Of a stretch of 64,000 nucleotides of DNA, positions 1-64,000 are shown piece by piece. Source of the stretch: Candidatus Poribacteria bacterium (lineage in GTDB: Bacteria > Poribacteria > WGA-4E > WGA-3G); NCBI GenBank assembly GCA_965197475.1, contig CBDANF010000002.1, forward strand, positions 640,001 through 704,000, written 5' to 3'. Every line of letters starts with the position of its first letter. The first letter of the stretch is position 1. The position numbers were made by a program, and so were the translations under genes. A model generated the notes under the pieces. That model was given only the letters and a program-made list of their open reading frames with translations. It was not told the origin of the DNA and did no database searches.

Positions 1-654
1 TTGGCGTCCGAACGGCTCGGTGATGTCAAAACCGCATGGCTCTACTACAGAAAGCAGCAAACGATAAAGAACGGTGATCTCGTTGAAATACACAAACGGG
101 CGATTGAAATGGGCAACCCGTTGTATAAGCCAATTTCGCAAACATCTTCCTCGATACCAGAATCCGATGCAACACCATTAGATATCGGGACATCACCACA
201 CGAAGAAACGTTCACTCCGGTGGCAGAAGAAACCCCTTGGTTACCGGAACTCTCACCCCAGGAACGCCACCCATCGGAAAATCAACTGACAGACAAGGAT
301 AGCCAAAAAGTCGCACGCGCCGAAACCGCACGCGCCGAATTTCAACAACAACAAGCTGCCGCACAACAGGAACTTGACGAATTCCTTAAATGGGCGGAAA
401 GCATCATGAACGCGGAGGAGCCTACTGATTTCGATGACTTCCTTTCAAAGGAGTTCGCGGCACACCTCAACGGCGGCGATGCCCTATTTGAACCGGAACG
501 TACTATCCGCGCTTATGAAATGATTGAACGATACGGTCCTAAAGAGGGCTTACAACGGCTTAAAGAAAAGGACCCTAAACTTGCGGAACAGATGGAACGT
601 CTTATTGAAGCAAAACAACCATCTCGCCATAATAAGTCGCAAAACAGAAAATGA
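1..654 (+). CDS. Hypothetical protein, probably 5'-truncated by the window edge; acidic, helical C-terminus
   Basis: Frame open from base 1 to TGA at 654; no recognisable catalytic motif. Confidence 0.65.
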   Translation: MASERLGDVKTAWLYYRKQQTIKNGDLVEIHKRAIEMGNPLYKPISQTSSSIPESDATPLDIGTSPHEETFTPVAEETPWLPELSPQERHPSENQLTDKDSQKVARAETARAEFQQQQAAAQQELDEFLKWAESIMNAEEPTDFDDFLSKEFAAHLNGGDALFEPERTIRAYEMIERYGPKEGLQRLKEKDPKLAEQMERLIEAKQPSRHNKSQNRK

Positions 655-712
655 AGAATGTCCCAGTGTTTTAGATTTAACCATAAATCCATCATAGAAA
701 AAGGAGAATCAA

Positions 713-2335
713 ATGAAATTCACTTATGTTTTAATCGGCACCTTGTGCCTCCTATGCCTCTTTATTCCTGGAAACATAGGTCTCGTAGCACAACAAACAA
801 CGAGCATTCAGATTGAACAACCATATCTTGATCCAAATTGGCGACCAACAGCTTACTCTTACCTGACTATTGACATAGTCGTTACCGTACCCACCGGTTT
901 CTCCAGCGGTACGCTGGTCGCAGAACTCCAGAATGTGACAGAATACGATGGTGATTCTGGGAATACGACGTGTACAGGCCCTGGCAAACAAGATCTAACG
1001 CTACCTAAAAATACGGATTATAATGCGGGGTGGGTGAAGGATGGGAGCACACTCACGTACACCCTTAGCACTTCTGAGAGCGAGCAGACAATATCCCTTA
1101 GCATTTTCTGTACGGATTACGCCGCTTATGGCGAATTAGTATTGACTGCATCCGGCTACACATCCAACACTGTCACCCTAAAGATACCCAGAGATGAGAA
1201 CGGCAATAAAATTGCTGATGGCTGGCGAAACGATGCAACCGTGAACTATGGGCGAGATGACGATAATGATAGTGGGCCCAATTCTAAAACTGGCGATAGC
1301 ATCACTGTCCTCAACGAATATCGTGGTCTCTACGTCAACGGCACCTGGACAGATACCGACCCCGATGGCTGGGATGTCTTCGTTCGTTCCGATGTCGGCA
1401 TCGGCTATGCCAATTATTTACCTATGACTGTCTATGAAATGTCATCAACGGAGGTATGTTGGGATACCGGGCGTGTCTACCCCTTTGAAATCGCAAGAGA
1501 GAGTGGTGAAACATGGAGACATGTTTACGCCATTAGAGTTGCCGAAGACACTGCGACAGAGGACGACGATGGTGATCCCATTACATTGTTGGGTATTATG
1601 ACCTACGGACCTCCCGAAAGCGGCACAACGGGGACCATCTACACCACGAACATAACGAACGCGACAACTACATTAGGGGTGACAGATGTTTCAGGTTATA
1701 CAGATACTATCATTGCACATGAAATCGGGCACGGTGTTAATCTCGACCACTGTCCGGATTATAACCATCTGTACTGTTATATGTGGGGTTGGCCTGATGC
1801 TGTAACTCACTTTGAAAATGGATTTGACGGCCACCACGGTCAAGATTATGATTTAGTATACAACGGGGATGAACACCGTAACAGACTAAGATCTTTTGGT
1901 CCGTATCCATCTCGAGCATATAGTTCTGATAGAGGAATGTATTTACGATGTCGTGAAGATATTGATGGGGACGGTGTTGTTGATCTTTTAGACCTACTCC
2001 GGGTTGTGACAAGTGTTAGCAGCGAGATCGGATATTATGTTTCAGATGTTAACCGCGACAATGTCGTTGATATTTCAGATATGAAGCTTGTGGCAGCGGC
2101 ATTTGGGATTACGGCGTCCATATCCACAGACCTGTCTCCAGATATTAATGGGGACGGTGTTGTTGATGATGTTGACCTTGCTCTGGTTGACGCGAACATG
2201 GGTGAGAGGGGTGCAAATGATGCAGATGTTAACGGTGACTGTATTGTGAATGAAATAGATTACAACTATGTAGGTGCGTTACGCGGGCATCCTTATTGGA
2301 CACGCGGGAATACGGTTCCGTCCCCAGAAGAATAA
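713..2335 (+). CDS. Secreted zinc metallopeptidase-like protein with C-terminal dockerin/EF-hand-like repeats
   Basis: AAGGAG RBS; signal peptide; HEIGHGVNLDH (HExxHxxxxxH) followed by C-Y-M Met-turn-like motif; four D-[IV]-[ND]-x-D-x-x-V repeats. Confidence 0.8.
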   Translation: MKFTYVLIGTLCLLCLFIPGNIGLVAQQTTSIQIEQPYLDPNWRPTAYSYLTIDIVVTVPTGFSSGTLVAELQNVTEYDGDSGNTTCTGPGKQDLTLPKNTDYNAGWVKDGSTLTYTLSTSESEQTISLSIFCTDYAAYGELVLTASGYTSNTVTLKIPRDENGNKIADGWRNDATVNYGRDDDNDSGPNSKTGDSITVLNEYRGLYVNGTWTDTDPDGWDVFVRSDVGIGYANYLPMTVYEMSSTEVCWDTGRVYPFEIARESGETWRHVYAIRVAEDTATEDDDGDPITLLGIMTYGPPESGTTGTIYTTNITNATTTLGVTDVSGYTDTIIAHEIGHGVNLDHCPDYNHLYCYMWGWPDAVTHFENGFDGHHGQDYDLVYNGDEHRNRLRSFGPYPSRAYSSDRGMYLRCREDIDGDGVVDLLDLLRVVTSVSSEIGYYVSDVNRDNVVDISDMKLVAAAFGITASISTDLSPDINGDGVVDDVDLALVDANMGERGANDADVNGDCIVNEIDYNYVGALRGHPYWTRGNTVPSPEE

Positions 2336-2357
2336 CATGCTTGATACTACTCAAAAG

Positions 2358-2484
2358 GTAAGCGCGGTTTCCTAACCGCTCCATGTCATCATATACGAGG
2401 ATCGTACGCTATGCTCCATCCAGATCACAGAACACGTGTCCCGTTCTTTGGATAAGTTCGGTGCGGTTAGGAAACCGCACCTAC
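2358..2484. repeat. Inverted pair of GTAG-type REP-like palindromes
   Basis: gtaagcgcggtttcctaaccgc (2358) and ggtgcggttaggaaaccgcacctac (2460-2484); same unit at 32319-32346. Confidence 0.75.
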
Positions 2485-2537
2485 CGTGCACGGTGAACAT
2501 TTTGTACTTTCTTCTAAGCAAAAGGAGAAACTAGACA

Positions 2538-3764
2538 ATGAAAATCAAGTCATTTTTAATTTTAACTGTTTTATTTGTGAGACTCACATTTATCTCAAGC
2601 ACCTTTGCCCAAAATCTACCGCTTTGGCCGCTCCCGGAAGAAGCGAAAATACGCATTGAAATCATTGGAAGAGACGAAGGTTGGGGTAAGGGTTGGGTAA
2701 AGGATATAGCCTATTCTCCGGATAGCACAGTTCTGGCGATAGCAACTCCTGTTGGAACTTTACTCTATGACGCGCAGACAGGTAAGAAATTTGACCTGCT
2801 CACAGAGAATCCGCCTGATGTAACAAGCGTGGCGTTCAGTCCGGATGGCAAAACAATTGTAAGTAGTACTTTTTCGGGTACCATCCATCTGTGGGATGTA
2901 AACATAGGCGCACGTCTTCACACAATCAAAGCACATGAGACAGTTTTAAATAGCGTAGCGTTTAGTCCGGATGGCAGAATAATCGCAAGTGGAGGAGGAC
3001 TTTTTAACCCTACTATTCGTCTATGGGATGTTAACACAGGCGCACTTCTCCGCACAATCATAGAACCGGGTGAGATCTTAGGTAATATAATAAGCGTGGT
3101 TTTCAGTCCGGATGGAAAAACTATCGCAGGCAGTACTGTACGTAGCATCTATCTTTGGGATGCCGACACAGGAACACTCCTCCACACACTGACAGGGCAT
3201 CTGCTTCGGATCAATAGCGTGGCGTTTAGTCCGGATGGAAAAACTATCGCAAGCGGAAGTGGGGATAACACCATCCGGCTGTGGGATGTGGACACAGGAA
3301 CATCCCTCTACACGATCCTACTTAGAGGTTTTACTACCAACCATTACGGTTTCTCCAGCGTGGCGTTCAGTCCGGATGGAAAAACTATCGCAAGTACCAA
3401 TGCGGGTTTTAACCGCAATGTTCGTTTATGGGATGCAAACACAGGTAGCCTTATTCACATCTTCAATGAAGGACAGATTGGAGGACATGGTTATTGGCCC
3501 TATAGTGTTGCGTTTAGTCCGGATGGCAAGACACTCGCAAGTGGAGATAGTCTCGGTATCGTTATTTTGTGGGATGTTCTATCTATTCTACTACCCGAAG
3601 ATGTCAATAAGGACGGTGTTGTCAATATTATGGATTTAGTTGTTGTCGCGAATGCTTTTGGTGAAGCAGAACCGGATCTCAACGACGATGGAGTTGTTGA
3701 TATACTGGACTTGCTCATTGTGGCATCGGCACTTGGGAGTACGGTTCTCGCCCCTGAAGAATAG
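2538..3764 (+). CDS. Secreted WD40 beta-propeller protein with C-terminal dockerin type I domain
   Basis: RBS, signal peptide, about 7 SVAFSPDG...LWD repeats, DVNKDGVVNIMDL/DLNDDGVVDILDL. Confidence 0.9.
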   Translation: MKIKSFLILTVLFVRLTFISSTFAQNLPLWPLPEEAKIRIEIIGRDEGWGKGWVKDIAYSPDSTVLAIATPVGTLLYDAQTGKKFDLLTENPPDVTSVAFSPDGKTIVSSTFSGTIHLWDVNIGARLHTIKAHETVLNSVAFSPDGRIIASGGGLFNPTIRLWDVNTGALLRTIIEPGEILGNIISVVFSPDGKTIAGSTVRSIYLWDADTGTLLHTLTGHLLRINSVAFSPDGKTIASGSGDNTIRLWDVDTGTSLYTILLRGFTTNHYGFSSVAFSPDGKTIASTNAGFNRNVRLWDANTGSLIHIFNEGQIGGHGYWPYSVAFSPDGKTLASGDSLGIVILWDVLSILLPEDVNKDGVVNIMDLVVVANAFGEAEPDLNDDGVVDILDLLIVASALGSTVLAPEE

Positions 3765-3980
3765 TTGTGCGTTCTATCGCCATGTTTACAACAGTAGTAA
3801 TTGTAGGTTAGGTAGAGTTTGCAAAACTTATAAGTGCCAATTTTGCGCGTCAGTTTGTCGGGAAACTGCATCTACCGGTCAAAAGGTATTTAGCGCGTAA
3901 CTCTTTTCCTAAATTGACATTTATAGGTTTCATACCTTTCAAACCAATCTACACTGATAAACAAAAGGAGGAACTGGATA

Positions 3981-5195
3981 ATGAAGTTCAAATTATTTAC
4001 GATTCTTACGATCTTGTATGCGATACTTGCCTTTGCACCAAAAATACTTGCCCAAGATGCACTACCATGGCAATGGCAGCATATTCATAAACTGAAAGCC
4101 ACGAAAAAACTTATTGATATCTTTGGTAAAGACGGTACAGGTTGGGTAAGTGACATAGAGTTTTCTCCGGATGGCTCACTTTTAGTGGTGGCGAGTTCGA
4201 TTGGAATGCGTCTCTACGATGTACAGACTGGCGAGAGACTTGATCTGTTCACAGAACATACGGATTGGGTGAATAGCGTAGCGTTCAGTCCGGATGGAAA
4301 AATGATCGCAAGTGGAAATTTGGATGGAACTATTTATTTGTGGGATGTGGATACAGGCACACGCCTCCGCACAATCGCAGCACATGCAGCAAATGTATTT
4401 AGCGTGGCATTCAGTCCGGATGGGAAGTCTATTGTAAGTGGAGGGGCAGGTCTTGACTATACTATTCGTCTGTGGGATGTGGACACAGGAGCACACCTCC
4501 GCCCAATCACGGATACGCCTACGGGCTCAAGCGTGGTGTTCAGTCCGGATGGAAAAACTATCGCAAGTGGCGGTTATACAGGTAGTATCCATATTTGGGA
4601 TGTGAATACTGGACAACAATTCCTTCACATCCCCAAAGCACACTACCTGAATGTCACAGGCTTAGAGTTCAGTCCGGATGGAAAAACAATTGCAAGTGGC
4701 AGTTTCTACATTCATTTATGGGATGTGAGTACAGGAACACACCTTCATAGAATTGAAAATGGAAATCGGCATGTGTACTACACTATAGACCCTCGTATTA
4801 CTACCTACGGTGTAGCGTTCAGTCCGGATGGAAAAATGATCGCAAGTGGTAGTGTGGACGGTATGATCCGTCTGTGGAATGCAAACACAGGAGCACTTCT
4901 CAGCGAACTCATGAGTTATTCAGGACACGTCAATACCGTGACGTTTAGTCCGGATGGCAAGACACTTGCCAGTGGAGGTAGGGACGGTCCGGTGGTCTTA
5001 TGGGATGTTCTATCTATTCTACTACCCGAAGATGTCAATAAGGACGGTGTTGTCAATATTATGGATTTAGTTGTTGTCGCGAATGCTTTTGGGGAAACGA
5101 AACCGGATCTTAACGGCGATGGAGTTGCTGATATACTGGACTTGCTCATTGTGGCATCAGCATTTGGGAATACGGTTTCTGCCACTGAAGAATAG
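3981..5195 (+). CDS. Secreted WD40 beta-propeller protein with C-terminal dockerin type I domain
   Basis: AGGAGG RBS, signal peptide, about 7 WD40 repeats, duplicated dockerin motif. Confidence 0.9.
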   Translation: MKFKLFTILTILYAILAFAPKILAQDALPWQWQHIHKLKATKKLIDIFGKDGTGWVSDIEFSPDGSLLVVASSIGMRLYDVQTGERLDLFTEHTDWVNSVAFSPDGKMIASGNLDGTIYLWDVDTGTRLRTIAAHAANVFSVAFSPDGKSIVSGGAGLDYTIRLWDVDTGAHLRPITDTPTGSSVVFSPDGKTIASGGYTGSIHIWDVNTGQQFLHIPKAHYLNVTGLEFSPDGKTIASGSFYIHLWDVSTGTHLHRIENGNRHVYYTIDPRITTYGVAFSPDGKMIASGSVDGMIRLWNANTGALLSELMSYSGHVNTVTFSPDGKTLASGGRDGPVVLWDVLSILLPEDVNKDGVVNIMDLVVVANAFGETKPDLNGDGVADILDLLIVASAFGNTVSATEE

Positions 5196-5217
5196 CACGC
5201 TTAATGCCACATAAACG

Positions 5218-5301
5218 GTAGGAGCGATTTTCAAATCATGACACATTCCGTAGGAGCGATCTCCGAATCGTGACCGGTCGGGAATCGGAATTCCCTCCTA
5301 C
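5218..5301. repeat. Cluster of GTAG-type REP-like palindromes
   Basis: gtaggagcga... units and inverted ...ccctcctac; related copies at about 8975 and 22788-22840. Confidence 0.7.
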
Positions 5302-5349
5302 CTTTGTCCTGGGTTTGTAATGATTTCCATAAAAAGGAGATATTGGACA

Positions 5350-7473
5350 ATGAAGACTAAATTCCTTTTGATTTTAACCATTTTGTTTGCGGCACTTACA
5401 TTTACTCCGAACATTTTTCCGCAAGATTCACCGCAATGGCAGCTACCCGAAGGTGCGAAAATGCGCCTCGGTAAAGGACAGATACATGAGATAGCATACT
5501 CTCCAGATGGCACGCGTTTTGCGGTAGGAAGTTCTATCGGAACTTGGCTCTACGATGCGGAAACTGGTGAGGAACTTGACCTACTCACGGTGCATACGGT
5601 TGCTGTCAGAAGCGTGGCGTTCAGTCCGGATGGAAAAAAAATCGCAAGTGGCAATCAGGACAACAAAATCCGCCTATGGGATGTGAACACAAGGCAACTT
5701 CTCCACACACTTATAGGGCATACGAAAGGTGTTATTAGTATAGCGTTCAGCCCGGATGGGAAAAAAATCGCAAGTAGCAGTTGGGACGATACAATCCGTC
5801 TGTGGAATACCGACACAGGCACACCCCTTCACACACTCACAGGGCATATAGGTGTTGCAGGGCATATAGGTGCGGTCCATAGCATAGCGTTCAGCCCGGA
5901 TGGCAAAACACTCGCAAGTGGCAGCACGGACAAAACCATCCGTCTGTGGGATGTTAATACGGGACAACTTCTTCACACACTCATAGAGCATACGAATTAT
6001 GTTGTTAGTGTAGCGTTCAGCCCGGATGGGAAAACACTCGCAAGTGGCAGCACGGACAGAACCATCCGTCTGTGGGATACCGATACAGGCACACTTCTCC
6101 GCACAATCACAATCACAGAGCGTATATGGGGGATTTCACACGTCGTATTTAGTCCGGATGGCAAGACAATCGCAGGTGGCATCACGGACAAAACCATCCG
6201 TCTGTGGGATGTTGATACGGGACAACTTCTCCACACACTCATAGGGCATACGAAAAGTGTTATTAGTGTAGCGTTCAGCCCGGATGGCAAAACACTCACA
6301 AGTAGAAGTGCGGACAGAACCATCCGTCTGTGGGATACCGATACAGGAGAACCCCTCCGCACACTCACTTTGCCTTTGCATTTGTTTTTTGCCTCTACTA
6401 ACGCTGTGTTCAGTCCGGATGGGAAAACACTCGCAAGTGGCATCACGGACAAAACCATCCATCTGTGGGATGCCGACACAGGACAACTTCTCCGTACGCT
6501 CACAGGACATACGTTTTCGGTCCGCAGCATAGCGTTCAGTCCGGATGGAAAAAAACTCGTAAGTGGCGGTGAGCGCATTATCCGTCTGTGGGATATCGAC
6601 ACAGGCACACCCCTCCGCACACTCACAGGACACGCGTTTTCGGTCCGTAGCGTAGCATTCAGTCCAGATGGAAAAAAAATCGCAAGTGGCAGTACGGACA
6701 GAACCATCCGTCTGTGGGATGCGGACACAGGCACACCCCTCCGCACGCTCATAGGACATACGAATATTATCAATAGTGTAGTGTTCAGCCCGGATGGCAA
6801 GACAATCGCAAGTGGCAGTGATGATGGCACTATTCGTTTGTGGGATGCCGACACAGGCACACTTCTCCACACAATCACAGTGGAAAACCGTTTTATTAAT
6901 AGTATCGCGTTCAGTCCAGATGGGAAAAAGATCGTAAGTAACGGTCGTATCCGCACTATCCATCTGTGGGATGCCGACACAGGCACATCCCTTCAAACAA
7001 TCATACTGTCTCGAGTTCACACAGTTGGTTCGATCAATATCAAGAGTATCGCATTTAGCCCGGATGGCAGGACAATCGCAAGTGGTACTGGTTTCAATTA
7101 TGGCGGTAGACAGGGAGACAACACTATTCATCTATGGGATGCCGATACTGGAGAACATTTACGCACCTTCACAAGGCATGCATATCCTGTGGAGCACGTA
7201 ACGTTTAGTCCGGATGGAAGCACGCTCGCAAGTGTAAGTGGGGATGGTACGGTGCTCCTGTGGGATATTGCACCTTCACAACTGTCCGAAGATATTAATG
7301 GGGACGGTGTTGTGAATATTCAAGATTTAGTTGCTGTCGCGAATGCTTTTGGGGAAGCAGAACCGGATCTCAACGACGATGGTGTTGTTAATATTCAGGA
7401 CTTGGTGATTGTAGCATCAGCATTTGGGAATACGGCTACCGCCCCTAAAGACTCTGAAAACTCTGAAGAATAG
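5350..7473 (+). CDS. Secreted WD40 protein (about 14 repeats, double propeller) with C-terminal dockerin
   Basis: ATG 5350 after AAAAGGAGA; LPEGAKMRLGKG leader; highly similar repeats; dockerin tail. Confidence 0.9.
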   Translation: MKTKFLLILTILFAALTFTPNIFPQDSPQWQLPEGAKMRLGKGQIHEIAYSPDGTRFAVGSSIGTWLYDAETGEELDLLTVHTVAVRSVAFSPDGKKIASGNQDNKIRLWDVNTRQLLHTLIGHTKGVISIAFSPDGKKIASSSWDDTIRLWNTDTGTPLHTLTGHIGVAGHIGAVHSIAFSPDGKTLASGSTDKTIRLWDVNTGQLLHTLIEHTNYVVSVAFSPDGKTLASGSTDRTIRLWDTDTGTLLRTITITERIWGISHVVFSPDGKTIAGGITDKTIRLWDVDTGQLLHTLIGHTKSVISVAFSPDGKTLTSRSADRTIRLWDTDTGEPLRTLTLPLHLFFASTNAVFSPDGKTLASGITDKTIHLWDADTGQLLRTLTGHTFSVRSIAFSPDGKKLVSGGERIIRLWDIDTGTPLRTLTGHAFSVRSVAFSPDGKKIASGSTDRTIRLWDADTGTPLRTLIGHTNIINSVVFSPDGKTIASGSDDGTIRLWDADTGTLLHTITVENRFINSIAFSPDGKKIVSNGRIRTIHLWDADTGTSLQTIILSRVHTVGSINIKSIAFSPDGRTIASGTGFNYGGRQGDNTIHLWDADTGEHLRTFTRHAYPVEHVTFSPDGSTLASVSGDGTVLLWDIAPSQLSEDINGDGVVNIQDLVAVANAFGEAEPDLNDDGVVNIQDLVIVASAFGNTATAPKDSENSEE

Positions 7474-7655
7474 CACGTTTGATTTACCCGAATGGTAGGA
7501 CGGTTTTCCGCTAAATGCCAGATGCACATTTGGCGTTGATTCATTGTTCCGTATCGTTCGCTAAGCCTTTCGTTGCACGAGAGCGGATGGAAAACGCGGA
7601 GCGTGCCTGCTACCATGTTCAAATCAATCTGCAAGGAAGTATAAGGAGACACACA

Positions 7656-8918
7656 ATGAAAAACAAGGTTTTTTTGATGCTGACACTATCCATTCTCGTT
7701 TTACCCCTCAATTCTCATAGCGACTTTCCTCCGAGGACCATATTTCCTAAGGATGTACCGGGGGAGTACCCTGAACCTGTCGAAATACACATTGACGGTG
7801 CTGTAGATTACATACAATATTCACCGAATGGCAAACTATTGGCAGTAGTGACTTACCCTGGTTCCGGTCTACACCTCTACAACACACAAACTCTTGAAAA
7901 AGTTCATCATATCAAGCCTCCAGAGGGTTTTCTCAAGGAGGTAGTGGGCCTTTATTCGAAATGTATAGCGTTCAGTCCGGATGGAAAAATCCTCGTAAGC
8001 GGAAATGAAAGTAGAAATGGTAAGGGTAATATCAATTTGTGGGATGTAGCAACAGGAACACACAAGCAGATGCTCACAGCCCATTCAGAGGGTGTCTATA
8101 GCATAGCATTCAGTCCAGATGGAAAAATCCTTGCAGGTGGCGGGGTAGAAAGATTTTTCGTCTCAGATGGGGAACAATTGACTAAATTGACTATTGGGAC
8201 TATCTATTTATGGAATGCAAACACAGGGCACTTTCTTCGGCACCTCACGGTGCATGAGCTGGGTGTCGTTGGTGTCGCGTTCAGTCCTGATGGCAAAACG
8301 CTCGCAAGTGGAAATTGGGACAACACCATCCGCCTGTGGGATGTAGCAACAGGAACACACAAGCAGACACTTACAGCGAATCATAGTGGTATGCTGGGTG
8401 TATCGTTCAGTCTGGATGGTAAACTACTCGTAAGTTGGGGACAGTGGGGCGGTATCTTTTTATGGGATGCAAGCACGGGTAGTCTTCTTCACAGGCTCAC
8501 ACGTGCGACAAGTGATACGGATGGTCTTTCTGGCATCGCGTTAAGCCCGGATGGGAAGACACTCGCAAGTGCAAGTGGAGAAGGGGTCCGCTTATGGGAT
8601 GTGAATACGGGTAGTTATCTTCACAGCATGCGGGAATCTATGAATATAGACACACGTAGTGTAGCATTCAGTCCGGATGGAAGAACGCTCGCAAGCGGAA
8701 GTAGGTCCGGTACGGTATTCCTGTGGGATGTCCTACCTATTCTACTACCCGAAGATATCAATAGGGACGGTGTTGTCAATATTCAAGATTTGGTCATTGT
8801 CGCGCAGGCTTTTGGCGAAGCGGAACCCGATCTCAACGGTGATGGTGTTGTGAATATTCAGGACTTGGTGATTGTGGCATCGGCATTTGGGAATACGGCT
8901 ACCGTCCCCGAAGAATAG
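7656..8918 (+). CDS. Secreted WD40 beta-propeller protein with C-terminal dockerin
   Basis: ATG 7656 after AAGGAG (not 7515); signal peptide; WD40 repeats; dockerin tail. Confidence 0.9.
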   Translation: MKNKVFLMLTLSILVLPLNSHSDFPPRTIFPKDVPGEYPEPVEIHIDGAVDYIQYSPNGKLLAVVTYPGSGLHLYNTQTLEKVHHIKPPEGFLKEVVGLYSKCIAFSPDGKILVSGNESRNGKGNINLWDVATGTHKQMLTAHSEGVYSIAFSPDGKILAGGGVERFFVSDGEQLTKLTIGTIYLWNANTGHFLRHLTVHELGVVGVAFSPDGKTLASGNWDNTIRLWDVATGTHKQTLTANHSGMLGVSFSLDGKLLVSWGQWGGIFLWDASTGSLLHRLTRATSDTDGLSGIALSPDGKTLASASGEGVRLWDVNTGSYLHSMRESMNIDTRSVAFSPDGRTLASGSRSGTVFLWDVLPILLPEDINRDGVVNIQDLVIVAQAFGEAEPDLNGDGVVNIQDLVIVASAFGNTATVPEE

Positions 8919-9129
8919 TTGTGCAATCTACACTGTGTCGTCTGAATCGCGGATTTACGCAGATTACGCGTTTTGTAGGAGCGACCTCCTGGTCGTGACC
9001 CGGAACGTGTCATAAGCACACTTAGCGTTGATTTGGTGCATTCGGTTGATTTGACGGTTTCAAACCACGCCTACCGAACGTATAAAAAATAATGGATTTT
9101 CTATAAACTTTGCAGAGGAAAGATATATT

Positions 9130-9326
9130 ATACCAGATTAACGAGATTTATCTTATTTTTCTGGGTGACAGCGCGCTTACAAAGCGCGACTGATACCAAA
9201 TTAACCCGATTTGTAGCGCGAGGTCTCTGTGCCTCGCAATGCTGACTTTATCAAAAAAATAATAATCTCGTTAATTTGGTATAATACGCCCAAAAAAATA
9301 TAAGATAAATCCGGTTAATTTGGTAT
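9130..9326. mobile_element. Nested MITE-like elements with ATACCAAATTAAC terminal inverted repeats
   Basis: Left IRs at 9130 and 9193, right IRs at 9270-9282 and 9314-9326; same IRs at 32283-32372 and 38025-38100. Confidence 0.7.
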
Positions 9327-9381
9327 CAAATAATGTGCAATAGTTTTGCGAATTGTGGTTTTGGCAAAATATGAAAAAAAG

Positions 9382-9410
9382 TTGACAACCTCTTAGATAT
9401 CGTGTATACT
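9382..9410 (+). promoter_or_regulatory. Sigma70-type promoter of the tRNA pair
   Basis: TTGACA-N17-TATACT just upstream of tRNA-Leu. Confidence 0.75.
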
Positions 9411-9426
9411 ATTATATTATCCATTT

Positions 9427-9513
9427 GGTCGAGTGGTGGAATCGGTAGACACAATGGACTTAAAATCCATCGCCCATCAAACAGGCGTGAGGGTTCAAGT
9501 CCCTCCTCGACCA
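9427..9513 (+). tRNA. tRNA-Leu (TAA)
   Basis: GGTCGAG/CTCGACC acceptor stem, ATGGA-CTTAAAA-TCCAT anticodon arm, long variable arm, GGTTCAAGTCC T-arm. Confidence 0.95.
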
Positions 9514-9527
9514 TATTGATTCCTTAC

Positions 9528-9601
<74 letters not shown>

Positions 9602-9743
9602 TCCTCTTTTATTCCCACATATATCCCTATTTCTCATCAATATTCCGTAGTTGGGTTTCGCTGTGCTCTACTCTTATGTGTCAATTTAAGGATTGATTTT
9701 CTTGTGGGAGGGAAACCTTGTAAACCCAATTTCCTAACTCAAG

Positions 9744-9812
9744 GTAGGCGCGCTTTGTAAGCGCGCCGTTGCCAATCATGCGTTTATCGGCGCGCTTACA
9801 AAGCGCGTCTAC
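9744..9812. repeat. Inverted pair of GTAG-type REP-like palindromes
   Basis: gtaggcgcgctttgtaagcgcgcc ... ggcgcgcttacaaagcgcgtctac; same core at about 9172. Confidence 0.75.
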
Positions 9813-9903
9813 CGGGACGGGGTATTTAGCACTTAACTTTTTAAGTTGACACATAAGGATTTTGCTGCGCTCTACCCGACCTACGGAATACAATGATTTA
9901 GGA

Positions 9904-10968
9904 TTAGTGTAAGACGCTGATGTCATCGGAGGAATGCACTGGATACGGGCTAATATCATAGTCACCATCCAGTGAAATATCGTCAACCATAACGATCTTA
10001 TCTAATAAAGCGGATTGGTGCATAGCGAAAATAGTTTGGATGATATGTAGGTTACTGCGCCCATCTGTAAGCGGCTTTTTGCCCGTTTGCAAACATTCAA
10101 GAAAGTGAACCATTGCGTTCCCGAAGGCATCAGGAAACCAAGTTCCTTCTATCTCAGGTTTAATCTCTCGTGTTTTGGGTTCTGTGAGATGAACAGTCAT
10201 ATCTGCGCTGTTTCCGTAAATTGCACCTTTAGTGCCTTGAATGCGAATCTCCTCGTGTGGATGTTGGAGGTTGTGCCCAGAATTCGCGAGGAATGCCCAA
10301 TTGCATGAGAGCAACCCTTTTACACCGTTACGACATTTAAAAAGAGCAACAGAAATTGTCTCTCCTGCTTCAACCGAATGTTCGTGTCCATGTGCTTGGC
10401 AATAAACGCTTTCATATTCACCGAACCATTTATGGACAAGACTGATGTGATGTACTTGCATTACAGGGATGAGATGTTTTCCCGGGTAGGCGGTATAAAA
10501 TCCGTTGCATGTAATGGAAACGTGGTAGATTTCGCCGAGGTGTTCGGCGTTAATATACGGTTGAATGGCAAGAAATCCAGGTACAAAACAAGAGTTTTGG
10601 TTTATCATCAGTTGCACGTTGTGCTTCTCACATAAGTCTACCATTTCAACTGCTTGGCGCATCGCCATTGAAAAGGGTTTTTGGCAAAAGATGTGTTTTT
10701 CTGCTTGTGCGGCGGCATTCACAATAGGAGCGCGTATCCACGGGTGGACTGCCATGTCAACTATGTCAACAGCCTCATCGGCAATCAGGTCGGTAATCCG
10801 GGTATACCGTTTGCGGATGTCAAACCTATCGCCTACTTCATTCAATCGCGCTTCGTCTTTATCACAGATCGCAGCGACCCGTAGGTTCTTACGTTGATAT
10901 CCGTGTAGGTGTTGTTGTCCTATCCCTAAGCCTATTAGCCCGATACCGAGGTCTTGCAAGTTTGCCAC
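9904..10968 (-). CDS. Gfo/Idh/MocA family oxidoreductase
   Basis: GLIGLGIG Rossmann motif; HIFCQKP. Confidence 0.9.
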   Translation of the reverse strand: MANLQDLGIGLIGLGIGQQHLHGYQRKNLRVAAICDKDEARLNEVGDRFDIRKRYTRITDLIADEAVDIVDMAVHPWIRAPIVNAAAQAEKHIFCQKPFSMAMRQAVEMVDLCEKHNVQLMINQNSCFVPGFLAIQPYINAEHLGEIYHVSITCNGFYTAYPGKHLIPVMQVHHISLVHKWFGEYESVYCQAHGHEHSVEAGETISVALFKCRNGVKGLLSCNWAFLANSGHNLQHPHEEIRIQGTKGAIYGNSADMTVHLTEPKTREIKPEIEGTWFPDAFGNAMVHFLECLQTGKKPLTDGRSNLHIIQTIFAMHQSALLDKIVMVDDISLDGDYDISPYPVHSSDDISVLH

Positions 10969-11179
10969 GTTTTTTGTAATTCCTTTGTCTGAACCAAGAT
11001 TTACGAATCAACGCCGAATGCGCTTGTGGCATTCGGCGGGATTATCGGATTTCCAAGATTGTTTTGTTCTCTTGATTGAAGTTTGTTTCTTGTGTAGGAA
11101 CGGTTTTAAACCGCGATTTATCGGCGTTGAAAACGCCTCCCACAAGAAAGAATATCTCTAAATTGACTCCTTTGATATT

Positions 11180-12442
11180 TCAAATCCCCAAACCATCGTC
11201 AATTTCACGCTGATAGGTATTGATGGATTCATCTAACATCTTGTCTAAGTGCACAATTTGACCGGTTGCACCGGATTCAAGCATGGCGTAAGAGATTGCA
11301 ACGGAACGTGTGCCTTGATATGCGTCTACTTCAATAGGACGGTTACCAGCAATTGCTTCCGCAAAATCACCATACTCAATTGCGATGATCTTTGCATCGG
11401 TATTTGAAAAAGGGAAATCGTATTGCCACAGGCGGTCACCACCGAATAGGTCGGTTGTAACTGCATCAAGGTGGAAATATGGAACGAGGTCCAAGAGTCT
11501 CTTATCGTTAATGGTTCCTTGCCCATCAATCTGTAGGGAGATAACCCTACCGCTTCGGTCACCGGGGAGCGTCATTGAACCTTGGGAACCGTGAATCTGA
11601 CGTGCCCAGCTGCCTTGTCCCCACGCGCCGTGGTCTTCAATATACTGCCCAACGACTCCGCTTTTGAAAGTCAACGTTGCATAGGCTGCATCTTCCGCTG
11701 TTGCTTCAAATTCAGCAGGCATTTTACGCTGCCATTCCGTATAAACCCCCGCGGGGTTTGACCCGGATTCGCCTGTCACCGCAGCGGGATTGTGTCGGAT
11801 AGGTTCATGAAGTCGCGTTTGCGCGTAGACGGTTTCAACCTCACCGAGTAGATACTCAATCATGTCAGCATAGTGGACACCAACATCAAGTAGAACGCCG
11901 CTTTGATCTTTCTGATGCCGCCAAACTGAGATAAGCATGCGGTTTGTGCCGCCGATTGCATGGTGGATAAGAAAGCGCGGTTTACCGATAACTTCCGCGT
12001 CAAGCAGTGCTTTGGCAAGCCGATTGATAGGGTCGCGCCGATAGTTTTCTGCGACACTTAACACAGCATCGGACTTTTTCGCAGCATTACGGATTAAGTT
12101 ACACGCGCGAACGGTTAGTCCTATCGGTTTTTCAACCATTGTATGCCATCCGCGTTCAAGTGTCTCAACTGCAACAGTATGGTGATAGGGTGGCGTTGTT
12201 GTCACATCAACTGCATCAATGCCGACTTCAGCCAATTCTTCAAGATTTCCAACAACAGCGGGTTTTTTACCGAAACGTTCTTCTGCTTGTTTCGCGAGAG
12301 ATTCGGCATTAGCCAGAACAGGGTCGCATGCACCGACAAGATCAAACCGCTCCCATCCTGCCCGATAGAGTTCTGCCAACCCGTACATGTGCCGATGCCC
12401 CATACCGCCACATCCCACAATTGCCAATCGAATTGTATCCAT
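11180..12442 (-). CDS. Gfo/Idh/MocA family oxidoreductase
   Basis: AIVGCGGMG, VEKP, GVLLDVGVHYAD. Confidence 0.9.
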   Translation of the reverse strand: MDTIRLAIVGCGGMGHRHMYGLAELYRAGWERFDLVGACDPVLANAESLAKQAEERFGKKPAVVGNLEELAEVGIDAVDVTTTPPYHHTVAVETLERGWHTMVEKPIGLTVRACNLIRNAAKKSDAVLSVAENYRRDPINRLAKALLDAEVIGKPRFLIHHAIGGTNRMLISVWRHQKDQSGVLLDVGVHYADMIEYLLGEVETVYAQTRLHEPIRHNPAAVTGESGSNPAGVYTEWQRKMPAEFEATAEDAAYATLTFKSGVVGQYIEDHGAWGQGSWARQIHGSQGSMTLPGDRSGRVISLQIDGQGTINDKRLLDLVPYFHLDAVTTDLFGGDRLWQYDFPFSNTDAKIIAIEYGDFAEAIAGNRPIEVDAYQGTRSVAISYAMLESGATGQIVHLDKMLDESINTYQREIDDGLGI

Positions 12443-12451
12443 GTCTTGTTC

Positions 12452-13963
12452 CTAATTGTTTAGTATAACTTCTAATCTCTTCAAATCAGCTTCCAATAGT
12501 GTTGCATCACTACGATATAGGTTTTGACGGTTTAACACCTTCTCAGCATATATTTTACCTCTGATCGGGAGAGGACCTTTTATTCTTACTTTTCCGGGAC
12601 CGACATTATACGCACCAAGTGCTAAGGTTAAATTATTGAGATATTTTTTTAATAGATAGTTGAAATAGGTTAATCCTGCTTCAAGGTTTTTCTGAGCGTC
12701 AAATCGTTCATCGACTATTCCATCAAGATTTGGTTTAAGCTTATTTGAGTACATCGGAACTTTCAAACCGAGTTCCCTGGCAGTTGAAGGCACCATCTGC
12801 ATTAACCCTCCTGCTCCAGTCTTTGACACAGCAAGGGGATTAAATTTAGATTCAACGTAAATGATGGCTAACATAAGTTCTATAGAAATATTGTGTTTTT
12901 TCGCAATTTGAATGCTCTTCTTTTCTGAAGAACTTAGGGTAGGTTCAACTTTTTTAGGTTTCGAATTATCAGGTGTCTGCGGTGTCACACTGGAAGTTGT
13001 GCCGCTTGATGTAGGTTCAACTTTTTCGGTTTTATGCTTATAAGATGTTTGTTGCGTTTCCCCAAAAGTGAGACCAATTGAGAGTAGATGTTTATACTTA
13101 AGATTCTCTTGATTCAAATAAGTATAATAGGTTTGTTTTCCCCAGTTTTTGAATGATAGTCCTAAACTCCAGGATTGGGCAAATGCGCCAGCATCAAAGG
13201 AAAAAAGCGAACCAACGTTAGCGGAAAGAGGACCGGTTACGATTTCAAAACTTGTACCGAAGGCGGGTGAGGTAACATCAAAGCACGTATGCCATCTAAT
13301 AACTTGATGGGGTATCAGAGTTGTTCCTAATGCAAATTGTGGGTCGAAGGTTTTCAAAACTATACCATTTTCATCTTGAATGGATACACCGCTAATGTCG
13401 CGGAACTGCATTCCTACAACCGCGTGAGGGGAAAGCGTCATCAGTGCCCCAACATCATAATTTGGTGCCCAGTGACTGTTCTTATAAGGTGCACGACTAA
13501 ATCCGGTGCTTGCCCCAAGCTGCACCGGTCCGAGTTTCCTTGCATAAGAGAGTAAGGCTTGATTGTAACCTAACTCAAATGTACCGATAGGGTTGGAAGT
13601 GTGGTTTACAAGGAAACGGTCAGAAGTGTTGAAATCAAGGAGGTTAACACCGAAAGTTCCAATCGGTTTAATAGGATAGGCGATAGAAAACGCACCTTGT
13701 GAGAGATCGTAAATCAGGTTTCCACGGTCGAGAGATGCGAGTCCTGCAGAATTCCATAGCGGGCTTGTTGCATCATCTGCCCCACTAATAAACGCACGAC
13801 TCAATCCGAGTCCACGCGTTCCAATTATAGGTCTCGGTTCAGATGTGCCAATTTCGGACAGCTCGTTGAGCGATTCTGAACATGCGTTCTTCTCGCAGAG
13901 AAAACCCGTGAATAAGAGGAGCAAGATGGCTATGAAGAACCATCTTCGTTCACGGGAGCTCAA
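12452..13963 (-). CDS. PorV/FadL-like outer-membrane barrel fused to a C-terminal SLT lytic transglycosylase (start uncertain, 13963 or 13984)
   Basis: Hydrophobic leader; GTRGLGLSRAF...ADDATSPLWNSAGLA; amphipathic beta strands; AIIYVESKF, GAGGLMQ, AYNVG. Confidence 0.75.
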   Translation of the reverse strand: MSSRERRWFFIAILLLLFTGFLCEKNACSESLNELSEIGTSEPRPIIGTRGLGLSRAFISGADDATSPLWNSAGLASLDRGNLIYDLSQGAFSIAYPIKPIGTFGVNLLDFNTSDRFLVNHTSNPIGTFELGYNQALLSYARKLGPVQLGASTGFSRAPYKNSHWAPNYDVGALMTLSPHAVVGMQFRDISGVSIQDENGIVLKTFDPQFALGTTLIPHQVIRWHTCFDVTSPAFGTSFEIVTGPLSANVGSLFSFDAGAFAQSWSLGLSFKNWGKQTYYTYLNQENLKYKHLLSIGLTFGETQQTSYKHKTEKVEPTSSGTTSSVTPQTPDNSKPKKVEPTLSSSEKKSIQIAKKHNISIELMLAIIYVESKFNPLAVSKTGAGGLMQMVPSTARELGLKVPMYSNKLKPNLDGIVDERFDAQKNLEAGLTYFNYLLKKYLNNLTLALGAYNVGPGKVRIKGPLPIRGKIYAEKVLNRQNLYRSDATLLEADLKRLEVILNN

Positions 13964-14768
13964 GGTGACGCGCTGGGTTTTCACTTTTGCCTTTGTATCT
14001 GACTTCAAAATGGAGGTGGGGGCCTGTTGAATGCCCAGTATCTCCGGACAAGCCGATAACCTGACCTTGTTGTACAATATCGCCGACGGATACATAAATT
14101 CTTGACATGTGCCCATACGCTGTAGAGAAATCATCTTGGTGTTGTATGACAATTGTTTTTCCATAACCACCTTTTCTTGCAGCATAGGTAATCCTGCCTG
14201 TTTTTGATGCATATACCCGTGTACCAGTGGCTGCACGGAAGTCTATGCCTTCGTGCAGAAGGTAGCGACCCGATATTGGGTGGTGGCGATAACCGTACCT
14301 TGATGTTACCTGTAAACGAGTTCGCAACGGTTTGGCAAAACCGACACTTTCATCACCCGGGATAAAGATTTTCTGACCGATTCTGAGTCGTTTAGGCTTG
14401 GAGATACCGTTTATCCGTTGAAGTTTCTTCCAGTCCTTAATATTATGCTTTCGGGCAATACCATATAATGAGTCACCGTCTTTAACGACATACCAAGTTC
14501 CACCTGAATTCTCAGTCGCATTTACGGGCTTAGTTCCGATTGGGATTACTAACTTTTCTCCAATTTGTAGGCGGTCTAAAGAAACAAGACTGTTGGTCTG
14601 GGCAATGGATTTCATGGGCACATCGTATTTTCTGGCAATCTGAGACAACGTCTCCCCTTTTTTGACCTTATGTAGCATTCCAATACATGAAGATGTCCAC
14701 GATGTTGAAACAAAAACCATACATAAAACGGTTATAATTACTTGAATATGTTTTCTTTTCAATTTCAT
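13950..14768 (-). CDS. LysM (x2) plus M23 family peptidoglycan endopeptidase
   Basis: HKVKKGETLSQIA and YVVKDGDSLYGIA LysM motifs; HEGID, YGHMS, GPHLHFE. Confidence 0.92.
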   Translation of the reverse strand: MKLKRKHIQVIITVLCMVFVSTSWTSSCIGMLHKVKKGETLSQIARKYDVPMKSIAQTNSLVSLDRLQIGEKLVIPIGTKPVNATENSGGTWYVVKDGDSLYGIARKHNIKDWKKLQRINGISKPKRLRIGQKIFIPGDESVGFAKPLRTRLQVTSRYGYRHHPISGRYLLHEGIDFRAATGTRVYASKTGRITYAARKGGYGKTIVIQHQDDFSTAYGHMSRIYVSVGDIVQQGQVIGLSGDTGHSTGPHLHFEVRYKGKSENPARHLELP

Positions 14769-14945
14769 ACCTATTTAGTTATGCTAGCTAGAACCTATCT
14801 GATAATTTAAATAAATAGTGCTAATAGACCCTTGCCTACGCTTTTTGAGACTAAACCTAATTTGTGTAATGACAGATGTACAATAAATTGTATATAAAAC
14901 GAATCTATGTCCTTCTTATAGTTGCAATTTCCTATAACTGACATG

Positions 14946-15467
14946 TTATTCACGAACTACCTGGAGTAATATCTCTGCAGTATCTGAAAAAATTTGAGTA
15001 TCGGTTTGAATTCCAGAAGCACCGACTGAAACGACCTCGCTGATAACGGTCACAACAAGCTGGAGAACTTCGACCCGAGTGTTAACCTCACCTAATGTGT
15101 CAGGTGCTGTCCATGTAACTGGGTTGTCGTTGGTGGAAGACAGCGTCCCATATCCGGTAATGTTTAGCCAATTTAATACGACACTCGTCCCTCTAACACC
15201 TTGCACTGAAGCAGTTAACTCCACCTGTTCACCCGGTTTCACCGTTTTTTTCGTAACCGTTACTGTTACATCAAGTTCACCCGCTTCCTCCATATTCTCA
15301 CTATTTTGGGTGCCTTCTAATTCAACGATAGTATCGCCAGACTCCTCCATTGTATCAGTGTTAGATACAGGGTTTTTCAGGTTACTACCTCCGCAACCTG
15401 AGATACTTAAAACTAATCCAACAAGGAAAAAACTAAAAAATAAACCACGAAATAGAGATGTTCTCAT
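14946..15467 (-). CDS. Putative lipoprotein with Ig-like domain
   Basis: GGAG RBS; lipobox ISGC; beta-rich C-terminus. Confidence 0.7.
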   Translation of the reverse strand: MRTSLFRGLFFSFFLVGLVLSISGCGGSNLKNPVSNTDTMEESGDTIVELEGTQNSENMEEAGELDVTVTVTKKTVKPGEQVELTASVQGVRGTSVVLNWLNITGYGTLSSTNDNPVTWTAPDTLGEVNTRVEVLQLVVTVISEVVSVGASGIQTDTQIFSDTAEILLQVVRE

Positions 15468-15954
15468 GACTCCACCCTCTTCTGTGTTTGAGGCAACAGA
15501 ACGCTTGCGCGCGACCTATCAGATTTCTGTCTCCGTAGACAAACATACTTCCGGTTTTAAGCACCATGCGACATTGTCAAGTTAAAACCTTTGTATAAAA
15601 TCTAACTCAATATAACTATACTTTGGACAATTTTTAGTGTTTTTATCTGACAGCTTGGTTTATGCAACCTCTTAGGGATTAAGACAAGCTCATCCTTATT
15701 ATACCTGTCGCCCCGCTGGGGCTGCCTTTGCTGAACCTATAATAGTTTTCTGTGAGTTACAACTTCGCACAAAACTCGTAGAAAATACTTGAGAACACAA
15801 CATGAAACAGACAGAAATTGTCCAAACTTTGTAAGTTAATATATATAAAGTACGTTAAATTATTAACGGAAACGCAGAAAGACGGTTACAAAAAGCGGGT
15901 GAGAACACAAAAAGGAATTCGGCAGGAACAGTTTATTCCTGCCGAATCAATAGG

Positions 15955-16734
15955 TTATTTTGCTATGTTTTCCAACTGTTCGCGCAGAAAGGCGAGAATG
16001 TTCGCTATATCCTGGTCGCTAAGGATGTCGGAGGCATAAAAAGGCATAAGTTGACTGCCGCCGCCGCGGATCGTTTTAGCCCAGCGAACCATCGTTTTAT
16101 TAATATCGCGCGGTGCTCTAATACCGATGATCCGAATACCGATACCTGCTTTGAAAGGTGTTGTGTGGCAAACGACGCAGGTACGTCCGAAAAGTTGCCA
16201 TCCCTTTTTCGCATCACCGGACATGGCAGCAATTTTCTCACCGGCTGCCATTTTGGCATCATCATCTAACATTTCAATTTCAAATTGTGGGCCTTTGTTG
16301 TCTCCAGAAATAGCTTCAAAATAAGCCATGAGTGCTTCCGCATGTTCCGCTGGAATCGCAGTAGGGTTAACTTTAGCGGGAGCGATCTTCTGCAAAAAGT
16401 GCTGATAACAAAAACCACCACCACCTGCAGCACGTGCAAAATCAGCACCTGAAATCATTCCGCCCTTTGCTGAACCGCGCTGTGGAACGCCGATGACACT
16501 ATGTCCGGCACGAATTAAACCGTCCGGTTTTGCGGCATCATCAAAATCAGCATGGCAATCTGAACAAGAAAGCCCTGTTATACTTTTTGGTTTGAGAGTT
16601 CCCTTAAACGTTGGATCATTGAAAAGTTCGCGTCCAAGCTGCGCTTTGTCTGACATCTGTTGTGCTTGTGTTAAAAACACTAACAATGTTATCAGAAGAA
16701 TTACGCCAATTGAAAACGAAACAAATTTACGCAT
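15955..16734 (-). CDS. Periplasmic di-heme c-type cytochrome (TsdA/SoxA-like topology)
   Basis: Signal peptide; CSDCH and CVVCH; extra Cys (FCYQH) and MP motif. Confidence 0.8.
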   Translation of the reverse strand: MRKFVSFSIGVILLITLLVFLTQAQQMSDKAQLGRELFNDPTFKGTLKPKSITGLSCSDCHADFDDAAKPDGLIRAGHSVIGVPQRGSAKGGMISGADFARAAGGGGFCYQHFLQKIAPAKVNPTAIPAEHAEALMAYFEAISGDNKGPQFEIEMLDDDAKMAAGEKIAAMSGDAKKGWQLFGRTCVVCHTTPFKAGIGIRIIGIRAPRDINKTMVRWAKTIRGGGSQLMPFYASDILSDQDIANILAFLREQLENIAK

Positions 16735-16867
16735 CAAAAAATCTCCTTAAAATCTTCAAAAAAATATACTTTTTGAAAAGTTTATCAAAATTAAAATAAA
16801 TTGTCAAGAAAAAACTGCATAATTACCAACCAATTTTCGTTAATTCCAAGAATTCTTACAGTTTTTA

Positions 16868-17419
16868 TTATTTCGAACACTGTGATGTGCTTTCTAAGAC
16901 AGCAATGTATGGCAAATTTCGATATAATTGTCCATAATCAAGCCCGTATCCTACGACAAAAACATTCGGAATCTCAAAACCGGAATAATCAACTGGGACA
17001 GAAACTTGACGTCGAGATGGTTTATCAAGAAGGGTACATATCTTAATCGTTTTCGGGTTTAAGGTTTGGAGATGTTTCACGAGAAACTTCAAGGTCTGTC
17101 CCGTGTCAATAATATCCTCTACAATGAGGACATTCCTATGTTTAATATAATTGCTCCCCGCTCGGATAAACTCAATATTTTTCGATGGTTCCGTACTATC
17201 GTTGTAACTTGAGGTTTGCAAGAACTCAAACCGTAGTGGTAGGGATATTTCACGCACGAGATCCGCGAAAAACAGAGTTGCTCCTCTGAGTACGCAAACA
17301 AGGACAAGTTCCTGGTTCTCATAGTCTTTAGATATCTGGCTACCAAGTTCCCGAATCCGCTCCCGAATCTGTGATTCAGAGATAAGAACAGTTTCAGGAA
17401 ACGATTTCATCTTTTCCAT
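16868..17419 (-). CDS. hpt: Hypoxanthine phosphoribosyltransferase
   Basis: VLIVEDIIDTGQTL PRPP motif, LLDK, FVVGYGLDY; overlaps the tilS stop. Confidence 0.95.
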   Translation of the reverse strand: MEKMKSFPETVLISESQIRERIRELGSQISKDYENQELVLVCVLRGATLFFADLVREISLPLRFEFLQTSSYNDSTEPSKNIEFIRAGSNYIKHRNVLIVEDIIDTGQTLKFLVKHLQTLNPKTIKICTLLDKPSRRQVSVPVDYSGFEIPNVFVVGYGLDYGQLYRNLPYIAVLESTSQCSK

Positions 17420-18809
17420 AATGTACGTGAAGACACTTTTGTGTTTGCGGTTGGATTTTGAACCTATCACTGGTAGTAAACCCGATGACCCACAAAATTT
17501 CATCACCGCTGACGAGTACTGGGATGCGATTGCGTTCGCAGCCTGGTACTTTGGCATCTATCAAAAAATCCTTAATCTTTTTTCTTCCTTCCATCCCATG
17601 GGGCTGAAATCTGTCCCCTTGTCGTCGATTGCGAACCGTCAGTGGTAATTTTATCTCATCATAATCGAACATTGCTTCAAAGACACCATCTGCTAAGGTG
17701 ATTTCATCGCCTGGTCCGATGTCGTATAAATATGCTGTGATTTCTGCATTTAATGTGGGGATAAACGTTTGACCCGATACGTTTAGCGCATAGGCAAAGT
17801 CTTCCGTTTCAATAGGTGTTTTCTCAAAATTTAGTTGCTGATATGCACGTTTGAACTGAAAACCGTTTGGAAGTACTAATACAGCATTCGGTTTATCCCC
17901 ATTGATGAGGTCAAGAATTGCTTGGCAGTGCTCAAATGAGAAATCGCTCACTTGTCCGAATATTTCAGAGATGCTGTGCCTTAGAATTCGTCTTTGCAAT
18001 ACAATGTGGTACTGTAGAAATTTTTCCCTATCTAACACAACGCTTGTAGGTTGAGAAAGTGAAAGTCTGCAGACATCAAATGCCGCACGCGCAATTGTGT
18101 CAAGGTATGTCGATTCAGCACCTAAAATTTCAGCGGTTCGGTTTAATGCTGTCCTGATATTTGGATTATAGTTCTGTTCAAGCAGCGGTATCAACTCATG
18201 ACGGATTCGGTTGCGGAGATAACGTTTATCTGTATTCGTTGCATCCTGTCTTGGCACGAGGTCTATTGACGTAAGAAATGATTCGATTTCTTGACGAGTA
18301 AACCTTACGAGGGGACGAATGAACTTTCCATCTCTGATAGGTGCAATCCCTTTTAATCCGTTTGATCCCGTGCCACGAATTAGATTCATCAGAACTGTTT
18401 CGGCAATATCGTCTTGGTGATGCCCGAGGGCAATTTTGGTTGCGCCTACTTGCACACAGACAGATTCATAAAATTCGTAACGCGCTCTACGACCTGCAGC
18501 CTCTACAGAAAGTTTCCACTGTTTTATTAGATGTGGTAATTCAACGGAGTGTCCCGTAAAAGGCAACCCTAAACGCACAGCATGCTCACGAACAAATTCA
18601 GCGTCTGCGGCAGAATCATGCCTGAGACCGTGGTCAAGGTGAACAACGTGGAGGTGGCAGTTTAGATGTGTTTGTAGAGATTGCAACCCGTAAAGTAGTG
18701 CAAGCGAATCAGCACCACCTGAGACTGCAATGAGCACCGTTTCACCGTCCTTAATCATGGTGTGCTGCGAAATGAAACGATGCATCTCTTGCACAAAACG
18801 GGCTTCCAT
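17394..18809 (-). CDS. tilS: tRNA(Ile)-lysidine synthase
   Basis: AVSGGADS, ARYEF, GHHQDD, RNRIR, C-terminal TilS domain. Confidence 0.95.
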   Translation of the reverse strand: MEARFVQEMHRFISQHTMIKDGETVLIAVSGGADSLALLYGLQSLQTHLNCHLHVVHLDHGLRHDSAADAEFVREHAVRLGLPFTGHSVELPHLIKQWKLSVEAAGRRARYEFYESVCVQVGATKIALGHHQDDIAETVLMNLIRGTGSNGLKGIAPIRDGKFIRPLVRFTRQEIESFLTSIDLVPRQDATNTDKRYLRNRIRHELIPLLEQNYNPNIRTALNRTAEILGAESTYLDTIARAAFDVCRLSLSQPTSVVLDREKFLQYHIVLQRRILRHSISEIFGQVSDFSFEHCQAILDLINGDKPNAVLVLPNGFQFKRAYQQLNFEKTPIETEDFAYALNVSGQTFIPTLNAEITAYLYDIGPGDEITLADGVFEAMFDYDEIKLPLTVRNRRQGDRFQPHGMEGRKKIKDFLIDAKVPGCERNRIPVLVSGDEILWVIGFTTSDRFKIQPQTQKCLHVHYGKDEIVS

Positions 18810-18831
18810 GAGGTGGGCCTTCAAAGAACAA

Positions 18832-18903
18832 TGCCGGTGCGGAGAGTTGAACTCCGGACAGCACGATTATGAGTCGTGTGCTCTACCACTGAGCTACACC
18901 GGC
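18832..18903 (-). tRNA. tRNA with CAT anticodon (Ile2 or elongator Met)
   Basis: GCCGGTG/CACCGGC acceptor, CACGA-CTCATAA-TCGTG anticodon arm, GTTCAA T-loop. Confidence 0.92.
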
Positions 18904-18922
18904 AAGTTAAAATCTATTTTTA

Positions 18923-18951
18923 AGTATAACACATGATTTTCTGAAAGTCAA
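18923..18951 (-). promoter_or_regulatory. Sigma70-type promoter for tRNA(CAT)-tilS-hpt
   Basis: TTGACT-N17-TATACT on the minus strand. Confidence 0.65.
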
Positions 18952-19013
18952 TAATTTTTTTGCCTGTTCTGTATGAGATGTTTTCACTATAATTATGGTC
19001 TTCGGTTTGGATA

Positions 19014-19042
19014 TTGCGAATTATGGATAATCGTGATATAAT
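19014..19042 (+). promoter_or_regulatory. Sigma70-type promoter of argG
   Basis: TTGCGA-N17-TATAAT with TG extension, ending 8 nt before the ATG. Confidence 0.6.
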
Positions 19043-19050
19043 TCTAAATT

Positions 19051-20289
19051 ATGAATATACATCAATTAGCAGGAAAAACCGTCGGAGCAGCAGTTTCAGG
19101 CGGTCTTGATAGCTGCACAATTACCAAATGGTTAGTCGATAAAGGGGTCAATGTCGTTTGCTTTACAGCGGACCTTGGACAACCCGATGAGCGGGATGTT
19201 GACGAGATTCGAGAACGGATGTTGGCATGTGGTGCTCAAGAGGCGGTCATGGTTGATGCGAAGGATGCGCTTGCTGAGGCGGGAATCCGTCTCATTCAAT
19301 GTCAGGCGATGTATGAAGGTGGGTATTGGAATACAACAGGTATCGCTCGACATGCCACGGTAAAAGCACTGCTACCAGAGATGGAAAAGCGCGGTATTTC
19401 TATCTTGACACACGGGGCAACCGGACGCGGGAACGATCAAATCCGATTTCAACTCGCCACCAATATGCTTAATCCGCACTTCTCTGTTTACGCACCGTGG
19501 CGAGATGCTGAATTTCTCAAACAGTTCGGTGGCAGAAAGGAGATGATAGATTTCTGCCAAACACACAACTTACCGATTACCGCTACGCATGAAAAACCTT
19601 ACTCTACAGATGCGAATTTGTTAGGATTAACACATGAAGCGGGTAGGTTAGAATCACTGAAAACACCAGCAGGGTTTATTACACCAGGAATGGGTGTACA
19701 TCCGAAAGACGCGCCAGATGATATAGAACACTTCACTGTTACGTTTGCACGGGGGATGCCTGTTGAAGTGAACGGAAGTCCTTGCACACCACTGATGAGT
19801 CTGATGGAGGCAAACCGAATTGGTGGACGAAACGGAGTCGGTATCGGGATTCATACTGTTGAAAACCGATTTGTTGGGATTAAAAGCCGTGGCGTTTATG
19901 AATCACCGGGAATGGAATTGCTGGGCAAATGTTATGAGTATTTACTTCAACTTATTTTAGATAGGCGAGCGCGAAAACTCTTTGATGGTATTTCGTCCGA
20001 TGTTGCCGAACAGATTTACCAGGGTTACTGGTTCGATTCCGCCACGCAATCCATGTTAGCATCGGTTGAATCGCTGACGCGTTTAGCAAGTGGGACGATT
20101 ACGGTTGCGCTGTATAAAGGAAACGTTGCATTCCATGCCGCAACCGGTGTTACGCATTCACTTTACTCTGAAGAAACGGCTTCAATGGAGGATATTGGGG
20201 ATTTTGATCACGCGGATTCGGAGGGTTTTCTGGCGGTGCTTGGTGTCGGTGCCCGGGCATCTGCTATTGCAGGGCAGACACAAGAGTAA
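19051..20289 (+). CDS. argG: Argininosuccinate synthase
   Basis: SGGLDS, HGATGRGNDQ, ENRFVGIKSRGVYESPG. Confidence 0.95.
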   Translation: MNIHQLAGKTVGAAVSGGLDSCTITKWLVDKGVNVVCFTADLGQPDERDVDEIRERMLACGAQEAVMVDAKDALAEAGIRLIQCQAMYEGGYWNTTGIARHATVKALLPEMEKRGISILTHGATGRGNDQIRFQLATNMLNPHFSVYAPWRDAEFLKQFGGRKEMIDFCQTHNLPITATHEKPYSTDANLLGLTHEAGRLESLKTPAGFITPGMGVHPKDAPDDIEHFTVTFARGMPVEVNGSPCTPLMSLMEANRIGGRNGVGIGIHTVENRFVGIKSRGVYESPGMELLGKCYEYLLQLILDRRARKLFDGISSDVAEQIYQGYWFDSATQSMLASVESLTRLASGTITVALYKGNVAFHAATGVTHSLYSEETASMEDIGDFDHADSEGFLAVLGVGARASAIAGQTQE

Positions 20290-20319
20290 GCAGACACCTC
20301 TTTTTTCTACTTTTCTGAA

Positions 20320-21312
20320 TTAAGGAACTTCAATCTTTGCAAACAGTTGTGCGATAATGCTTTCAACGTCAACACTCTCAGCTTCTGCTTCGTAGCTAAG
20401 GATGACTCGATGCCTTAGCACATCCATTCCAACTTCATGAATGTCTTCAGGTGTAACGTATCCACGTTGGGAGAGGAATGCTTGCGCTCTGGAGGCAAGC
20501 GCAAGGAAAATTGTTGCTCGTGGCGATGCGCCATACTCAATCAAAGGACTCAATTCGTCCAATTGATATGCTTCCGGTGCGCGCGTGGCACACACAAGAT
20601 CGACGATGTAAGTTTCCAACTGTTCCGCCATATAGATGTTGCGTGTAAGTTCACGGAATCTGATAATATCTTCACAGGAAATCACTTCCTGAATTTCAGG
20701 TATCTCTTCAGTTGTCATGCGGCGGAGGATTTGCAATTCCTCTGAGTGTGATGGGTAATTTACCTTAACCTTTAGCATAAATCTATCCACTTGTGCTTCG
20801 GGAAGTGGGTAGGTGCCTTCCTGCTCAATTGGGTTTTGTGTGGCTAAAACAAGGAATGGATCGTCAAGTGGGTAGGTGGTGCCACCAATTGTGACCTGCC
20901 GTTCCTGCATTGCTTCCAACAACGCACTTTGCACCTTCGCTGGCGCACGGTTTATTTCATCTGCAAGGATAACGTTTGCGAAAATAGGACCTTTTTTGGT
21001 GTAAAACTCGCCTTTCCGTTGGTCATAAATTAGGGTGCCGATGAGGTCTGCAGGGAGTAAGTCAGGCGTAAATTGGAGTCGCTTGAAAAAAGCATCAATA
21101 GTCTTTGCCAGCGCGGCAATAGCGGTGGTTTTCGCAAGTCCCGGCACACCTTCTAATAAGATGTGTCCATTACAGAGCAATCCGATAATTAAGCGTTCAA
21201 GTAGTGCGCGTTGTCCAACGATGATTTTGCCTGCTTCGTCCAGAATTCGCTGAATGAGGCTACTATCGGTTTGGATGCGGGCATTCATTGCCTCTAAATC
21301 GTAGTTTTGCAT
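20320..21312 (-). CDS. MoxR family AAA+ ATPase
   Basis: EGVPGLAKT, QFTPDLLPAD, DEINRAPAKVQSALLEAMQE, ATQNPIEQEGTYPLPEAQ. Confidence 0.95.
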   Translation of the reverse strand: MQNYDLEAMNARIQTDSSLIQRILDEAGKIIVGQRALLERLIIGLLCNGHILLEGVPGLAKTTAIAALAKTIDAFFKRLQFTPDLLPADLIGTLIYDQRKGEFYTKKGPIFANVILADEINRAPAKVQSALLEAMQERQVTIGGTTYPLDDPFLVLATQNPIEQEGTYPLPEAQVDRFMLKVKVNYPSHSEELQILRRMTTEEIPEIQEVISCEDIIRFRELTRNIYMAEQLETYIVDLVCATRAPEAYQLDELSPLIEYGASPRATIFLALASRAQAFLSQRGYVTPEDIHEVGMDVLRHRVILSYEAEAESVDVESIIAQLFAKIEVP

Positions 21313-21405
21313 ATTTTAATGGCTATCGGTTGCCGGTTATCAGTTTTCAGAGAAAGAGGGTTTCGATAAAACAAATCTCTTCTGACTGCTGATTACTGAC
21401 TGCTA

Positions 21406-22766
21406 TTACGTGAAAAACGGCTGCGTTTCCCCTTCCTGAAAGGATTGCTCAAGCCAAGGATCCTTGGTTTTCTGCCTGAATTCAATGACCTTTCGGCGCA
21501 TTTCATGGGCTATGTCTTGTAATTCCGGAGCATCAATGAGGTTTTTCGATTCTGCTGGGTCGTTCTGCATATCAAACAACGCTTCACGACTTTGATGCAC
21601 AAAATCTTCCCGTTGTCGCTCTCCTAATTTCTGTATATTGTCATCCCGTACGGCTGTCTATGAAATAGAACGGAACAGATCACTCGGAAGCGGTGTCTCC
21701 AATTGATATGCCAGATTACGGACATATTTGTATCTCCGTCCCCGTAAAACCCGATATGGATAATAGTTGGTCACCTCATGGAAACAATGAGAGTAATATG
21801 TTTCCTCCCACTGTCCGTTGCCGGGGTGAGGACTGTCATCTTCAAGAATAGGGAGTAATGATCTGCCGGGGAGCGCGTCTTCCCCATCAGGATGAGAAAC
21901 ACCGCACCAATCTAACATGGTTGGGCAAAAATCAACCCAGTTGACAAGTGCCTGATTGCGGAGCCCGCGCCGTTGCTGCGTGGGGCTTGCAATAAGTAAT
22001 GGACAGTGGTGTCCACTATCACAAAACTGGATGCTTTTGCGCCGGGAAACGGCATGGCATGGTCTGTTGTTACAAAAACAAGTGTGTCATCTGCGCGTCC
22101 AGAAGCGTCAAGAGCGTCTAAAGCTGCACCGACCACAGCATCCCATCGTGAAACACTTTCGTAATAGTCCGCAAGGTCTTCGCGAACGGCAGGGACATCC
22201 GGTAGAAAATTCGGCACAATTATCTCATCAGGACTATAAGTACCGGGTTCAATACCAGCATGCTGCCGATCATTTCCGAAACCCTTTCCTGCCCGATGTG
22301 GATAAGTGCAGCCGATATGTAGATAAAATGGCGTATCCGTGTTTTGCGAGAGGAATTGTTCAACACTCTCTGCCACTGACACAGGACTTCGGGGATTAAC
22401 CTTGGGTTCATAATCAAAAGAGTAAACGCTTACGGGTTCAACGTGCTTTTTGCCAATACAGGCAGTCGCAAATCCGTGTGCTTTCAGAATTTTTGGAACA
22501 GACTGCATGTGTTCATGCGTGCGAAAACCGTGAATACCGTGGCAGTGTCCATATTGCCCATGCGTGTGGCTATGTTGTCCTGTGAGAATACATGCTCGAC
22601 TCACCGCACAGGAAGGACTTGTGCAGAATCCGTAGTCAAAAACAACACCGCGTTCTGCAAAGGCATCAATTCGGGGGGTTCTGATTACTTCATTGCCGTA
22701 GCATTTTGCGATACGGCTCCAATCGTCCGCAATAACGAACATAACGTTTTTATAGGAATTTTTCAT
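21406..22766 (-). pseudogene. Sulfatase (N-sulfoglucosamine sulfohydrolase-like), with a frameshift and an in-frame stop
   Basis: IADD, SPSCAVSRACILTG, GKKH, TTDHAMPFP; frameshift near 22022; TAG at 21658-21660 with homology continuing to LFDMQNDPAESKNL. Confidence 0.85.
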
Positions 22767-22787
22767 AAATTTTCTAAAACAAGTAAA

Positions 22788-22840
22788 GGTCGAGATTCGG
22801 AGATCGCTCCTACGGTAGGAGGAAACTCCGATACCCGATT
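22788..22840. repeat. Back-to-back GTAG-type REP-like palindromes
   Basis: ggtcgagattcggagatcgctcctac followed by gtaggaggaaactccgatacccga; related to 5218-5301. Confidence 0.7.
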
Positions 22841-22849
22841 ATTGTCACT

Positions 22850-25174
22850 TTATACTAACCCACCCCGTTTTCGCAAGAACCACTCAAGACCGAGTAGCAT
22901 GAGGATTAACCCGAAAATCAGCGGCAGGTCCCAAATATCAACATCAGTGATTTCTGATGTCGCACTCTCAACAAGCGAGATTTGATTGACTAATTGGTTT
23001 GCCTCTTCAATGGGATAATATTTGCCGCCGCTCATCTCTGCGAGATTTGTAAGAAGCGACACATTGAGTGCTGCATCACTAAACTCTGCATAAGACGGTT
23101 TGACTTCAAAAAGTGCCTGCTGTTTGCCAAGGTTTTCACCATCAAGAGTGCCCGTTGCAGTAACGGTGTATTCACCAAACCGACTCGGAACAAATCGTGC
23201 TGTATACAAACCATCTGTGCCTAACACCTGCTCAAGTGGAAGTTCTTTCCGAGTGCCAGTTTCATCAACAACGATTGCGCGCAACTTCGCTTCATTCGTT
23301 AACGTAAACGTTTCATCTATTGCGGTTACCTCAATTACAACGGGTTCTTTCAGCATATATTCAGTCTTGGCAAGATCAAGTTTGAGAGCAGCTTTGGGCG
23401 CGGTGGTCAACCATTTCGCTACCTGCCGCCAGAAACGGTGGTGGCTGTCATCATTACTCTCTAATAGCATTTGCCATCTATATGGATTATTCGGCGTGAA
23501 CACCATGACACGTCCCGCGTTGTAATTGTGGGTTGCCATTATGATACGTTTTCCAAATTCATTCCGATCACTCGGATGTTCAGCGAGGATTGTTGCTCCT
23601 GCTTTTGCACGTTTGACTTTACTATAACCGAAAAGTTCTGGCATATCACTCCAAAGTCGCAAATTTTCAGCGGGGTTATCTGCCAATTCCATCAACGACT
23701 CTGTTTTGCCTTCTGTTGTCAGTTGCAACTTAAATCCTTTTACATGTGGTATCTGGGATGGTGGAAGGTGACTGGGGACAGATTTAGGTGGCGAACCTAA
23801 TTCCAATTCAACAGGAAGTAAGTGGGCAATTGGTGTGTTGAGATATGAATCGGTTACTTCAGAGTTGCCTAAGGAATGCGTGCCGCCTAACATCAAAAAG
23901 CCGCCGCCGCGTGTGCGTACGAATTCAACTGTGTTCTCAAGTTGTGTGCGCGTGAATTTGGAAGCGTCAATATTACCGAAAATAATTGCGTCAAAATTGA
24001 AAAGGACATCTTTTGAATCGGGATAGAATTTGAAGTCTTGGTCTGAACTATCTTGGGTGCCGCCATAACTGCGATCGCTCGTTGTGCATCGGTCAGTTAA
24101 GACGATATTCGGATCATCCTGCAAGGCGCGCTTGATGAATTTAAATCCCCAAAACGGCCTGGAAACGAATAAGATTTTTACACGTTTCGTAGGGATTACT
24201 TTTAAGATGAAAGTTTTGGTGTTATTTTGTGGGATTACCTCGTCAGCTTCAGGAAGGACATACACCTCATATTTTTGGGTGCCCGGTTGACGCGGGGTAA
24301 ATTTGATCGGAACTCTCGTTGTGTCGTTTTTCATAGACACCGGCAATGTTTGAAGAATTCGTCCGTTCTCGATTAATTGGATCGTAACTTCTTTTTGCTT
24401 GCTACCTGTACGCCTCACTGTAGCGGATATTTCGACAGGAAAATCTTCTTCTGCGGTACGGGGGACATCCACCTTGACCAATTCGATGTCAGCGGCACCT
24501 TCTTCTGAACCGATGCCAACAGTGTGGATAGGTACTTTCCGTTCACGGATTTGCATCGCAAGTTTTGCTATATCTGCTCCGCTTCGATCTACGCCATCAG
24601 TGAAGAGGACAATACCGGAAAGTGGAATGCCTTGCAAGTCATCAAGTGCTTCATTTATCGCGTGCGGGATATTTGTGTTTTCCCCATCCGCAGCTGGTAA
24701 TGGTTCATTTTCAATTCGTTTCGCGTCCGTGTCAAATCCAAACAGTCTGGTCTTAAATTGATTGGCATTCAGTTCGTCAATGAGTCCACTACCATCTTCA
24801 GTATTTTCACCGAAAAGCAGCTGGTTAGCCCGATTCAACCGAGATTTTCCATCGTCTGAATCCGTAATCTGCATGCTTTTGGAACGGTCGACCATTACTA
24901 AGAGGTAGGAATCATCAGGGTTGTTCTGATAAATAGTTAGAAAAGGTTTGAGTAGACAAAAGGCGAGGAAACACAGTACAATTGTGCGGAGAACAATGAG
25001 AAATATGCGAAAAACGTGCCCAGTACGCCCCCTTGTGCTCCGATATGCCCAAATGGTTGCTGCAACAAGAGAAGCCATCAAGACAAAGATAAGAAGCCCT
25101 GGTAATGGCACGCCGAACGAGAAATCCCCTTCTCGAAAAACATCAATCGGGTACCTCATGAGTTGTTCAAACAT
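22850..25174 (-). CDS. Membrane protein with vWA domain and glutamine-amidotransferase-like domain (MoxR-associated type)
   Basis: N-terminal TM helices; DRSKSM MIDAS, LFTDG; GGGFLMLGG; C-terminal EWFLRKRGGLV. Confidence 0.8.
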   Translation of the reverse strand: MFEQLMRYPIDVFREGDFSFGVPLPGLLIFVLMASLVAATIWAYRSTRGRTGHVFRIFLIVLRTIVLCFLAFCLLKPFLTIYQNNPDDSYLLVMVDRSKSMQITDSDDGKSRLNRANQLLFGENTEDGSGLIDELNANQFKTRLFGFDTDAKRIENEPLPAADGENTNIPHAINEALDDLQGIPLSGIVLFTDGVDRSGADIAKLAMQIRERKVPIHTVGIGSEEGAADIELVKVDVPRTAEEDFPVEISATVRRTGSKQKEVTIQLIENGRILQTLPVSMKNDTTRVPIKFTPRQPGTQKYEVYVLPEADEVIPQNNTKTFILKVIPTKRVKILFVSRPFWGFKFIKRALQDDPNIVLTDRCTTSDRSYGGTQDSSDQDFKFYPDSKDVLFNFDAIIFGNIDASKFTRTQLENTVEFVRTRGGGFLMLGGTHSLGNSEVTDSYLNTPIAHLLPVELELGSPPKSVPSHLPPSQIPHVKGFKLQLTTEGKTESLMELADNPAENLRLWSDMPELFGYSKVKRAKAGATILAEHPSDRNEFGKRIIMATHNYNAGRVMVFTPNNPYRWQMLLESNDDSHHRFWRQVAKWLTTAPKAALKLDLAKTEYMLKEPVVIEVTAIDETFTLTNEAKLRAIVVDETGTRKELPLEQVLGTDGLYTARFVPSRFGEYTVTATGTLDGENLGKQQALFEVKPSYAEFSDAALNVSLLTNLAEMSGGKYYPIEEANQLVNQISLVESATSEITDVDIWDLPLIFGLILMLLGLEWFLRKRGGLV

Positions 25175-25519
25175 AACGTTATGTTACCTCTATAAACAGA
25201 ATGCCAGCGAATTAAGGATGCGTTCTTGTTTGTGTAATACTATTTACTATTATACACGGGAATGTTGAATTAGTTCAACCTTATTTTGAATTTCAGGGTG
25301 TGTAAATTTAGTCATGTGCATAATCCATTTAATGCACCTTTTGCCAAACCGCACATCTAAGCCGCAGATAGAGGTAGTGAGAACAAGAAACTCGCTGAAA
25401 AGTTTCCATGGTACCGTTATTTCATCGGTGATGAAGTAAAAGTTGAAGAAGTTTCTATTGATGAACTCTAATAGAAATTAAACCGAAACCTATATAGCTC
25501 TTCTTTCCGCTAATTTTTC

Positions 25520-25548
25520 TTGACATTACCAAAATTACATGTTATTAT
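25520..25548 (+). promoter_or_regulatory. Sigma70-type promoter of the ABC operon
   Basis: TTGACA-N17-TATTAT with TG extension. Confidence 0.6.
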
Positions 25549-25635
25549 TTTAAAAGAATTTTATCCTTATTAAACGTTGGTTAGAAATCCTTTTCGCCAA
25601 CCACATCTCTATATTATTTAAGAAATTAAATCGTA

Positions 25636-26631
25636 ATGATTGAAGTCAGAGAACTAACAAAATCTTACGGTCCAACGCTTGCCGTTAATCAGGTTTCATT
25701 TGAAGCGCATGCAGGAGAGGTTGTAGGGTTCATCGGTCCCAACGGTGCGGGAAAGACCACCACGATGCGTATCCTGACCTGCTATCTCACTGCAGATGTA
25801 GGTAGTGCTACCGTTGCTGGCTACGATGTTCTTGAACACGCTATTGATGTCAGAAAAAATGTTGGCTACCTTCCTGAAAGCGCGCCGCTTTACGCAGACA
25901 TGGGAGTAGTTGAATACCTCAAGTTTATGGCGGAAGTCCGGGAAATACCCAAAAGTCAACGGAAAGAACGGTTAAGAACGGTCGTTGAAATCTGTGGACT
26001 TGAGGGTGTTATTCAAAAGGACATCGGTGAACTTTCTAAAGGTTACCGACAACGTGTTGGCTTAGCGCAAAGCCTCATCCACGACCCGCCGATCCTGATT
26101 TTAGACGAACCTACCTCTGGACTTGACCCGAGCCAAACAATTGAGATTCGAAACCTGATAAAGGATATCGGGGAAGAGAAACTTGTCCTCTTCAGCACAC
26201 ACATTTTGCCTGAAGTGGCTGCGACCTGTAGCCGAATCCTTATTATCAACCGTGGGCAAATTGTCGCTAACGGTACGCTGGTGGATCTCATTAGCCAGGT
26301 TCGGAGTGAAGACAAAGTGCATGTTGCTATCCGAGGATCGGAAGAAGCGATTACCACAAAACTAAATGAGTTGGATGGCATCTCTGGGGTTACACATGTC
26401 AAAACAGACGATGGCATCGTAAGTTATGAAATCACTACGGCACAAGATGCCGAAATTGCAACTGAAACCCTCTTCCACGCTGCTGTCCAAAATGACTGGA
26501 GCTTGGCGGAGCTACGCCCAGAATCAGTCGATTTGGAACAGGTATTCCTCTACTTTACGACTGGACAGGTTAAAGATGCCACACCTACTGAGGAATTAGC
26601 AACCGAAGTAGCTTCTCCAGAAGAGGCGTAA
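25636..26631 (+). CDS. ABC transporter ATP-binding protein (GldA-like)
   Basis: GPNGAGKTT, LSKGYRQR, LILDEP, STH. Confidence 0.92.
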   Translation: MIEVRELTKSYGPTLAVNQVSFEAHAGEVVGFIGPNGAGKTTTMRILTCYLTADVGSATVAGYDVLEHAIDVRKNVGYLPESAPLYADMGVVEYLKFMAEVREIPKSQRKERLRTVVEICGLEGVIQKDIGELSKGYRQRVGLAQSLIHDPPILILDEPTSGLDPSQTIEIRNLIKDIGEEKLVLFSTHILPEVAATCSRILIINRGQIVANGTLVDLISQVRSEDKVHVAIRGSEEAITTKLNELDGISGVTHVKTDDGIVSYEITTAQDAEIATETLFHAAVQNDWSLAELRPESVDLEQVFLYFTTGQVKDATPTEELATEVASPEEA

Positions 26632-26693
26632 ATATAAGGTTAACGTTTTCGTTTTTTCTATAACCGTGTGTCGCGCGTACAAAAAAGAATACT

Positions 26694-27410
26694 ATGCAGA
26701 ACATCAACGCTATTTTCAAAAAGGAATTCAGAAGTTATTTCAATTCACCCATTGCGTATATTTTTATCACGTTTTTCCTCGCCATCTCTTCGTGGCTTTT
26801 TTTCCGTGCTTTTTTCATTACCAATCAAGCCGAAATGCGAGGATTTTTTGGGTTAATGCCATGGATTTTTCTATTTTTTATCCCCGCAGTTACGATGAAA
26901 CTCTGGGCTGAAGAGAAGAAACTCGGAACAGCAGAAATCCTAATGACGTTACCAATTCGGGATTACGAAGTGGTACTCGGGAAATTTTTTGCGAGTTTCG
27001 GGTTGCTTGCTGTAACAGCTCTATTTTCACTTGCCATTCCCTTTTCGGTTATGTATCTCGGTGATCCAGATGGCGGAACAATTGTATGCGGCTACCTCGG
27101 ATTACTATTGATGGGTGGTGCTTATCTGGCGATAGGGCTATTTGCTTCAACGTTGACTGAGAATCAGATTATCGCCTTTATTTTGGGAATCTCTGCCTGC
27201 TTTGTCCTACTGATTATCGGCGAAGACATTGTGCTTTTCAGTACTCCCGATTGGTTATATCCAATTTTTAGCTATCTCGGTCTTAGTGCACATTATAGTA
27301 GTATTCTGCGCGGCGTGATTGATTCTCGCGACATTATCTATTATTTGACGATCATCGGGTTTTTTCTCTATTTAAGCACGCGGTCGGTTGAAAGTCGGAA
27401 ATGGCGTTAA
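26694..27410 (+). CDS. ABC-2 permease (GldF-like)
   Basis: KEFRSYFNSPIAY, EEKKLGTAEILMTLP, multiple TM helices. Confidence 0.9.
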   Translation: MQNINAIFKKEFRSYFNSPIAYIFITFFLAISSWLFFRAFFITNQAEMRGFFGLMPWIFLFFIPAVTMKLWAEEKKLGTAEILMTLPIRDYEVVLGKFFASFGLLAVTALFSLAIPFSVMYLGDPDGGTIVCGYLGLLLMGGAYLAIGLFASTLTENQIIAFILGISACFVLLIIGEDIVLFSTPDWLYPIFSYLGLSAHYSSILRGVIDSRDIIYYLTIIGFFLYLSTRSVESRKWR

Positions 27411-27430
27411 GATGAAGGAGGTAAACTGTT

Positions 27431-29068
27431 TTGGCTGATAAAAGAATCAGATACGGTAGCAATACAGTCGCTTTTATAGTACTCATCTTCGGTATCCTGG
27501 TGCTGGTTAATTTCCTATCCTCGCGTCGTTTTTTGCGCGGTGATCTCACCGAAGATAAACGTTATACTGTCTCAAAAGCAACCAAAAATGTTATTAAGAG
27601 TCTTGACGATATCGTCACAATCTCCGCTTATTTTTCCACACAACCCGCGGACGTAGCGCGAATCCGCCGCAATGTCAGGGATGTTCTGGATGAATATACG
27701 GCATTCTCTCAAAAACTGCAGGTTGATTTTGTCGATCCTGCTGATTTTGACGACGCACAAAAACAGGAACTCCGTTTCAAAGGTATTCCTGAAATCCAAG
27801 TCAATGTTTTCAAGAAGGACAAAGCAGAAATAGCGAATGTCTATATGGCTATCTCTATCGGTTACAGTGGAAAAGAGGAAGTCCTTCCAATTGTGCGTTC
27901 AACTTCTAACTTGGAATATGAACTCACCTCCACAATCCTCAAGGTGACTACCAAAGATGCGAAAACGGTCGGATTTTTGACAGGGCACGATGAGTTTGAT
28001 ATCAACGCGCAAACACAGGGGCATCAACAATTTCGAGAACTCTTGGATAAAAATGGCAAAGGACAATATAATCTTACCGCTGTTGACCTCCATGCTGGAG
28101 AACCGGTTGACGAGGCTGTAACTACCTTAGTTGTTGCCGGACCAAAACAAGCGTTGACAGAACGGGAAAAATACGAGATTGACCAGTTTATCATGCGTGG
28201 CGGCAGAGCAATTTTCTTAGTTGATCCCGTTACAATGCAACCTGGAACGGTTCAAGCAACGCCTCTTAGCACCGGTTTGAATGATCTACTTGAACATTAC
28301 GGTGTCAAACTTGGAAACAATCTCATCGCTGACCTAAGATTTCATGATAACATAGCATACCTGCAAGGTCGGATACGCGTTAGTCGCCCCTATCCCTATT
28401 TTGTTAGAATAATTAAATCGAACTTCTCAAAAGAGAACACTATCACGAGTCAATTGGAGGAATTGACTTTACCCTGGACGAGTTCTTTAGAGATATTGAC
28501 AAATGAGGATGTAAAGGCAATGTCTTTAGCAAAAACGAGCGAATCTGGGCAGAGTTCCCAAGGATATTTCAACTTGATGCCAGGTGCTCCAATTCCGAGG
28601 GCGGATTTACAAGTATATACCGTTGCTGCTGCTTTGGAAGGGAAATTCAATAGTTTCTATGCCGATAAAGAGATTCCTTCGGTAATATCGGCTGCGGACT
28701 CTGATGGTGAAAATGACACATCCACTCCAACACAAGAAGCTGAAGATAGAACAACTATAACTGAAAGTGCAGAAACGCAAATTGTTGTAATGGGAACCGC
28801 ACAATTCCTCTCACAGTTGCGCTCCGATGGACTCAACTTTTTCTTAAACAGTCTGGATTGGCTAACCCTTGGTGAAACCCTTATCGGTATACGATCCCAT
28901 GCCATCACCGACAGACCCCTAAAAGATGCCTCAGGTTTGGAGAAAAATTTCATCAAATACATGTGTACTGTTGGTATTCCACTATTAGTCGTTATTTTTG
29001 GGTTAATCCGGTATCTCTTAAAAAGGAGGGTGAAACGGTTGGTTGGAACCTACGGTTCACAGATTTAA
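27431..29068 (+). CDS. GldG-like ABC auxiliary component
   Basis: DLTEDKRYTVS, LEYELTS, GFLTGHDE, N- and C-terminal TM helices. Confidence 0.88.
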   Translation: MADKRIRYGSNTVAFIVLIFGILVLVNFLSSRRFLRGDLTEDKRYTVSKATKNVIKSLDDIVTISAYFSTQPADVARIRRNVRDVLDEYTAFSQKLQVDFVDPADFDDAQKQELRFKGIPEIQVNVFKKDKAEIANVYMAISIGYSGKEEVLPIVRSTSNLEYELTSTILKVTTKDAKTVGFLTGHDEFDINAQTQGHQQFRELLDKNGKGQYNLTAVDLHAGEPVDEAVTTLVVAGPKQALTEREKYEIDQFIMRGGRAIFLVDPVTMQPGTVQATPLSTGLNDLLEHYGVKLGNNLIADLRFHDNIAYLQGRIRVSRPYPYFVRIIKSNFSKENTITSQLEELTLPWTSSLEILTNEDVKAMSLAKTSESGQSSQGYFNLMPGAPIPRADLQVYTVAAALEGKFNSFYADKEIPSVISAADSDGENDTSTPTQEAEDRTTITESAETQIVVMGTAQFLSQLRSDGLNFFLNSLDWLTLGETLIGIRSHAITDRPLKDASGLEKNFIKYMCTVGIPLLVVIFGLIRYLLKRRVKRLVGTYGSQI

Positions 29069-29111
29069 ACTGTTCCGACAAGTTGTTAGAACATACCAAC
29101 CGAATGGAACA

Positions 29112-30047
29112 ATGAAAAAGAAACAACTACTGATTTTAGGCGGCGTTTTTGTTTTTTTGTTACTCATTGTCCTGATTTTTGAGAACCCTTTCAGGAAAAG
29201 CGAGTATCAAAAGAAGATTGAAGATGCTACGATCCTGTTTCCGAACTTCAATAAGGAACAGGTCACAAAAATAGAGATCGTTACCAAAGGTGAAACCACA
29301 ACCCTTTCCAAGCAAAACGATCAATGGGTTGTTGTCTCTATGGACAATTATCCCGCAGATAGTGAAAGTGTTGAGGAATTGTTGACCAAAGTTGCAGAAT
29401 TTGACAATGCCGAACATGTCTCCGACAACCCTAAAAATCAGGCTGAATTCCAAGTAGATAGCTCCGGTGTTGAAGCAAAATTGATGGATGCAAACGGTAA
29501 AATGTTAGCGCACTTGTTTGTCGGGAAAAATACCCCTGGATTCTTGAGCAGTTACGTGCGCGTTGCAGATTCCAATGATGTTTATGTAGGGCAAGGTTAT
29601 CTACAATCCGTTTTTGACAAAGGAACACGAACTTGGAAAGATCGGACTATCTTCGATTTTAACAAAGGTATCGTTACACAGATTAACATCATTTCTCCCG
29701 AAGAAACGGTTGAACTGCGGTTAGATGCTGAGAATAAGTGGCAGATACACAAACCGATGTCTGCGGCCGCGAACCAGACCGAAGTTGACAACCTGCTCAC
29801 TACCTTCAGTAAATTGATGACCGATGATTTCGCTGAAGTAAAAGAACTTACGGAATACGGATTAGATTCTCCGACCTCATCTATCTCTGCTATTCTCAAT
29901 GACGGAACAACGCCGACGTTGCATGTCGGAAAAGAGGAAGGCGGCAAACTTTACGTCAAACGTGCTGATAAAGGGACGGTTTTCATGTTATTCAAATCGA
30001 ATGTTGATAGATTAATAAAGAAATCTGAGACTCTTACGGAAATGTAA
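29112..30047 (+). CDS. DUF4340-like membrane-anchored protein
   Basis: N-terminal TM, duplicated domain (W...AD/AN...V..LL, YGL), usual position after GldG-like genes. Confidence 0.75.
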   Translation: MKKKQLLILGGVFVFLLLIVLIFENPFRKSEYQKKIEDATILFPNFNKEQVTKIEIVTKGETTTLSKQNDQWVVVSMDNYPADSESVEELLTKVAEFDNAEHVSDNPKNQAEFQVDSSGVEAKLMDANGKMLAHLFVGKNTPGFLSSYVRVADSNDVYVGQGYLQSVFDKGTRTWKDRTIFDFNKGIVTQINIISPEETVELRLDAENKWQIHKPMSAAANQTEVDNLLTTFSKLMTDDFAEVKELTEYGLDSPTSSISAILNDGTTPTLHVGKEEGGKLYVKRADKGTVFMLFKSNVDRLIKKSETLTEM

Positions 30048-30076
30048 CACCTCCAGAGACAGAGAAGGTGGAGGTA
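30048..30076 (+). terminator. Possible terminator hairpin after the ABC operon
   Basis: acctcca...tggaggt inverted repeat immediately after the stop; no strong U-tract. Confidence 0.35.
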
Positions 30077-30238
30077 AATCCTTCAGAGTAGGAAATATAA
30101 GAGGTTTGAGGAATTTAAGCGAGGAAGAATGAAGGAAATGATTGTCTTGTTAGCATTTGTTGTTTTAAATACTTGACTTAATTTTGCTCAACGTATAGAA
30201 TTAGGCTTGATTTCTCTTTGATCCAGAGGAGTGTTACT

Positions 30239-30931
30239 ATGAAAAAATTTGCCGTTTTGGCACTCATCTTGTCAATCCTTCTCACAGGATGTGCCACCCT
30301 CTCCAAAACGCTTTCTGAAGGCACCGAAGATAATTACGATTTCCGCAAAACCCGATGGGGATTTAGCAGGGAACGTGTACTACTGGCTGAACAAGGTAAT
30401 CGAATACATCTTCGGAAAGAAGACGTGCTTATCTACAAAAGTAAAATTGCAGGTGTCCCTGCTTTACTCGTCTACACTTTTAAAGATAAAAGGTTACGGT
30501 CAGCTGGTTATATCACAGAAAAGCCGGTAAAAAATGCCCAAAATATTATCAAAAAGTGTGTTGATGAATTCGGAACACCGACAAATGAGTTTGATGATGG
30601 CATGGTTTGGGAAACACCTAAAACCGTGATATATGCCAACGTATATTCATCACACGTCACCGTAGGGATTTCTTCACGTGAACAGACATCTAGCGGTGTA
30701 TTTTCGAATACCGAGCATAACCCACCAAAGAACAAACCGGGTACCATTGAACGCTGGGATGGTGTGTGGTCATATATTGATAGAACGTTTTACGATGAAC
30801 TACAAGATGATGCTTTAGTACTGGCAGATATATCTTTCTATGAAAAAGTACTATTCGGTATGATCAAAAGACGCAAAATCATTAATTTTCTTAATGAAAC
30901 TGGTATGCCCACTTCTATACATGCAGATTAG
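30239..30931 (+). CDS. Putative lipoprotein
   Basis: AGGAG RBS; lipobox LTGC; DFRKTRWG motif. Confidence 0.75.
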   Translation: MKKFAVLALILSILLTGCATLSKTLSEGTEDNYDFRKTRWGFSRERVLLAEQGNRIHLRKEDVLIYKSKIAGVPALLVYTFKDKRLRSAGYITEKPVKNAQNIIKKCVDEFGTPTNEFDDGMVWETPKTVIYANVYSSHVTVGISSREQTSSGVFSNTEHNPPKNKPGTIERWDGVWSYIDRTFYDELQDDALVLADISFYEKVLFGMIKRRKIINFLNETGMPTSIHAD

Positions 30932-31048
30932 TTCCAATAAAGCACGGTGTCATACCAGAGAACGACACCTTCTTTGCCGCTGACGAAGAGTTGACTGCTA
31001 ACAAAATTAACCGAGTGCACATCCAGTTTCCAAATCAAGGAGACTTAC

Positions 31049-31831
31049 ATGCCTAAAACCAAAAATCTACCATTCAGATTCACCCTATCAATCAATTCCA
31101 ATTATTGGTTATTAGTCCTCTCCACATTGCTGATTTCAACCCTCACCGCCTGTGATTCAAACGTTGTCTCAAAGGTGTTGTCACCCTCAACAAGTGGCAG
31201 AACTATCCATGTAACAGGAAGCGGTGCAGTTTCTGGTGAACCGGATATTGCAACGCTCAATTTAGGGGTGGCTGTTGAAAAAAAGACAGTTGCTGAGGCA
31301 CGTGAAGAAGCTGCAAGCGCAATGACAGCCTTAATAGATACTCTGAAGGCTAACAATATTGAAGAAAAAGATATTAACACTGAGCATTTCAGTATCTATC
31401 CGCAGTACGACTACACGGAAGAAGGGCGTGTACTTCGTGGTTACAGAGTGAACAACACCGTTCGGGCGAAGGTACGAGATTTGGATACGCTAAGTGATGT
31501 TATTGACGATGCCGTGGAAGCGGGAGGGGATAACATCGTTGTCAATTCCATCCAATTTATGATTGATGATACTACACCATTGCGGACTCAGGCACGTAGT
31601 TTAGCAGTAAAGGATGCTGAAGCGAAGGCGCAAACCTTAGCAGATACAAGTGGAGTAGTGCTTGGGAAACCTATCACTATCACTGAAAACACCTATTATG
31701 AAAGTCCGCCGATCGCATTTGCGACAGTAGAAGCAGCCTTCGCTGATGATGCAGCCAAATCTTCCACTCCCATAGTACCAGGTGAACTCACTGTTACCGT
31801 GAATATCACTGTGATATATGAAATTGAGTGA
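31049..31831 (+). CDS. SIMPL/DUF541 domain protein, probable lipoprotein
   Basis: IHVTGSG...PDIATLNLGV, AVKDAEAKAQTLA, PIVPGE; LTAC lipobox. Confidence 0.88.
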   Translation: MPKTKNLPFRFTLSINSNYWLLVLSTLLISTLTACDSNVVSKVLSPSTSGRTIHVTGSGAVSGEPDIATLNLGVAVEKKTVAEAREEAASAMTALIDTLKANNIEEKDINTEHFSIYPQYDYTEEGRVLRGYRVNNTVRAKVRDLDTLSDVIDDAVEAGGDNIVVNSIQFMIDDTTPLRTQARSLAVKDAEAKAQTLADTSGVVLGKPITITENTYYESPPIAFATVEAAFADDAAKSSTPIVPGELTVTVNITVIYEIE

Positions 31832-32282
31832 TTTTCTCAACTATACTGCAGTCTATCTCATAAATCATTGTAGCGCAGAATCAACACCTCATGCGCGTGT
31901 AGCACAAATTTATAGAACAAAATAACACTGCCTGAATCATATTTCTTGCATAAGGGAGTTGACGATGAAAAACCGATATGTTAAAACCGCAATCCAGAAA
32001 ATGAGCACGTCTCATACCTTTGCTTTGAGCATAAAATTGCCCGAGGAGAATACTTGGCGGCAGACGCATATTACTAATGGTTATCACCCCCTCATATTCG
32101 TTAATTATTTAAGTTTTCAAGGTCGTATCGTAGACGTTAGAAGCTGCGATATTTTGGTGCCCGCAGTGCACTTCATTTTATGGAGTGTCTCGCCGCGGGC
32201 TTTTGTTGTTGCATTGTGGATGTCTACAATGCTTGGATTCCTTATTTCGCACTACACATACAAGCAGCGCGAGCGGCAACTA

Positions 32283-32372
32283 ATACCAAATTAACTGGAT
32301 TTATCTTGTTTTATTGACGTAGGTGCGGTTAGGAAACCGCACCTACCGAGACGAATCGCGTTAATTTGGTAT
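32283..32372. mobile_element. MITE-like element (ATACCAAATTAAC IRs) enclosing a REP-like palindrome
   Basis: Perfect 13-bp IRs; internal GTAGGTGCGGTT-AGGA-AACCGCACCTAC. Confidence 0.7.
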
Positions 32373-32392
32373 AAAAGAAGTTCTAATTTTTG

Positions 32393-32420
32393 TTGACTCA
32401 AAACGGAGACGTGCTAAAAT
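32393..32420 (+). promoter_or_regulatory. Sigma70-type promoter immediately upstream of the IS1 insertion
   Basis: TTGACT-N16-TAAAAT with TG extension. Confidence 0.55.
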
Positions 32421-32424
32421 ATAG

Positions 32425-33371
32425 GAGGGTATTGGTTAAATAATGATGCGGTAATTAGTGGGTACCCTCTGAACCACTCTGCATCACATTTCAATTAGAG
32501 TAGAGTTAATGATAACACTTATGACAAAAATTGTCAATCAAAATCAAACTAATAAACTGATTTTGATTGACAGATGTATCTAAAACCTATATCCTTATTG
32601 AAAACAAACTCGCTGCTCTATAGAGGACACCATGAAGAATTGCCCAAGATGTCAACACACTCACTTCGTCAAAAACGGGTTCGTCAAAACTAAACAACGC
32701 TATAAATGCAAAAACTGCGGTTATCAATGGACGCGCACAACACCCCGGGGGAAACCACAAGCACAGAAAACTCTCGCCGTTCTCTTATATTGCCACGGCA
32801 TCTCAATGAACGCTATCTCAAAACTTGTCGGATGCCACGTAACAACTGTGCTTCAATGGATACGCACCTTTGCTAAAAAACAGGCACCGAAACAAACACT
32901 CACACCCGGCACCACCGCCTGCTTGGAACTTGATGAGATGTGGCACTATATTGGGAACAAGAAAAACAAACTCTGGATATGGAAGGCACTTGACAGAAAC
33001 ACAGGATACCTCATTGACTGGGAATGTGGTGGGCGTGATAAACAAACCCTTGAAAAACTCACGGCAAGGCTCTCAACCCTCAATGCTAAGATATATTACA
33101 CAGACAAATGGCAGGTCTATGAGTCGGTCCTACCTGCCGTAAAACATGTTCAGGATAAAGCGGAGACGCATCGCATTGAACGCAACAATGGTCGGATGCG
33201 CCACTGGTTCGGACGCTTCAAGCGCAAGTCCATTATTGTTTCCAAAAGCATAGAAATGGTGGATTTGACGATTGCTTTGTTCGCACGATTTCGTGTCAAT
33301 GGCAACGTGTTTGACATTTTAAAACTCGACGGAATAGAAAACATGAATATCATTATTTAACCAATACTCTC
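32425..33371 (+). mobile_element. IS1-family insertion sequence, 947 bp
   Basis: 23-bp IRs GAG[G/A]GTATTGGTTAAATAATGAT (1 mismatch); 8-bp target duplication AAATATAG at 32417-32424 and 33372-33379. Confidence 0.93.
32632..33360 (+). CDS. IS1-family transposase (InsA-InsB in a single frame)
   Basis: CPRC...CKNC zinc ribbon, HTH, ELDEMW, TDKW, IERNN DDE motifs. Confidence 0.92.
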   Translation: MKNCPRCQHTHFVKNGFVKTKQRYKCKNCGYQWTRTTPRGKPQAQKTLAVLLYCHGISMNAISKLVGCHVTTVLQWIRTFAKKQAPKQTLTPGTTACLELDEMWHYIGNKKNKLWIWKALDRNTGYLIDWECGGRDKQTLEKLTARLSTLNAKIYYTDKWQVYESVLPAVKHVQDKAETHRIERNNGRMRHWFGRFKRKSIIVSKSIEMVDLTIALFARFRVNGNVFDILKLDGIENMNIII

Positions 33372-33426
33372 AAATATAGTATATCTCCTTTGTATAATTT
33401 ATTTAATTTTGAAAAGGAGACTTGAA

Positions 33427-34176
33427 ATGTTAAAGTTTAAGACAATCCTGATCGTAGCTGTGATCTTTTCGCTATTTTTGCTCAGTTTTGTTAGCAAAAG
33501 CGATGCTATTGAAATCATCAAGATGGAATCATCTATGGGGTATGAAATTGTAGGACCTGCCCCATACATCAACGCCTTTGTAGAAACCGACGAGCCGTAC
33601 TATGCTGTTGATTGGTTTGTTGACGGGGTTTATCATATATCCTTTGGTGATGGTAACAAGAAAGTTGCTTCTTTTTATGCTTTCTTTCCAACTGCCTCTA
33701 TACGAGGATCATGGCACGAGGTAAAAGCAATCGCTTATACGATGGATCCTGACAACCCTCCTCAATCTGATATAGAATCCATTTGGATTAAGGTGTATAA
33801 AAGTGTTGAGACTTATGCTACTCCAAATAACGGTGTTGTAGGAATTTGGGCTGCAATTGATCGGCACTTTTACCAAACCGGCGAAATAATCGCCACGCAC
33901 CGAGGCAGTACGTATTCCTTCCCTGATGGGCTCAGTTTTTTCTACCGGTTCAAACGCGAAGTGACACGTCCCGATGGTTTAAATATAGAGATGCTGCCAA
34001 GGGAAGGGTTAATCGTAGCATCAACACATTATACGGAGCATTCAGAAGATTTCCCTGTTGATATACGCGGACGAGGAACGGGGGACTTTGAGTCCTGGGC
34101 ATATACGCGTATTGAAGCTGGTGGTGCTGGTGCCACAGCGACAAGCACAGAGACTTTTTTCCATTTTGATGATTAA
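33427..34176 (+). CDS. Secreted hypothetical protein (beta-rich, Ig-like N-terminal part)
   Basis: AAGGAG RBS before ATG 33427; signal peptide ending SDA. Confidence 0.75.
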   Translation: MLKFKTILIVAVIFSLFLLSFVSKSDAIEIIKMESSMGYEIVGPAPYINAFVETDEPYYAVDWFVDGVYHISFGDGNKKVASFYAFFPTASIRGSWHEVKAIAYTMDPDNPPQSDIESIWIKVYKSVETYATPNNGVVGIWAAIDRHFYQTGEIIATHRGSTYSFPDGLSFFYRFKREVTRPDGLNIEMLPREGLIVASTHYTEHSEDFPVDIRGRGTGDFESWAYTRIEAGGAGATATSTETFFHFDD

Positions 34177-34238
34177 GTAAACCTGGTTCTGAGGGGTCTC
34201 CACTATGAGAGACTCCTCCCACCCAAAGGAGGACTACA

Positions 34239-35341
34239 ATGCGTATACTTCTATCAATTTTGTGTCTCAGCTTGCTCCGAGTGCCGAGCGCGAGTGCAAA
34301 AATCGTTTTTGAATCCAAGCGCGACGGAAATTACGAAATCTATGTGATGGATGATGACGGCAGCAACATTCAAAGATTAACAAACAACTTGCTCGGAGAC
34401 TATTCCCCTCGCTGGTCGCCTGATGGCAAACAGATTGTTTTTTTAGGCGAGTGAATCAGCGAGAAAACCAGCGATTTCATCTCTTCATCATAAATGCCGA
34501 TGGCACGAATGAGCGTGAACTCACGGCACCGCATGGAGGACGGGACGTGTGGCCTGTGTTTTCACCGGATGGTAAACGTATTCTTTTTAGCAGGTATCGT
34601 AATAACGAAGACAAAGGGCTTTACGTGCTGGAACTTGAAAGTGGTGTGGTTAGAAAGATCACCGATTTTAACGTGAATGACCCTGAATTTACGCCTGACG
34701 GTAAACATGTTATTTTTGCAGGCGTTCCGAGAGTACAGGAAGGCGGCGGTGCCAATATTTCAATCATGGATGCGAACGGCGGGCGCGCGCGCGAACTTCT
34801 TCCCCCGATCCCTGATGGAATACATCAGACAAGACGCCACGCAAGTTTCTCGCCGAACGGTAAAAAGATACTATATAATGAGTTTGAATTTGAGAATGAG
34901 CTCAAACAATTGAACAACGGTGCGTGGGCGTTTTTCCCGATAGCGTATCGGACAATAATCTGCGATAGCAACGGAGACAACCCACGGAGACTGAATATCC
35001 CGACGAATTGGTTGATCGATTCATTGGTGTGGATGGATAACGGAAAAGCAGCACTTTTCTGTGCTGACGAGGATTTTGACATTCAACAAGCATTTGACGA
35101 TCCGGAAGCAACCTATGATATCTATAGATACGATATTGCCAAGAAACAAATCACTCCACTCACGACGCACCCCGCAAATGACAAGTTTGCAGACTGGATT
35201 AGTGACGATGTCTTCTCTGTTGCTCCTGAAGGAAAGATGTCCATGCAATGGGGTGAACTCAAAGAGCTTCTTGGGACTCACCGTGAAGCATTCAAAGCGT
35301 TTTCACGCAGTTTGCCGTTTTTCCGGCAAAATCAACGCTGA
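34239..35341 (+). pseudogene. TolB-like (PD40) beta-propeller protein split by a frameshift in a T7 tract
   Basis: KIVFESKRDGNYEIYVM, PRWSPDGKQIVF; one extra T at 34438-34444 joins the 71-aa and 296-aa ORFs. Confidence 0.8.
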
Positions 35342-35421
35342 ATGTGCGTGTGACATTAGGTGATGTGTTCTTGTTCTTACTATTTTTAAACGTATACTGA
35401 ATATTTATCTATGAGCCATCC

Positions 35422-36615
35422 TTAACCATTTACTACGGATCTATAAACGGTAAGCAACTTCTTTCCGATGTTCCGCCAATCGTAATCCTGCTCTACGCGT
35501 GCACGACTGTTTTCACCAATTTTTTGACGTAGAGCCGGTTCTGTGAGCAATCGGGTGACTGCCTCAGCGAAGTCTTTCGGTTCATCAGCAATAATAATTT
35601 CCTCACCATCCCGAAGTGCTAATCCCTCTGCGCCAACAGCAGTAGAGACAACAGCTTTCCCCATTGCCAATGCTTCAAGAATTTTTAGGCGTGTCCCGCT
35701 CCCGATACGTAGCGGCACGACAAAAACTGTCGCCTCCGCGAAGTAAGGTTTGATCTCTGGCACACGACCTGTGACGACAACACCTTTCCTATCTGCCAAG
35801 CTTTGGACACGCGCTGATGGGTTTCCACCAACAATCGAAAATTTGACATCCGGCACACTGTCTTGAATCTGCGGTAACACCTCTTCAGCAAAGAATGAGA
35901 CTGCATCTTCGTTCGGATACCAATCCATACTGCCGATATAGATAAGGTGTGCTGAGGCTTCAGATGCAAATTCTGGAATGTAATGCGTAACATCCACCCC
36001 GTTAGGTATCACCTTAACAACACCTTTGGCACAGTGTTGTTGAAAAACAGCAGCATCAATATCAGATGTACACGTAACCGCATCAAACTTGGGGCTTAAC
36101 ACCCGCTCATAACGTTGAAATGCGAGTTGCTGCGTCCAATACGCGCATCTGTAAAAAAGATTCGTAGTTTCCTGGTGAAGTCTTTGCCAGATGGCAGAGT
36201 CAACGTTCTGTTGTGAAAGCACACCGGGGAGGTCTGTTTCTGTATGAAATTGTGCAGTGTGAAACATCTCATAGTGAACGAGATCAAAGGTTTCTGCTGC
36301 CAACAATTCCCTCAATTTCTGGCGATAAGCAAGTACATTGTAACGTGCTACTGTGATCGGTTGTCTTTTGAAAAACGCTGAGAGGAGTGTGCGGAGTGAT
36401 ACCCGTGGGAGTGTTGATGAATTTGGCACAAGGTGAACTTTAATACCTAATTGCTGGATATGCGTAATACTCTCGGCATCTGTTGGTTGCGTCTCTAAGG
36501 CAAGTAGTGTCACATCGTTTTTCTGTGCGGTCTGTTTGAGAAGATTAAATACGCGGATACGTCCGCCATCAGTGAGTGGAAACGGCACGGTAGGAGACAG
36601 AAAAAGAATTTTCAT
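35422..36615 (-). CDS. GT4 family glycosyltransferase
   Basis: PFPLTDGGRIR, IPNGVD, GSGTRLKILEALAMG, STAVGAEG. Confidence 0.9.
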   Translation of the reverse strand: MKILFLSPTVPFPLTDGGRIRVFNLLKQTAQKNDVTLLALETQPTDAESITHIQQLGIKVHLVPNSSTLPRVSLRTLLSAFFKRQPITVARYNVLAYRQKLRELLAAETFDLVHYEMFHTAQFHTETDLPGVLSQQNVDSAIWQRLHQETTNLFYRCAYWTQQLAFQRYERVLSPKFDAVTCTSDIDAAVFQQHCAKGVVKVIPNGVDVTHYIPEFASEASAHLIYIGSMDWYPNEDAVSFFAEEVLPQIQDSVPDVKFSIVGGNPSARVQSLADRKGVVVTGRVPEIKPYFAEATVFVVPLRIGSGTRLKILEALAMGKAVVSTAVGAEGLALRDGEEIIIADEPKDFAEAVTRLLTEPALRQKIGENSRARVEQDYDWRNIGKKLLTVYRSVVNG

Positions 36616-36780
36616 GTTCTATGGGAGTATCACTGTTAAAGCATCAATCGCGGTTGTTCGGGTGCCAACAACAATATTGACCTATATCAAGGTAGGCACG
36701 CCGATGGAAGGAGGTATTGTTAACTGTAAAACCTACTATAAATAACCCTATCCTATGTCAAGAAAATTATCTTCGCAGTA

Positions 36781-37890
36781 CTACTGGGAGAGTTCACTGT
36801 TTTGGGGTTCATCGGGTTTATCGGATATACCAACTTTCGCTTTTAACCGCTCCATGAATCCAAGCAACTTTTCTCTATATTGCTGGCGGGAAGTGAGTGT
36901 CGGCGGAGGTGGTATGGAAACAGTACCGCGTTCGCTCTGTACCCAACCTTTGATTTTATTATTAATTCGGATAAGAAGCCATTCACTTTCGAGAGCGAGA
37001 TAAACGTTCAACGCACCCTTCTCATTTCGGATGTTATATTTTTGGGCACCATCGGTTACTCTCCAACTGACACTGTCTTCAATAGCAATCAATTTAGCAT
37101 TTCTTGATAACGGAATTTCCTTGCCTTTGAATCCCTCACGCAATTCTGTAGAGAAAACCCGTTCGTTTAAAGTATCTTTAGATGCTAAATCAACCGAAAA
37201 CAGAAGTGTCTGAATAGGATACTTAGATTGTTGAAATACATTCAGTTTTTTGGCATCATTTCTAATTTCGTAAGCTTGCTGAAACTTCTTATCTTCTATT
37301 AACCACAACTTTCCTGCTTTTTCAGCAGAGAATTTCATATCCGGTGAAAGTGTAAGCTTGTTTATGTTAAATACATCTTCTAAATTAGGTAGATAAATAT
37401 CAAGCTGATCCCCATTTCTCTCTACGGTATAACCTGCCCCAATACTATTTTCCGTAAGAAGCCAGTCCTTACCACTTAGCAAAACCTTAACTGTTGTTGA
37501 ACTTGAATTTAATCGGACACCTGCTTTTGAATCATCAAACATTTTCTGCCAGTTCAATACAGTTTTCAATTCCTTGTCCAACAGTTCCTCACTATACCTT
37601 GCCCGTTGCCCCAGATGGACACTAAAGACCAATTCCTTAGAAAATACACCAAGGCTTAAATTGCTCAGATATATTTGTTCAATGCTAAAAAGGGAAACAT
37701 TTTTTGTATAAGCGACTGGTTTTGAGTTGACCGTAGGTCTCCCCCGCACTGATGTTCGTGTGTGAACTTGTAACTTCGGTTCTTCTGGCTGCGCGACAGG
37801 TGGCGCATGGAGAACATATACGCCAAAACAAACACCAATAATTAAAAAAAATAATATAATGAAGAATAGACCTTTAAGAAGTGCTTTCAT
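36781..37890 (-). CDS. Membrane-anchored hypothetical protein with internal repeats and SH3b-like motifs
   Basis: N-terminal TM; three W...Y.I/V.....L.V/IY repeats; WLLIR...KGWV. Confidence 0.7.
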   Translation of the reverse strand: MKALLKGLFFIILFFLIIGVCFGVYVLHAPPVAQPEEPKLQVHTRTSVRGRPTVNSKPVAYTKNVSLFSIEQIYLSNLSLGVFSKELVFSVHLGQRARYSEELLDKELKTVLNWQKMFDDSKAGVRLNSSSTTVKVLLSGKDWLLTENSIGAGYTVERNGDQLDIYLPNLEDVFNINKLTLSPDMKFSAEKAGKLWLIEDKKFQQAYEIRNDAKKLNVFQQSKYPIQTLLFSVDLASKDTLNERVFSTELREGFKGKEIPLSRNAKLIAIEDSVSWRVTDGAQKYNIRNEKGALNVYLALESEWLLIRINNKIKGWVQSERGTVSIPPPPTLTSRQQYREKLLGFMERLKAKVGISDKPDEPQNSELSQ

Positions 37891-38024
37891 AAGTGGACTC
37901 TGATATTTTTATAGAATTTGGAATATACAATTACTTCTCATTTAAACGGATATTGATAAAATTGGTTAACATTAAGTTAGTCCAAGAACACAATTACTAT
38001 AATGCCAATTCACGTGACTTTGTT

Positions 38025-38100
38025 ATACCAAATTAACCGGATTTATCGTATTATCTGGGCGGCGGCGCGCTTACAGATTAGAATCAAGTTAGTTTGGTAT
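38025..38100. mobile_element. Degenerate MITE-like element (ATACCAAATTAAC IR family)
   Basis: ataccaaattaaccggatttatc ... gttagtttggtat. Confidence 0.6.
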
Positions 38101-38168
38101 TATGTAATTGTGCCGTTTCACTATATTGTACTACAAACCAAAGAAATATGCAAGCCTTAAACCCTTTA

Positions 38169-39548
38169 GGGGTGTGTAAAGTTTTTGTACAGGTATGAAT
38201 TGGAAAGATGTTACAAGTTTTACCCAAAAATGGTATCCTATCCTAATAAATTATGAACAAAATAGGAGAGGATACCGATGTTTAGTATATCATTAGAGCG
38301 TTGTGAAGTCAAAGCGTTTGAAGGCGTATTTCAGAAGTTTGTAGAAGAATTCAACGATTTTGCGGGAGAGATGTTTTCCGATCCGTGTATACCGTTAGAA
38401 GAAGCGGAGTTTCGTGTATTTGAGGCATCTCGTTCGTGGTGTCAAAAGTTTTTAGAGATATTTATTTCTCAAAAAGCGAGTGAACAGTCTGGTGAACCTG
38501 TTGAATGTCCCGAACATCAGGAAGCGTGTCGTCCGTGGTGTAAAAGAGAGCGGCGTATTACGACCTTGTGTGGTGTTATCCGTGTAAAACGTTGGGTGTA
38601 TCGTTGTCCTTGTGGTCATAATCATGTGCCGTTTGATACCAAACAGAAGTTGCGAGGTCAATGGACGCATCGTGTTGCTGAGGCGATGTGTCGTTTGGCG
38701 GCACTTCTTGACTTTAGAGAAGCGTCAGAAGAGTTATCTCGTCAGGGAATAGAAGTCCACCAGTAGAAAATCAGCGATGGTATGTGAGTTGTGATGGCTG
38801 TCGGACGAACTCACTGGATGGTTGGGAAGAAGTAAAAGTTGGTTGTATTTATAGGGATTATCCGCAACAAGGTTCTGGGGCGATACCGAGTGCCAGAACA
38901 TCCAGTATCCGTTATGTTGCGTCTCGTCCTGATGTGGCACATTTTGGTAAAGAGTTGTTTGCGTTAGCGACAAACAGCGGTATCTATCAAGAAGCTATAG
39001 ATACCCAGGAGATTGTGTTTATTGGCGATGGTGCTGCGTGGATATGGAACTTAGCCGATGAATACTTCCCCAATGCGGTTGAGATTGTGGATTACAGGCA
39101 GGCCAAATCTCATCTGTATGATGTTGCCAAACACGCATTTGGTGAGACTGAAATAGAAGCGATTGGTGCGTGGATAAAAGCGACGGAACCGCATCTTTTT
39201 GATGGCCACATCACAGAAGTGGTCGCACGCATCCGCACCTTAGGAGCACAGAACCCGGAAGTTTCGGATATTTTAGAAAGAGAAGCGAAGTATTTTGAAA
39301 AACACGCGAAGCGTATGCGGTATCAAGCGTTTAGAGAAAAAGGATATTAGATTGGCAGTGGTGTGATTGAGAGTGCCTGTAAACATGTTGTCGGGCAAAG
39401 ATGTAAACAGGCTTCTATGAGGCGGGAGAAACCGGGTATCAACGCTGTACTTGGGTGGCGATGTTTGTATAAGAATAATGCTTGGGATAGTTATTGGTAT
39501 CTAAACACAAAAGCCGCATAATCTTTGTACAAAAACTTTACACACCCC
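38169..39548 (+). mobile_element. ISKra4/ISLre2-like insertion sequence, 1380 bp, degenerate
   Basis: Perfect 23-bp IRs GGGGTGTGTAAAGTTTTTGTACA; no target duplication seen. Confidence 0.88.
38278..39521 (+). pseudogene. ISKra4-like DDE transposase pseudogene
   Basis: GDGAAWIWN, VEIVD, GSGVIESACK; stop plus frame change at about 38764-38790 and TAG at 39348-39350. Confidence 0.85.
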
Positions 39549-39854
39549 AAAAAGATTGTTGTTCAGAACTATTCAATTCTTGCGAGGTACTTTTGTAGGA
39601 GTGCTTTGTTAGCCCGATTTATGTGGGTAACAGCGTGTCCTTAGTGCTGATTATATGTGCAAACACGACAACTTGATGTCTCTCGGAAAATGCTAAAATT
39701 GCTTGAATTCAATCCATACGTGTGCTAAACTTCAGAATGTTCCTTGTGATTTGTATTTTGCAGGTCAACTATTGACCTACCATTATTCTTGGACCGTTAG
39801 ATTAAAACGAACGTGGGACACCCGAAAACTTAACACCCCAAGAGGAACCATCAG

Positions 39855-42800
39855 ATGAAAAAGAGACTGTTAATCATACTGAGTTTGTTGTTAGTTTCTA
39901 CTACTTTCCTACCGAACGGTTTTGCGCAAGACTTCAACCGATGGGGTTTACCTGAAGGTGCAATAGCACGTTTGGGTAAAGGGTGGATAACGGATATGGC
40001 GTTTTCACCTGACAGAAACCAACTCGCAGTGGCGTGTTCTATCGGTATATGGCTTTACAATGTGCGCACTGGCACCGAGGAAGCCTTCCTAAAGGGACAT
40101 ACAGAACTGGTCAATTCGGTTGCTTATTCTCCAGATGGGAAAATCCTTGCAAGTGGTAGTAATGATTGGACGATTCGAATTTGGGATGTGGATAAACGAA
40201 AGCATATTAAGACACTTGAAGGTCATACGGGTAAGGTTAATTCTGTAGCGTATTCGCAGGATGGAGAGACCATTGTAAGTGGAAGTGATGATGGAATTCG
40301 GGTTTGGAATGTTGAAAACTGGAATGATAAGATACTTTATAGAAGTGAGAATGCTGGCATAGTTAACATGATGTATTCACCTGATGAAAAAACACTTACC
40401 AGTTTAAGTAAAAACGGCAAAATAGAATCATGGGATTTAACAAGTGGTGAGAAGCAATGGACTATATTAGGGTATAAAAAATCAAGAAAACTCAAATCAC
40501 TGCTACAGAATGTTATTAAATTAAGTTCATATTCACTTGATGGTAAGACATTTGCCAATTGGTCTGGTGTAGAAATGCGTTTGTATAACGTAGTCAAAGG
40601 TAATTTGGAACTTCTCTTTAAAAAATCTGAAATATCTGTTTATTCGTTAGCATTTTCTCCAAATGGCAGCACAATTGTCACTGGAAGTGATGATGGTACA
40701 ATTAGTATATGGAATACGAAGAATGGAGAGCATAAACGAACTCTTCCTGGACATTCAGGTATGGTGACATCTGTGGCATATTCCCCGGACGGTAACATTG
40801 TCGCCAGTGCAAGTTTAGATGGGACGATTCGTCTGTGGGGTGCAGTGGGCGGATTGCCAAAACGAACTTTTACGGGACATACCCGTAATTTCGATCTCCT
40901 TGCATATTCGCCAAACGGGAAAACACTTGCAAGCAGGACCAAGAACGGTAACATTTTTGTATGGGATGCCAAGACATTTAAATACAAGTTTACACTTGCT
41001 GTCCATACAAATTACAAAGATGTTCTCCGGACTGCTGAAAGGCGTAATAGGGGGACCAATACCGAAAGAATAAACGTTCCACTTGCCTATTCTCCGGATG
41101 GGACTACACTTGCAACTGCAGATATGAACAATACCATACGTTTATGGGACACAGAAAACGGTAAACTTAAACTGACTTTTAAGGCAAAAAATGATGAAGA
41201 ACAACCGCCCGATCAGAATAATCGTGTTCGCCGTCCATATACTATCACCTCGTTAGCATATTCTATAGATGGAAAGACACTTGTGGGTGGTAGTAGAGAT
41301 GGTAAGATTCAATTCTGGGACCTTGAACGTGAAGGGCATCAACAAACGTTTGCAGAGCAGAGATTTCCTGTAATTTTCTTAGGGTATCCCTTGAATGATA
41401 GGATAATTACAAGCGAGATGGTTTCAGAAATAAATATTTGGGATGTTCCGAAACAACAACTTATCCGAACAATTAACATACAACAAATAAGGGGTGGAAG
41501 GGGCGGCATAAATTCCATTTCATTTTCTCCAGATGGCAAGACGGTTGCAGATGCAAATGATGATAATAAAATATTTCTTTGGAATACTGAAACTGGAACA
41601 CTTCAACAAAAAATTTCTGTACATACAGATAAGGTTTCTTCAATTGCTTATTCACCAGACGGTAGTACGCTTGCAAGTGCAGGTGATGATAATTACATTC
41701 GTTTGTGGGATGCGGGGACTGGACAGTATAAGCGGACACTTACCGGACATTTGGGCAGTGTCACTTCAGTCGCCTTTTCTCCTGACGGGAAAACATTAGC
41801 AAGCACAAGCGATGACGGGACGATTTTGCTGTGGGATATTGCACATGTAAAGCAGGGCAATGAATCAAAACCCGCACATGAAAAATGGACAGATATATCG
41901 CAATGGAATTTGCCGGACGAGGCATCAGCACGGCTTGGAAAAGGTTTAGTAAAAGATATTGCGTATTCACCAGACGGTAACCACTTAGCAGTGGCAAGCA
42001 GTATAGGCACATGGATCTATGATATTCGCACGGGTGCCGAACGCGCCTTGTTCCCAGGACCTATGGCATCAATTGAGCAGATATCATATTCACCTGATGG
42101 TAGAATACTTGCGGGGAGAAATTCTCGTGAGATTTATTCGCTTGATGCAGTAACCGGCAAATATTTGCATACTATATCTTTGAATTCAGTCCATTCTGGT
42201 TCTGGACGTAGGACATTTATGTATTCACGTGATGGAAGCAAGCTTGTAAGTTGGGGGCATGGTGGTAGTGTACAATTGTGGGATGCCATAACTGGTCAAC
42301 ACAGACACACAATTGAGGGGACGAGTAATAGTTATTGTTTTGCGTTTTCTCCAGATGGTTCAACGATCGCATACAGCATACGCGCTATGCCAGAAATCAG
42401 CAATAAAGTGCATCTGTGGGATGGGACTACTTCAAAACACAAGAAAACTTTAACCGGACACAAGCATGGGGTTGAATCCATTATATGGGCACCAAATGGA
42501 AAAACCATAGCAAGTCTAAGTAAGCCAAATGGTTGGTCGCCCGGTTCAAGTAAAATAGATATCCAATTGTGGGATGCAGAAACAGGCAATCTTAAACACA
42601 CACTGACTTATGATGAATATGTCAGTTTAGTTACATATTCTCCTGATGGTAAGACCTTAGCTGTTGGATCAGATATGCTTATTTACTTATATGATGTTTT
42701 AAGTGGAAAACTCAAACATAAACTTTTGGGGTATGCCCCATTTGTGTTTTCACCAGATGGAAAAACAATTGCAGTTGATGGTTATATCAACACTATCAGT

Positions 42801-43838
42801 TTGTGGGATGCAGTATCTGGCAGACCCTTGCAGGCGTTCAATGGACCATTAGCAGTCACTTCACTACTATACTCACCTGACGGCACCACGCTCACAGGTG
42901 CGAATGAACACAGTATGGTTTGTGTTTGGGATGTAGACACTGCAAAACTAAAACATACTTTTGAGCATTCTGGTGATATCAGAGCTTTGGCATATTCCCC
43001 AGATAGGAAGACATTGGCATCTGGTGGGAGTGACAGTATGATCCGTCTGTGGGATGTCGCTTCAAGGACCCAAAAACTAAAATTGAATGGACCCGACTAT
43101 ATTGAGACAATGACATATTCACCTGATGGGACTACAATAGCAGCTAATGGTGAGTATAACACAGTCCTATTATTGGATGTATCAAGTGGAAACCAAAAAC
43201 AGAAATTTAAACTTGATATGCCGCATCATATTGTCCGCTCAATTGCGTATTCCCCCGATGGGAAGACATTAGCCACCTCAGGACCAGAAAATACAATTGA
43301 ATTGTGGGATGTAATGACAGGAACACTTAAAAAAATACTTACTGGACATACCAAATATGTGCGGTCGGTAGCCTATTCACCAGACGGTAAAACAATAGCG
43401 AGTGGAAGTTCAGACACAAATATTCGATTGTGGGATGCATCCACAGGCGAGCATAAACTTACGCTATCTAATAATACGCATGCTGGGTCTAAAGTGGTGT
43501 TTTCCCCAGATGGTCAGACGTTAGCCAGTACGGGTGATCACAGCAAAATTCATTTGTGGGATTTAGAGACAGGACAACTCAAATCTATACTCAAACACGG
43601 TGCAAATTCTGTAGCATATTCCCCAGATGGTGTGATATTAGCAAGTAGTGCAGGAGGTTCCATTCATTTATGGAATCCACATACTGGTAAACTGAAAAAG
43701 GTATTTTACGGACATTTTAATTATCACAATGTGAATTCGTTAGTTTTTTCACCAGATGGAAAAACGCTTGCAAGCGGTAGTAGTGATGGAACAATCCTAA
43801 TGTGGGATATAACAGAATTCAAAAATACAACTGATTAG
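39855..43838 (+). CDS. Large secreted WD40 repeat protein built from two tandem modules
   Basis: Signal peptide; more than 20 YSPDG/WD repeats; leader WxLPxxAxARLGKG occurs twice. Confidence 0.92.
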   Translation: MKKRLLIILSLLLVSTTFLPNGFAQDFNRWGLPEGAIARLGKGWITDMAFSPDRNQLAVACSIGIWLYNVRTGTEEAFLKGHTELVNSVAYSPDGKILASGSNDWTIRIWDVDKRKHIKTLEGHTGKVNSVAYSQDGETIVSGSDDGIRVWNVENWNDKILYRSENAGIVNMMYSPDEKTLTSLSKNGKIESWDLTSGEKQWTILGYKKSRKLKSLLQNVIKLSSYSLDGKTFANWSGVEMRLYNVVKGNLELLFKKSEISVYSLAFSPNGSTIVTGSDDGTISIWNTKNGEHKRTLPGHSGMVTSVAYSPDGNIVASASLDGTIRLWGAVGGLPKRTFTGHTRNFDLLAYSPNGKTLASRTKNGNIFVWDAKTFKYKFTLAVHTNYKDVLRTAERRNRGTNTERINVPLAYSPDGTTLATADMNNTIRLWDTENGKLKLTFKAKNDEEQPPDQNNRVRRPYTITSLAYSIDGKTLVGGSRDGKIQFWDLEREGHQQTFAEQRFPVIFLGYPLNDRIITSEMVSEINIWDVPKQQLIRTINIQQIRGGRGGINSISFSPDGKTVADANDDNKIFLWNTETGTLQQKISVHTDKVSSIAYSPDGSTLASAGDDNYIRLWDAGTGQYKRTLTGHLGSVTSVAFSPDGKTLASTSDDGTILLWDIAHVKQGNESKPAHEKWTDISQWNLPDEASARLGKGLVKDIAYSPDGNHLAVASSIGTWIYDIRTGAERALFPGPMASIEQISYSPDGRILAGRNSREIYSLDAVTGKYLHTISLNSVHSGSGRRTFMYSRDGSKLVSWGHGGSVQLWDAITGQHRHTIEGTSNSYCFAFSPDGSTIAYSIRAMPEISNKVHLWDGTTSKHKKTLTGHKHGVESIIWAPNGKTIASLSKPNGWSPGSSKIDIQLWDAETGNLKHTLTYDEYVSLVTYSPDGKTLAVGSDMLIYLYDVLSGKLKHKLLGYAPFVFSPDGKTIAVDGYINTISLWDAVSGRPLQAFNGPLAVTSLLYSPDGTTLTGANEHSMVCVWDVDTAKLKHTFEHSGDIRALAYSPDRKTLASGGSDSMIRLWDVASRTQKLKLNGPDYIETMTYSPDGTTIAANGEYNTVLLLDVSSGNQKQKFKLDMPHHIVRSIAYSPDGKTLATSGPENTIELWDVMTGTLKKILTGHTKYVRSVAYSPDGKTIASGSSDTNIRLWDASTGEHKLTLSNNTHAGSKVVFSPDGQTLASTGDHSKIHLWDLETGQLKSILKHGANSVAYSPDGVILASSAGGSIHLWNPHTGKLKKVFYGHFNYHNVNSLVFSPDGKTLASGSSDGTILMWDITEFKNTTD

Positions 43839-43964
43839 TCTGCTCTATTCAATTTTTAGTGTCGCTGAGTTCTAAATAAGCGTCTATCAGTGATGCCTTA
43901 AAATCACAAGTTTACTATAAATTCTTAATTTCTATAGAGGTGTGAAACCTCCTGAAAGAAAAGC

Positions 43965-44729
43965 ATGTTTATTGATTCACACGCACATATACAACTCTCC
44001 CAATTTGATAGCGATCGAACCGCTGTGTTGAAGCGCGCGAAGGACGCTGGTGTCTTTAACATTCTTGTCATTGGGATTGATGTGGAAACCAGTTTTGATG
44101 CAATTAAATTGGCTGAGAGATACGACAACGTCTATGCTACCGTCGGGATGCATCCACACAATGCGAAGCAAATGAATTCTGATGCATACCACTACTTTTT
44201 TGACCTCACGAGACATCCGAAAGTGGTTGCCCTTGGTGAGATGGGGTTAGACTACTACCGCAACCAAGCACCACGCACAGTGCAGAAAAAGGCGTTTGAA
44301 AGACAGTTAGACATCGCTGAAGAATTTGATTTTCCTATCATCATCCACAACCGTGATGCCTATGAGGATATTCTACCTATCTTAGAGGAACGGGATGTAG
44401 GGCAAAACTGCGTGATGCACTGTTTTACGGGTGATTTAGACTTGATGCATAAATGCCTTGAGCTTGAGTTTTACATCGGCATCGGGGGAATTGTCACATA
44501 TCCAAATGCCAAAGATGTGCAAGCCGTGGCGAAAGAAGTGCCACTGGAACGCCTATTAATCGAAACCGATTGTCCGTGGTTAGCACCACAATTCCGACGT
44601 GGTAAACGCAACGAACCTGCTTATGTCCGTGCAGTTGCAGAAAAGATAGCTGAACTAAGAGGCACTACCGTAGAAGCAATTGGTGAAATAACGACAAAGA
44701 ATTTTGATACGTTGTTCGCACCTGATTAA
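43965..44729 (+). CDS. tatD: TatD family nuclease
   Basis: DSHAH, GMHP, GEMGLDY, IIHNRDA, MHCF, ETDCP, RNEP. Confidence 0.92.
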   Translation: MFIDSHAHIQLSQFDSDRTAVLKRAKDAGVFNILVIGIDVETSFDAIKLAERYDNVYATVGMHPHNAKQMNSDAYHYFFDLTRHPKVVALGEMGLDYYRNQAPRTVQKKAFERQLDIAEEFDFPIIIHNRDAYEDILPILEERDVGQNCVMHCFTGDLDLMHKCLELEFYIGIGGIVTYPNAKDVQAVAKEVPLERLLIETDCPWLAPQFRRGKRNEPAYVRAVAEKIAELRGTTVEAIGEITTKNFDTLFAPD

Positions 44730-44752
44730 TCAGAAAGACAAAACTATCAAGT

Positions 44753-45862
44753 ATGAAGCATCTGAATCTTCGTATGTATGCAATGGTGCTCGTTCTCGTC
44801 AGTGTCTGGGTGATTTTTACACTACTGACCAGCGGCACCTTCCTCAGCACTCGGAATCTCTCTAATCTTTCCCGTCAAGCTGCTGTCTCTGCTATCCTCG
44901 CTGTCGGTATGACGTTCGTCATCGTCTCCGCCAACATTGACCTATCTGTCGGCTACGGTGCTGGGTTGCTCGGTGCTATTACTGCAATTCTGCACGTTCG
45001 GTGGGAACAGCCGATAATCCTGACACTCCTCGCCGTTGTCTGCATCGGTATTCTGATAGGATTGATACAAGGCTATCTCGTGGCGTATCAGCGCATTCCA
45101 GCGTTTATTGTCACTCTTGGAGGATTTTTGGTCTACCGTGGCTTGATGTTAGCCTTTACAAAAGGCGAAACTATCCTCCTAAACGATAATTGGTTAAAAG
45201 CCATTGGCAACGCCTACCTTCCACGGACCATCGGATGGGGTATTATGGTTGTTGGACTTGGTGTGAGCGGATATGTGTTTTTCCGTCAACTCTCAAATTC
45301 GGAGTCGGCGCGCACCCTCAAAGCATATTTACCCATAATTTTTAAAATAATTGGGACGTGGGGCTGCATTATCGTATTCGTCACTGTGATGAATATTTAT
45401 AAAGGAATTCCACTGTCAGTGTGTATTCTGTTCGGGTTGGCATTTGTGTTCCACTTCATTGCGAACCATACCCGTTTTGGAAGGTATGTTTATGCTGTTG
45501 GTGGCAATGCCGAAGCAGCATATCTCTCCGGTATCAATGTCCGCGGAATCACGTTGCGGGTGTTTGCAACAATGGGTGCATTAATGGCAATCGCTGGCAT
45601 TGTAATGACAGCGCGCGTCGGGAGTGCAACTTCAGAAGCCGGACGTTTGCTTGAGTTAGATGCAATTGCGGCGTGTGTTATCGGCGGTGCCAGTTTAATG
45701 GGTGGACGCGGCAGCATTTTCGGTGCTATCTTAGGTGCGTTCGTCATGGAAAGCCTTAACAACGGAATGAGCATGGCAAACATGGCAATCGCTTGGCAAG
45801 ATATTATCAAAGGTCTTGTCCTTGTTGCAGCTGTTGGCTTTGATATGGCATCACGAAAATAA
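44753..45862 (+). CDS. Monosaccharide ABC transporter permease (XylH/GguB-like)
   Basis: IDLSVG, IPAFIVTLGG, GRYVYAVGGNAEAA, ELDAIAACVIGG. Confidence 0.9.
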   Translation: MKHLNLRMYAMVLVLVSVWVIFTLLTSGTFLSTRNLSNLSRQAAVSAILAVGMTFVIVSANIDLSVGYGAGLLGAITAILHVRWEQPIILTLLAVVCIGILIGLIQGYLVAYQRIPAFIVTLGGFLVYRGLMLAFTKGETILLNDNWLKAIGNAYLPRTIGWGIMVVGLGVSGYVFFRQLSNSESARTLKAYLPIIFKIIGTWGCIIVFVTVMNIYKGIPLSVCILFGLAFVFHFIANHTRFGRYVYAVGGNAEAAYLSGINVRGITLRVFATMGALMAIAGIVMTARVGSATSEAGRLLELDAIAACVIGGASLMGGRGSIFGAILGAFVMESLNNGMSMANMAIAWQDIIKGLVLVAAVGFDMASRK

Positions 45863-46014
45863 TTTTTCATGCTGAATTATTGGATTATTTGTATTGTGAT
45901 TTAGATGGAATTGCGTAAATAACGATCTTCGACGAATCTCAAAAACAGTGTGGACACTTCTAAACATCAACAAATCTATTCCTTTGTTATCAAGGCTTAG
46001 AGGAGGGATTTAAG

Positions 46015-46326
46015 TTGGATAGCCAAACAGTTCTTAGCAAACACTTCATCAAACAGAAACTCTTAGACAATCGGGATACACTGAAAAAGTATGGTGTCAA
46101 ACAGATTGGGTTGTCCGGATCCTACGTGAACGGGACTGCACATGCCTCAAGTGACATTGATCTACTTGTTGAATTAGAAAGGTTGACTTTTCACGACTAT
46201 ATGGGATTGACTCTTTACCTTGAAGATCTGTTTGAGAAAAAGGTTGATCTTGTCACCGCTAAATCGATTAAACCGCACCTGAAACCACATATAGAAAAAG
46301 AGGTGGAATATGTCACGGGCCTATGA
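46015..46326 (+). CDS. Minimal nucleotidyltransferase (MNT) antitoxin
   Basis: GSY...SDIDLLV, KVDLV; overlaps the HEPN gene. Confidence 0.88.
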   Translation: MDSQTVLSKHFIKQKLLDNRDTLKKYGVKQIGLSGSYVNGTAHASSDIDLLVELERLTFHDYMGLTLYLEDLFEKKVDLVTAKSIKPHLKPHIEKEVEYVTGL

Positions 46327-46627
46327 CGTATATTTCCAAGATATAATAGAAGCGATCAACCGTATTGAGTCGTATGTTCAAAGCACTACTCGCTTCCAGT
46401 TTGAAATCGATCGGATGCGATATGATGCAGTCGTCCGTAACCTTGAGATAATAGGTGAAGCAGTCAAGCGGATTCCCGACTTGATTCGGGAGAGTTACCC
46501 AAGTGTTGCTTGGCGAAAGATAGCAGGTTTAAGAGACAGACTGATTCATGCATACTTTGATATTGACACCGACATTATCTGGGATGTGGTGCAATCGGAA
46601 CTCCCGATTTTGAAGAGCGAAGTTTAG
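46310..46627 (+). CDS. HEPN (DUF86) RNase toxin
   Basis: DAVVRNLEIIGEA, RDRLIHAY (Rx4H), IIWDVV. Confidence 0.88.
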   Translation: MSRAYDVYFQDIIEAINRIESYVQSTTRFQFEIDRMRYDAVVRNLEIIGEAVKRIPDLIRESYPSVAWRKIAGLRDRLIHAYFDIDTDIIWDVVQSELPILKSEV

Positions 46628-46937
46628 CGTATTCTTGATGAGCATAGCAGATAATTATATTGATTTGTAAACAAGGTTTGTAACCACACCATCCAAAAGA
46701 AAACCCTCTTATCCGATTGATTAATATCTTGCATCCGTCTTCACTTTTCCAGTGTTATTTATGCTTTTACACTAAGTCACTTCATTAATCTCCTAACTTC
46801 AAACAATTAAGAATATCTCAATAAGATTTGAGTGTTCAATAAAATTAATTCCAAAACCGAAATTTTCTGTCATTTTTTTAAACCGTTTTCCCAAATTTCC
46901 CCCTCTTTATAACTGAAATCTAATTGGGAACCTACTC

Positions 46938-49900
46938 ATGCACTACAATTTTGTCACTCCAAACAATCTGACAGATGAAGAACTGGTTCGACTTGTCCAA
47001 AGTCGCGATGAAGCAGCATTCGCGGAATTAATGTCTCGTTATAGTCCACGAATCTGGAACGTGGTTGTCGAAAATTCAAGACAACGTCGGGATGCGGAAG
47101 AGATTCTTATGGACATCTGGATGGTTGTATGGGATAACATTATCGGTTTACGAAAAGCGGAAAGTTTTAGCGGATGGTTACGGCGAATAGCCTACACCGC
47201 TTGCAACAGATACTACGGTTCTGGATCGCATCGGCATAGTGAAATTATACTGAGTTACGAAGATTTAGCTTTTCAGATTGATAGAGAAGCTGAGCAGCGT
47301 TTTCAGGATGTGAGGCTTCGATCAGATGCAAGAGAGGCTGTGCATAACCTTCCACAAAGGGTCCGTTCTGTAGCAATATTGTACTATCTCGAACTATGGA
47401 ATGTTAAAGAAATTGCAGAAGAACTCAACTTACCGATCGGCACAGTCAAGACGAAGCTAAGTGAAATAAGACACCTTTTACGCCAAGAGTTTGAGGTGGA
47501 ACCTACAAGGGGGAAAACGATGTCACAGGAACAGGAAAAATCTGAAAGTTTACGAACCAAATTTAAAGTTATAGGAATCGGTGGAGCGGGTTGCAATGTT
47601 GTTAAACACATGATAGAAGACGGTTTGGCAGACATTGAATTCTGTGCTGTTGATACAGACACGGAAACACTTAGTGCATGCCACGGTGCAACACAAGTGC
47701 AAATAGGTGTCAACACCGTTCAAGGACAAAGCACGGACGGGAGTCTGGAACTGGGAAGAAGAGCTGCTGCGGAAAGCATAGATGAACTTCGATCTATCGT
47801 CTCAGATGCCAAGATGGTTATCGTTATCGCTGGCATGGGTGGTGGAACGGGCACTGGTGTCGCTCCGGTGGTTGCATCTCTGGCACGAGAACATGGCGCA
47901 TTAACAGTTTGCTTTGTAACCCGTCCGTTCGATTCTGAAGGAGAACACCGTTCAGAACAGGCAGGATACGGAGTGCGGGAACTGCAAAGCGGTACACACC
48001 CACGGGCAGATGCTCTCATCGTTGTGCCTAACCAACGGATATTGGACTTGATCGACCGAGAATTACCGATGCAAGAAGCGTTTCAACAAAGCGATGAAAT
48101 CCTGCTACACGGTATTAAAAACATTACAGATCTCCTTGTAGAAATGGGCGAAATAAGCATTAACTTTGATGATATTCAGGAAACGCTGCGCGACCAAGGG
48201 ACTGTCCTGATGGGTATCGGAAAAGCAACAGGTGAAAATAGGGCAACAATTGCAGCAAAGAACGCTATCTCCTCACCCTTGCTTGAAGGGAACAGCATTG
48301 CCGGTGCTGTTGGAATGATTATAAATATCGCTTCTCCACCAGATTTCACTATGCAGGAATTGGACCAAGCCATGAAAGTAATTTGTAAAACATGTGAAAA
48401 TGCCCAACCCCTCTTCGGATTAATCTTCAAAGATGAAATGGGAGCTAGCGATGAAGTCTTGGTGACTGTAATGGCAAGCGGGTTTGAGTCACAAAGTGAT
48501 CAGACACCACCGATTTCTTCCAGCAAGGGCGGCGACACTCCCAGACAAGACAGTGTTATTTCACCTTCAACCGCTTCAGAATTTGTTCATCTACACAATC
48601 ACAGTGAATATAGCCTGTTGGACGGTGCGTGCCGAATCCCGGATATGGTGCAGTGGGCAATTGAGAACAGTTCGCCTGCTGTCGCACTTACCGACCACGG
48701 TAATATGTTCGGTGCATGGGAATTTTACAACACTGCCAAAGCAGCAGGTGTGAACCCAATTGTTGGATGTGAAGTGTATGTCGAAACAGAAAACACAAGA
48801 ACAGATGGGAATTGCCAATGTTCACCGTCCCATCTCACCCTGCTCGCAGAGGACGCTACAGGCTATCACAATCTCTTAGAATTAACATCACTCGGATATA
48901 CGCAAGGTTTCCACAGTAAACCCCGTATCAATCTGGAAATGCTGCGTGAAAATCATGGTGGTATAATAGCATTGACAGGATGCATCAACGGATTAGTCCC
49001 AAAGTTAATCTGTTCTGATCAAAGAGACGAAGCGGTTCGCAACCTCTTGCAATTGAGAGACATCATGGGAGCAGACAACCTATTTGTCGAAATTCAAAAC
49101 CACTATATTGATGAGGAATTGGCAGCATATCCGGTGATGGTGGAATTTGCAAATGAGTTCAATCTCCCTATTGTCGGCACAAACGATTGTCACTATCTCC
49201 GAAAATCCGACCACCGTATGCACGAGATCCTTCTCTGTATCCAGAGAAAGAAAACCGTCAATGACCCTGAACGGATGCGGTTTGACAATCATTTCTATTT
49301 TAAGAATGTTGACGAAATGCGCGTGGTGCTTAAGGATTATCCACCCGAAGCGATCATCAATACTGTTGAAATTGCCAACCGGTGTAATCTGAGACTTGAT
49401 TACGGCAAAAGTATGATACCTGAATTTGAAGTGCCAGAAGGACATACCAACGACAGTTATCTGAAAGAACTTTGCTATGACGGTTTGCGACAAAAATATG
49501 GGGGACATCTTTCCGAACCGATTCGCAAGCGGTTGGAGTACGAACTTGACATTATCCAACAAACCGGCCACGCTAGCTATTTCCTAATTGTTGCGGATTA
49601 CGTCAGCTATGCGAACAAACAGGGATATCTACTCTCTGCTCGTGGTTCTGCTGCTGGTAGTCTTGTGCTTTATGCGCTCAGTGTAATTAATTTCAATCCG
49701 ATGGAACATGGATGTCTGTTTGAAAGATTTTTAAACCTTGACAGGATGAATCCTCCAGACATTGATATAGATTTCGCTGATCATGCACGTGATGATGTGA
49801 TCAATTACCTTGTGAGAAAATACGGTCATGATTCTGTCGGTAAAGTTGCTACCTTTGCTACGTTAGGGGCAAAAGCTGCTATCAAAGATGTCGGACGTGC

Positions 49901-51224
49901 CCTTGAAATCCCTCTTGATAACGTCGCTAAGTTGACAGGATTAATTCCATCCATACCTGGCATCACGCTTGACGAAGCATTGGAAAAGACACCAGATTTT
50001 CAGGAACTTGCGGAACTCCCTGAAAATAGGGAATTGATAGAGCTTAGCAAGGCGGTAGAAGGTATGAAACGGCATGTTTCATGTCATGCCTCTGCAATCG
50101 TGGTTTCACACGGTTCTCTGATGAATTATGTACCGCTATTCAAGGATAGAAATGGACAAGTTGCAACACAGTTTGAAGGAAAAACGGTTGAAGATGTCGG
50201 CATCATTAAATTTGATACGCTTGGTGTCCGAAGTCTTTCTGAGGTTGCTGACTGTCTCAATATGATTCAAGAAAATCATGGTCGCAAGATTGCACTTGAA
50301 GATATTCCGCTTGACGATGAAAAGACCTATTCACTCATTAGTAAAGGGTTGATTGCTGGGCTATTCCAACTCGAAACTTCTCCCGGTATGTATAAGTTGG
50401 TTATAGAACTCAAGCCGGAAAACTTTGCGGTATTTTCCGCAATTCCCGCACTCTATCGCCCTGGTCCATTGGAAAGTGGTATAATGCAGCAGTTTATTGA
50501 TCGGAAAAACGGATTACAACCTATTGCGTATATACATCCCTCGTTTGAAAATGCGCTCAAAAGCACTTTCGGTGTCTGTATCTATCAGGAACAAGTGATG
50601 CAGATTGCATGTGATACAGCAGGTTTCACACTTGGTGAGGCAGATACCCTCCGCGGGGCAATGGGAAAAAAGAAAGTAGATGTAATCAAAGAACAACGAT
50701 CCAAATTCATTGATGGAGCGGTAGAAAATGGAATTCAAAAAAATGAGGCTGGAGAGGTTTTTGAACATCTCATATCTATAGGTAGATATGCCTTCAACAA
50801 ATCGCACTCCGTCGCTTATTCTATGTTAGCCTACCGAATGGCGTATCTGAAAACGCACTATCCCCATGAATTTATGGCGGCGATAATGAGTGGAGAGGCA
50901 GCGGATAAAGAAAAGATTAAGCGTTACCGAGCTGAATGTGTGAAACTTGCTGACTTCCTCGGTGTAGAAATCAATCTTATTCCGTTAGATATCAACAGCA
51001 GTGAGAAAAACTTTGTTGTGGAAGGCAACGATATCCGTTTCGGACTTGTTGCTGTTGAACGTATTAGTGATGCAGCAATAGATTCAATTCTAACGGAAAG
51101 AAATCGTGACGGTTTATTTACATCACTCCAAGATTTTCGTGATCGTTTGGATTCAACAGAGGTGGATGAAACCGTTATTGAAAACCTCATCAAGTCCGGT
51201 GCATTTAACACTCTTTCTGAATAA
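46938..51224 (+). CDS. Fusion protein: ECF sigma-70 factor + FtsZ + DNA polymerase III alpha (DnaE) core
   Basis: aa 1-185 DAEEILMDIW, FSGWLRRIA, EIAEELNLPIGTVKTKL; aa about 208-516 VIGIGGAG, GGGTGTG; aa about 547-1428 HLHNHSEYSLLDG, RGSAAGS, PDIDIDF, KFDTLG, FNKSH; one uninterrupted frame. Confidence 0.9.
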   Translation: MHYNFVTPNNLTDEELVRLVQSRDEAAFAELMSRYSPRIWNVVVENSRQRRDAEEILMDIWMVVWDNIIGLRKAESFSGWLRRIAYTACNRYYGSGSHRHSEIILSYEDLAFQIDREAEQRFQDVRLRSDAREAVHNLPQRVRSVAILYYLELWNVKEIAEELNLPIGTVKTKLSEIRHLLRQEFEVEPTRGKTMSQEQEKSESLRTKFKVIGIGGAGCNVVKHMIEDGLADIEFCAVDTDTETLSACHGATQVQIGVNTVQGQSTDGSLELGRRAAAESIDELRSIVSDAKMVIVIAGMGGGTGTGVAPVVASLAREHGALTVCFVTRPFDSEGEHRSEQAGYGVRELQSGTHPRADALIVVPNQRILDLIDRELPMQEAFQQSDEILLHGIKNITDLLVEMGEISINFDDIQETLRDQGTVLMGIGKATGENRATIAAKNAISSPLLEGNSIAGAVGMIINIASPPDFTMQELDQAMKVICKTCENAQPLFGLIFKDEMGASDEVLVTVMASGFESQSDQTPPISSSKGGDTPRQDSVISPSTASEFVHLHNHSEYSLLDGACRIPDMVQWAIENSSPAVALTDHGNMFGAWEFYNTAKAAGVNPIVGCEVYVETENTRTDGNCQCSPSHLTLLAEDATGYHNLLELTSLGYTQGFHSKPRINLEMLRENHGGIIALTGCINGLVPKLICSDQRDEAVRNLLQLRDIMGADNLFVEIQNHYIDEELAAYPVMVEFANEFNLPIVGTNDCHYLRKSDHRMHEILLCIQRKKTVNDPERMRFDNHFYFKNVDEMRVVLKDYPPEAIINTVEIANRCNLRLDYGKSMIPEFEVPEGHTNDSYLKELCYDGLRQKYGGHLSEPIRKRLEYELDIIQQTGHASYFLIVADYVSYANKQGYLLSARGSAAGSLVLYALSVINFNPMEHGCLFERFLNLDRMNPPDIDIDFADHARDDVINYLVRKYGHDSVGKVATFATLGAKAAIKDVGRALEIPLDNVAKLTGLIPSIPGITLDEALEKTPDFQELAELPENRELIELSKAVEGMKRHVSCHASAIVVSHGSLMNYVPLFKDRNGQVATQFEGKTVEDVGIIKFDTLGVRSLSEVADCLNMIQENHGRKIALEDIPLDDEKTYSLISKGLIAGLFQLETSPGMYKLVIELKPENFAVFSAIPALYRPGPLESGIMQQFIDRKNGLQPIAYIHPSFENALKSTFGVCIYQEQVMQIACDTAGFTLGEADTLRGAMGKKKVDVIKEQRSKFIDGAVENGIQKNEAGEVFEHLISIGRYAFNKSHSVAYSMLAYRMAYLKTHYPHEFMAAIMSGEAADKEKIKRYRAECVKLADFLGVEINLIPLDINSSEKNFVVEGNDIRFGLVAVERISDAAIDSILTERNRDGLFTSLQDFRDRLDSTEVDETVIENLIKSGAFNTLSE

Positions 51225-51242
51225 CACCTCCTCCCTACTTGT

Positions 51243-51270
51243 ATGGGCAGGTCGCTGCGCCTGCTCATCC
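51243..51270 (+). terminator. Hairpin after the sigma-FtsZ-DnaE gene
   Basis: atgggcagg...cctgctcat inverted repeat about 20 nt after the stop. Confidence 0.45.
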
Positions 51271-51351
51271 TTCTGTACTGATCCTAATCCAATATCCCAA
51301 TTGCAATCATCTTTTTAGATAACTTGCATAAAGTGTTAACTTTTGTTAAAA

Positions 51352-51549
51352 TAACGTGAGTTTGATAATAATATTGGATGGACGCAGTCCGATCAAAAGT
51401 CCCCCTGATAAGGGGGATTTAGGGGGTTAAAAGTGCCTCAAAAATTGCTTTTCGCGCCCAAAAATACCCTTTTTTGCCAAATTTGCGTCCGTCTTGAATA
51501 TTATTAAAGTCCATTTGACTCAATGAATTCTTTTATCAAGCTCACGTTA
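51352..51549. mobile_element. Nested MITE-like structure containing a G/C-run palindrome
   Basis: Outer IRs TAACGTGAG[T/C]TTGATAA (51352-51368, 51533-51549); inner imperfect IRs aataatatt..ggacgca; core ccccctgataagggggatttagggggtt. Confidence 0.65.
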
Positions 51550-51608
51550 AAATAGTATGACTAACATTCTAAGGACATTGCAAAAGAAAATAACGCTAAT
51601 TTCCTTTT

Positions 51609-52265
51609 ATGAACATTCAGAGAATTAGGAAAGTGACACAGTTAATTCACCGTATTACACAAAAAGACGTTAATTTTCCGGTATCAATAAATGCATTTTT
51701 AAAAACAGATACACCTGAAGTGATATGGGCGCGTGGGAATTTAGACCTATTATCTAATAAAAGCGATGCCTCAAAAGAGGACTTATGGGCACTATTCTGT
51801 TCCAGTAAATGTCCTGCCGAGATTATCTTGAAAACACACGATTTAGTTCAGGAATTCAAGGCAGAAGGTGTCTCAACAATCGGTGGATTTCATTCACCTG
51901 TTGAACAAGAGTGCTTACGCGTCTTATTGCGTGGCTCACAACCGATCTTATTATGTCCCGCACGAAGTATTGAAAACATGCAATTGAAGTCGGGGTGGCG
52001 AAAGGCTTATTTTGATAGAAGGCTCCTGATCTTATCTATATTTTGTGAAAAAAGAATTTCCGCAGAACGAGCGTACAAACGTAACCACTTCGTTGCAGCA
52101 CTCGCAAGTAAGGTATTAATTGCACATGCCGCTGAAGACAGTAAAACTTTGGAATTTACACAAACAATATTGAAATGGGGAAAACCTGTTTTCACTTTTA
52201 ATTCATCATCAAATAAAGCACTTATTCAACTCGGGGTAAAACCTTATTCAAGGGATTTACCCTAA
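51609..52265 (+). CDS. Short DprA/Smf-like Rossmann-fold protein
   Basis: P.VIWARGNLDLL, GGFHSPVE, RNHFVAALASKVLIAHA, GKPVF. Confidence 0.8.
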   Translation: MNIQRIRKVTQLIHRITQKDVNFPVSINAFLKTDTPEVIWARGNLDLLSNKSDASKEDLWALFCSSKCPAEIILKTHDLVQEFKAEGVSTIGGFHSPVEQECLRVLLRGSQPILLCPARSIENMQLKSGWRKAYFDRRLLILSIFCEKRISAERAYKRNHFVAALASKVLIAHAAEDSKTLEFTQTILKWGKPVFTFNSSSNKALIQLGVKPYSRDLP

Positions 52266-52299
52266 ACTATTGACCAACTACTAAAAAGGAATACTTTAT

Positions 52300-55200
52300 A
52301 TGCCACGAATCTTTGATAACATAGACCAACCGCTCCTCCAAGCACTGCAGCAAACCCTCGAATCCTCTACCCATGCAGACTTCTGTGTCGGATATTTTAA
52401 CCTCAGAGGATGGAGAAGACTCGCAAATTACATTGAAAATTGGCAAGGTGGCGATGGCGAATGCTGCCGTCTACTCGTAGGAATGCAGCGACTCCCCGAT
52501 GAAGAACTACGTCACACCATGCGTATTTTTAAAGATACAGACAGAATTGATAACCAGACAGCCAACCGTTTAAAACGAAAGTTAGCAGAAGAATTTCGCG
52601 AGCAATTAACTGTTGGCATACCTACCCGTGATGACGAAATCGGTCTAAGACAGTTAGCACGCCAACTTCGGCACGGAAAGGTAAAGGTAAAATTATATCT
52701 TCAACATCCCCTTCATGCCAAACTTTATCTACTTTACCGCCAAGACCTCGCCGCACCGATTGTCGGTTACCTCGGCAGCAGCAACCTCACCCTTGCCGGA
52801 CTTTCACAGCAAGGCGAACTCAACGTTGATGTGCTCGATTCAGACGCATGCCAAAAGTTAGAGGTGTGGTTTGAAGACAGGTGGAGCGACAAGCGGTGCA
52901 TTGATATATCTAAGGAATTAGTCGAAATTATTGACGAGAGTTGGGCGCGTGAAGAACTCATTCCACCATATCACATCTACATTAAAATGGCGTATCACCT
53001 ATCCCAGGAAGCAAGGGCGGGGTTGAACGAATTTCGGATTCCACGCGAATTTGAAGATACGCTCTTTGATTTTCAAACTGCTGCTGTTAAAATCGCAGCA
53101 CATCATCTTAACAGACGCGGCGGTGTTCTTATCGGAGACGTTGTGGGTCTCGGCAAAACGCTGATGGGAACAGCACTTGCACGCATACAGGAAGACGATT
53201 ACGACCTTGAAACACTTATTATTTGTCCGAAGAATCTCGTCAGCATGTGGGAATTTTACCGTGACGAATACCGCTTGCGCGCAAGGGTGCTTTCAATAAG
53301 TCGAGTTCAGAACGTGTTGCCGACGCTTCGACGTTATCGACTCGTGATGATTGATGAAAGCCACAACCTCAGAAACCGTGAAGGCAAACGTTACCGCGCG
53401 ATTCAAGAATATATCCATGAAAATGAGAGCAAGGTTATCTTACTCTCTGCAACCCCTTACAACAAAACCTTCCTTGATCTCTCAAACCAACTTCGCCTCT
53501 TTGTTGATGAAACCGAAGGTATTGGAATCCGACCAGAACAATACATCAAAGCGTTAGGCGGCGAAATCGGTTTTAATCGCGAACACCAAAGTGGTATTCG
53601 CACCCTTGCTGCGTTTGAACATAGTGAATTCATTGACGATTGGCGTGAATTGATGCGGCGTTATCTTGTCCGCAGAACCCGTAGTTTTATCATGCAAAAC
53701 TATGCTGAAGTAGACCCCGACACGGAACGAAAATTCCTTTCTTTTGCCGATGGAACGCGGTCCTACTTCCCAACACGTGTACCAAAAACAGTTAAGTTTA
53801 CAATTGATGACCAAGACCCTGATGACACCTATGCACAGTTATACTCTTCTTACGTCGTTAACATAATAAGCAAACTCAAACTGGCTCGATACGGGCTTGC
53901 AAACTATATTGACATATCGGATTCTGAACCACTGACAGAAGCTGAAGAGGAACAATTGCAAGACCTTTCACGTGGTGGACAACGGTTGATGGGCTTCTGT
54001 CGCACAAACCTTTTCAAACGACTTGAAAGTAGTGGTAAAGCATTCCTACAATCTGTTGATCGGCATATCCTACGAAACTATATCTTTCTCCATGCAATAG
54101 AGAACAACGAATCATTCCCGATCGGTGGTCTTGATGCTTCAATGCTTGATTCCCGTTTCAGTGATAAAGACTCCGATGATGTTAACCTAATTTCAGGTAT
54201 CTCAGATGATGAAGATGATGAGTTGATTGATACGAGCGATTCTCAATCCAACTTGTACACTACTGAAAACTATAGACAACGCGCTGCCCGTATTTATCAA
54301 CTTTACTTGACCCAGTATAAAACTCGGTTTAAGTGGATTCGTTCAGATCTATTTCTGCCGATACTTAAGGATGAGCTCACCAAAGATGCAAACGCACTGA
54401 TTCAAATCTTGCAACAATATGGCGAATGGGATGTTAAAAAAGATGCAAAACTCAACGCACTTGAGGAACTATTAACACAAATACATCCAGACACAAAAGT
54501 CTTGGTTTTCACGCAATTTGCAGATACTGTAAAATATTTGACAGGCGAACTTAAAGTACGAGGTATCACGCAAATAGAAAAAGCAACCGGTGATTCAGCA
54601 AATCCAACCGAATTGGCATGCCGATTCAGTCCTATCAGCAATAATAGAGAAGGTATCCCCACAGAAGATATATTGCGCGTTCTCATCAGCACAGATGTAC
54701 TAAGTGAAGGGCAGAATTTACAGGACTGTGCAATTGTCGTAAACTATGATCTGCCGTGGGCAATTATACGGTTAGTCCAACGTGCTGGTCGCGTTGACCG
54801 TATTGGTCAAACGGCGGAAGAAATATTGTGCTACTCATTTTTACCAGCGGAAGGTGTTGAACGTATTATCAATCTACGCGGACGCGTCCGAGCACGTCTG
54901 CAACAGAACGCTGAAGTGGTAGGCACAGATGAGGCATTTTTTGAGGATGACGGTGAAGATGGTAACACAGCAATCATTAACCTTTATAATGAGGAGGCAG
55001 GTTTGCTTGACGATGATATGGATAACGACGTTGATCTCGCCTCTCACGCCTATCAGATTTGGAAAAATGCTATTACCGAAGACCCTGACTTAGAAAAAAT
55101 TATTACAAAACTCCCCTCTGTTGTCTATTCAACTAAATCACATACGCCTACTGATACGCAACCGATAGGTGCACTGGTGTATATTCGAACTGGAGAAGAT

Positions 55201-55686
55201 AATGATGCGCTTGCATGGATTGATAAAAACGGAGAAAGTGTGACAGAATCACAGTTCACCATTCTACAAGCTGCAGCGTGCGAACCGGAGACAGAAGCAC
55301 TTCAACCCCTTGAGAAACACCACGACCTCGTGCAAGAAGCCGCGAAACTCATCGTATCTGAGGAGCGATCAGTTGGTGGGCAACTCGGCAGACCGTCGGG
55401 AGCGCGGTTTCGCACTTATGAAAGGTTGAAGGATTACGCCTCAGAGGTTGAAGGCACGCTATTTGATACGCCAGAACTCAAACAGGTTATAGAAAATGTC
55501 TATCGTTACCCCTTACGTCCAGTAGCAACCGATACCCTCAACCGTCAACTCCGCATCGGTATTACTAACGAGAACCTTGTTAAGTTAGTGATTGATTTAT
55601 GGAATGATGGTCGACTTTGTATTGTTGAAGAAAAACGCGAAATGCGAGAACCCAAGATCGTCTGTTCATTAGGGCTTTCTTCCTAA
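52300..55686 (+). CDS. PLD-nuclease domain + SNF2-family helicase (restriction-type subunit)
   Basis: VGYF, HAKLYL, GSSNLT; DVVGLGKT, DESHN, SATP, SEGQNLQ, QRAGRVDRIGQ. Confidence 0.9.
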   Translation: MPRIFDNIDQPLLQALQQTLESSTHADFCVGYFNLRGWRRLANYIENWQGGDGECCRLLVGMQRLPDEELRHTMRIFKDTDRIDNQTANRLKRKLAEEFREQLTVGIPTRDDEIGLRQLARQLRHGKVKVKLYLQHPLHAKLYLLYRQDLAAPIVGYLGSSNLTLAGLSQQGELNVDVLDSDACQKLEVWFEDRWSDKRCIDISKELVEIIDESWAREELIPPYHIYIKMAYHLSQEARAGLNEFRIPREFEDTLFDFQTAAVKIAAHHLNRRGGVLIGDVVGLGKTLMGTALARIQEDDYDLETLIICPKNLVSMWEFYRDEYRLRARVLSISRVQNVLPTLRRYRLVMIDESHNLRNREGKRYRAIQEYIHENESKVILLSATPYNKTFLDLSNQLRLFVDETEGIGIRPEQYIKALGGEIGFNREHQSGIRTLAAFEHSEFIDDWRELMRRYLVRRTRSFIMQNYAEVDPDTERKFLSFADGTRSYFPTRVPKTVKFTIDDQDPDDTYAQLYSSYVVNIISKLKLARYGLANYIDISDSEPLTEAEEEQLQDLSRGGQRLMGFCRTNLFKRLESSGKAFLQSVDRHILRNYIFLHAIENNESFPIGGLDASMLDSRFSDKDSDDVNLISGISDDEDDELIDTSDSQSNLYTTENYRQRAARIYQLYLTQYKTRFKWIRSDLFLPILKDELTKDANALIQILQQYGEWDVKKDAKLNALEELLTQIHPDTKVLVFTQFADTVKYLTGELKVRGITQIEKATGDSANPTELACRFSPISNNREGIPTEDILRVLISTDVLSEGQNLQDCAIVVNYDLPWAIIRLVQRAGRVDRIGQTAEEILCYSFLPAEGVERIINLRGRVRARLQQNAEVVGTDEAFFEDDGEDGNTAIINLYNEEAGLLDDDMDNDVDLASHAYQIWKNAITEDPDLEKIITKLPSVVYSTKSHTPTDTQPIGALVYIRTGEDNDALAWIDKNGESVTESQFTILQAAACEPETEALQPLEKHHDLVQEAAKLIVSEERSVGGQLGRPSGARFRTYERLKDYASEVEGTLFDTPELKQVIENVYRYPLRPVATDTLNRQLRIGITNENLVKLVIDLWNDGRLCIVEEKREMREPKIVCSLGLSS

Positions 55687-55699
55687 TAAGGGTGTCTCA

Positions 55700-56092
55700 T
55701 TACAACACATCGGCCGGTTCCCGTCTTCCCCTATCTGTTTGATCAAAATCTGTATCAAAACTGATAAGTTGCAGATCATATTTCTTGGCGACAGCATATT
55801 GGTATGCATCATCAAAGTCAAGACTGAATTGCTGAGCGGGTTGTCCTAACGTCTTGTGCTCTTCTGGAGACAGTGAGAGGACACCGACACCGTTAATTAC
55901 TATATCTTCTAAAAATGAGACGAAAAGCGGAAAATTTTTCAACCGGAACAGAATAATACCGATGGAATGAAGAGACAAATCCGTTATAAAGATTGTCCTC
56001 AAATCAATGGATTGTAAGAATAATCGAACTTCGTTTGTCCTATTTTGCCCTAACAGAGATTCCAGGAAGATGTTGGTGTCTACAAAATACAC
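55700..56092 (-). CDS. PIN-domain (VapC-like) toxin
   Basis: VDTNIFLE, LDFDDAYQ, ISFDTDFD. Confidence 0.88.
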   Translation of the reverse strand: MYFVDTNIFLESLLGQNRTNEVRLFLQSIDLRTIFITDLSLHSIGIILFRLKNFPLFVSFLEDIVINGVGVLSLSPEEHKTLGQPAQQFSLDFDDAYQYAVAKKYDLQLISFDTDFDQTDRGRREPADVL

Positions 56093-56299
56093 TTAATCTC
56101 TCCAATCCGACGCCTTTTTCTGAAGTTCAAGTGCTGTGTACTGCCCTTGATATTCTATTAAGCCACCAATCCACTCCAATTTCGGTTTCTTTTTTTCTTC
56201 TGAAACCTTTTTTGTTAACAAGGAATCAATAAAATTTAGCACTTCTTCGTAGTCCTTTGGTGAAAGATGCTTAAGTTTCTCAATAATGGTAGTTTGCAT
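56093..56299 (-). CDS. Antitoxin (DUF2281-like)
   Basis: EEVLNFIDSLL...W.GGL...ELQKKASDWR; abuts the PIN gene; GAGGA RBS. Confidence 0.75.
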   Translation of the reverse strand: MQTTIIEKLKHLSPKDYEEVLNFIDSLLTKKVSEEKKKPKLEWIGGLIEYQGQYTALELQKKASDWRD

Positions 56300-56414
56300 G
56301 GTCATTTCCTCGTTAGGTTTTTGCAATTGATAAAAAAAGCATGCTTAAAAGTATACCACACAACATACGGAAATAAAAGAAAAATTACTATATCAAATAA
56401 CGAGTAGTTAAACC

Positions 56415-56443
56415 TTGAATTCCATGTCTAAGTCATGTATAAT
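56415..56443 (+). promoter_or_regulatory. Sigma70-type promoter upstream of 56480 and the methyltransferase
   Basis: TTGAAT-N17-TATAAT. Confidence 0.55.
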
Positions 56444-56479
56444 TGGCATTAACATAATCCCTACTGCCAGAGGTATCAG

Positions 56480-56812
56480 ATGAAAAAACCTAAACTTGTC
56501 GTTGGACATCTCATGAACGACGAATTACTCGTCAAATCTGTTACGACCTCAAAGTCCTTTGATTGGCTCAAATGGTTAGAGGCAGAAGAGCTGGTTGAGT
56601 TTTTCGCGGAATTGCTCAAGATGGTAACACAAATCTCAGAAGGCAAAAAAGATGCTAAAACACTTTCTATTTTTCTCTCCGAATGGCGTGAAACGGCATT
56701 GATTAATTCAGAGCCAGATGTCTTGGCAGATATGGCTGAGGCTGAACAGGAATTGGATGCTGGCGGCGGAATACCCTGGTCACAGATCAAGAAGGAATTG
56801 GATGCTGTCTGA
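56480..56812 (+). CDS. Antitoxin-like small protein without an adjacent toxin
   Basis: WLKWL...EFFAEL...EWRETA and AEQELDAGGGIPWSQIK tail typical of type II antitoxins. Confidence 0.6.
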   Translation: MKKPKLVVGHLMNDELLVKSVTTSKSFDWLKWLEAEELVEFFAELLKMVTQISEGKKDAKTLSIFLSEWRETALINSEPDVLADMAEAEQELDAGGGIPWSQIKKELDAV

Positions 56813-56860
56813 ATCGCGGATTATCGCGGATTATCGCGGATGACGCGGATTTCGCGGATT
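56808..56860 (+). repeat. Short tandem repeat (CGCGGATT-like, 9-10 bp units, 5 copies)
   Basis: tctgaatcgcggattatcgcggattatcgcggatgacgcggatttcgcggatt; related copy at 8941-8970. Confidence 0.75.
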
Positions 56861-56917
56861 ATGTTGGATTTCGTACCCTCAAACCAAATACAATACTACT
56901 GACGCAGGAAACCCTTT

Positions 56918-59900
56918 ATGCAAATTGACTTTGAACAAACGCGCGAATACCTCAAAGAATTCAAATTTGAAGACCTTTTTATTGAGGAACTCGGTTGGGA
57001 TAACCCTCCTGAAACGTTGAACGTTACTATAGACGAAACCGAATATGTTCTTACTGCAATTGCCCACAAACGCGGCATGGTTGTCTACGAATGTCCACAA
57101 ACTACATCTCAGGAAAACATTCCAGTCTACGCTACCCGCCGCAAGATTCAAAAGCAAGTCGCCAAATCCACCCACGAGAACTTTATCATCTACACCAACG
57201 CAGAGAAAACCACACAAATTTGGCAGTGGGTTAAAAGAGAACAGGGAAAACCTGATGCATGCCGTGAACACCGTTACGAAATCTGGCAGTCAGGTGATTC
57301 TCTGATTCAGAAGTTGCAAAACATTGCCTTTAGTTTTGAAGAGGAAGAGGAAATTTCTCTCTTTAGCGTGATTGAACGCGTCGGAACAGCCTTTTACGCT
57401 GAACGGGTCACCAAAAAGTTTTATGACCGTTTCAAGAAGGAGCATGACGCATTCCTCGAATTTCTCAATGGGATTCCAGATGAAGAGATGCAAAAATGGT
57501 ATGTTTCTGTGATGCTCAACCGCCTCATGTTTATCTACTTTATCCAAAAGAAAGGTTTTCTGAATAGTGATATAAACTATCTGCAAACGAAGCTAAGAGA
57601 AACACAACAGAACGGTACGGATCTATACTACAAAGAATTCCTGTGCCCGCTATTCTTTGAAGGGTTTGCGAAGCCTGAAAACGAAAGAGATAGGGATATT
57701 TCAGACCAACTCGGTACGATCCCTTATCTCAACGGCGGTATCTTCCAAAAACATCAACTTGAGACGCTTCACGGTGAAAACATTGAGATTCCCGACACAG
57801 CATTTAAGAAACTGTTTAGTTTCTTTGAGCAATACCAGTGGCACCTTGATGATCGTCAACTGCGGAACGATAACGAAATCAACCCTGATGTGCTCGGATA
57901 CATCTTTGAAAAATACATCAACCAGAAACAGATGGGCGCATACTATACCAAAGAGGACATCACGGAGTACATCAGCAAAAACACCATCATTCCGTTTTTA
58001 TTTGACGCTGCGAAGAAATCATGTAAAATTGCATTTGAAGGTGATGCATCTGTCTGGAAACTACTACAAGAAGACCCAGACAGGTATATCTATGATGCAG
58101 TCAAAAAAGGTGTTAAATTAGATTTGCCAGAGGATATTACTGCTGGAATTGACGATGTCTCCAAGCGGACCGAATGGAACGAACGCGCCCCCGAAGGAGT
58201 TGATGAAATCGCCCTACCGACAGAAATCTGGCGGGAGGTTGTTGCACGCAGACAACGGCATGAACAAATCCGATCCAAACTCGCAAACGGTAAGATAGAC
58301 AACATCAACGATCTGATTACTTATAACCTCAATATCCGTCAATTCGCACAGGATGTCATCGAAAATTGTGAGGGACCTGAACTGCTCCGCGCTTTCTGGA
58401 AAGCCATCACTGAAGTAACAGTCCTTGACCCGACCTGCGGCTCCGGGGCGTTCTTATTTGCCGCACTGAACATCCTTGAACCACTCTATGAGGCATGCCT
58501 TGATCGGATGCAAGTTTTCCTTGACGAACTCATAACGGTTTCCCCTCTGACAAGGGGGGCAGGGGGGTTAGAGAATATTCCTAAAAAACCGCACGCCCTG
58601 AAATACAAAGACTTCCGCCAAACCCTTGACCGCATTGCGGAACACCCTAACCGCGATTATTTTGTCCTCAAATCTATTATCATCAACAATCTTTACGGTG
58701 TAGACATTATGGAGGAGGCAATTGAGATTTGCAAGCTGCGCCTTTTCCTCAAAATGGTGGCACAGATTGAGGATGTCCAACAGATTGAACCGTTGCCGGA
58801 TATTGACTTTAACATTCAGGCAGGCAATACCCTTGTCGGCTTTGCAACTGATGACGAGATAGAGTCTGCATTTTCCGGTAGGCTTGATTTTGAAAATGCA
58901 ATGGAGCGTATTATAGAAAAAGCTGAGGATATTAAGGAGCGATTCACTCTATTTCGCCAACAGCAAACGGAATTAGGCGGTACAGTAACACAAGCTGACA
59001 AACAGGTGTTACAGAGTGAAATTGGGACATTGGGAGACGAACTCAATGAATACCTTGCTGACATATATGATGTTGATATGAACGAACTGTCTGATTACGA
59101 AGAGTGGCTAAATTCACACAAACCTTTCCACTGGTTTATTGCGTTTTACGGTATTCTTCAAGATGGCGGGTTTGATGTGATTATTGGTAATCCACCGTAT
59201 CTTGAATTAAGAGAGGTAGACTACAGGCCACCTACAAGCCTAATTAGTTATGAAACTAAGACGATCCACGCAATGTGTATGGATCGTAGTTTACAGCTTT
59301 TAATTCAACACGGCTGCATGAGCATGATTGTACCTTCAGCTTTAGTTTCTACACAGCGAATGCGAATTGTCCAAAGTCTTTTGGAAAAAAGTCGTAATGT
59401 TTGGTACGCCAACTATTCATGGCGTCCGGGTAAACTGTTTGATACAGTAAATCGTGCCCTGACTATTTTTGTTGTTGCTCCTTCTAATCAGGGACAGACT
59501 TTTTCTACGAACTATCAGAAATGGACTTCCGAAAATAGGGATTTACTGATGCGGGGTGTTGATTATGCTGAAATTCCGCGTAATAGAACAGCTTTTTGGG
59601 CACCGAAGTTGGGAACGGAAATTGAAAACGTTTTACTCGAAAAATTTATGAGGGTAAAAGCTGTCTTAAAGTTGTTCATGGCAAAAAGTGGAAATCGAGT
59701 TTACTACCGTAATTCAGGCGGATTATATTGGAAGGTATTTACAGACTTTCCTCCTGCGTTCAAAGTCAACGGAGAAACTGGACACTCTACACGTGAGACC
59801 TCTTTCTCATTAGCACAAAGAGGAATGACAAAATCATCTATTGCTATCCTAAGCAGCAACGTTTTTTGGTGGTGGTATACAGTTACTTCGGATTGTCGTT

Positions 59901-60196
59901 CACTCAACCCATCTGATGTCCAAAATTTTCCTGTTTATGAATCTGCACTCAATGATCCGCAACTCATTGAACTCGGAGAGATGTATTTAGAAGATCTACA
60001 ACGTAATAGTATTATGCAGGTTCGCGTTCAAAAACAGACTGGACGCACTGAAACGCAATCGTTCAAAATTCAGAAATCCAAGCACATCATAAATGAAATT
60101 GACCGTGTGCTTGCCGAACACTACGGCTTTACCGACGAGGAATTAGACTTTATCATTAACTACGACATCAAGTATCGTATGGGTTTAGGGAATTGA
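56918..60196 (+). CDS. Large N6-adenine DNA methyltransferase with TRD (Eco57I/type IIG-like)
   Basis: PYLNGGIF, LGYIFE, GAYYT, VLDPTCGSGAFL, YGVD, GNTL, FDVIIGNPPY. Confidence 0.9.
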   Translation: MQIDFEQTREYLKEFKFEDLFIEELGWDNPPETLNVTIDETEYVLTAIAHKRGMVVYECPQTTSQENIPVYATRRKIQKQVAKSTHENFIIYTNAEKTTQIWQWVKREQGKPDACREHRYEIWQSGDSLIQKLQNIAFSFEEEEEISLFSVIERVGTAFYAERVTKKFYDRFKKEHDAFLEFLNGIPDEEMQKWYVSVMLNRLMFIYFIQKKGFLNSDINYLQTKLRETQQNGTDLYYKEFLCPLFFEGFAKPENERDRDISDQLGTIPYLNGGIFQKHQLETLHGENIEIPDTAFKKLFSFFEQYQWHLDDRQLRNDNEINPDVLGYIFEKYINQKQMGAYYTKEDITEYISKNTIIPFLFDAAKKSCKIAFEGDASVWKLLQEDPDRYIYDAVKKGVKLDLPEDITAGIDDVSKRTEWNERAPEGVDEIALPTEIWREVVARRQRHEQIRSKLANGKIDNINDLITYNLNIRQFAQDVIENCEGPELLRAFWKAITEVTVLDPTCGSGAFLFAALNILEPLYEACLDRMQVFLDELITVSPLTRGAGGLENIPKKPHALKYKDFRQTLDRIAEHPNRDYFVLKSIIINNLYGVDIMEEAIEICKLRLFLKMVAQIEDVQQIEPLPDIDFNIQAGNTLVGFATDDEIESAFSGRLDFENAMERIIEKAEDIKERFTLFRQQQTELGGTVTQADKQVLQSEIGTLGDELNEYLADIYDVDMNELSDYEEWLNSHKPFHWFIAFYGILQDGGFDVIIGNPPYLELREVDYRPPTSLISYETKTIHAMCMDRSLQLLIQHGCMSMIVPSALVSTQRMRIVQSLLEKSRNVWYANYSWRPGKLFDTVNRALTIFVVAPSNQGQTFSTNYQKWTSENRDLLMRGVDYAEIPRNRTAFWAPKLGTEIENVLLEKFMRVKAVLKLFMAKSGNRVYYRNSGGLYWKVFTDFPPAFKVNGETGHSTRETSFSLAQRGMTKSSIAILSSNVFWWWYTVTSDCRSLNPSDVQNFPVYESALNDPQLIELGEMYLEDLQRNSIMQVRVQKQTGRTETQSFKIQKSKHIINEIDRVLAEHYGFTDEELDFIINYDIKYRMGLGN

Positions 60197-60627
60197 CTAA
60201 AGAACAAATTATCTTAGAGGCATATAAAGATTTAAGTGCTTGGAATCAACAAGATGCCCAAACTGTCGGGGCTTTTGATAAAATTTTCTTGCCAGTTGTA
60301 ATTGGGGGATTCGTTGCAGCACTTGCCACAAACAATCATCATTATGCCTTTTTCGGAAAGTTGTTATTATGGGCACTCTGGCTACTTCTATCTGACCGAT
60401 ATAAGAAAAGGATTGAAAAAAGATTTTGCATAATGAAAAATATAGAGCGTAATTTAGATTTTGAAGCATATTCACTTATATCCGAAGAAGATATGACAAT
60501 ATCGCCAAATATGAAGGCAAGATGGATTTTCTGCATAGTGACTGTTTTTTTCAGTTTCCTTGGGATGGCACATAAATCCGAGTGGTTATCTTTACTGTGG
60601 CAGCTGCTTGAAGGGGCAGCTGCTTGA
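60193..60627 (+). CDS. Small multi-pass membrane protein
   Basis: TTG start overlapping the MTase stop; about 3 hydrophobic segments; AT-rich. Confidence 0.65.
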   Translation: MTKEQIILEAYKDLSAWNQQDAQTVGAFDKIFLPVVIGGFVAALATNNHHYAFFGKLLLWALWLLLSDRYKKRIEKRFCIMKNIERNLDFEAYSLISEEDMTISPNMKARWIFCIVTVFFSFLGMAHKSEWLSLLWQLLEGAAA

Positions 60628-60794
60628 GCGTTGATAGAAGATTTTTAATTTCAACTCTTGGAAATTATATGGATTTTGGGAATTGAGGCATCAAGTAAAT
60701 AGGTTATATCAACCCTTGCTTCAGAACTTTAAATCGTTTGCACGCAACGCCAATTTCTGTTAAAATTGTATACAAAGGAGTATCCAAACATCTC

Positions 60795-60998
60795 ATGAAA
60801 ACACCACAACGCACAAACACAACCAGCGAAAAACAGGAGCAACGTCTTGTCTTTCTTTTGTATGACGAAGAAGATCTACTTGATTGGGACACTGCTATAA
60901 CCACGCCACCGCCGCGTCAATCGGGAACAATCCGGGTTAAGCTGGTATACAAAGGACGTAGCAAACCGTTTCCTGTTGAAAATTTTTGGGAAGAATAG
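60795..60998 (+). CDS. Small hypothetical protein
   Basis: AAGGAG RBS before ATG 60795; 67 aa. Confidence 0.55.
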   Translation: MKTPQRTNTTSEKQEQRLVFLLYDEEDLLDWDTAITTPPPRQSGTIRVKLVYKGRSKPFPVENFWEE

Positions 60999-61029
60999 GT
61001 AAACAAGTAAATGTTGGAAGGAGACGCAA

Positions 61030-61482
61030 ATGAAATTAATTTTTGCTCTGGGCGTAGCACTTTTTCTCTTTACCACAACTGTGGACAGCCAACTAACGGA
61101 TGCGGACCTGAACAAGATCCGGTTAGTTGTGAAAGAGGAAGTTGAAAAAGCAATTGACGCATCCGAGAAACGAATGAAAGAACATATCTCTCAAGAGATT
61201 GGAAAGGTTGACATCAAAGTCTCTGAAATGGACAAACGCTTTACTGGCAAAATCGCATCGTCGGAGAAAGACTTGAGCGGCGATATTGAGACGTTAGGAG
61301 AACGATTAAATAACATTTTTTTCTTAACCTTAGGTTTGTTAGCATTCATTGCAGTAGTTGTTGGGGTGCCGCAGATTATAGTTGCGATGCAGCGAAAAGA
61401 CATACGCACACAAGACGAAAAAATCGAAGCATTGATGCAAGAGATAGAAACACTTAAACAGGAACGCATTGTTAGACCCTAA
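61030..61482 (+). CDS. Signal peptide + coiled-coil + TM hypothetical protein
   Basis: AAGGAG RBS; heptad pattern; TM FFLTLGLLAFIAVVVGVPQII. Confidence 0.75.
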   Translation: MKLIFALGVALFLFTTTVDSQLTDADLNKIRLVVKEEVEKAIDASEKRMKEHISQEIGKVDIKVSEMDKRFTGKIASSEKDLSGDIETLGERLNNIFFLTLGLLAFIAVVVGVPQIIVAMQRKDIRTQDEKIEALMQEIETLKQERIVRP

Positions 61483-61567
61483 CTGGGACGTTGTCATAGT
61501 CGTGATGCACCATCAAGTATCGTATGGGTTTGGGGAATTAATTTAGGAAAAGGAATGGCGACATCTA

Positions 61568-62305
61568 ATGCAAGGACGACCAAATATCCTCCAACAAACA
61601 CTCGAAACGGCAATCACGTTTCTCTATCCTGCACAATGCCGAGTCTGTGAAAAACCGCTTGGACTTGAATCTGTGCCTTATATGTGCGATGCATGCTGGA
61701 ATGATATGCCGTTAATTGAACCGCCTTGGTGTGAAATGTGCGGCACCCCAAATACTGAAGATGTCTGTGATGAGTGTGCGACCACGCCGCCGCCCTTCGG
61801 AAAATTACGCACGATTGCTTTTTATGAAGTAGCACTTCAGCAGGCAATACACCTCTTTAAGTTTGAAAAACGAACAACGCTTGCAAAACCGCTTGCCCAG
61901 TTGATGATTAGACATATTTCTAATGATTTTAACATGGCAGATTATGACTTTATCCTGCCGATTCCGATTCATAAAAAGCGATTGCGAGAACGAGGCTTTA
62001 ATCAAGCCACCCTACTTGCAAACGGAATTGCCAAAACCAAAAACATACCAGTTGTAACAGATGTTCTCGTTCGACACAAGAACACATCACCGCAGAGCAG
62101 TTTGGATAGAGAAGCACGCCAAACTAACATTGTTGGTGCTTTTGAACTACAGAGAAAAGAAGTTGTGCAGGACAAGCGTATACTTGTTCTTGACGATGTC
62201 TTCACCACAGGTGCTACCGTTCGCGAGGCAGTAAAAGTCTTATGGAATGCCGACCCGGTTGAGATTGATGTGTTAACTTTAGCACGGGCATTAGACCCTG
62301 AATGA
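61568..62305 (+). CDS. comF: ComF family protein (double zinc ribbon + PRTase)
   Basis: Four CxxC motifs, RGFNQA, LDDVFTTGAT. Confidence 0.88.
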   Translation: MQGRPNILQQTLETAITFLYPAQCRVCEKPLGLESVPYMCDACWNDMPLIEPPWCEMCGTPNTEDVCDECATTPPPFGKLRTIAFYEVALQQAIHLFKFEKRTTLAKPLAQLMIRHISNDFNMADYDFILPIPIHKKRLRERGFNQATLLANGIAKTKNIPVVTDVLVRHKNTSPQSSLDREARQTNIVGAFELQRKEVVQDKRILVLDDVFTTGATVREAVKVLWNADPVEIDVLTLARALDPE

Positions 62306-62411
62306 AACCTTTTTGAGATTTTTTGCGTATAAAAAGTAGGTTAAGTATACGGTAATAAAACGTTAAGTTATGAAGTATGTGAAAACCGCATTATTTTGGT
62401 AGGAGGTTCCC

Positions 62412-64000
62412 TTGCACTTAAATAGCATCAAAATAAGTGGATTTAAGAGTTTCGCCGAAGAAGTTGAACTTATACTGGAACCGGGGATTACGACGATTGT
62501 TGGTCCTAACGGTTGTGGAAAGAGTAATGTCTCCGATGCAATTCGGTGGGTACTTGGTGAGCAGAGTGCCCGCGCGCTTCGGTGTACCAATATGCGTGAC
62601 CTCCTTTTCAATGGTGGTGCCAATTTTAGTCCTGCCCAAAAAGCAGCAGTTACGCTATCCTTTACAAACATATCTGAAAATCTATCTATCGGATCACCTG
62701 AAGTGGAAGTCCGCAGACAACTGACACGCGATGGTGAGAGCAGTTATCTTATCAATCAAACTCCCTGCCGCCTACGTGACATAAGCGAACTCTTTATGGA
62801 TACAGGAGTTGGCGTTGATGCCTACTCCGTTATGGAACAGAGCAAAATTGATCTGATTCTCAACGTGCGCCCGGAGGAACGGCGATTCCTTTTTGATGAA
62901 GTCGCGGGTATTACAAAATATAAACATCATAAGAAAACTGCTATCCGTAAATTAGAAGCAACAAAGCAGAATTTGGTTCGCATCAATGATGTTATTCAAG
63001 AGTTACAACGTGAAACTGAATCTCTGAAAACGCAAGCTGAACAAGCAGAACACTATCAATCGTTAAAAGAACAACTCCAACAATTAGAATTAGGTCTTGC
63101 TTTTCGAGAATACGAGAAACTTGATGCAGATTATCGTGAAGCCCAAAATAAATTAGATTCTGTTTCAAATGAAGTTTCTGAAGCAAATCAACTTTTACAA
63201 GAAGCGGATGAACGGATCGAAAACGCAACCGACAGAAGGTCCGAACTTGATACTGCAATTACAACCTCTCAGGAAGAGATAGGTGAGATTTCCGGTCGGA
63301 TAGAGAAGATCGAACGCCAGCTTGTTCAGTACAAAGAACGTCAGTTGAATATTCAACAGCAGCGTCAGAGAGCGCATCAAACGCTTGAATCTCTAAAGAC
63401 ACAGCACGCCAACCTACAAACACAGAAACGCGAAAAGACTCAAGAGCAGAAAAAACTTGATGGCTCGATTAAGATTGAAGAAGGCCGCTTATTTAGAAAG
63501 CAACAAGTTTTAGAAAAATTAACCTCACAGATTGACAAAACGAAAGAGTCTATCCAGGAGGCACAGAATGTTTTGCAGGAAACCTCAACAAAACTTTCCC
63601 AGTGTGAGAACAAACGTTTGTCAATTGAAGACAAGGTTACAAGCACGCAAAGCAGTCTCGACCAACTTCAAGAAAGCTCTGATGCTTTGAAAACAGAGCT
63701 GAAGGCAGCTACGGATGATCGTGAACAAATCCAACATGCAGCCACCCAATTAGATGCCGAATTGATTCAGATTGATACCGAGAAAAACAAAGCCGACACT
63801 ACTCTCAACGAAACTCAGGACGCACTCCGCAAGATTGAATCTGAAATACGTGGGTTTGAAGATAATTTAGGAGGTAGTGTTTCACGGTATAAATCGTTGG
63901 AGCAATTGCAATCTGCTTATGAAGGTTACTACGCAGGTGTACGCGCAATTATGCAGGCAAAAACGCATTTTCCAGACCAATTCGGCGGGATTTGTGGTGT
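62412..64000 (+). CDS. smc: Chromosome segregation protein SMC (5' part, runs off the window)
   Basis: AGGAGG RBS, TTG start; GFKSFA, VGPNGCGKSNVSDAIRWVLGEQSA; long coiled coil reaching the hinge (EGYYAGV). Confidence 0.93.
   Translation, partial: MHLNSIKISGFKSFAEEVELILEPGITTIVGPNGCGKSNVSDAIRWVLGEQSARALRCTNMRDLLFNGGANFSPAQKAAVTLSFTNISENLSIGSPEVEVRRQLTRDGESSYLINQTPCRLRDISELFMDTGVGVDAYSVMEQSKIDLILNVRPEERRFLFDEVAGITKYKHHKKTAIRKLEATKQNLVRINDVIQELQRETESLKTQAEQAEHYQSLKEQLQQLELGLAFREYEKLDADYREAQNKLDSVSNEVSEANQLLQEADERIENATDRRSELDTAITTSQEEIGEISGRIEKIERQLVQYKERQLNIQQQRQRAHQTLESLKTQHANLQTQKREKTQEQKKLDGSIKIEEGRLFRKQQVLEKLTSQIDKTKESIQEAQNVLQETSTKLSQCENKRLSIEDKVTSTQSSLDQLQESSDALKTELKAATDDREQIQHAATQLDAELIQIDTEKNKADTTLNETQDALRKIESEIRGFEDNLGGSVSRYKSLEQLQSAYEGYYAGVRAIMQAKTHFPDQFGGICG

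Follow-up and report, generated by a model that had tools for sequence, protein, structure and literature searches.

Why would a single gene encode a transcription factor, a cell division protein and a DNA polymerase? This question is raised by an open reading frame in a 64,000-nucleotide stretch of a Candidatus Poribacteria genome (GCA_965197475.1, CBDANF010000002.1:640001-704000; the window), which an earlier note, made from the sequence, had described as an uninterrupted fusion of an ECF sigma factor, FtsZ and the DnaE polymerase core. The frame (1,428 residues plus stop) and the order of the three modules matched that description exactly, in agreement with the Pfam and NCBIfam domains (Table 1), and the motifs GGGTGTG, HLHNHSEYS (PHP) and PDIDID were all present, as was the announced Ser/Pro linker, which is also rich in Thr. 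The main texts of the ECF classification papers mention no FtsZ, tubulin or polymerase III. The claim that the triple fusion is new held.

Table 1. Features of the sigma-FtsZ-DnaE locus (positions in the window)
Feature	Position	Strand	Evidence or remark
MNT	46015-46326		upstream of fusion gene; confirmed in the source genome
HepT	46310-46627		upstream of fusion gene; confirmed in the source genome
ECF-type promoter of the cassette	46873..46909	+	motif common to class A/B/C genes
Promoter parts: T-run + TTAAACC; 18-nt spacer; CTCTTTA	46878-46884; 46885-46902; 46903-46909	+	sequence
Leader element AATCTAATTGGGAA, including Shine-Dalgarno-like GGGA for main start	46917..46930	+	one to three tandem copies in relatives
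Whole sigma-FtsZ-DnaE coding frame	46938..51224	+	ORF, Pfam, NCBIfam
ECF sigma module, aa 1-185	46938..47492	+	Pfam/NCBIfam, AF2 helices and pLDDT, dN/dS 0.10
Flexible sigma/FtsZ junction, aa 186-208	47493..47561	+	pLDDT <50 at 188-206
Internal SD-like AGGGGGA	47508-47514	+	sigma/FtsZ junction
Met195 ATG	47520-47522	+	invariant among aligned rows
FtsZ paralogue core, GTPase domain + C-terminal domain	47562..48488	+	Pfam, NCBIfam, tree, dN/dS 0.23
Disordered Ser/Pro/Thr/Gly-rich linker, aa 518-548	48489..48581	+	low conservation, dN/dS about 0.3, pLDDT
DnaE paralogue core (PHP, palm, fingers, HHH_6)	48582..51221	+	Pfam, NCBIfam, tree, dN/dS 0.11

The sigma module belongs to the ECF (group IV) sigma-70 family. 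It matched TIGR02937 over residues 27 to 184 (64.5 bits; cut-off, 42.9) and Sigma70_r4_2 at residues 132 to 178 (33.1 bits; cut-off, 25.7), whereas Sigma70_r2 (residues 31 to 93) slightly missed its cut-off (21.3 versus 24 bits), which is exceeded by the scores of relatives. The FtsZ part contains Tubulin (210 to 372) and FtsZ_C (421 to 517) and matched TIGR00065 (298.6 bits; cut-off, 295.2). The DnaE part contains PHP (551 to 722), DNA_pol3_alpha (840 to 1096), DNA_pol3_finger (1101 to 1265) and HHH_6 (1345 to 1427) and covered positions 3 to 885 of the 1,146-position DnaE profile NF004226 (1,040 bits; cut-off, 1,002). In the AF2 model of residues 1 to 545 (pTM, 0.59), the sigma module forms two helical bundles, sigma-2 (about 13 to 94) and sigma-4 (about 125 to 184), connected by a flexible segment (96 to 124), and pLDDT falls below 50 at 188 to 206 and 517 to 538. 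The modules are thus tethered by flexible linkers of about 20 and 30 residues, the sequence of the second varying between relatives. The same model pointed to no fixed contact between sigma and FtsZ and indicated no rigid arrangement, so that any autoinhibition would need tethering or sequestration. No transmembrane-like segment was detected in the protein, in contrast to 20 of the 25 long sigma ORFs of the genome.

Could the fusion be an assembly chimera or a decaying pseudogene? The assembly comprises three contigs with an estimated contamination of 6.97%, and among the contigs listed the sigma/FtsZ joint is only tiled by overlapping short unitigs. Against this, a contig spans the FtsZ/DnaE joint with 0 differences, and full-length fusions (class A) were present in 57 of the 112 species genomes of the family-level clade f1, many of them single-contig and of 4 to 6.7 Mb, four additional copies being cut at contig ends. 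The fused FtsZ and DnaE are only 59% and 71% identical to their canonical counterparts, and a mis-join of those genes is therefore excluded. The dN/dS values of 0.10 (sigma), 0.23 (FtsZ) and 0.11 (DnaE), with about 0.3 in the linker, reject neutral evolution and indicate that purifying selection acts on all three modules. Identity to the canonical copies, recurrence and dN/dS together refute an artefact or a pseudogene, the probability of which we regard as negligible.

A similarity search (E ≤ 0.001) returned 216 clusters; among the 120 listed, all carried sigma, tubulin and at least one DnaE-type domain, with identities reaching down to 52%. A query spanning the junction gave matches at E ≤ 1e-70 in 97 of the 112 f1 genomes, and a best value of only 2.5e-42 in the 64 genomes of f2 to f11. 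These results show that sigma-FtsZ-DnaE is a genuine, selected gene family restricted to f1. The carriers are sponge-associated Poribacteria.

The gene occupied the same syntenic slot in all 32 loci of class A or class B (sigma-FtsZ), with a permease at most two ORFs upstream. In phylogenetic trees, 45 non-canonical FtsZ modules formed one clade (SH-aLRT 98) inside f1, and 21 fused DnaE modules formed one clade (100) inside the canonical DnaE of f1. The trees show that each paralogue arose a single time, when the ftsZ or dnaE gene of the lineage itself was duplicated before genera g1 and g6 diverged. Class B genes are scattered among class A genes in the tree, occupy the same chromosomal slot, and in two cases retain 33 and 69 residues of the start of PHP, showing that the DnaE part was repeatedly lost at later stages. 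In class C, only the FtsZ GTPase domain follows sigma. Sibling fusions included sigma-FtsZ, sigma-FtsZ N-domain, sigma-DnaN, DnaN-FtsZ and sigma-WD40, the sigma-DnaN proteins being built on a different sigma subfamily.

The fused FtsZ aligns at residues 208 to 517 with solved FtsZ cores (e.g., PDB 4m8i, 3vo8 and 2vam) and shares with canonical FtsZ the GTPase and C-terminal domains. GGGTGTG is kept in 94 to 115 of 115 rows per position, the T4 loop is kept, and the Asp residues of the T7 loop are kept in 108/115 and 113/115. Residue 409 in this loop is Asn in the protein of the window, a minority variant (6/115, versus Asp in 108/115). In most g6 members, the T1 loop has Asp at the position of a Gly in canonical FtsZ (79/115), a substitution that might change nucleotide binding. 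Unlike canonical FtsZ, which carries ...WDIPAFLRVQ..., the fused copy lacks the long disordered linker and the terminal peptide of the FtsA-binding type, the Ser/Pro linker and PHP following directly; it is flanked covalently by a sigma factor and DnaE, and its dN/dS is about four times higher (canonical ftsZ and dnaE, 0.06 each in six genome pairs). As the earlier note stated, this second copy lies outside the dcw/ftsA neighbourhood: the canonical ftsZ adjoins ftsA on contig C3, which also carries a full-length dnaE. The GTPase domain retained in class C is unable to propagate a filament.

Because the genome contains this 1,178-residue dnaE, the fused DnaE is not the replicative copy. It aligns to residues 5 to 891 of E. 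coli alpha and shares with the DnaE1 core (E. coli alpha 1-910/917, PDB 2hnh and 2hqa; Thermus aquaticus alpha, 2hpi) PHP, palm, thumb, fingers and (HhH)2, together with intact catalytic Asp residues and PHP metal ligands. The designation of this part as a Pol III alpha core held, with the correction that it is truncated at its C terminus: the long class ends at canonical residue 884, about 30 residues ahead of the clamp-type motif QMNLF, and the OB fold and the C-terminal (tau-binding) domain are also absent; a short class ends at canonical residues 803 to 811 and lacks HHH_6 as well. The Asp residues of PDIDID are kept in 114, 109 and 115 of 115 rows and HLHNHSEYS in 114 to 115. The 332 DnaE columns conserved at ≥95% are the same in fused and canonical copies, none being switched; the active site, as judged from these alignments, is conserved to the same degree as that of the essential enzyme. 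Assignment to the error-prone polymerase DnaE2/ImuC was rejected on the basis of the score against NF004225 (587.1 bits; cut-off, 939) and of the position in the tree inside canonical f1 DnaE.

The motif TTTAAACC-N18-CTCTTTA, with a spacer of exactly 18 nt, lies 5' of 40 of the 41 class A, B and C genes, and 37 of the 41 annotated starts are preceded by a Shine-Dalgarno (SD)-like motif. Relatives carry one to three tandem copies of the leader element AATCTAATTGGGAA. A PWM scan of the genome gave 61.4 bits at the sigma-FtsZ-DnaE gene and a single further site above 22 bits, at the sigma-WD40 paralogue (control, 0). A dyad scan returned four matches (control, one), three of which were located at the three sigma paralogues; in five other genomes, 12 of 15 matches lay 14 to 42 nt upstream of sigma genes of the subfamily (control, four). 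Motif scans of the six genomes detected the promoter neither 5' of any defence gene nor at any target beyond the sigma-fusion genes, although weaker sites would escape. The sigma module is shown to belong to a tight subfamily whose members always share this promoter 5' and a junction in which a ribosome-binding site precedes an invariant Met. Near exclusivity of the promoter to the genes of this subfamily suggests autoregulation. We infer from co-occurrence that the fused sigma factor may recognize this promoter, which could instead be read by another sigma factor.

Met195, at the sigma/FtsZ junction, is invariant (131/131 rows), and an SD-like motif precedes it in 40 of 40 loci, compared to 87 of 905 (9.6%) other in-frame ATGs. 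The loci are relatives and hence non-independent, the motif is expected in 53.5% of cases from the same amino acids, and it could in part mirror the purine-rich, Arg/Gly/Lys/Glu-rich linker. The sigma-DnaN junction obeys the same SD-plus-Met rule. Together, Met195 and its conserved ribosome-binding site suggest a second, sigma-free FtsZ-DnaE product. Retention of SD and ATG at the junction also fits a mere operon fusion, in which stop codons were lost and the modules act independently via flexible linkers without regulatory meaning, as do the low model confidence and relaxed dN/dS of the linkers and the coming and going of the DnaE part. We consider this very unlikely, since the 131 aligned members all keep their frame open across the sigma junction, as do the independent sibling families, including sigma-DnaN on its different sigma subfamily, which argues that the covalent link is selected.

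The surroundings of the gene bear on a further proposal of the earlier note, according to which copies of two essential proteins act as integrated decoys for phage inhibitors or toxins. Extended to DnaN, this reading has the FtsZ, DnaE and DnaN copies bait inhibitors whose binding frees or activates sigma. The canonical ftsZ and dnaE on contig C3 remove one objection to it, namely that the fused copies might be the only ones in the genome. Phages or toxins are known to target FtsZ and the clamp. Integrated decoys occur in plant NLR immune receptors, and bacteria have guard-type defences; in these, as in the fusion, a signalling protein incorporates a copy of a target protein of the cell. The location between a HEPN-MNT pair and a restriction-modification-like cluster was borne out for the source genome, where the downstream island encodes HKD+Snf2, a type IIG restriction-modification enzyme (1,027 bits) and PsyrA/ShosA- and PsyrT/ShosT-like proteins; the downstream region is variable across g1, and several paralogous sensors have their sigma type and promoter in common. 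Of the 32 loci, however, only the one in this genome has the MNT/HepT insertion, and a conserved non-defence block (SBP, M23 peptidase, CorC, PhyH and others) follows the gene in each of the 18 g6 loci. The defence neighbourhood, being peculiar to one genome, thus lends little support to a decoy. Searches of PADLOC-DB v2 (E ≤ 0.001) matched the fusion protein to no family, unlike its neighbours in this genome, and the promoter was on no defence gene. Unlike in NLR decoys and bacterial guards, the catalytic sites are kept, strictly and needlessly for a decoy, and evolution is slow (dN/dS, 0.1 to 0.23), with no arms-race diversification seen. We therefore judge the decoy proposal unlikely.

Our best reading, which we hold tentatively, is that the gene is an ECF sigma cassette that drives its own expression and whose extension, made of self-assembling housekeeping paralogues, serves at once as product and as feedback sensor. 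A former operon of a sigma gene and one or more downstream genes would have fused through stop-codon loss, and its translation would still yield both the full-length sigma-FtsZ'-DnaE' and a second product, free FtsZ'-DnaE', that starts at Met195. The sigma module would read its own promoter, generating positive feedback, and, as the scans detected no other promoter of this type, the circuit would mainly produce the fusion protein itself and its paralogues. Since FtsZ' keeps the GTP-binding and polymerization motifs and lacks the FtsA/membrane-anchoring tail, it is predicted to co-assemble with cellular FtsZ or free FtsZ'. Co-assembly would keep the sigma domain from reaching RNA polymerase, by tethering or sequestration, thereby tying expression of the cassette to the state of FtsZ assembly, and a housekeeping polymer would in effect serve as anti-sigma factor. 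DnaE' would be a catalytically competent polymerase/PHP core carried as clamp- and tau-independent cargo, dispensable in many species. A purely regulatory role leaves the strict conservation of its active site unaccounted for. The suggestion in the earlier note that the protein couples replication and division state to transcription is compatible with, and close to, this explanation, except that the sole detectable promoter targets are sigma-fusion genes.

Alternatively, sigma may be only a self-amplifying driver of a stress-induced payload or checkpoint module consisting of FtsZ' and DnaE' (DnaN' elsewhere), in functional analogy to SOS-induced SulA plus DnaE2/ImuABC: tail-less FtsZ' would poison or cap the Z-ring and arrest division, and the clamp-independent polymerase would perform repair-type synthesis. 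The restriction of detectable promoter targets to fusion genes, the active and PHP sites of DnaE' conserved like those of an essential enzyme at a dN/dS of 0.11, the missing partner-binding tails of both paralogues, the internal start that would yield a sigma-free product, the non-propagating FtsZ domain of class C and the recurrent combinations of FtsZ', DnaE' and DnaN' (sigma-DnaN, DnaN-FtsZ), which suggest joint action, are all in favour of such a module. It does not explain why every member keeps its frame open at the sigma junction, nor why siblings of the same subfamily have WD40 propellers, which are binding- or sensor-like rather than effector-like; the DnaE part is repeatedly lost while the gene stays; the error-prone DnaE2 model matched only below its cut-off; and there is no known stress signal. 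We consider this explanation rather unlikely.

[quoted passage not shown] As characterized there, such proteins have in common with the fusion a sigma part limited to sigma-2 and sigma-4, a soluble extension expected to assume a sensing or regulatory role, and the lack of an adjacent anti-sigma gene; the genes 3' of the sigma-FtsZ-DnaE gene are non-conserved or convergent, with no adjacent cognate anti-sigma gene. In contrast to those extensions, the one reported here consists of 1,230 residues of FtsZ and DnaE-core paralogues (DnaN in a sibling family) that appear enzymatically intact, with an internal start retained and no predicted contact to sigma-2 or sigma-4. Such an arrangement seems not to have been described before, and it hints that transcription, division and replication are directly linked. 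ECF57 carries WD40 propellers, which are likewise found on sibling genes of the fused sigma subfamily.

The fusion of an ECF sigma factor with an FtsZ paralogue (FtsZ') and a truncated DnaE core (DnaE') constitutes a genuine gene family of single origin that is under selection and specific to one lineage. Its catalytic motifs are intact, its partner-binding tails are missing, and it carries a private promoter together with a conserved internal Shine-Dalgarno (SD) sequence and ATG. The frame at window positions 46938 to 51224 (forward strand) runs without interruption for 1428 codons, as claimed in the earlier note, and its reported sigma, FtsZ and DnaE content was borne out by Pfam domains and by scores over the curated NCBIfam cut-offs for TIGR02937 (ECF sigma), TIGR00065 (FtsZ) and NF004226 (DnaE). 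We add that the DnaE part is a C-terminally truncated core, matching positions 3 to 885 of 1146 in NF004226. AlphaFold2 modeling of residues 1 to 545 (37-row alignment; pTM 0.59) returned confident sigma-2, sigma-4 and FtsZ folds separated by stretches with pLDDT values of <50 (residues 96 to 124, 188 to 206 and 517 to 538), and the predicted arrangement of the sigma-FtsZ portion is that of beads on a string.

Features of the triple fusion, its relatives and the surrounding window
Feature	Position	Strand	Remark
Sigma70_r2	aa 31-93	+	Pfam
Sigma70_r4_2	aa 132-178	+	Pfam
Tubulin	aa 210-372	+	Pfam
FtsZ_C	aa 421-517	+	Pfam
PHP	aa 551-722	+	Pfam
DNA_pol3_alpha	aa 840-1096	+	Pfam
DNA_pol3_finger	aa 1101-1265	+	Pfam
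HHH_6	aa 1345-1427	+	Pfam
Promoter-like dyad	window 46873-46909	+	motif upstream of triple fusion
Internal SD-like AGGGGGA	window 47508-47514	+	precedes ATG at 47520
Solo FtsZ GTPase-domain protein, 224 aa	L129:1766-2437	+	
Solo FtsZ GTPase-domain protein, 213 aa	L130:1787-2425	-	
Solo extra DnaE paralogue, 992 aa	L131:2002-4977	+	
Solo extra DnaE paralogue, 1116 aa	L132:1745-5092	+	
Solo extra DnaE paralogue, 1090 aa	L166:1757-5026	+	
Solo extra DnaE paralogue, 1185 aa	L133:2031-5585	-	
Solo extra DnaE paralogue, 1156 aa	L167:1505-4972	-	
Genome-specific defence island, extent	window 46015-46627 and 51609-62305		
MNT (PADLOC PDC-S09)/HepT pair	window 46015-46627		
DprA-like PsyrA/ShosA-type protein	window 51609-52265		
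HKD(PLD)+Snf2 helicase	window 52300-55686		
Type IIG restriction-modification enzyme	window 56918-60196		1027 bits
PsyrT/ShosT-like protein	window 61568-62305		~9 kb from putative partner
tRNA	window 9427-9513	+	Rfam
tRNA	window 9528-9601	+	Rfam
tRNA	window 18832-18903	-	Rfam

The window is C2:640001-704000 of the source genome (5.70 Mb, 3 contigs), which carries separate canonical copies of both genes on contig C3, namely, an ftsZ adjoining ftsA, with a long linker and the terminal ...WDIPAFLRVQ... peptide, and a full-length dnaE of 1178 aa. The fused copies are only 59% (FtsZ) and 71% (DnaE) identical to these, and the fusion is therefore neither a chimera nor a mis-join of those genes, a conclusion also reached from recurrence across genomes and from purifying selection. 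A database search with residues 1 to 560 revealed a large family of 216 clusters in all. Among the matches listed, 120 of 120 clusters combined sigma, tubulin and DnaE-type domains (52 to 100% identity), many of them on contigs of 4 to 6.7 Mb; where a source was named, it was Candidatus Poribacteria, under the label DNA polymerase III alpha or FtsZ. In three public DNA runs (two samples), contigs covered the gene without joints or indels, and one contig bridged the FtsZ/DnaE linker with 0 differences; these runs all come from a single study in which the source sample may be represented, making them weak independent support. The span from sigma-4 to the FtsZ domain was found in none of the short Logan contigs listed, the joint being tiled by overlapping unitigs.

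Purifying selection was estimated by the Nei-Gojobori method, as medians over six genome pairs. The dN/dS values of 0.10 for sigma, 0.23 for FtsZ' and 0.11 for DnaE' speak against a decaying or neutral gene; the Ser/Pro/Thr-rich linker gave ~0.3, and in these genomes the canonical FtsZ core and the canonical DnaE each gave 0.06. Comparison of 26 canonical and 21 fused DnaE sequences revealed 332 columns that were at least 95% conserved and identical in both sets, 52 conserved in the canonical set only, and none that had switched. The PDIDID aspartates are retained in 114, 109 and 115 of 115 members and the PHP motif HLHNHSEYS in 114 to 115. For FtsZ, 73 columns were conserved and identical and 3 had switched between fused and canonical sequences. 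FtsZ' retains GGGTGTG, and the T7-loop aspartates are present in 108/115 and 113/115 members. The copy in the source genome has Asn at the first of these aspartates (codon 409, window 48162 to 48164; SINFDD versus the usual N-x-D-F-x-D), a variant common to only 6 of 115 members that might lower GTP hydrolysis in this copy. The T1-loop Gly is replaced by Asp in most members from genus g6 (79/115). Fused DnaE ends at canonical residue 884 in the long class and at 803 to 811 in the short class, just short of the canonical QMNLF motif, OB fold and C-terminal domain. On E. coli alpha, this corresponds to residues 5 to 891, close to the crystallised 1-910/917 cores, which are active.

The architecture was sought in 176 species genomes of the phylum representing 11 families (112 genomes in family f1 and 64 in the others). 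A full-length triple fusion was listed in 57 genomes, all from f1 (genera g1, g5 and g6), and a further 4 end at contig edges. A query spanning the sigma/FtsZ joint gave E values of ≤1e-70 in 97 of the 112 f1 genomes; the best value in the 64 genomes outside f1 was 2.5e-42, the level expected of canonical FtsZ. Genes spanning this joint fall into three size classes. Class A (sigma-FtsZ-DnaE; 115 near-full-length proteins) comprises a long form with HHH_6 (60 proteins, 1420 to 1442 aa) and a short form without it (55 proteins, 1342 to 1388 aa). Class B consists of sigma plus full FtsZ (551 to 615 aa), with PHP-start remnants of 33 and 69 residues in two longer genes (657 and 700 aa), and class C of sigma plus the FtsZ GTPase domain only (about 405 aa). 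Classes A and B share one chromosomal slot, preceded in 32/32 loci by the same-strand block AP_endonuc_2-like/enolase-superfamily/SDR/TatD/(unknown)/BPD_transp_2 permease and followed in 18/18 g6 loci by a convergent block (SBP, M23 peptidase, CorC, PhyH and others); the downstream region is variable in g1.

Trees were built by quick searches, with SH-aLRT support only, from a panel of 33 genomes plus the source genome. In the FtsZ tree (80 rows), all 45 non-canonical modules (classes A, B and C, two solo N-domains and one DnaN-FtsZ) formed one clade (98) nested inside the f1 clade (99), with classes A and B intermixed. In the DnaE tree (59 rows), the 21 fused modules grouped as a single clade (100) within the canonical DnaE of f1, and their internal split mirrors g1 plus g5 versus g6. 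Together with the PHP remnants in class B, the trees indicate that the fusion arose once, before these genera diverged, and that its DnaE part was then lost repeatedly. Two proteins depart from the three classes: P0122 (502 aa), possibly cut at a contig end, joins a sigma module 84% identical to that of the window straight to PHP, without FtsZ, and P0086 (1743 aa; L047:7956-13187) has all three parts of the fusion plus a further tail of ~340 aa lacking any Pfam match.

All 131 aligned proteins have Met195 at the sigma/FtsZ joint. Although the preceding residues vary, the DNA retains an SD-like purine block 6 to 12 nt upstream. This block was found at 40/40 loci versus 87/905 other in-frame ATGs of the same genes, for an expectation of 53.5% from the same amino acids and the genes' own codon usage, although these statistics overstate independence because the loci are relatives. 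Annotated starts had an SD-like motif in 37/41 cases. The combination of block and Met also occurs in the two paralogues of the source genome and, with a different sigma subfamily, at the joint of sigma-DnaN fusions; the FtsZ/DnaE joint has no Met. The sigma/FtsZ joint resembles a remnant left when a sigma gene and a downstream gene were fused by loss of a stop codon, and the internal start probably still yields sigma-free FtsZ'-DnaE'.

Of 1.84 billion cluster representatives scanned with the sigma module, just 23 matched at E ≤ 1e-30, with identities of at least 49%, beyond which matches dropped to generic ECF sigmas (~30% identity). The extensions in this subfamily are FtsZ-DnaE, FtsZ, the FtsZ N-domain, PHP directly (P0122), DnaN (P0135) and WD40 propellers. 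The source genome holds two more members, a sigma-WD40 protein and a sigma with an unassigned extension (C3:3778884-3780518), for which the label CBM9-like was dropped since no Pfam match was obtained at E ≤ 1e-4. Listing the ECF-type sigma frames of this genome gave 44 (for example, in C3:2767728-2784285, C3:400322-409851 and C3:625336-639723), of which 25 have at least 400 aa. In 20 of these 25, a single membrane-helix-like segment stands between sigma and a large extension, often in tandem arrays; the extensions sampled carried WD40 propellers, BNR/Sortilin-like repeats, CarboxypepD_reg and C-type lectin domains. No such segment is present in the triple fusion or its two siblings. A further ECF sigma (gene cluster c21; L075:5707-7500 and, in the source genome, C3:1624454-1626193, both on the minus strand) carries a conserved soluble extension of ~380 aa, 64% identical in the source genome and without a Pfam match.

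A promoter-like dyad (T-run-TTAAACC, 18 nt, CTC(T/A)TTA) with invariant spacing lies upstream of 40/41 class A, B and C genes; locus L041 has the variant TATAAACC. A position weight matrix (PWM) scan of the whole source genome retrieved only the triple-fusion site (61.4 bits) and one at the sigma-WD40 gene (37.9 bits), with 0 in the control. A relaxed dyad gave 4 matches (control, 1), 3 of them at the three subfamily genes, and across five further complete genomes 12 of the 15 pattern matches (control, 4) sit 14 to 42 nt upstream of subfamily sigma genes. From these sites, we infer positive autoregulation and cross-regulation among the paralogues. No convincing non-sigma target was obtained with the strict pattern, the PWM and three relaxed dyads in the source genome or with the pattern in the five genomes; two sites precede a nucleotide-sugar-dehydrogenase-like ORF (source genome) and a MacB/FtsX-like ORF (genome G078). 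Searches of the locus for a sigma-70-type promoter or an intrinsic terminator gave nothing over the shuffled expectation. Just upstream of the start codon, a 14-nt leader, AATCTAATTGGG(A/C)A (window 46917 to 46930), may act as a context for ribosome binding or as a site for a regulator; in the window and the regions upstream of L043-L057, L050, L055 and L068, it occurs once in g1 and in 2 to 3 tandem copies in many g6 genes.

The same partners recur in sibling architectures. Sigma-DnaN proteins (575 aa at a locus adjoining class C; 568 to 590 aa overall; L074:10997-12724, minus strand, and cluster c18 in L069-L077) join an ECF sigma of another subfamily, ~28% identical to that of the triple fusion, to a complete beta clamp; at the joint, GGAGG/GGAGA precedes a Met. 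The sigma-DnaN family numbers at least 120 clusters; among those listed, all have both sigma regions and three clamp domains, and one source name is Candidatus Poribacteria. Its genes neighbour class C genes and ABC-2/MacB-type transporters. The source genome has no sigma-DnaN; it has two tandem dnaN-like genes (C3:724402-725514 and 725745-726863, minus strand; L176), 53% and 60% identical to the sigma-DnaN clamp module. Genus g2 lacks sigma-FtsZ and has a 694-aa DnaN-FtsZ (L128:1929-4010, minus strand; genome G066), in which a complete clamp is joined directly to a complete FtsZ core, without sigma or a Met at the joint; 164 bp downstream lies a sigma-54 activator (AAA+ plus HTH_8) without an N-terminal sensor (L128:689-1765, minus strand). 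Several solo DnaE paralogues are C-terminally shortened, and four form a clade of their own, apart from the fused one. That sigma, FtsZ', DnaE' and DnaN' are joined again and again suggests that they form a functional module. Sigma could be merely its driver, FtsZ' and DnaE' (with DnaN') forming a stress-type division-arrest and DNA-synthesis module, a main alternative that we regard as unlikely.

We tentatively favour, at a little under an even chance, a self-driving ECF cassette in which FtsZ' would co-assemble with either the cell's FtsZ or the free FtsZ' product of the cassette itself, thereby tethering sigma and coupling cassette expression to FtsZ assembly, while DnaE' would be active yet dispensable cargo. 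A broader proposal, which we hold to be somewhat unlikely, is a new type of one-component signalling: sigma would be tethered to self-assembling housekeeping paralogues (FtsZ polymer or beta-clamp dimer, the DnaE core being carried as cargo) and gated by their co-assembly with the native divisome or replisome. The role of anti-sigma factor would fall to the housekeeping machine, and transcription would directly report the state of assembly of division and replication or, in a decoy variant, sabotage of the machinery by phage. The output of such a circuit would be sigma-free FtsZ'-DnaE' from the internal start.

The earlier note had placed the gene between a HEPN-MNT pair and a restriction-modification-like cluster. 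This neighbourhood is a true defence island in the source genome but is not conserved across loci, the MNT/HepT pair between permease and fusion occurring in this genome only among 32 loci compared. A decoy or immune function of the fusion, which rests mainly on this island, is quite improbable given that the neighbourhood is not conserved, that the active sites are, that the modules evolve slowly, that the fusion has no PADLOC match and that no defence genes lie under the cassette promoter.

Regulatory extensions on ECF sigmas are already known (PMC8999054). Our full-text literature search found no sigma-FtsZ, sigma-DnaE or sigma-clamp fusions, in keeping with the earlier claim that no triple fusion had been described, and no paper on ECF sigmas in Poribacteria. 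The main texts of PMC7826278 and PMC7671368 contain 0 mentions of FtsZ, tubulin, polymerase III, Poribacteria or WD40, and their supplements might list such extensions. FtsZ plus DnaE, or a clamp, as an ECF extension thus appears new within the literature searched, supplementary tables apart. We know of no earlier sigma factor physically wired to copies of the division and replication machinery; a functional link would thus be without known precedent and would offer a bacterium a direct, testable way of tying transcription to the state of FtsZ or replisome assembly. The family occurs only in Poribacteria that live as sponge symbionts; these bacteria are uncultured, and it is not understood how their growth is controlled within the host. 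Since the promoter and internal start are defined and the modules separable, every step is testable in a heterologous host. In databases, the labels "DNA polymerase III subunit alpha" and "cell division protein FtsZ" mask the distinct architecture, and tallies of ftsZ and dnaE in these genomes take in non-canonical copies.

Elsewhere in the window, a 1327-aa protein (39855 to 43838, forward strand) consists almost entirely of WD40 repeats (13 stretches) and matches PADLOC HEAT-ARM_XIII (6e-56). At the Rfam gathering threshold, the whole window contains three tRNA genes and nothing else.

Follow-up and report, generated by a model that had tools for sequence, protein, structure and literature searches.

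A conserved fusion of an ECF-type sigma factor, an FtsZ paralogue and a truncated DnaE in one family of Candidatus Poribacteria

The fusion gene and its neighbourhood

The window, as the whole stretch of 64,000 nucleotides analysed here is called, carries an open reading frame (46938-51224) whose translation of 1428 aa unites a sigma factor, an FtsZ and a truncated DnaE in one frame, as delimited by Pfam and NCBIfam profile matches. The gene and all features described below lie on the forward strand. An ECF-type sigma-70 module (46959-47507; residues 8-190) with regions sigma2 (residues 31-93) and sigma4 (residues 132-182) is followed by an FtsZ-derived module (47559-48490; residues 208-518), which is defined by Pfam and NCBIfam matches and by alignments. 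A variable linker of 29 residues rich in Ser, Thr, Pro, Gly and Gln (48492-48578; residues 519-547) then leads into a DnaE core (48579-51224; residues 548-1428) comprising PHP, palm, thumb, fingers and HhH and matched by NF004226. The host, Candidatus Poribacteria, is a sponge-symbiont-type bacterium. With FtsZ for division, DnaE for replication and a sigma factor for transcription, one conserved polypeptide joins paralogues from all three processes, which is unexpected.

The same sigma-FtsZ-DnaE architecture is found in at least 110 protein clusters (90% identity), whose sources name Candidatus Poribacteria, and more than 100 fusion orthologues contain neither a stop nor a frameshift. That an assembly chimera or a missed frameshift joined three separate genes, a concern raised by the metagenome-type assembly and its estimated contamination of 6.97%, is refuted to near certainty by the identical continuous frame in more than 100 clusters, in many assemblies and in single-contig genomes, and by Logan contigs (X2 records 9 and 10; X1 record 5) that run across the two junctions without a single difference. 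The fusion is real and old, vertically inherited and found in one Poribacteria family, where it occupies one syntenic locus: upstream genes encoding xylose-isomerase-like, enolase-superfamily, TatD and ABC permease proteins are common to 14 of 14 examined loci. It lies outside the ftsA-ftsZ division cluster and is preceded by metabolic and ABC-transporter genes. The literature searched, as far as its main texts and abstracts go, describes no fusion of sigma with FtsZ or with DnaE, although an ECF group containing such proteins could be listed in the supplementary tables of PMC7826278. In databases, the fusion proteins are named 'DNA polymerase III subunit alpha' or 'cell division protein FtsZ', so that automatic annotation could count one replicase or one division gene too many.

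The sigma module exceeds the cut-offs of TIGR02937 (sigma70-ECF; 64.5 bits, cut-off 42.9) and of Pfam Sigma70_r4_2 (33.1 bits, cut-off 25.7), and its Sigma70_r2 match of 21.3 bits stays under the 24-bit cut-off; it consists of regions sigma2 and sigma4 only, which places it among the ECF-type factors. By Pfam, the extension domains (FtsZ, DnaE) are none of SnoaL, TPR, WD40 or Cys-rich, and no anti-sigma gene or domain is recognisable among the conserved neighbours of the fusion loci. Directly upstream of the gene lies a promoter-like or 5' leader element (46873-46937), composed of a T-run, AAACC, a spacing of 16-19 nt, C(C/A)CTCTTTA, AAATCTAATTGGGAA and the ATG. It is present at 14/14 syntenic fusion loci and also precedes the sigma-cassette paralogs L007, L008, L023, L024 and L025. 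In its strict form, the element occurs just twice in the 5.7-Mb genome, both times at sigma-cassette genes (reversed control: 0); looser regular expressions gave genome counts similar to those of the reversed-sequence control and revealed no regulon, and a simple scan for the sigma-70 consensus detected no promoter immediately before the open reading frame. The element may act as an ECF-type autoregulated promoter. Sigma cassettes with the same upstream element are additionally fused to WD40, to a CBM9-like domain and to an FtsZ half, and the window genome encodes at least 8 further ECF sigma factors with long C-terminal extensions.

A second candidate start site is located at the junction of sigma and FtsZ, where an SD-like purine run, AAGGGGGA, precedes the in-frame ATG of Met195 (47505-47522). 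All 58 aligned fusions have Met195, amid a linker that otherwise varies, and the SD-like motif is found before the junction ATG at 19/19 loci, compared with 60/368 other in-frame ATGs. This suggests that a sigma-less FtsZ-DnaE isoform may also be made. No Met and no SD are present in the linker between FtsZ and DnaE (residues 519-547).

The DnaE module matches NF004226 with 1040 bits (cut-off 1002) over profile positions 3-885 of 1146. In common with DnaE, i.e. Pol III alpha (NF004226/TIGR00594), it has PHP, palm, fingers and HhH, and both the catalytic Asp residues and the metal ligands of PHP are conserved: no fewer than 104 of the 111 sequences retain the PHP His/Asp motifs (HLHNHS), PDIDIDF (49755-49772) and KFD (50208-50216). 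Unlike DnaE, the module is cut before the clamp-binding motif, ending about 30 residues short of the canonical QMNLF, and lacks the OB fold and the tau-binding domain; tblastn downstream of the open reading frame detected no remnant of the DnaE C-terminal part. A separate full-length dnaE (1178 aa) exists in the genome, and its product is 71% identical to the fused DnaE. A split-intein DnaE of the cyanobacterial type was rejected, since no intein or Cys-start follows the end of the module, no C-terminal piece lies downstream and the full-length dnaE is present.

The modules differ in their conservation across 111 fusions. At least 95% conservation is reached by 21% of the columns in the FtsZ module, by 42% in sigma, by 39-53% over sigma, PHP and the polymerase core, and by 14% in the C-terminal HhH stretch, which makes FtsZ the least conserved folded module of the fusion, the HhH stretch apart. 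None of the 29 columns of the FtsZ-DnaE linker reaches this level; the linker occupies the place of the C-terminal linker and conserved peptide of canonical FtsZ. DnaE is missing at the same locus in several lineages, one of which (L027) retains a mutated PHP remnant: DnaE was lost repeatedly, and the sigma-FtsZ pair is the persistent core. One cluster, P0126, has sigma joined straight to PHP and no FtsZ.

The FtsZ-derived module and its evolution

The FtsZ module is recognised by Pfam as Tubulin (PF00091, residues 210-372, 126.5 bits) and FtsZ_C (PF12327, residues 421-517, 69.9 bits) and by NCBIfam TIGR00065 (ftsZ) with 298.6 bits over residues 196-525, the cut-off being 295.2. It matches staphylococcal FtsZ structures at an E-value of about 1e-77. 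Both domains and the GGGTGTG signature are shared with canonical FtsZ (TIGR00065; structures 4m8i, 3vo8 and 2vam). The register of the motifs was set by alignment to the canonical FtsZ of the same genome (58% identity) and to the staphylococcal structures 4m8i and 3vo8. Loop T1 reads GIGGAGCN (residues 213-220, nt 47574-47597), the window copy retaining Gly at the fourth position, and T4 reads GMGGGTGTG (residues 299-307, nt 47832-47858) with the tubulin signature intact. From residue 237 on, the module has AVDTD (N-to-D, nt 47652-47654) where the canonical copy has AVNTD. T3 is GQSTDGSLE (residues 263-271, nt 47724-47750) as opposed to GLGAGANPE, and departs from the pattern G-x-G-(A/S)-G. 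T7 is GEISINFDDI (residues 404-413, nt 48147-48176) as opposed to GEINVDFADV, so that N-x-D-x-x-D becomes S-I-N-F-D-D, with S407 and N409 in place of the Asn and the first Asp and only the last Asp kept. Logan contigs from two runs cover the T7 codons with 0 differences (X1 record 4, X2 record 12; 48054-48335/48341); these runs may be the source samples, which leaves the T7 letters without independent support.

The affected loops have well-defined places in FtsZ: T3 contacts the gamma-phosphate of the nucleotide, T7 supplies the missing part of the GTPase site in the adjoining subunit, and the C-terminal peptide of the DIPAFLR type binds membrane anchors such as FtsA or ZipA. The residues N-x-D-x-x-D of the T7 synergy loop, as named in an excerpt of PMC8456036, correspond to N207, D209 and D212 of EcFtsZ.

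A preliminary description of the locus had reported DTD, GQSTDG, GEISINFDDI, the preserved GTP-binding signature and the missing C-terminal peptide, all of which was confirmed by translation, alignment and regular expressions; the canonical motif strings that it gave agree with the lineage's own canonical FtsZ. That protein, whose gene adjoins ftsA, reads NTD, GLGAGA, GEINVDFADV and DIPAFLR, and the regular expression for the C-terminal peptide matched DIPAFLR there and found no match in the fusion. The possibility that the canonical FtsZ of this lineage carries the same substitutions was likewise checked and does not apply, as none of the canonical FtsZs of 29 Poribacteria genomes has the substitutions of the window copy. 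The peptide terminates 18 of 18 canonical FtsZs of the family in question (f1). In contrast to canonical FtsZ, the module lacks the C-terminal peptide and the ftsA-ftsZ context, has an altered T3 and evolves 2-4x faster, and the window copy is also missing the Asn and the first Asp of T7. The proposal of a second FtsZ copy outside division gains support from the canonical ftsZ beside ftsA, the missing anchor peptide and the faster evolution of the fused copy. The poor hydrolysis or polymerisation also proposed there is a prediction from the sequence, and the data fit a sensor, a decoy and a capping role alike.

Orthologous fusions separate what is typical of the family from what is local. T7, described earlier as degenerate, is so in the window copy but not as a trait of the fusion family: N..D..D is retained in 88 of 123 fused copies, including the nearest relative, P0003, with GEINIDFDDI, and the T7 change is recent and private to the window genome. 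The fifth T3 residue is Asp in 103/123 fused copies and Gly in at least 28/29 canonical FtsZs, and this Gly-to-Asp exchange, like the missing tail, is found in nearly the whole family. T4 is nearly invariant among the fused copies, 64% of which have Asp at the fourth T1 position. The extremes are marked by the early-branching copy G061, which retains canonical T1, T3, T4 and T7, and by the heavily degenerate G024, with CEITVGIDDI as T7. Of 113 columns that are invariant in canonical FtsZ, the fused family keeps 59 (at least 90%), has relaxed 49 and has switched 5.

In a phylogenetic tree, the fused FtsZs form one group (SH-like support 90) within the f1 canonical clade (98, a starred value) and split by genus, which indicates that the module is derived from a duplicate of the family's own ftsZ. 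Fused DnaE is 72% identical to the canonical DnaE of f1 and 60-61% identical to those of the families f2 and f3; the fusion as a whole, judged by these affinities, arose from the ftsZ and dnaE of its own family. Two or more FtsZ-family matches are present in 95 of 99 other f1 genomes, compared with 5 of 51 genomes of other families. Neither the fused DnaE nor the fused FtsZ is closer to the canonical copy of its own genome than to those of other f1 genomes; there is consequently no sign of gene conversion with the canonical genes, and this explanation was rejected.

Across 11 genome pairs, fused FtsZ has a dN/dS of 0.14-0.40, canonical FtsZ of 0.016-0.086, sigma of 0.06-0.155 and DnaE of 0.10-0.14. 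Fused FtsZs share a mean identity of 0.585 over 91 genome pairs and canonical FtsZs one of 0.83, and the fused copy evolves about 2.5x faster. Fused FtsZ is the fastest-evolving part of the protein, yet it is under purifying selection, 3-4x more relaxed than in canonical FtsZ. Divergence in the H7-T7 region reaches 4.1x the canonical value and in the two subdomains 2.2-2.3x, helix H7 and loop T7 being the most relaxed stretch. The family offers a natural series of FtsZ variants, from near-canonical through T3-switched and T7-degenerate to half-FtsZ, all of which are retained under selection, presumably for a non-division job.

Possible functions of the fusion protein

With its tail gone and, in the window genome, two catalytic-loop residues as well, the fused copy appears to be a repurposed module rather than a division protein. 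The most likely role, to which we give about an even chance, is that of a repurposed FtsZ paralogue serving as a regulatory or adaptor extension of the ECF sigma factor. The module would then not build a division ring, and would act on sigma much as C-terminal extensions gate other ECF sigma factors that lack an anti-sigma. Nucleotide-dependent self-association, or association with genuine FtsZ, might control or localise sigma and the tethered polymerase. A predicted complex of the canonical FtsZ core with the fused module (residues 205-520) scored 0.27 and 0.22, the mark being 0.32, and is counted neither for nor against this role. With S407 and N409, the window copy could at most contact a neighbouring subunit without triggering GTP hydrolysis in it. 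From Met195, a sigma-less FtsZ-DnaE isoform is probably made, which could pair with the full-length protein or compete against it.

Two observations fit less easily into a purely regulatory role. The near-invariance of the catalytic and PHP residues of DnaE suggests an enzymatic job, which such a model leaves unexplained. Moreover, as most orthologues have a canonical T7 and G061 is canonical in all four loops, the family may still hydrolyse GTP and polymerise; a retained GTPase may fit an active cytoskeletal role as well as a switch.

Such a role is the substance of an alternative in which a GTP-hydrolysing module co-assembles with FtsZ and positions sigma and a clamp-independent polymerase/exonuclease on filaments or at the site of division; the T7 changes of the window genome would then be tolerated or a local loss. 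The common T7 N..D..D (88/123), the nearly invariant T4 and the DnaE catalytic and PHP residues (at least 104/111) speak for it, the module lies above the TIGR00065 cut-off, and a short flexible linker leads to DnaE where canonical FtsZ is linked to membrane anchors. We nevertheless regard it as rather unlikely, given the Gly-to-Asp exchange in the gamma-phosphate loop T3 of 103/123 copies, the Asp that 64% of fused copies have as fourth T1 residue, the position of H7-T7 as the most relaxed region, the repeated loss of DnaE and of the HhH end, and a window copy without the T7 Asn and first Asp.

Another alternative sees FtsZ and DnaE as the baits of an integrated decoy or guard that imitate the host machines under attack, whereby binding of an attacker, be it a phage or a competitor protein, would free or activate sigma and thereby a defence or stress regulon. 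The bait-like modules do derive from the lineage's own essential genes, the FtsZ module is fast-evolving with lineage-specific changes and repeated domain losses, and the partners of the sigma cassette vary (FtsZ, FtsZ half, PHP/DnaE, WD40, CBM9-like). In the window genome the gene also adjoins a defence island; this island and an MNT/HepT pair are, however, insertions that are absent from related genomes, so the adjacency to defence genes is not conserved. No PADLOC model matches the fusion, and dN/dS is well below 1 in 11/11 pairs, these being pairwise values for whole modules. A decoy is an unlikely reading.

It is less probable still, and in our view doubtful, that the FtsZ module is a fading relic, a spacer with no function of its own that is gradually being lost from between sigma and DnaE. 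In favour of this, its conservation is the lowest of the folded modules (21% of columns), it is heavily degenerate in lineages such as G024, and it is absent from P0126, where sigma joins PHP directly. Against decay speak its dN/dS of 0.14-0.40 in all 11 pairs, the retention (at least 90%) of 59 among the 113 canonical-invariant columns and the lack of stops and frameshifts in more than 100 orthologues; the module that is lost is usually DnaE, whereas sigma-FtsZ persists.

A wider reading, which can only be offered as speculative and is improbable as a whole, would be a Poribacteria-specific system in which an ECF sigma cassette with its own promoter or leader and internal start is tied to duplicated FtsZ and DnaE as baits or state sensors. 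If true, the integrity or activity of the division and replication apparatus would be read directly into transcription, and the system would be the bacterial equivalent of surveillance by 'integrated decoy' or a hard-wired link from the cell cycle to sigma. As the host organisms are uncultured, function can be approached only heterologously.

Comparison with known systems

Additional FtsZ copies are known from the Hyphomicrobiales. There, truncated FtsZ paralogues are able to form co-polymers with the essential FtsZ and to modulate division, and continuous expression of FtsZ1 of Agrobacterium tumefaciens inhibits division, according to excerpts of two reports (10.1101/412759; PMC13732431). FtsZ1 and FtsZ3 of this group resemble the fused module in being extra GTPase-domain copies beside an essential full-length FtsZ. 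They differ in that the two cases originated independently and in that the Poribacteria copy is embedded between an ECF sigma factor and DnaE and shows the T3 Gly-to-Asp exchange. In the part of PMC13732431 covered here, the terms sigma, fusion, fused and Poribacteria occur 0 times each.

The closest parallels on the sigma side are the groups ECF41, ECF42, ECF57 and ECF238, for which an excerpt of PMC8999054 describes regulation via C-terminal extensions that gate sigma by conformational change or by protein interaction. Like the fusion, these groups (ECF41 SnoaL-like, ECF42 TPR, ECF57 WD40-like, ECF238 CorE) carry a C-terminal domain fused to sigma2-sigma4 and do without a separate anti-sigma (PMC8999054). 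The main texts of two works on ECF classification (PMC7826278, PMC7671368) contain FtsZ, tubulin, 'polymerase III' and Poribacteria 0 times each. In contrast to the extensions of these groups, that of the fusion spans about 1230 residues and is built of FtsZ and DnaE paralogues, and it would add to ECF biology a class of C-terminal extension that is both new and very large.

The fusion gene and its origin

On the forward strand, a single-frame ORF of 1428 residues (46938-51224) was resolved by translation and by Pfam and NCBIfam profiles into three modules: an ECF-type sigma-70 module (residues about 8-190; TIGR02937, 64.5 bits, cut-off 42.9), an FtsZ module (47559-48490, forward strand, residues 208-518; Tubulin 210-372, FtsZ_C 421-517; TIGR00065, 298.6 bits against a cut-off of 295.2) and a DnaE core (residues 546-1427), which matches only positions 3-885 of the 1146 of the Pol III alpha model. 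In this profile match, the PHP, palm, fingers and HhH parts are present, and the clamp-binding, OB and tau-binding parts are absent. A Ser/Thr/Pro/Gly-rich linker of 29 residues follows FtsZ, with DnaE directly after it. Contigs of two public runs, possibly the source samples, show no differences at the T7 codons or at either domain junction. From the DnaE start (48579) on, contigs from three runs match the gene, but they diverge upstream, as would be expected of canonical dnaE genes, or of related strains with which the strongly conserved PHP start is shared.

When the FtsZ region was searched against proteins of matching length, at least 110 clusters (90% identity) shared the sigma-FtsZ-DnaE domain composition; their source organism is given as Candidatus Poribacteria, and they are named 'DNA polymerase III subunit alpha' in some cases and 'cell division protein FtsZ' in others. 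An assembly artefact was ruled out by these clusters of identical architecture, the scanned genomes and the contigs bridging both junctions. A scan of 151 genomes of the phylum gave more than one FtsZ-family match in 95 of the 99 other genomes of the window genome's own family (f1), as opposed to 5 of 51 from other families. With a sigma plus FtsZ query, approximate counts from best E-values give a full sigma-FtsZ match in about 77 of the 99, a sigma fused to half of FtsZ as sole best match in about 10, and nothing beyond canonical FtsZ in about 12; outside f1, this query found a sigma-FtsZ match in none of the 51 genomes. In all 14 fetched loci, from three genera, the fusion lies behind xylose-isomerase-like, enolase-superfamily, TatD and ABC permease genes, and in 10 of them an SDR gene is also found upstream.

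Besides the fusion, the window genome (5.7 Mb, 3 contigs) has one more match each to FtsZ and DnaE, both on another contig, where the canonical ftsZ adjoins ftsA and the canonical dnaE is full length (1178 aa). In a FastTree phylogeny of 154 FtsZ domains, whose supports are local SH-like values and not bootstraps, all fused copies form one group (support 90) inside the canonical FtsZ clade of f1 (98*) and separate by genus. The fused DnaE is 72% identical to the canonical DnaE of f1, versus 60-61% to the DnaE of two other families. From this placement and these identities it follows that both modules arose when housekeeping genes of the family itself were duplicated near its base. The fusion is a genuine and old one, passed on by vertical descent.

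Loops and constraint of the fused FtsZ module

The preliminary description held that the fused FtsZ keeps its GTP-binding signature, has degenerate T3 and T7 loops and lacks the C-terminal peptide, and the translated ORF bears out each of these readings for the window's protein. The T7 loop is GEISINFDDI (residues 404-413), T3 is GQSTDG(SLE) (residues 263-271), AVDTD stands at the place of the canonical NTD, and the tubulin signature GMGGGTGTG is intact. The C-terminal peptide is gone, with the linker in its place, and a motif search found it nowhere in the whole protein. In alignments to the genome's own FtsZ and to a solved staphylococcal FtsZ, the fused loops are in register with the canonical ones; the names N207, D209 and D212 for the conserved T7 residues, and the loop roles, follow PMC8456036.

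The genome's own canonical FtsZ reads AVNTD, GLGAGANPE and GEINVDFADV and ends in DIPAFLR. Together with 28 further Poribacteria genomes (n=29), VNTD is found in 29 of 29 canonical FtsZs and Gly at the fifth T3 position in at least 28; within f1, GEINVDFADV and a terminal (D/E)(I/M)P(A/S)FLR peptide each occur in 18 of 18. The substitutions are thus confined to the fused copy, and the objection that the lineage's canonical FtsZ might share them falls away.

Across 91 pairs of 14 genomes, mean identity is 0.585 for the fused FtsZ, 0.83 for canonical FtsZ and 0.67 for the sigma module; for DnaE it is 0.74 (28 pairs). Nei-Gojobori dN/dS values from 11 closer pairs are 0.14-0.40 (fused FtsZ), 0.016-0.086 (canonical FtsZ), 0.06-0.155 (sigma) and 0.10-0.14 (DnaE). 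No other part of the protein is as relaxed as the fused FtsZ module, which is nevertheless no pseudogene. Its divergence relative to canonical FtsZ is 4.1-fold in H7-T7 versus 2.2-2.3-fold in the two subdomains. Canonical FtsZ has 113 invariant or nearly invariant columns; of these, 59 are preserved in the fused family, 49 relaxed and 5 switched, and the window's copy differs at 25.

Among 123 fused copies, T4 is almost invariant, and Asp occupies the fifth T3 position in 103, Asn in 11 and Gly in just 5. At the fourth T1 position, where the window's copy retains Gly, 64% have Asp, and DTD replaces NTD in about 29%, comprising the window's genus-level clade and the one copy from another genus-level group (g4). 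In T7, 93 copies retain the Asn, 114 the first Asp, 121 the last Asp and 88 all three. Since the window's nearest relative, library entry P0003 (81% identity in the FtsZ module), has GEINIDFDDI, the Asn-to-Ser and Asp-to-Asn changes in T7 are private to the window genome, and 'degenerate T7' therefore describes the window's protein, not the fused family. The D-to-N change recurs in a few other fused lineages; some lineages are far more degenerate, such as G024 (CEITVGIDDI), and one early-branching copy (G061) is almost canonical.

A constant sigma cassette with variable partners

The sigma cassette is the constant part of these proteins and the C-terminal partner the variable one. Sigma-FtsZ alone (about 550-630 aa) persists at the same syntenic locus in several genomes, and in one of these lineages (L027:6277-7962, genome G130) DnaE was secondarily lost, as shown by the gene's end, where the start of the DnaE PHP survives as a mutated remnant (…KFVHFPNYSEYNMLNES*). 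To explain which copies have the HhH end of DnaE and which lack it, many changes on the tree are needed. A P0126 cluster (502 aa) of the representative library carries a 79% identical sigma straight onto PHP, without FtsZ, though this record is possibly truncated. Many f1 genomes hold a further paralogue, in which the same sigma is followed by just the N-terminal half of FtsZ, its GTPase part, whose T1-T6 loops are canonical and which breaks off just before T7 (L023:6377-7597, L024:6969-8168 and L025:6499-7713, in other genomes); among the matches listed, the distance to canonical ftsZ is about 40-60 kb, and a search of the window's genome found no such paralogue.

In the window's own genome (contig C3), two cassette paralogues combine sigmas 57-60% identical to that of the fusion with a CBM9-like domain (L007:1477-3111) or a WD40 propeller (L008:1483-3186), and share the same upstream element and the same SD and ATG at the joint. 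At least 8 more distant ECF sigmas of this genome have long C-terminal extensions, 5 of them with beta-propeller-type (WD40 or BNR/sortilin) domains. At C3:2767728-2780697, four tandem genes encode about 1000 aa each, with an ECF-sigma match at the start; Pfam gave sigma plus BNR/sortilin-type or WD40 propeller extensions in three, and the fourth has a TAA inside the sigma match. More sigma-extension genes occur elsewhere in the genome.

The upstream element (about 65 nt: T-run, AAACC, 16-19 nt, C(C/A)CTCTTTA, AAATCTAATTGGGAA) is found ahead of the start codon in all 14 syntenic loci and in paralogous sigma fusions. In its strict form it is present at just two places in the genome, both before sigma-cassette genes. 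Looser forms were no commoner than in a reversed-sequence control, no regulon emerged, and a promoter scan found no sigma-70 consensus promoter at the element, which may reasonably be taken for an autoregulated ECF-type promoter with leader. Because all 58 aligned fusions have the in-frame ATG at the sigma/FtsZ joint (Met195), within a variable linker, and because a Shine-Dalgarno (SD)-like purine run precedes it in 19 of 19 loci (versus 60 of 368 other in-frame ATGs), a sigma-less FtsZ-DnaE product may be made besides the full protein; junction sequences show no such signal at the FtsZ/DnaE joint.

As for the DnaE module, at least 104 of 111 fusions retain its metal-ligand motifs in PHP as well as the catalytic motifs PDIDIDF and KFD. 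The ORF stops about 30 residues short of the canonical clamp-binding QMNLF motif, and no remnant of the C-terminal part was found downstream. Judged by its motifs, the module looks like an active, replisome-independent polymerase/exonuclease core.

Between the fusion and comF-like (61568-62305) and smc (62412 onward) genes lies an island of about 10 kb (51300-61500), absent from related genomes, where comF/smc directly follow the fusion. This probable defence island encodes a PsyrA/DprA-like protein (51609-52265), an HKD(PLD)+SNF2 helicase (52300-55686), a PIN protein (on the minus strand, 55700-56092) and a type IIG restriction-methylase (56918-60196; PADLOC, 1027 bits). Inserted between ABC permease and fusion is a nucleotidyltransferase/HepT (MNT-HEPN type) toxin-antitoxin pair (46015-46627), the first gene of which matches PADLOC candidate PDC-S09; the pair was not found at this position in 13 related loci examined. 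A giant protein of 1327 aa with WD40 repeats only (39855-43838) lies 3 kb upstream of the fusion, and WD40 proteins (cluster c17) recur near sigma-cassette genes in related loci.

Possible function and known relatives

The segment is best supported as a repurposed, non-division FtsZ paralogue, which is part of the C-terminal extension of an anti-sigma-less ECF sigma. Its origin, the lost tail, the altered loops, the relaxed yet real constraint and the persistence of sigma-FtsZ are established. Such a module would bind nucleotide, would be unable to activate hydrolysis in a neighbouring subunit and may control or localise the sigma and the polymerase. The retained DnaE catalytic motifs are unexplained by any purely regulatory model. 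That the module acts as an active filament tether for the polymerase strikes us as unlikely, and that the fusion serves as a built-in bait for agents attacking FtsZ or DnaE is likewise improbable; that a module under relaxed but real constraint is a fading spacer is very doubtful indeed.

Literature searches, and term look-ups in the main texts of PMC7826278, PMC7671368 and PMC13732431, found no paper on a sigma-FtsZ or sigma-FtsZ-DnaE protein, and the three-way combination would surprise specialists. According to PMC8999054, the C-terminal extensions of ECF41, ECF42, ECF57 and ECF238 gate sigma activity, and the ECF sigma of the fusion resembles these in carrying a C-terminal extension. The fused FtsZ paralogue in turn resembles the truncated FtsZ paralogues of Hyphomicrobiales, which reportedly co-polymerise with the essential FtsZ (10.1101/412759) and of which one is reported to inhibit division when continuously expressed (PMC13732431). 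The fusion is a variant that brings together ECF sigmas with extensions and truncated FtsZ paralogues, both of them known, and is no new category.
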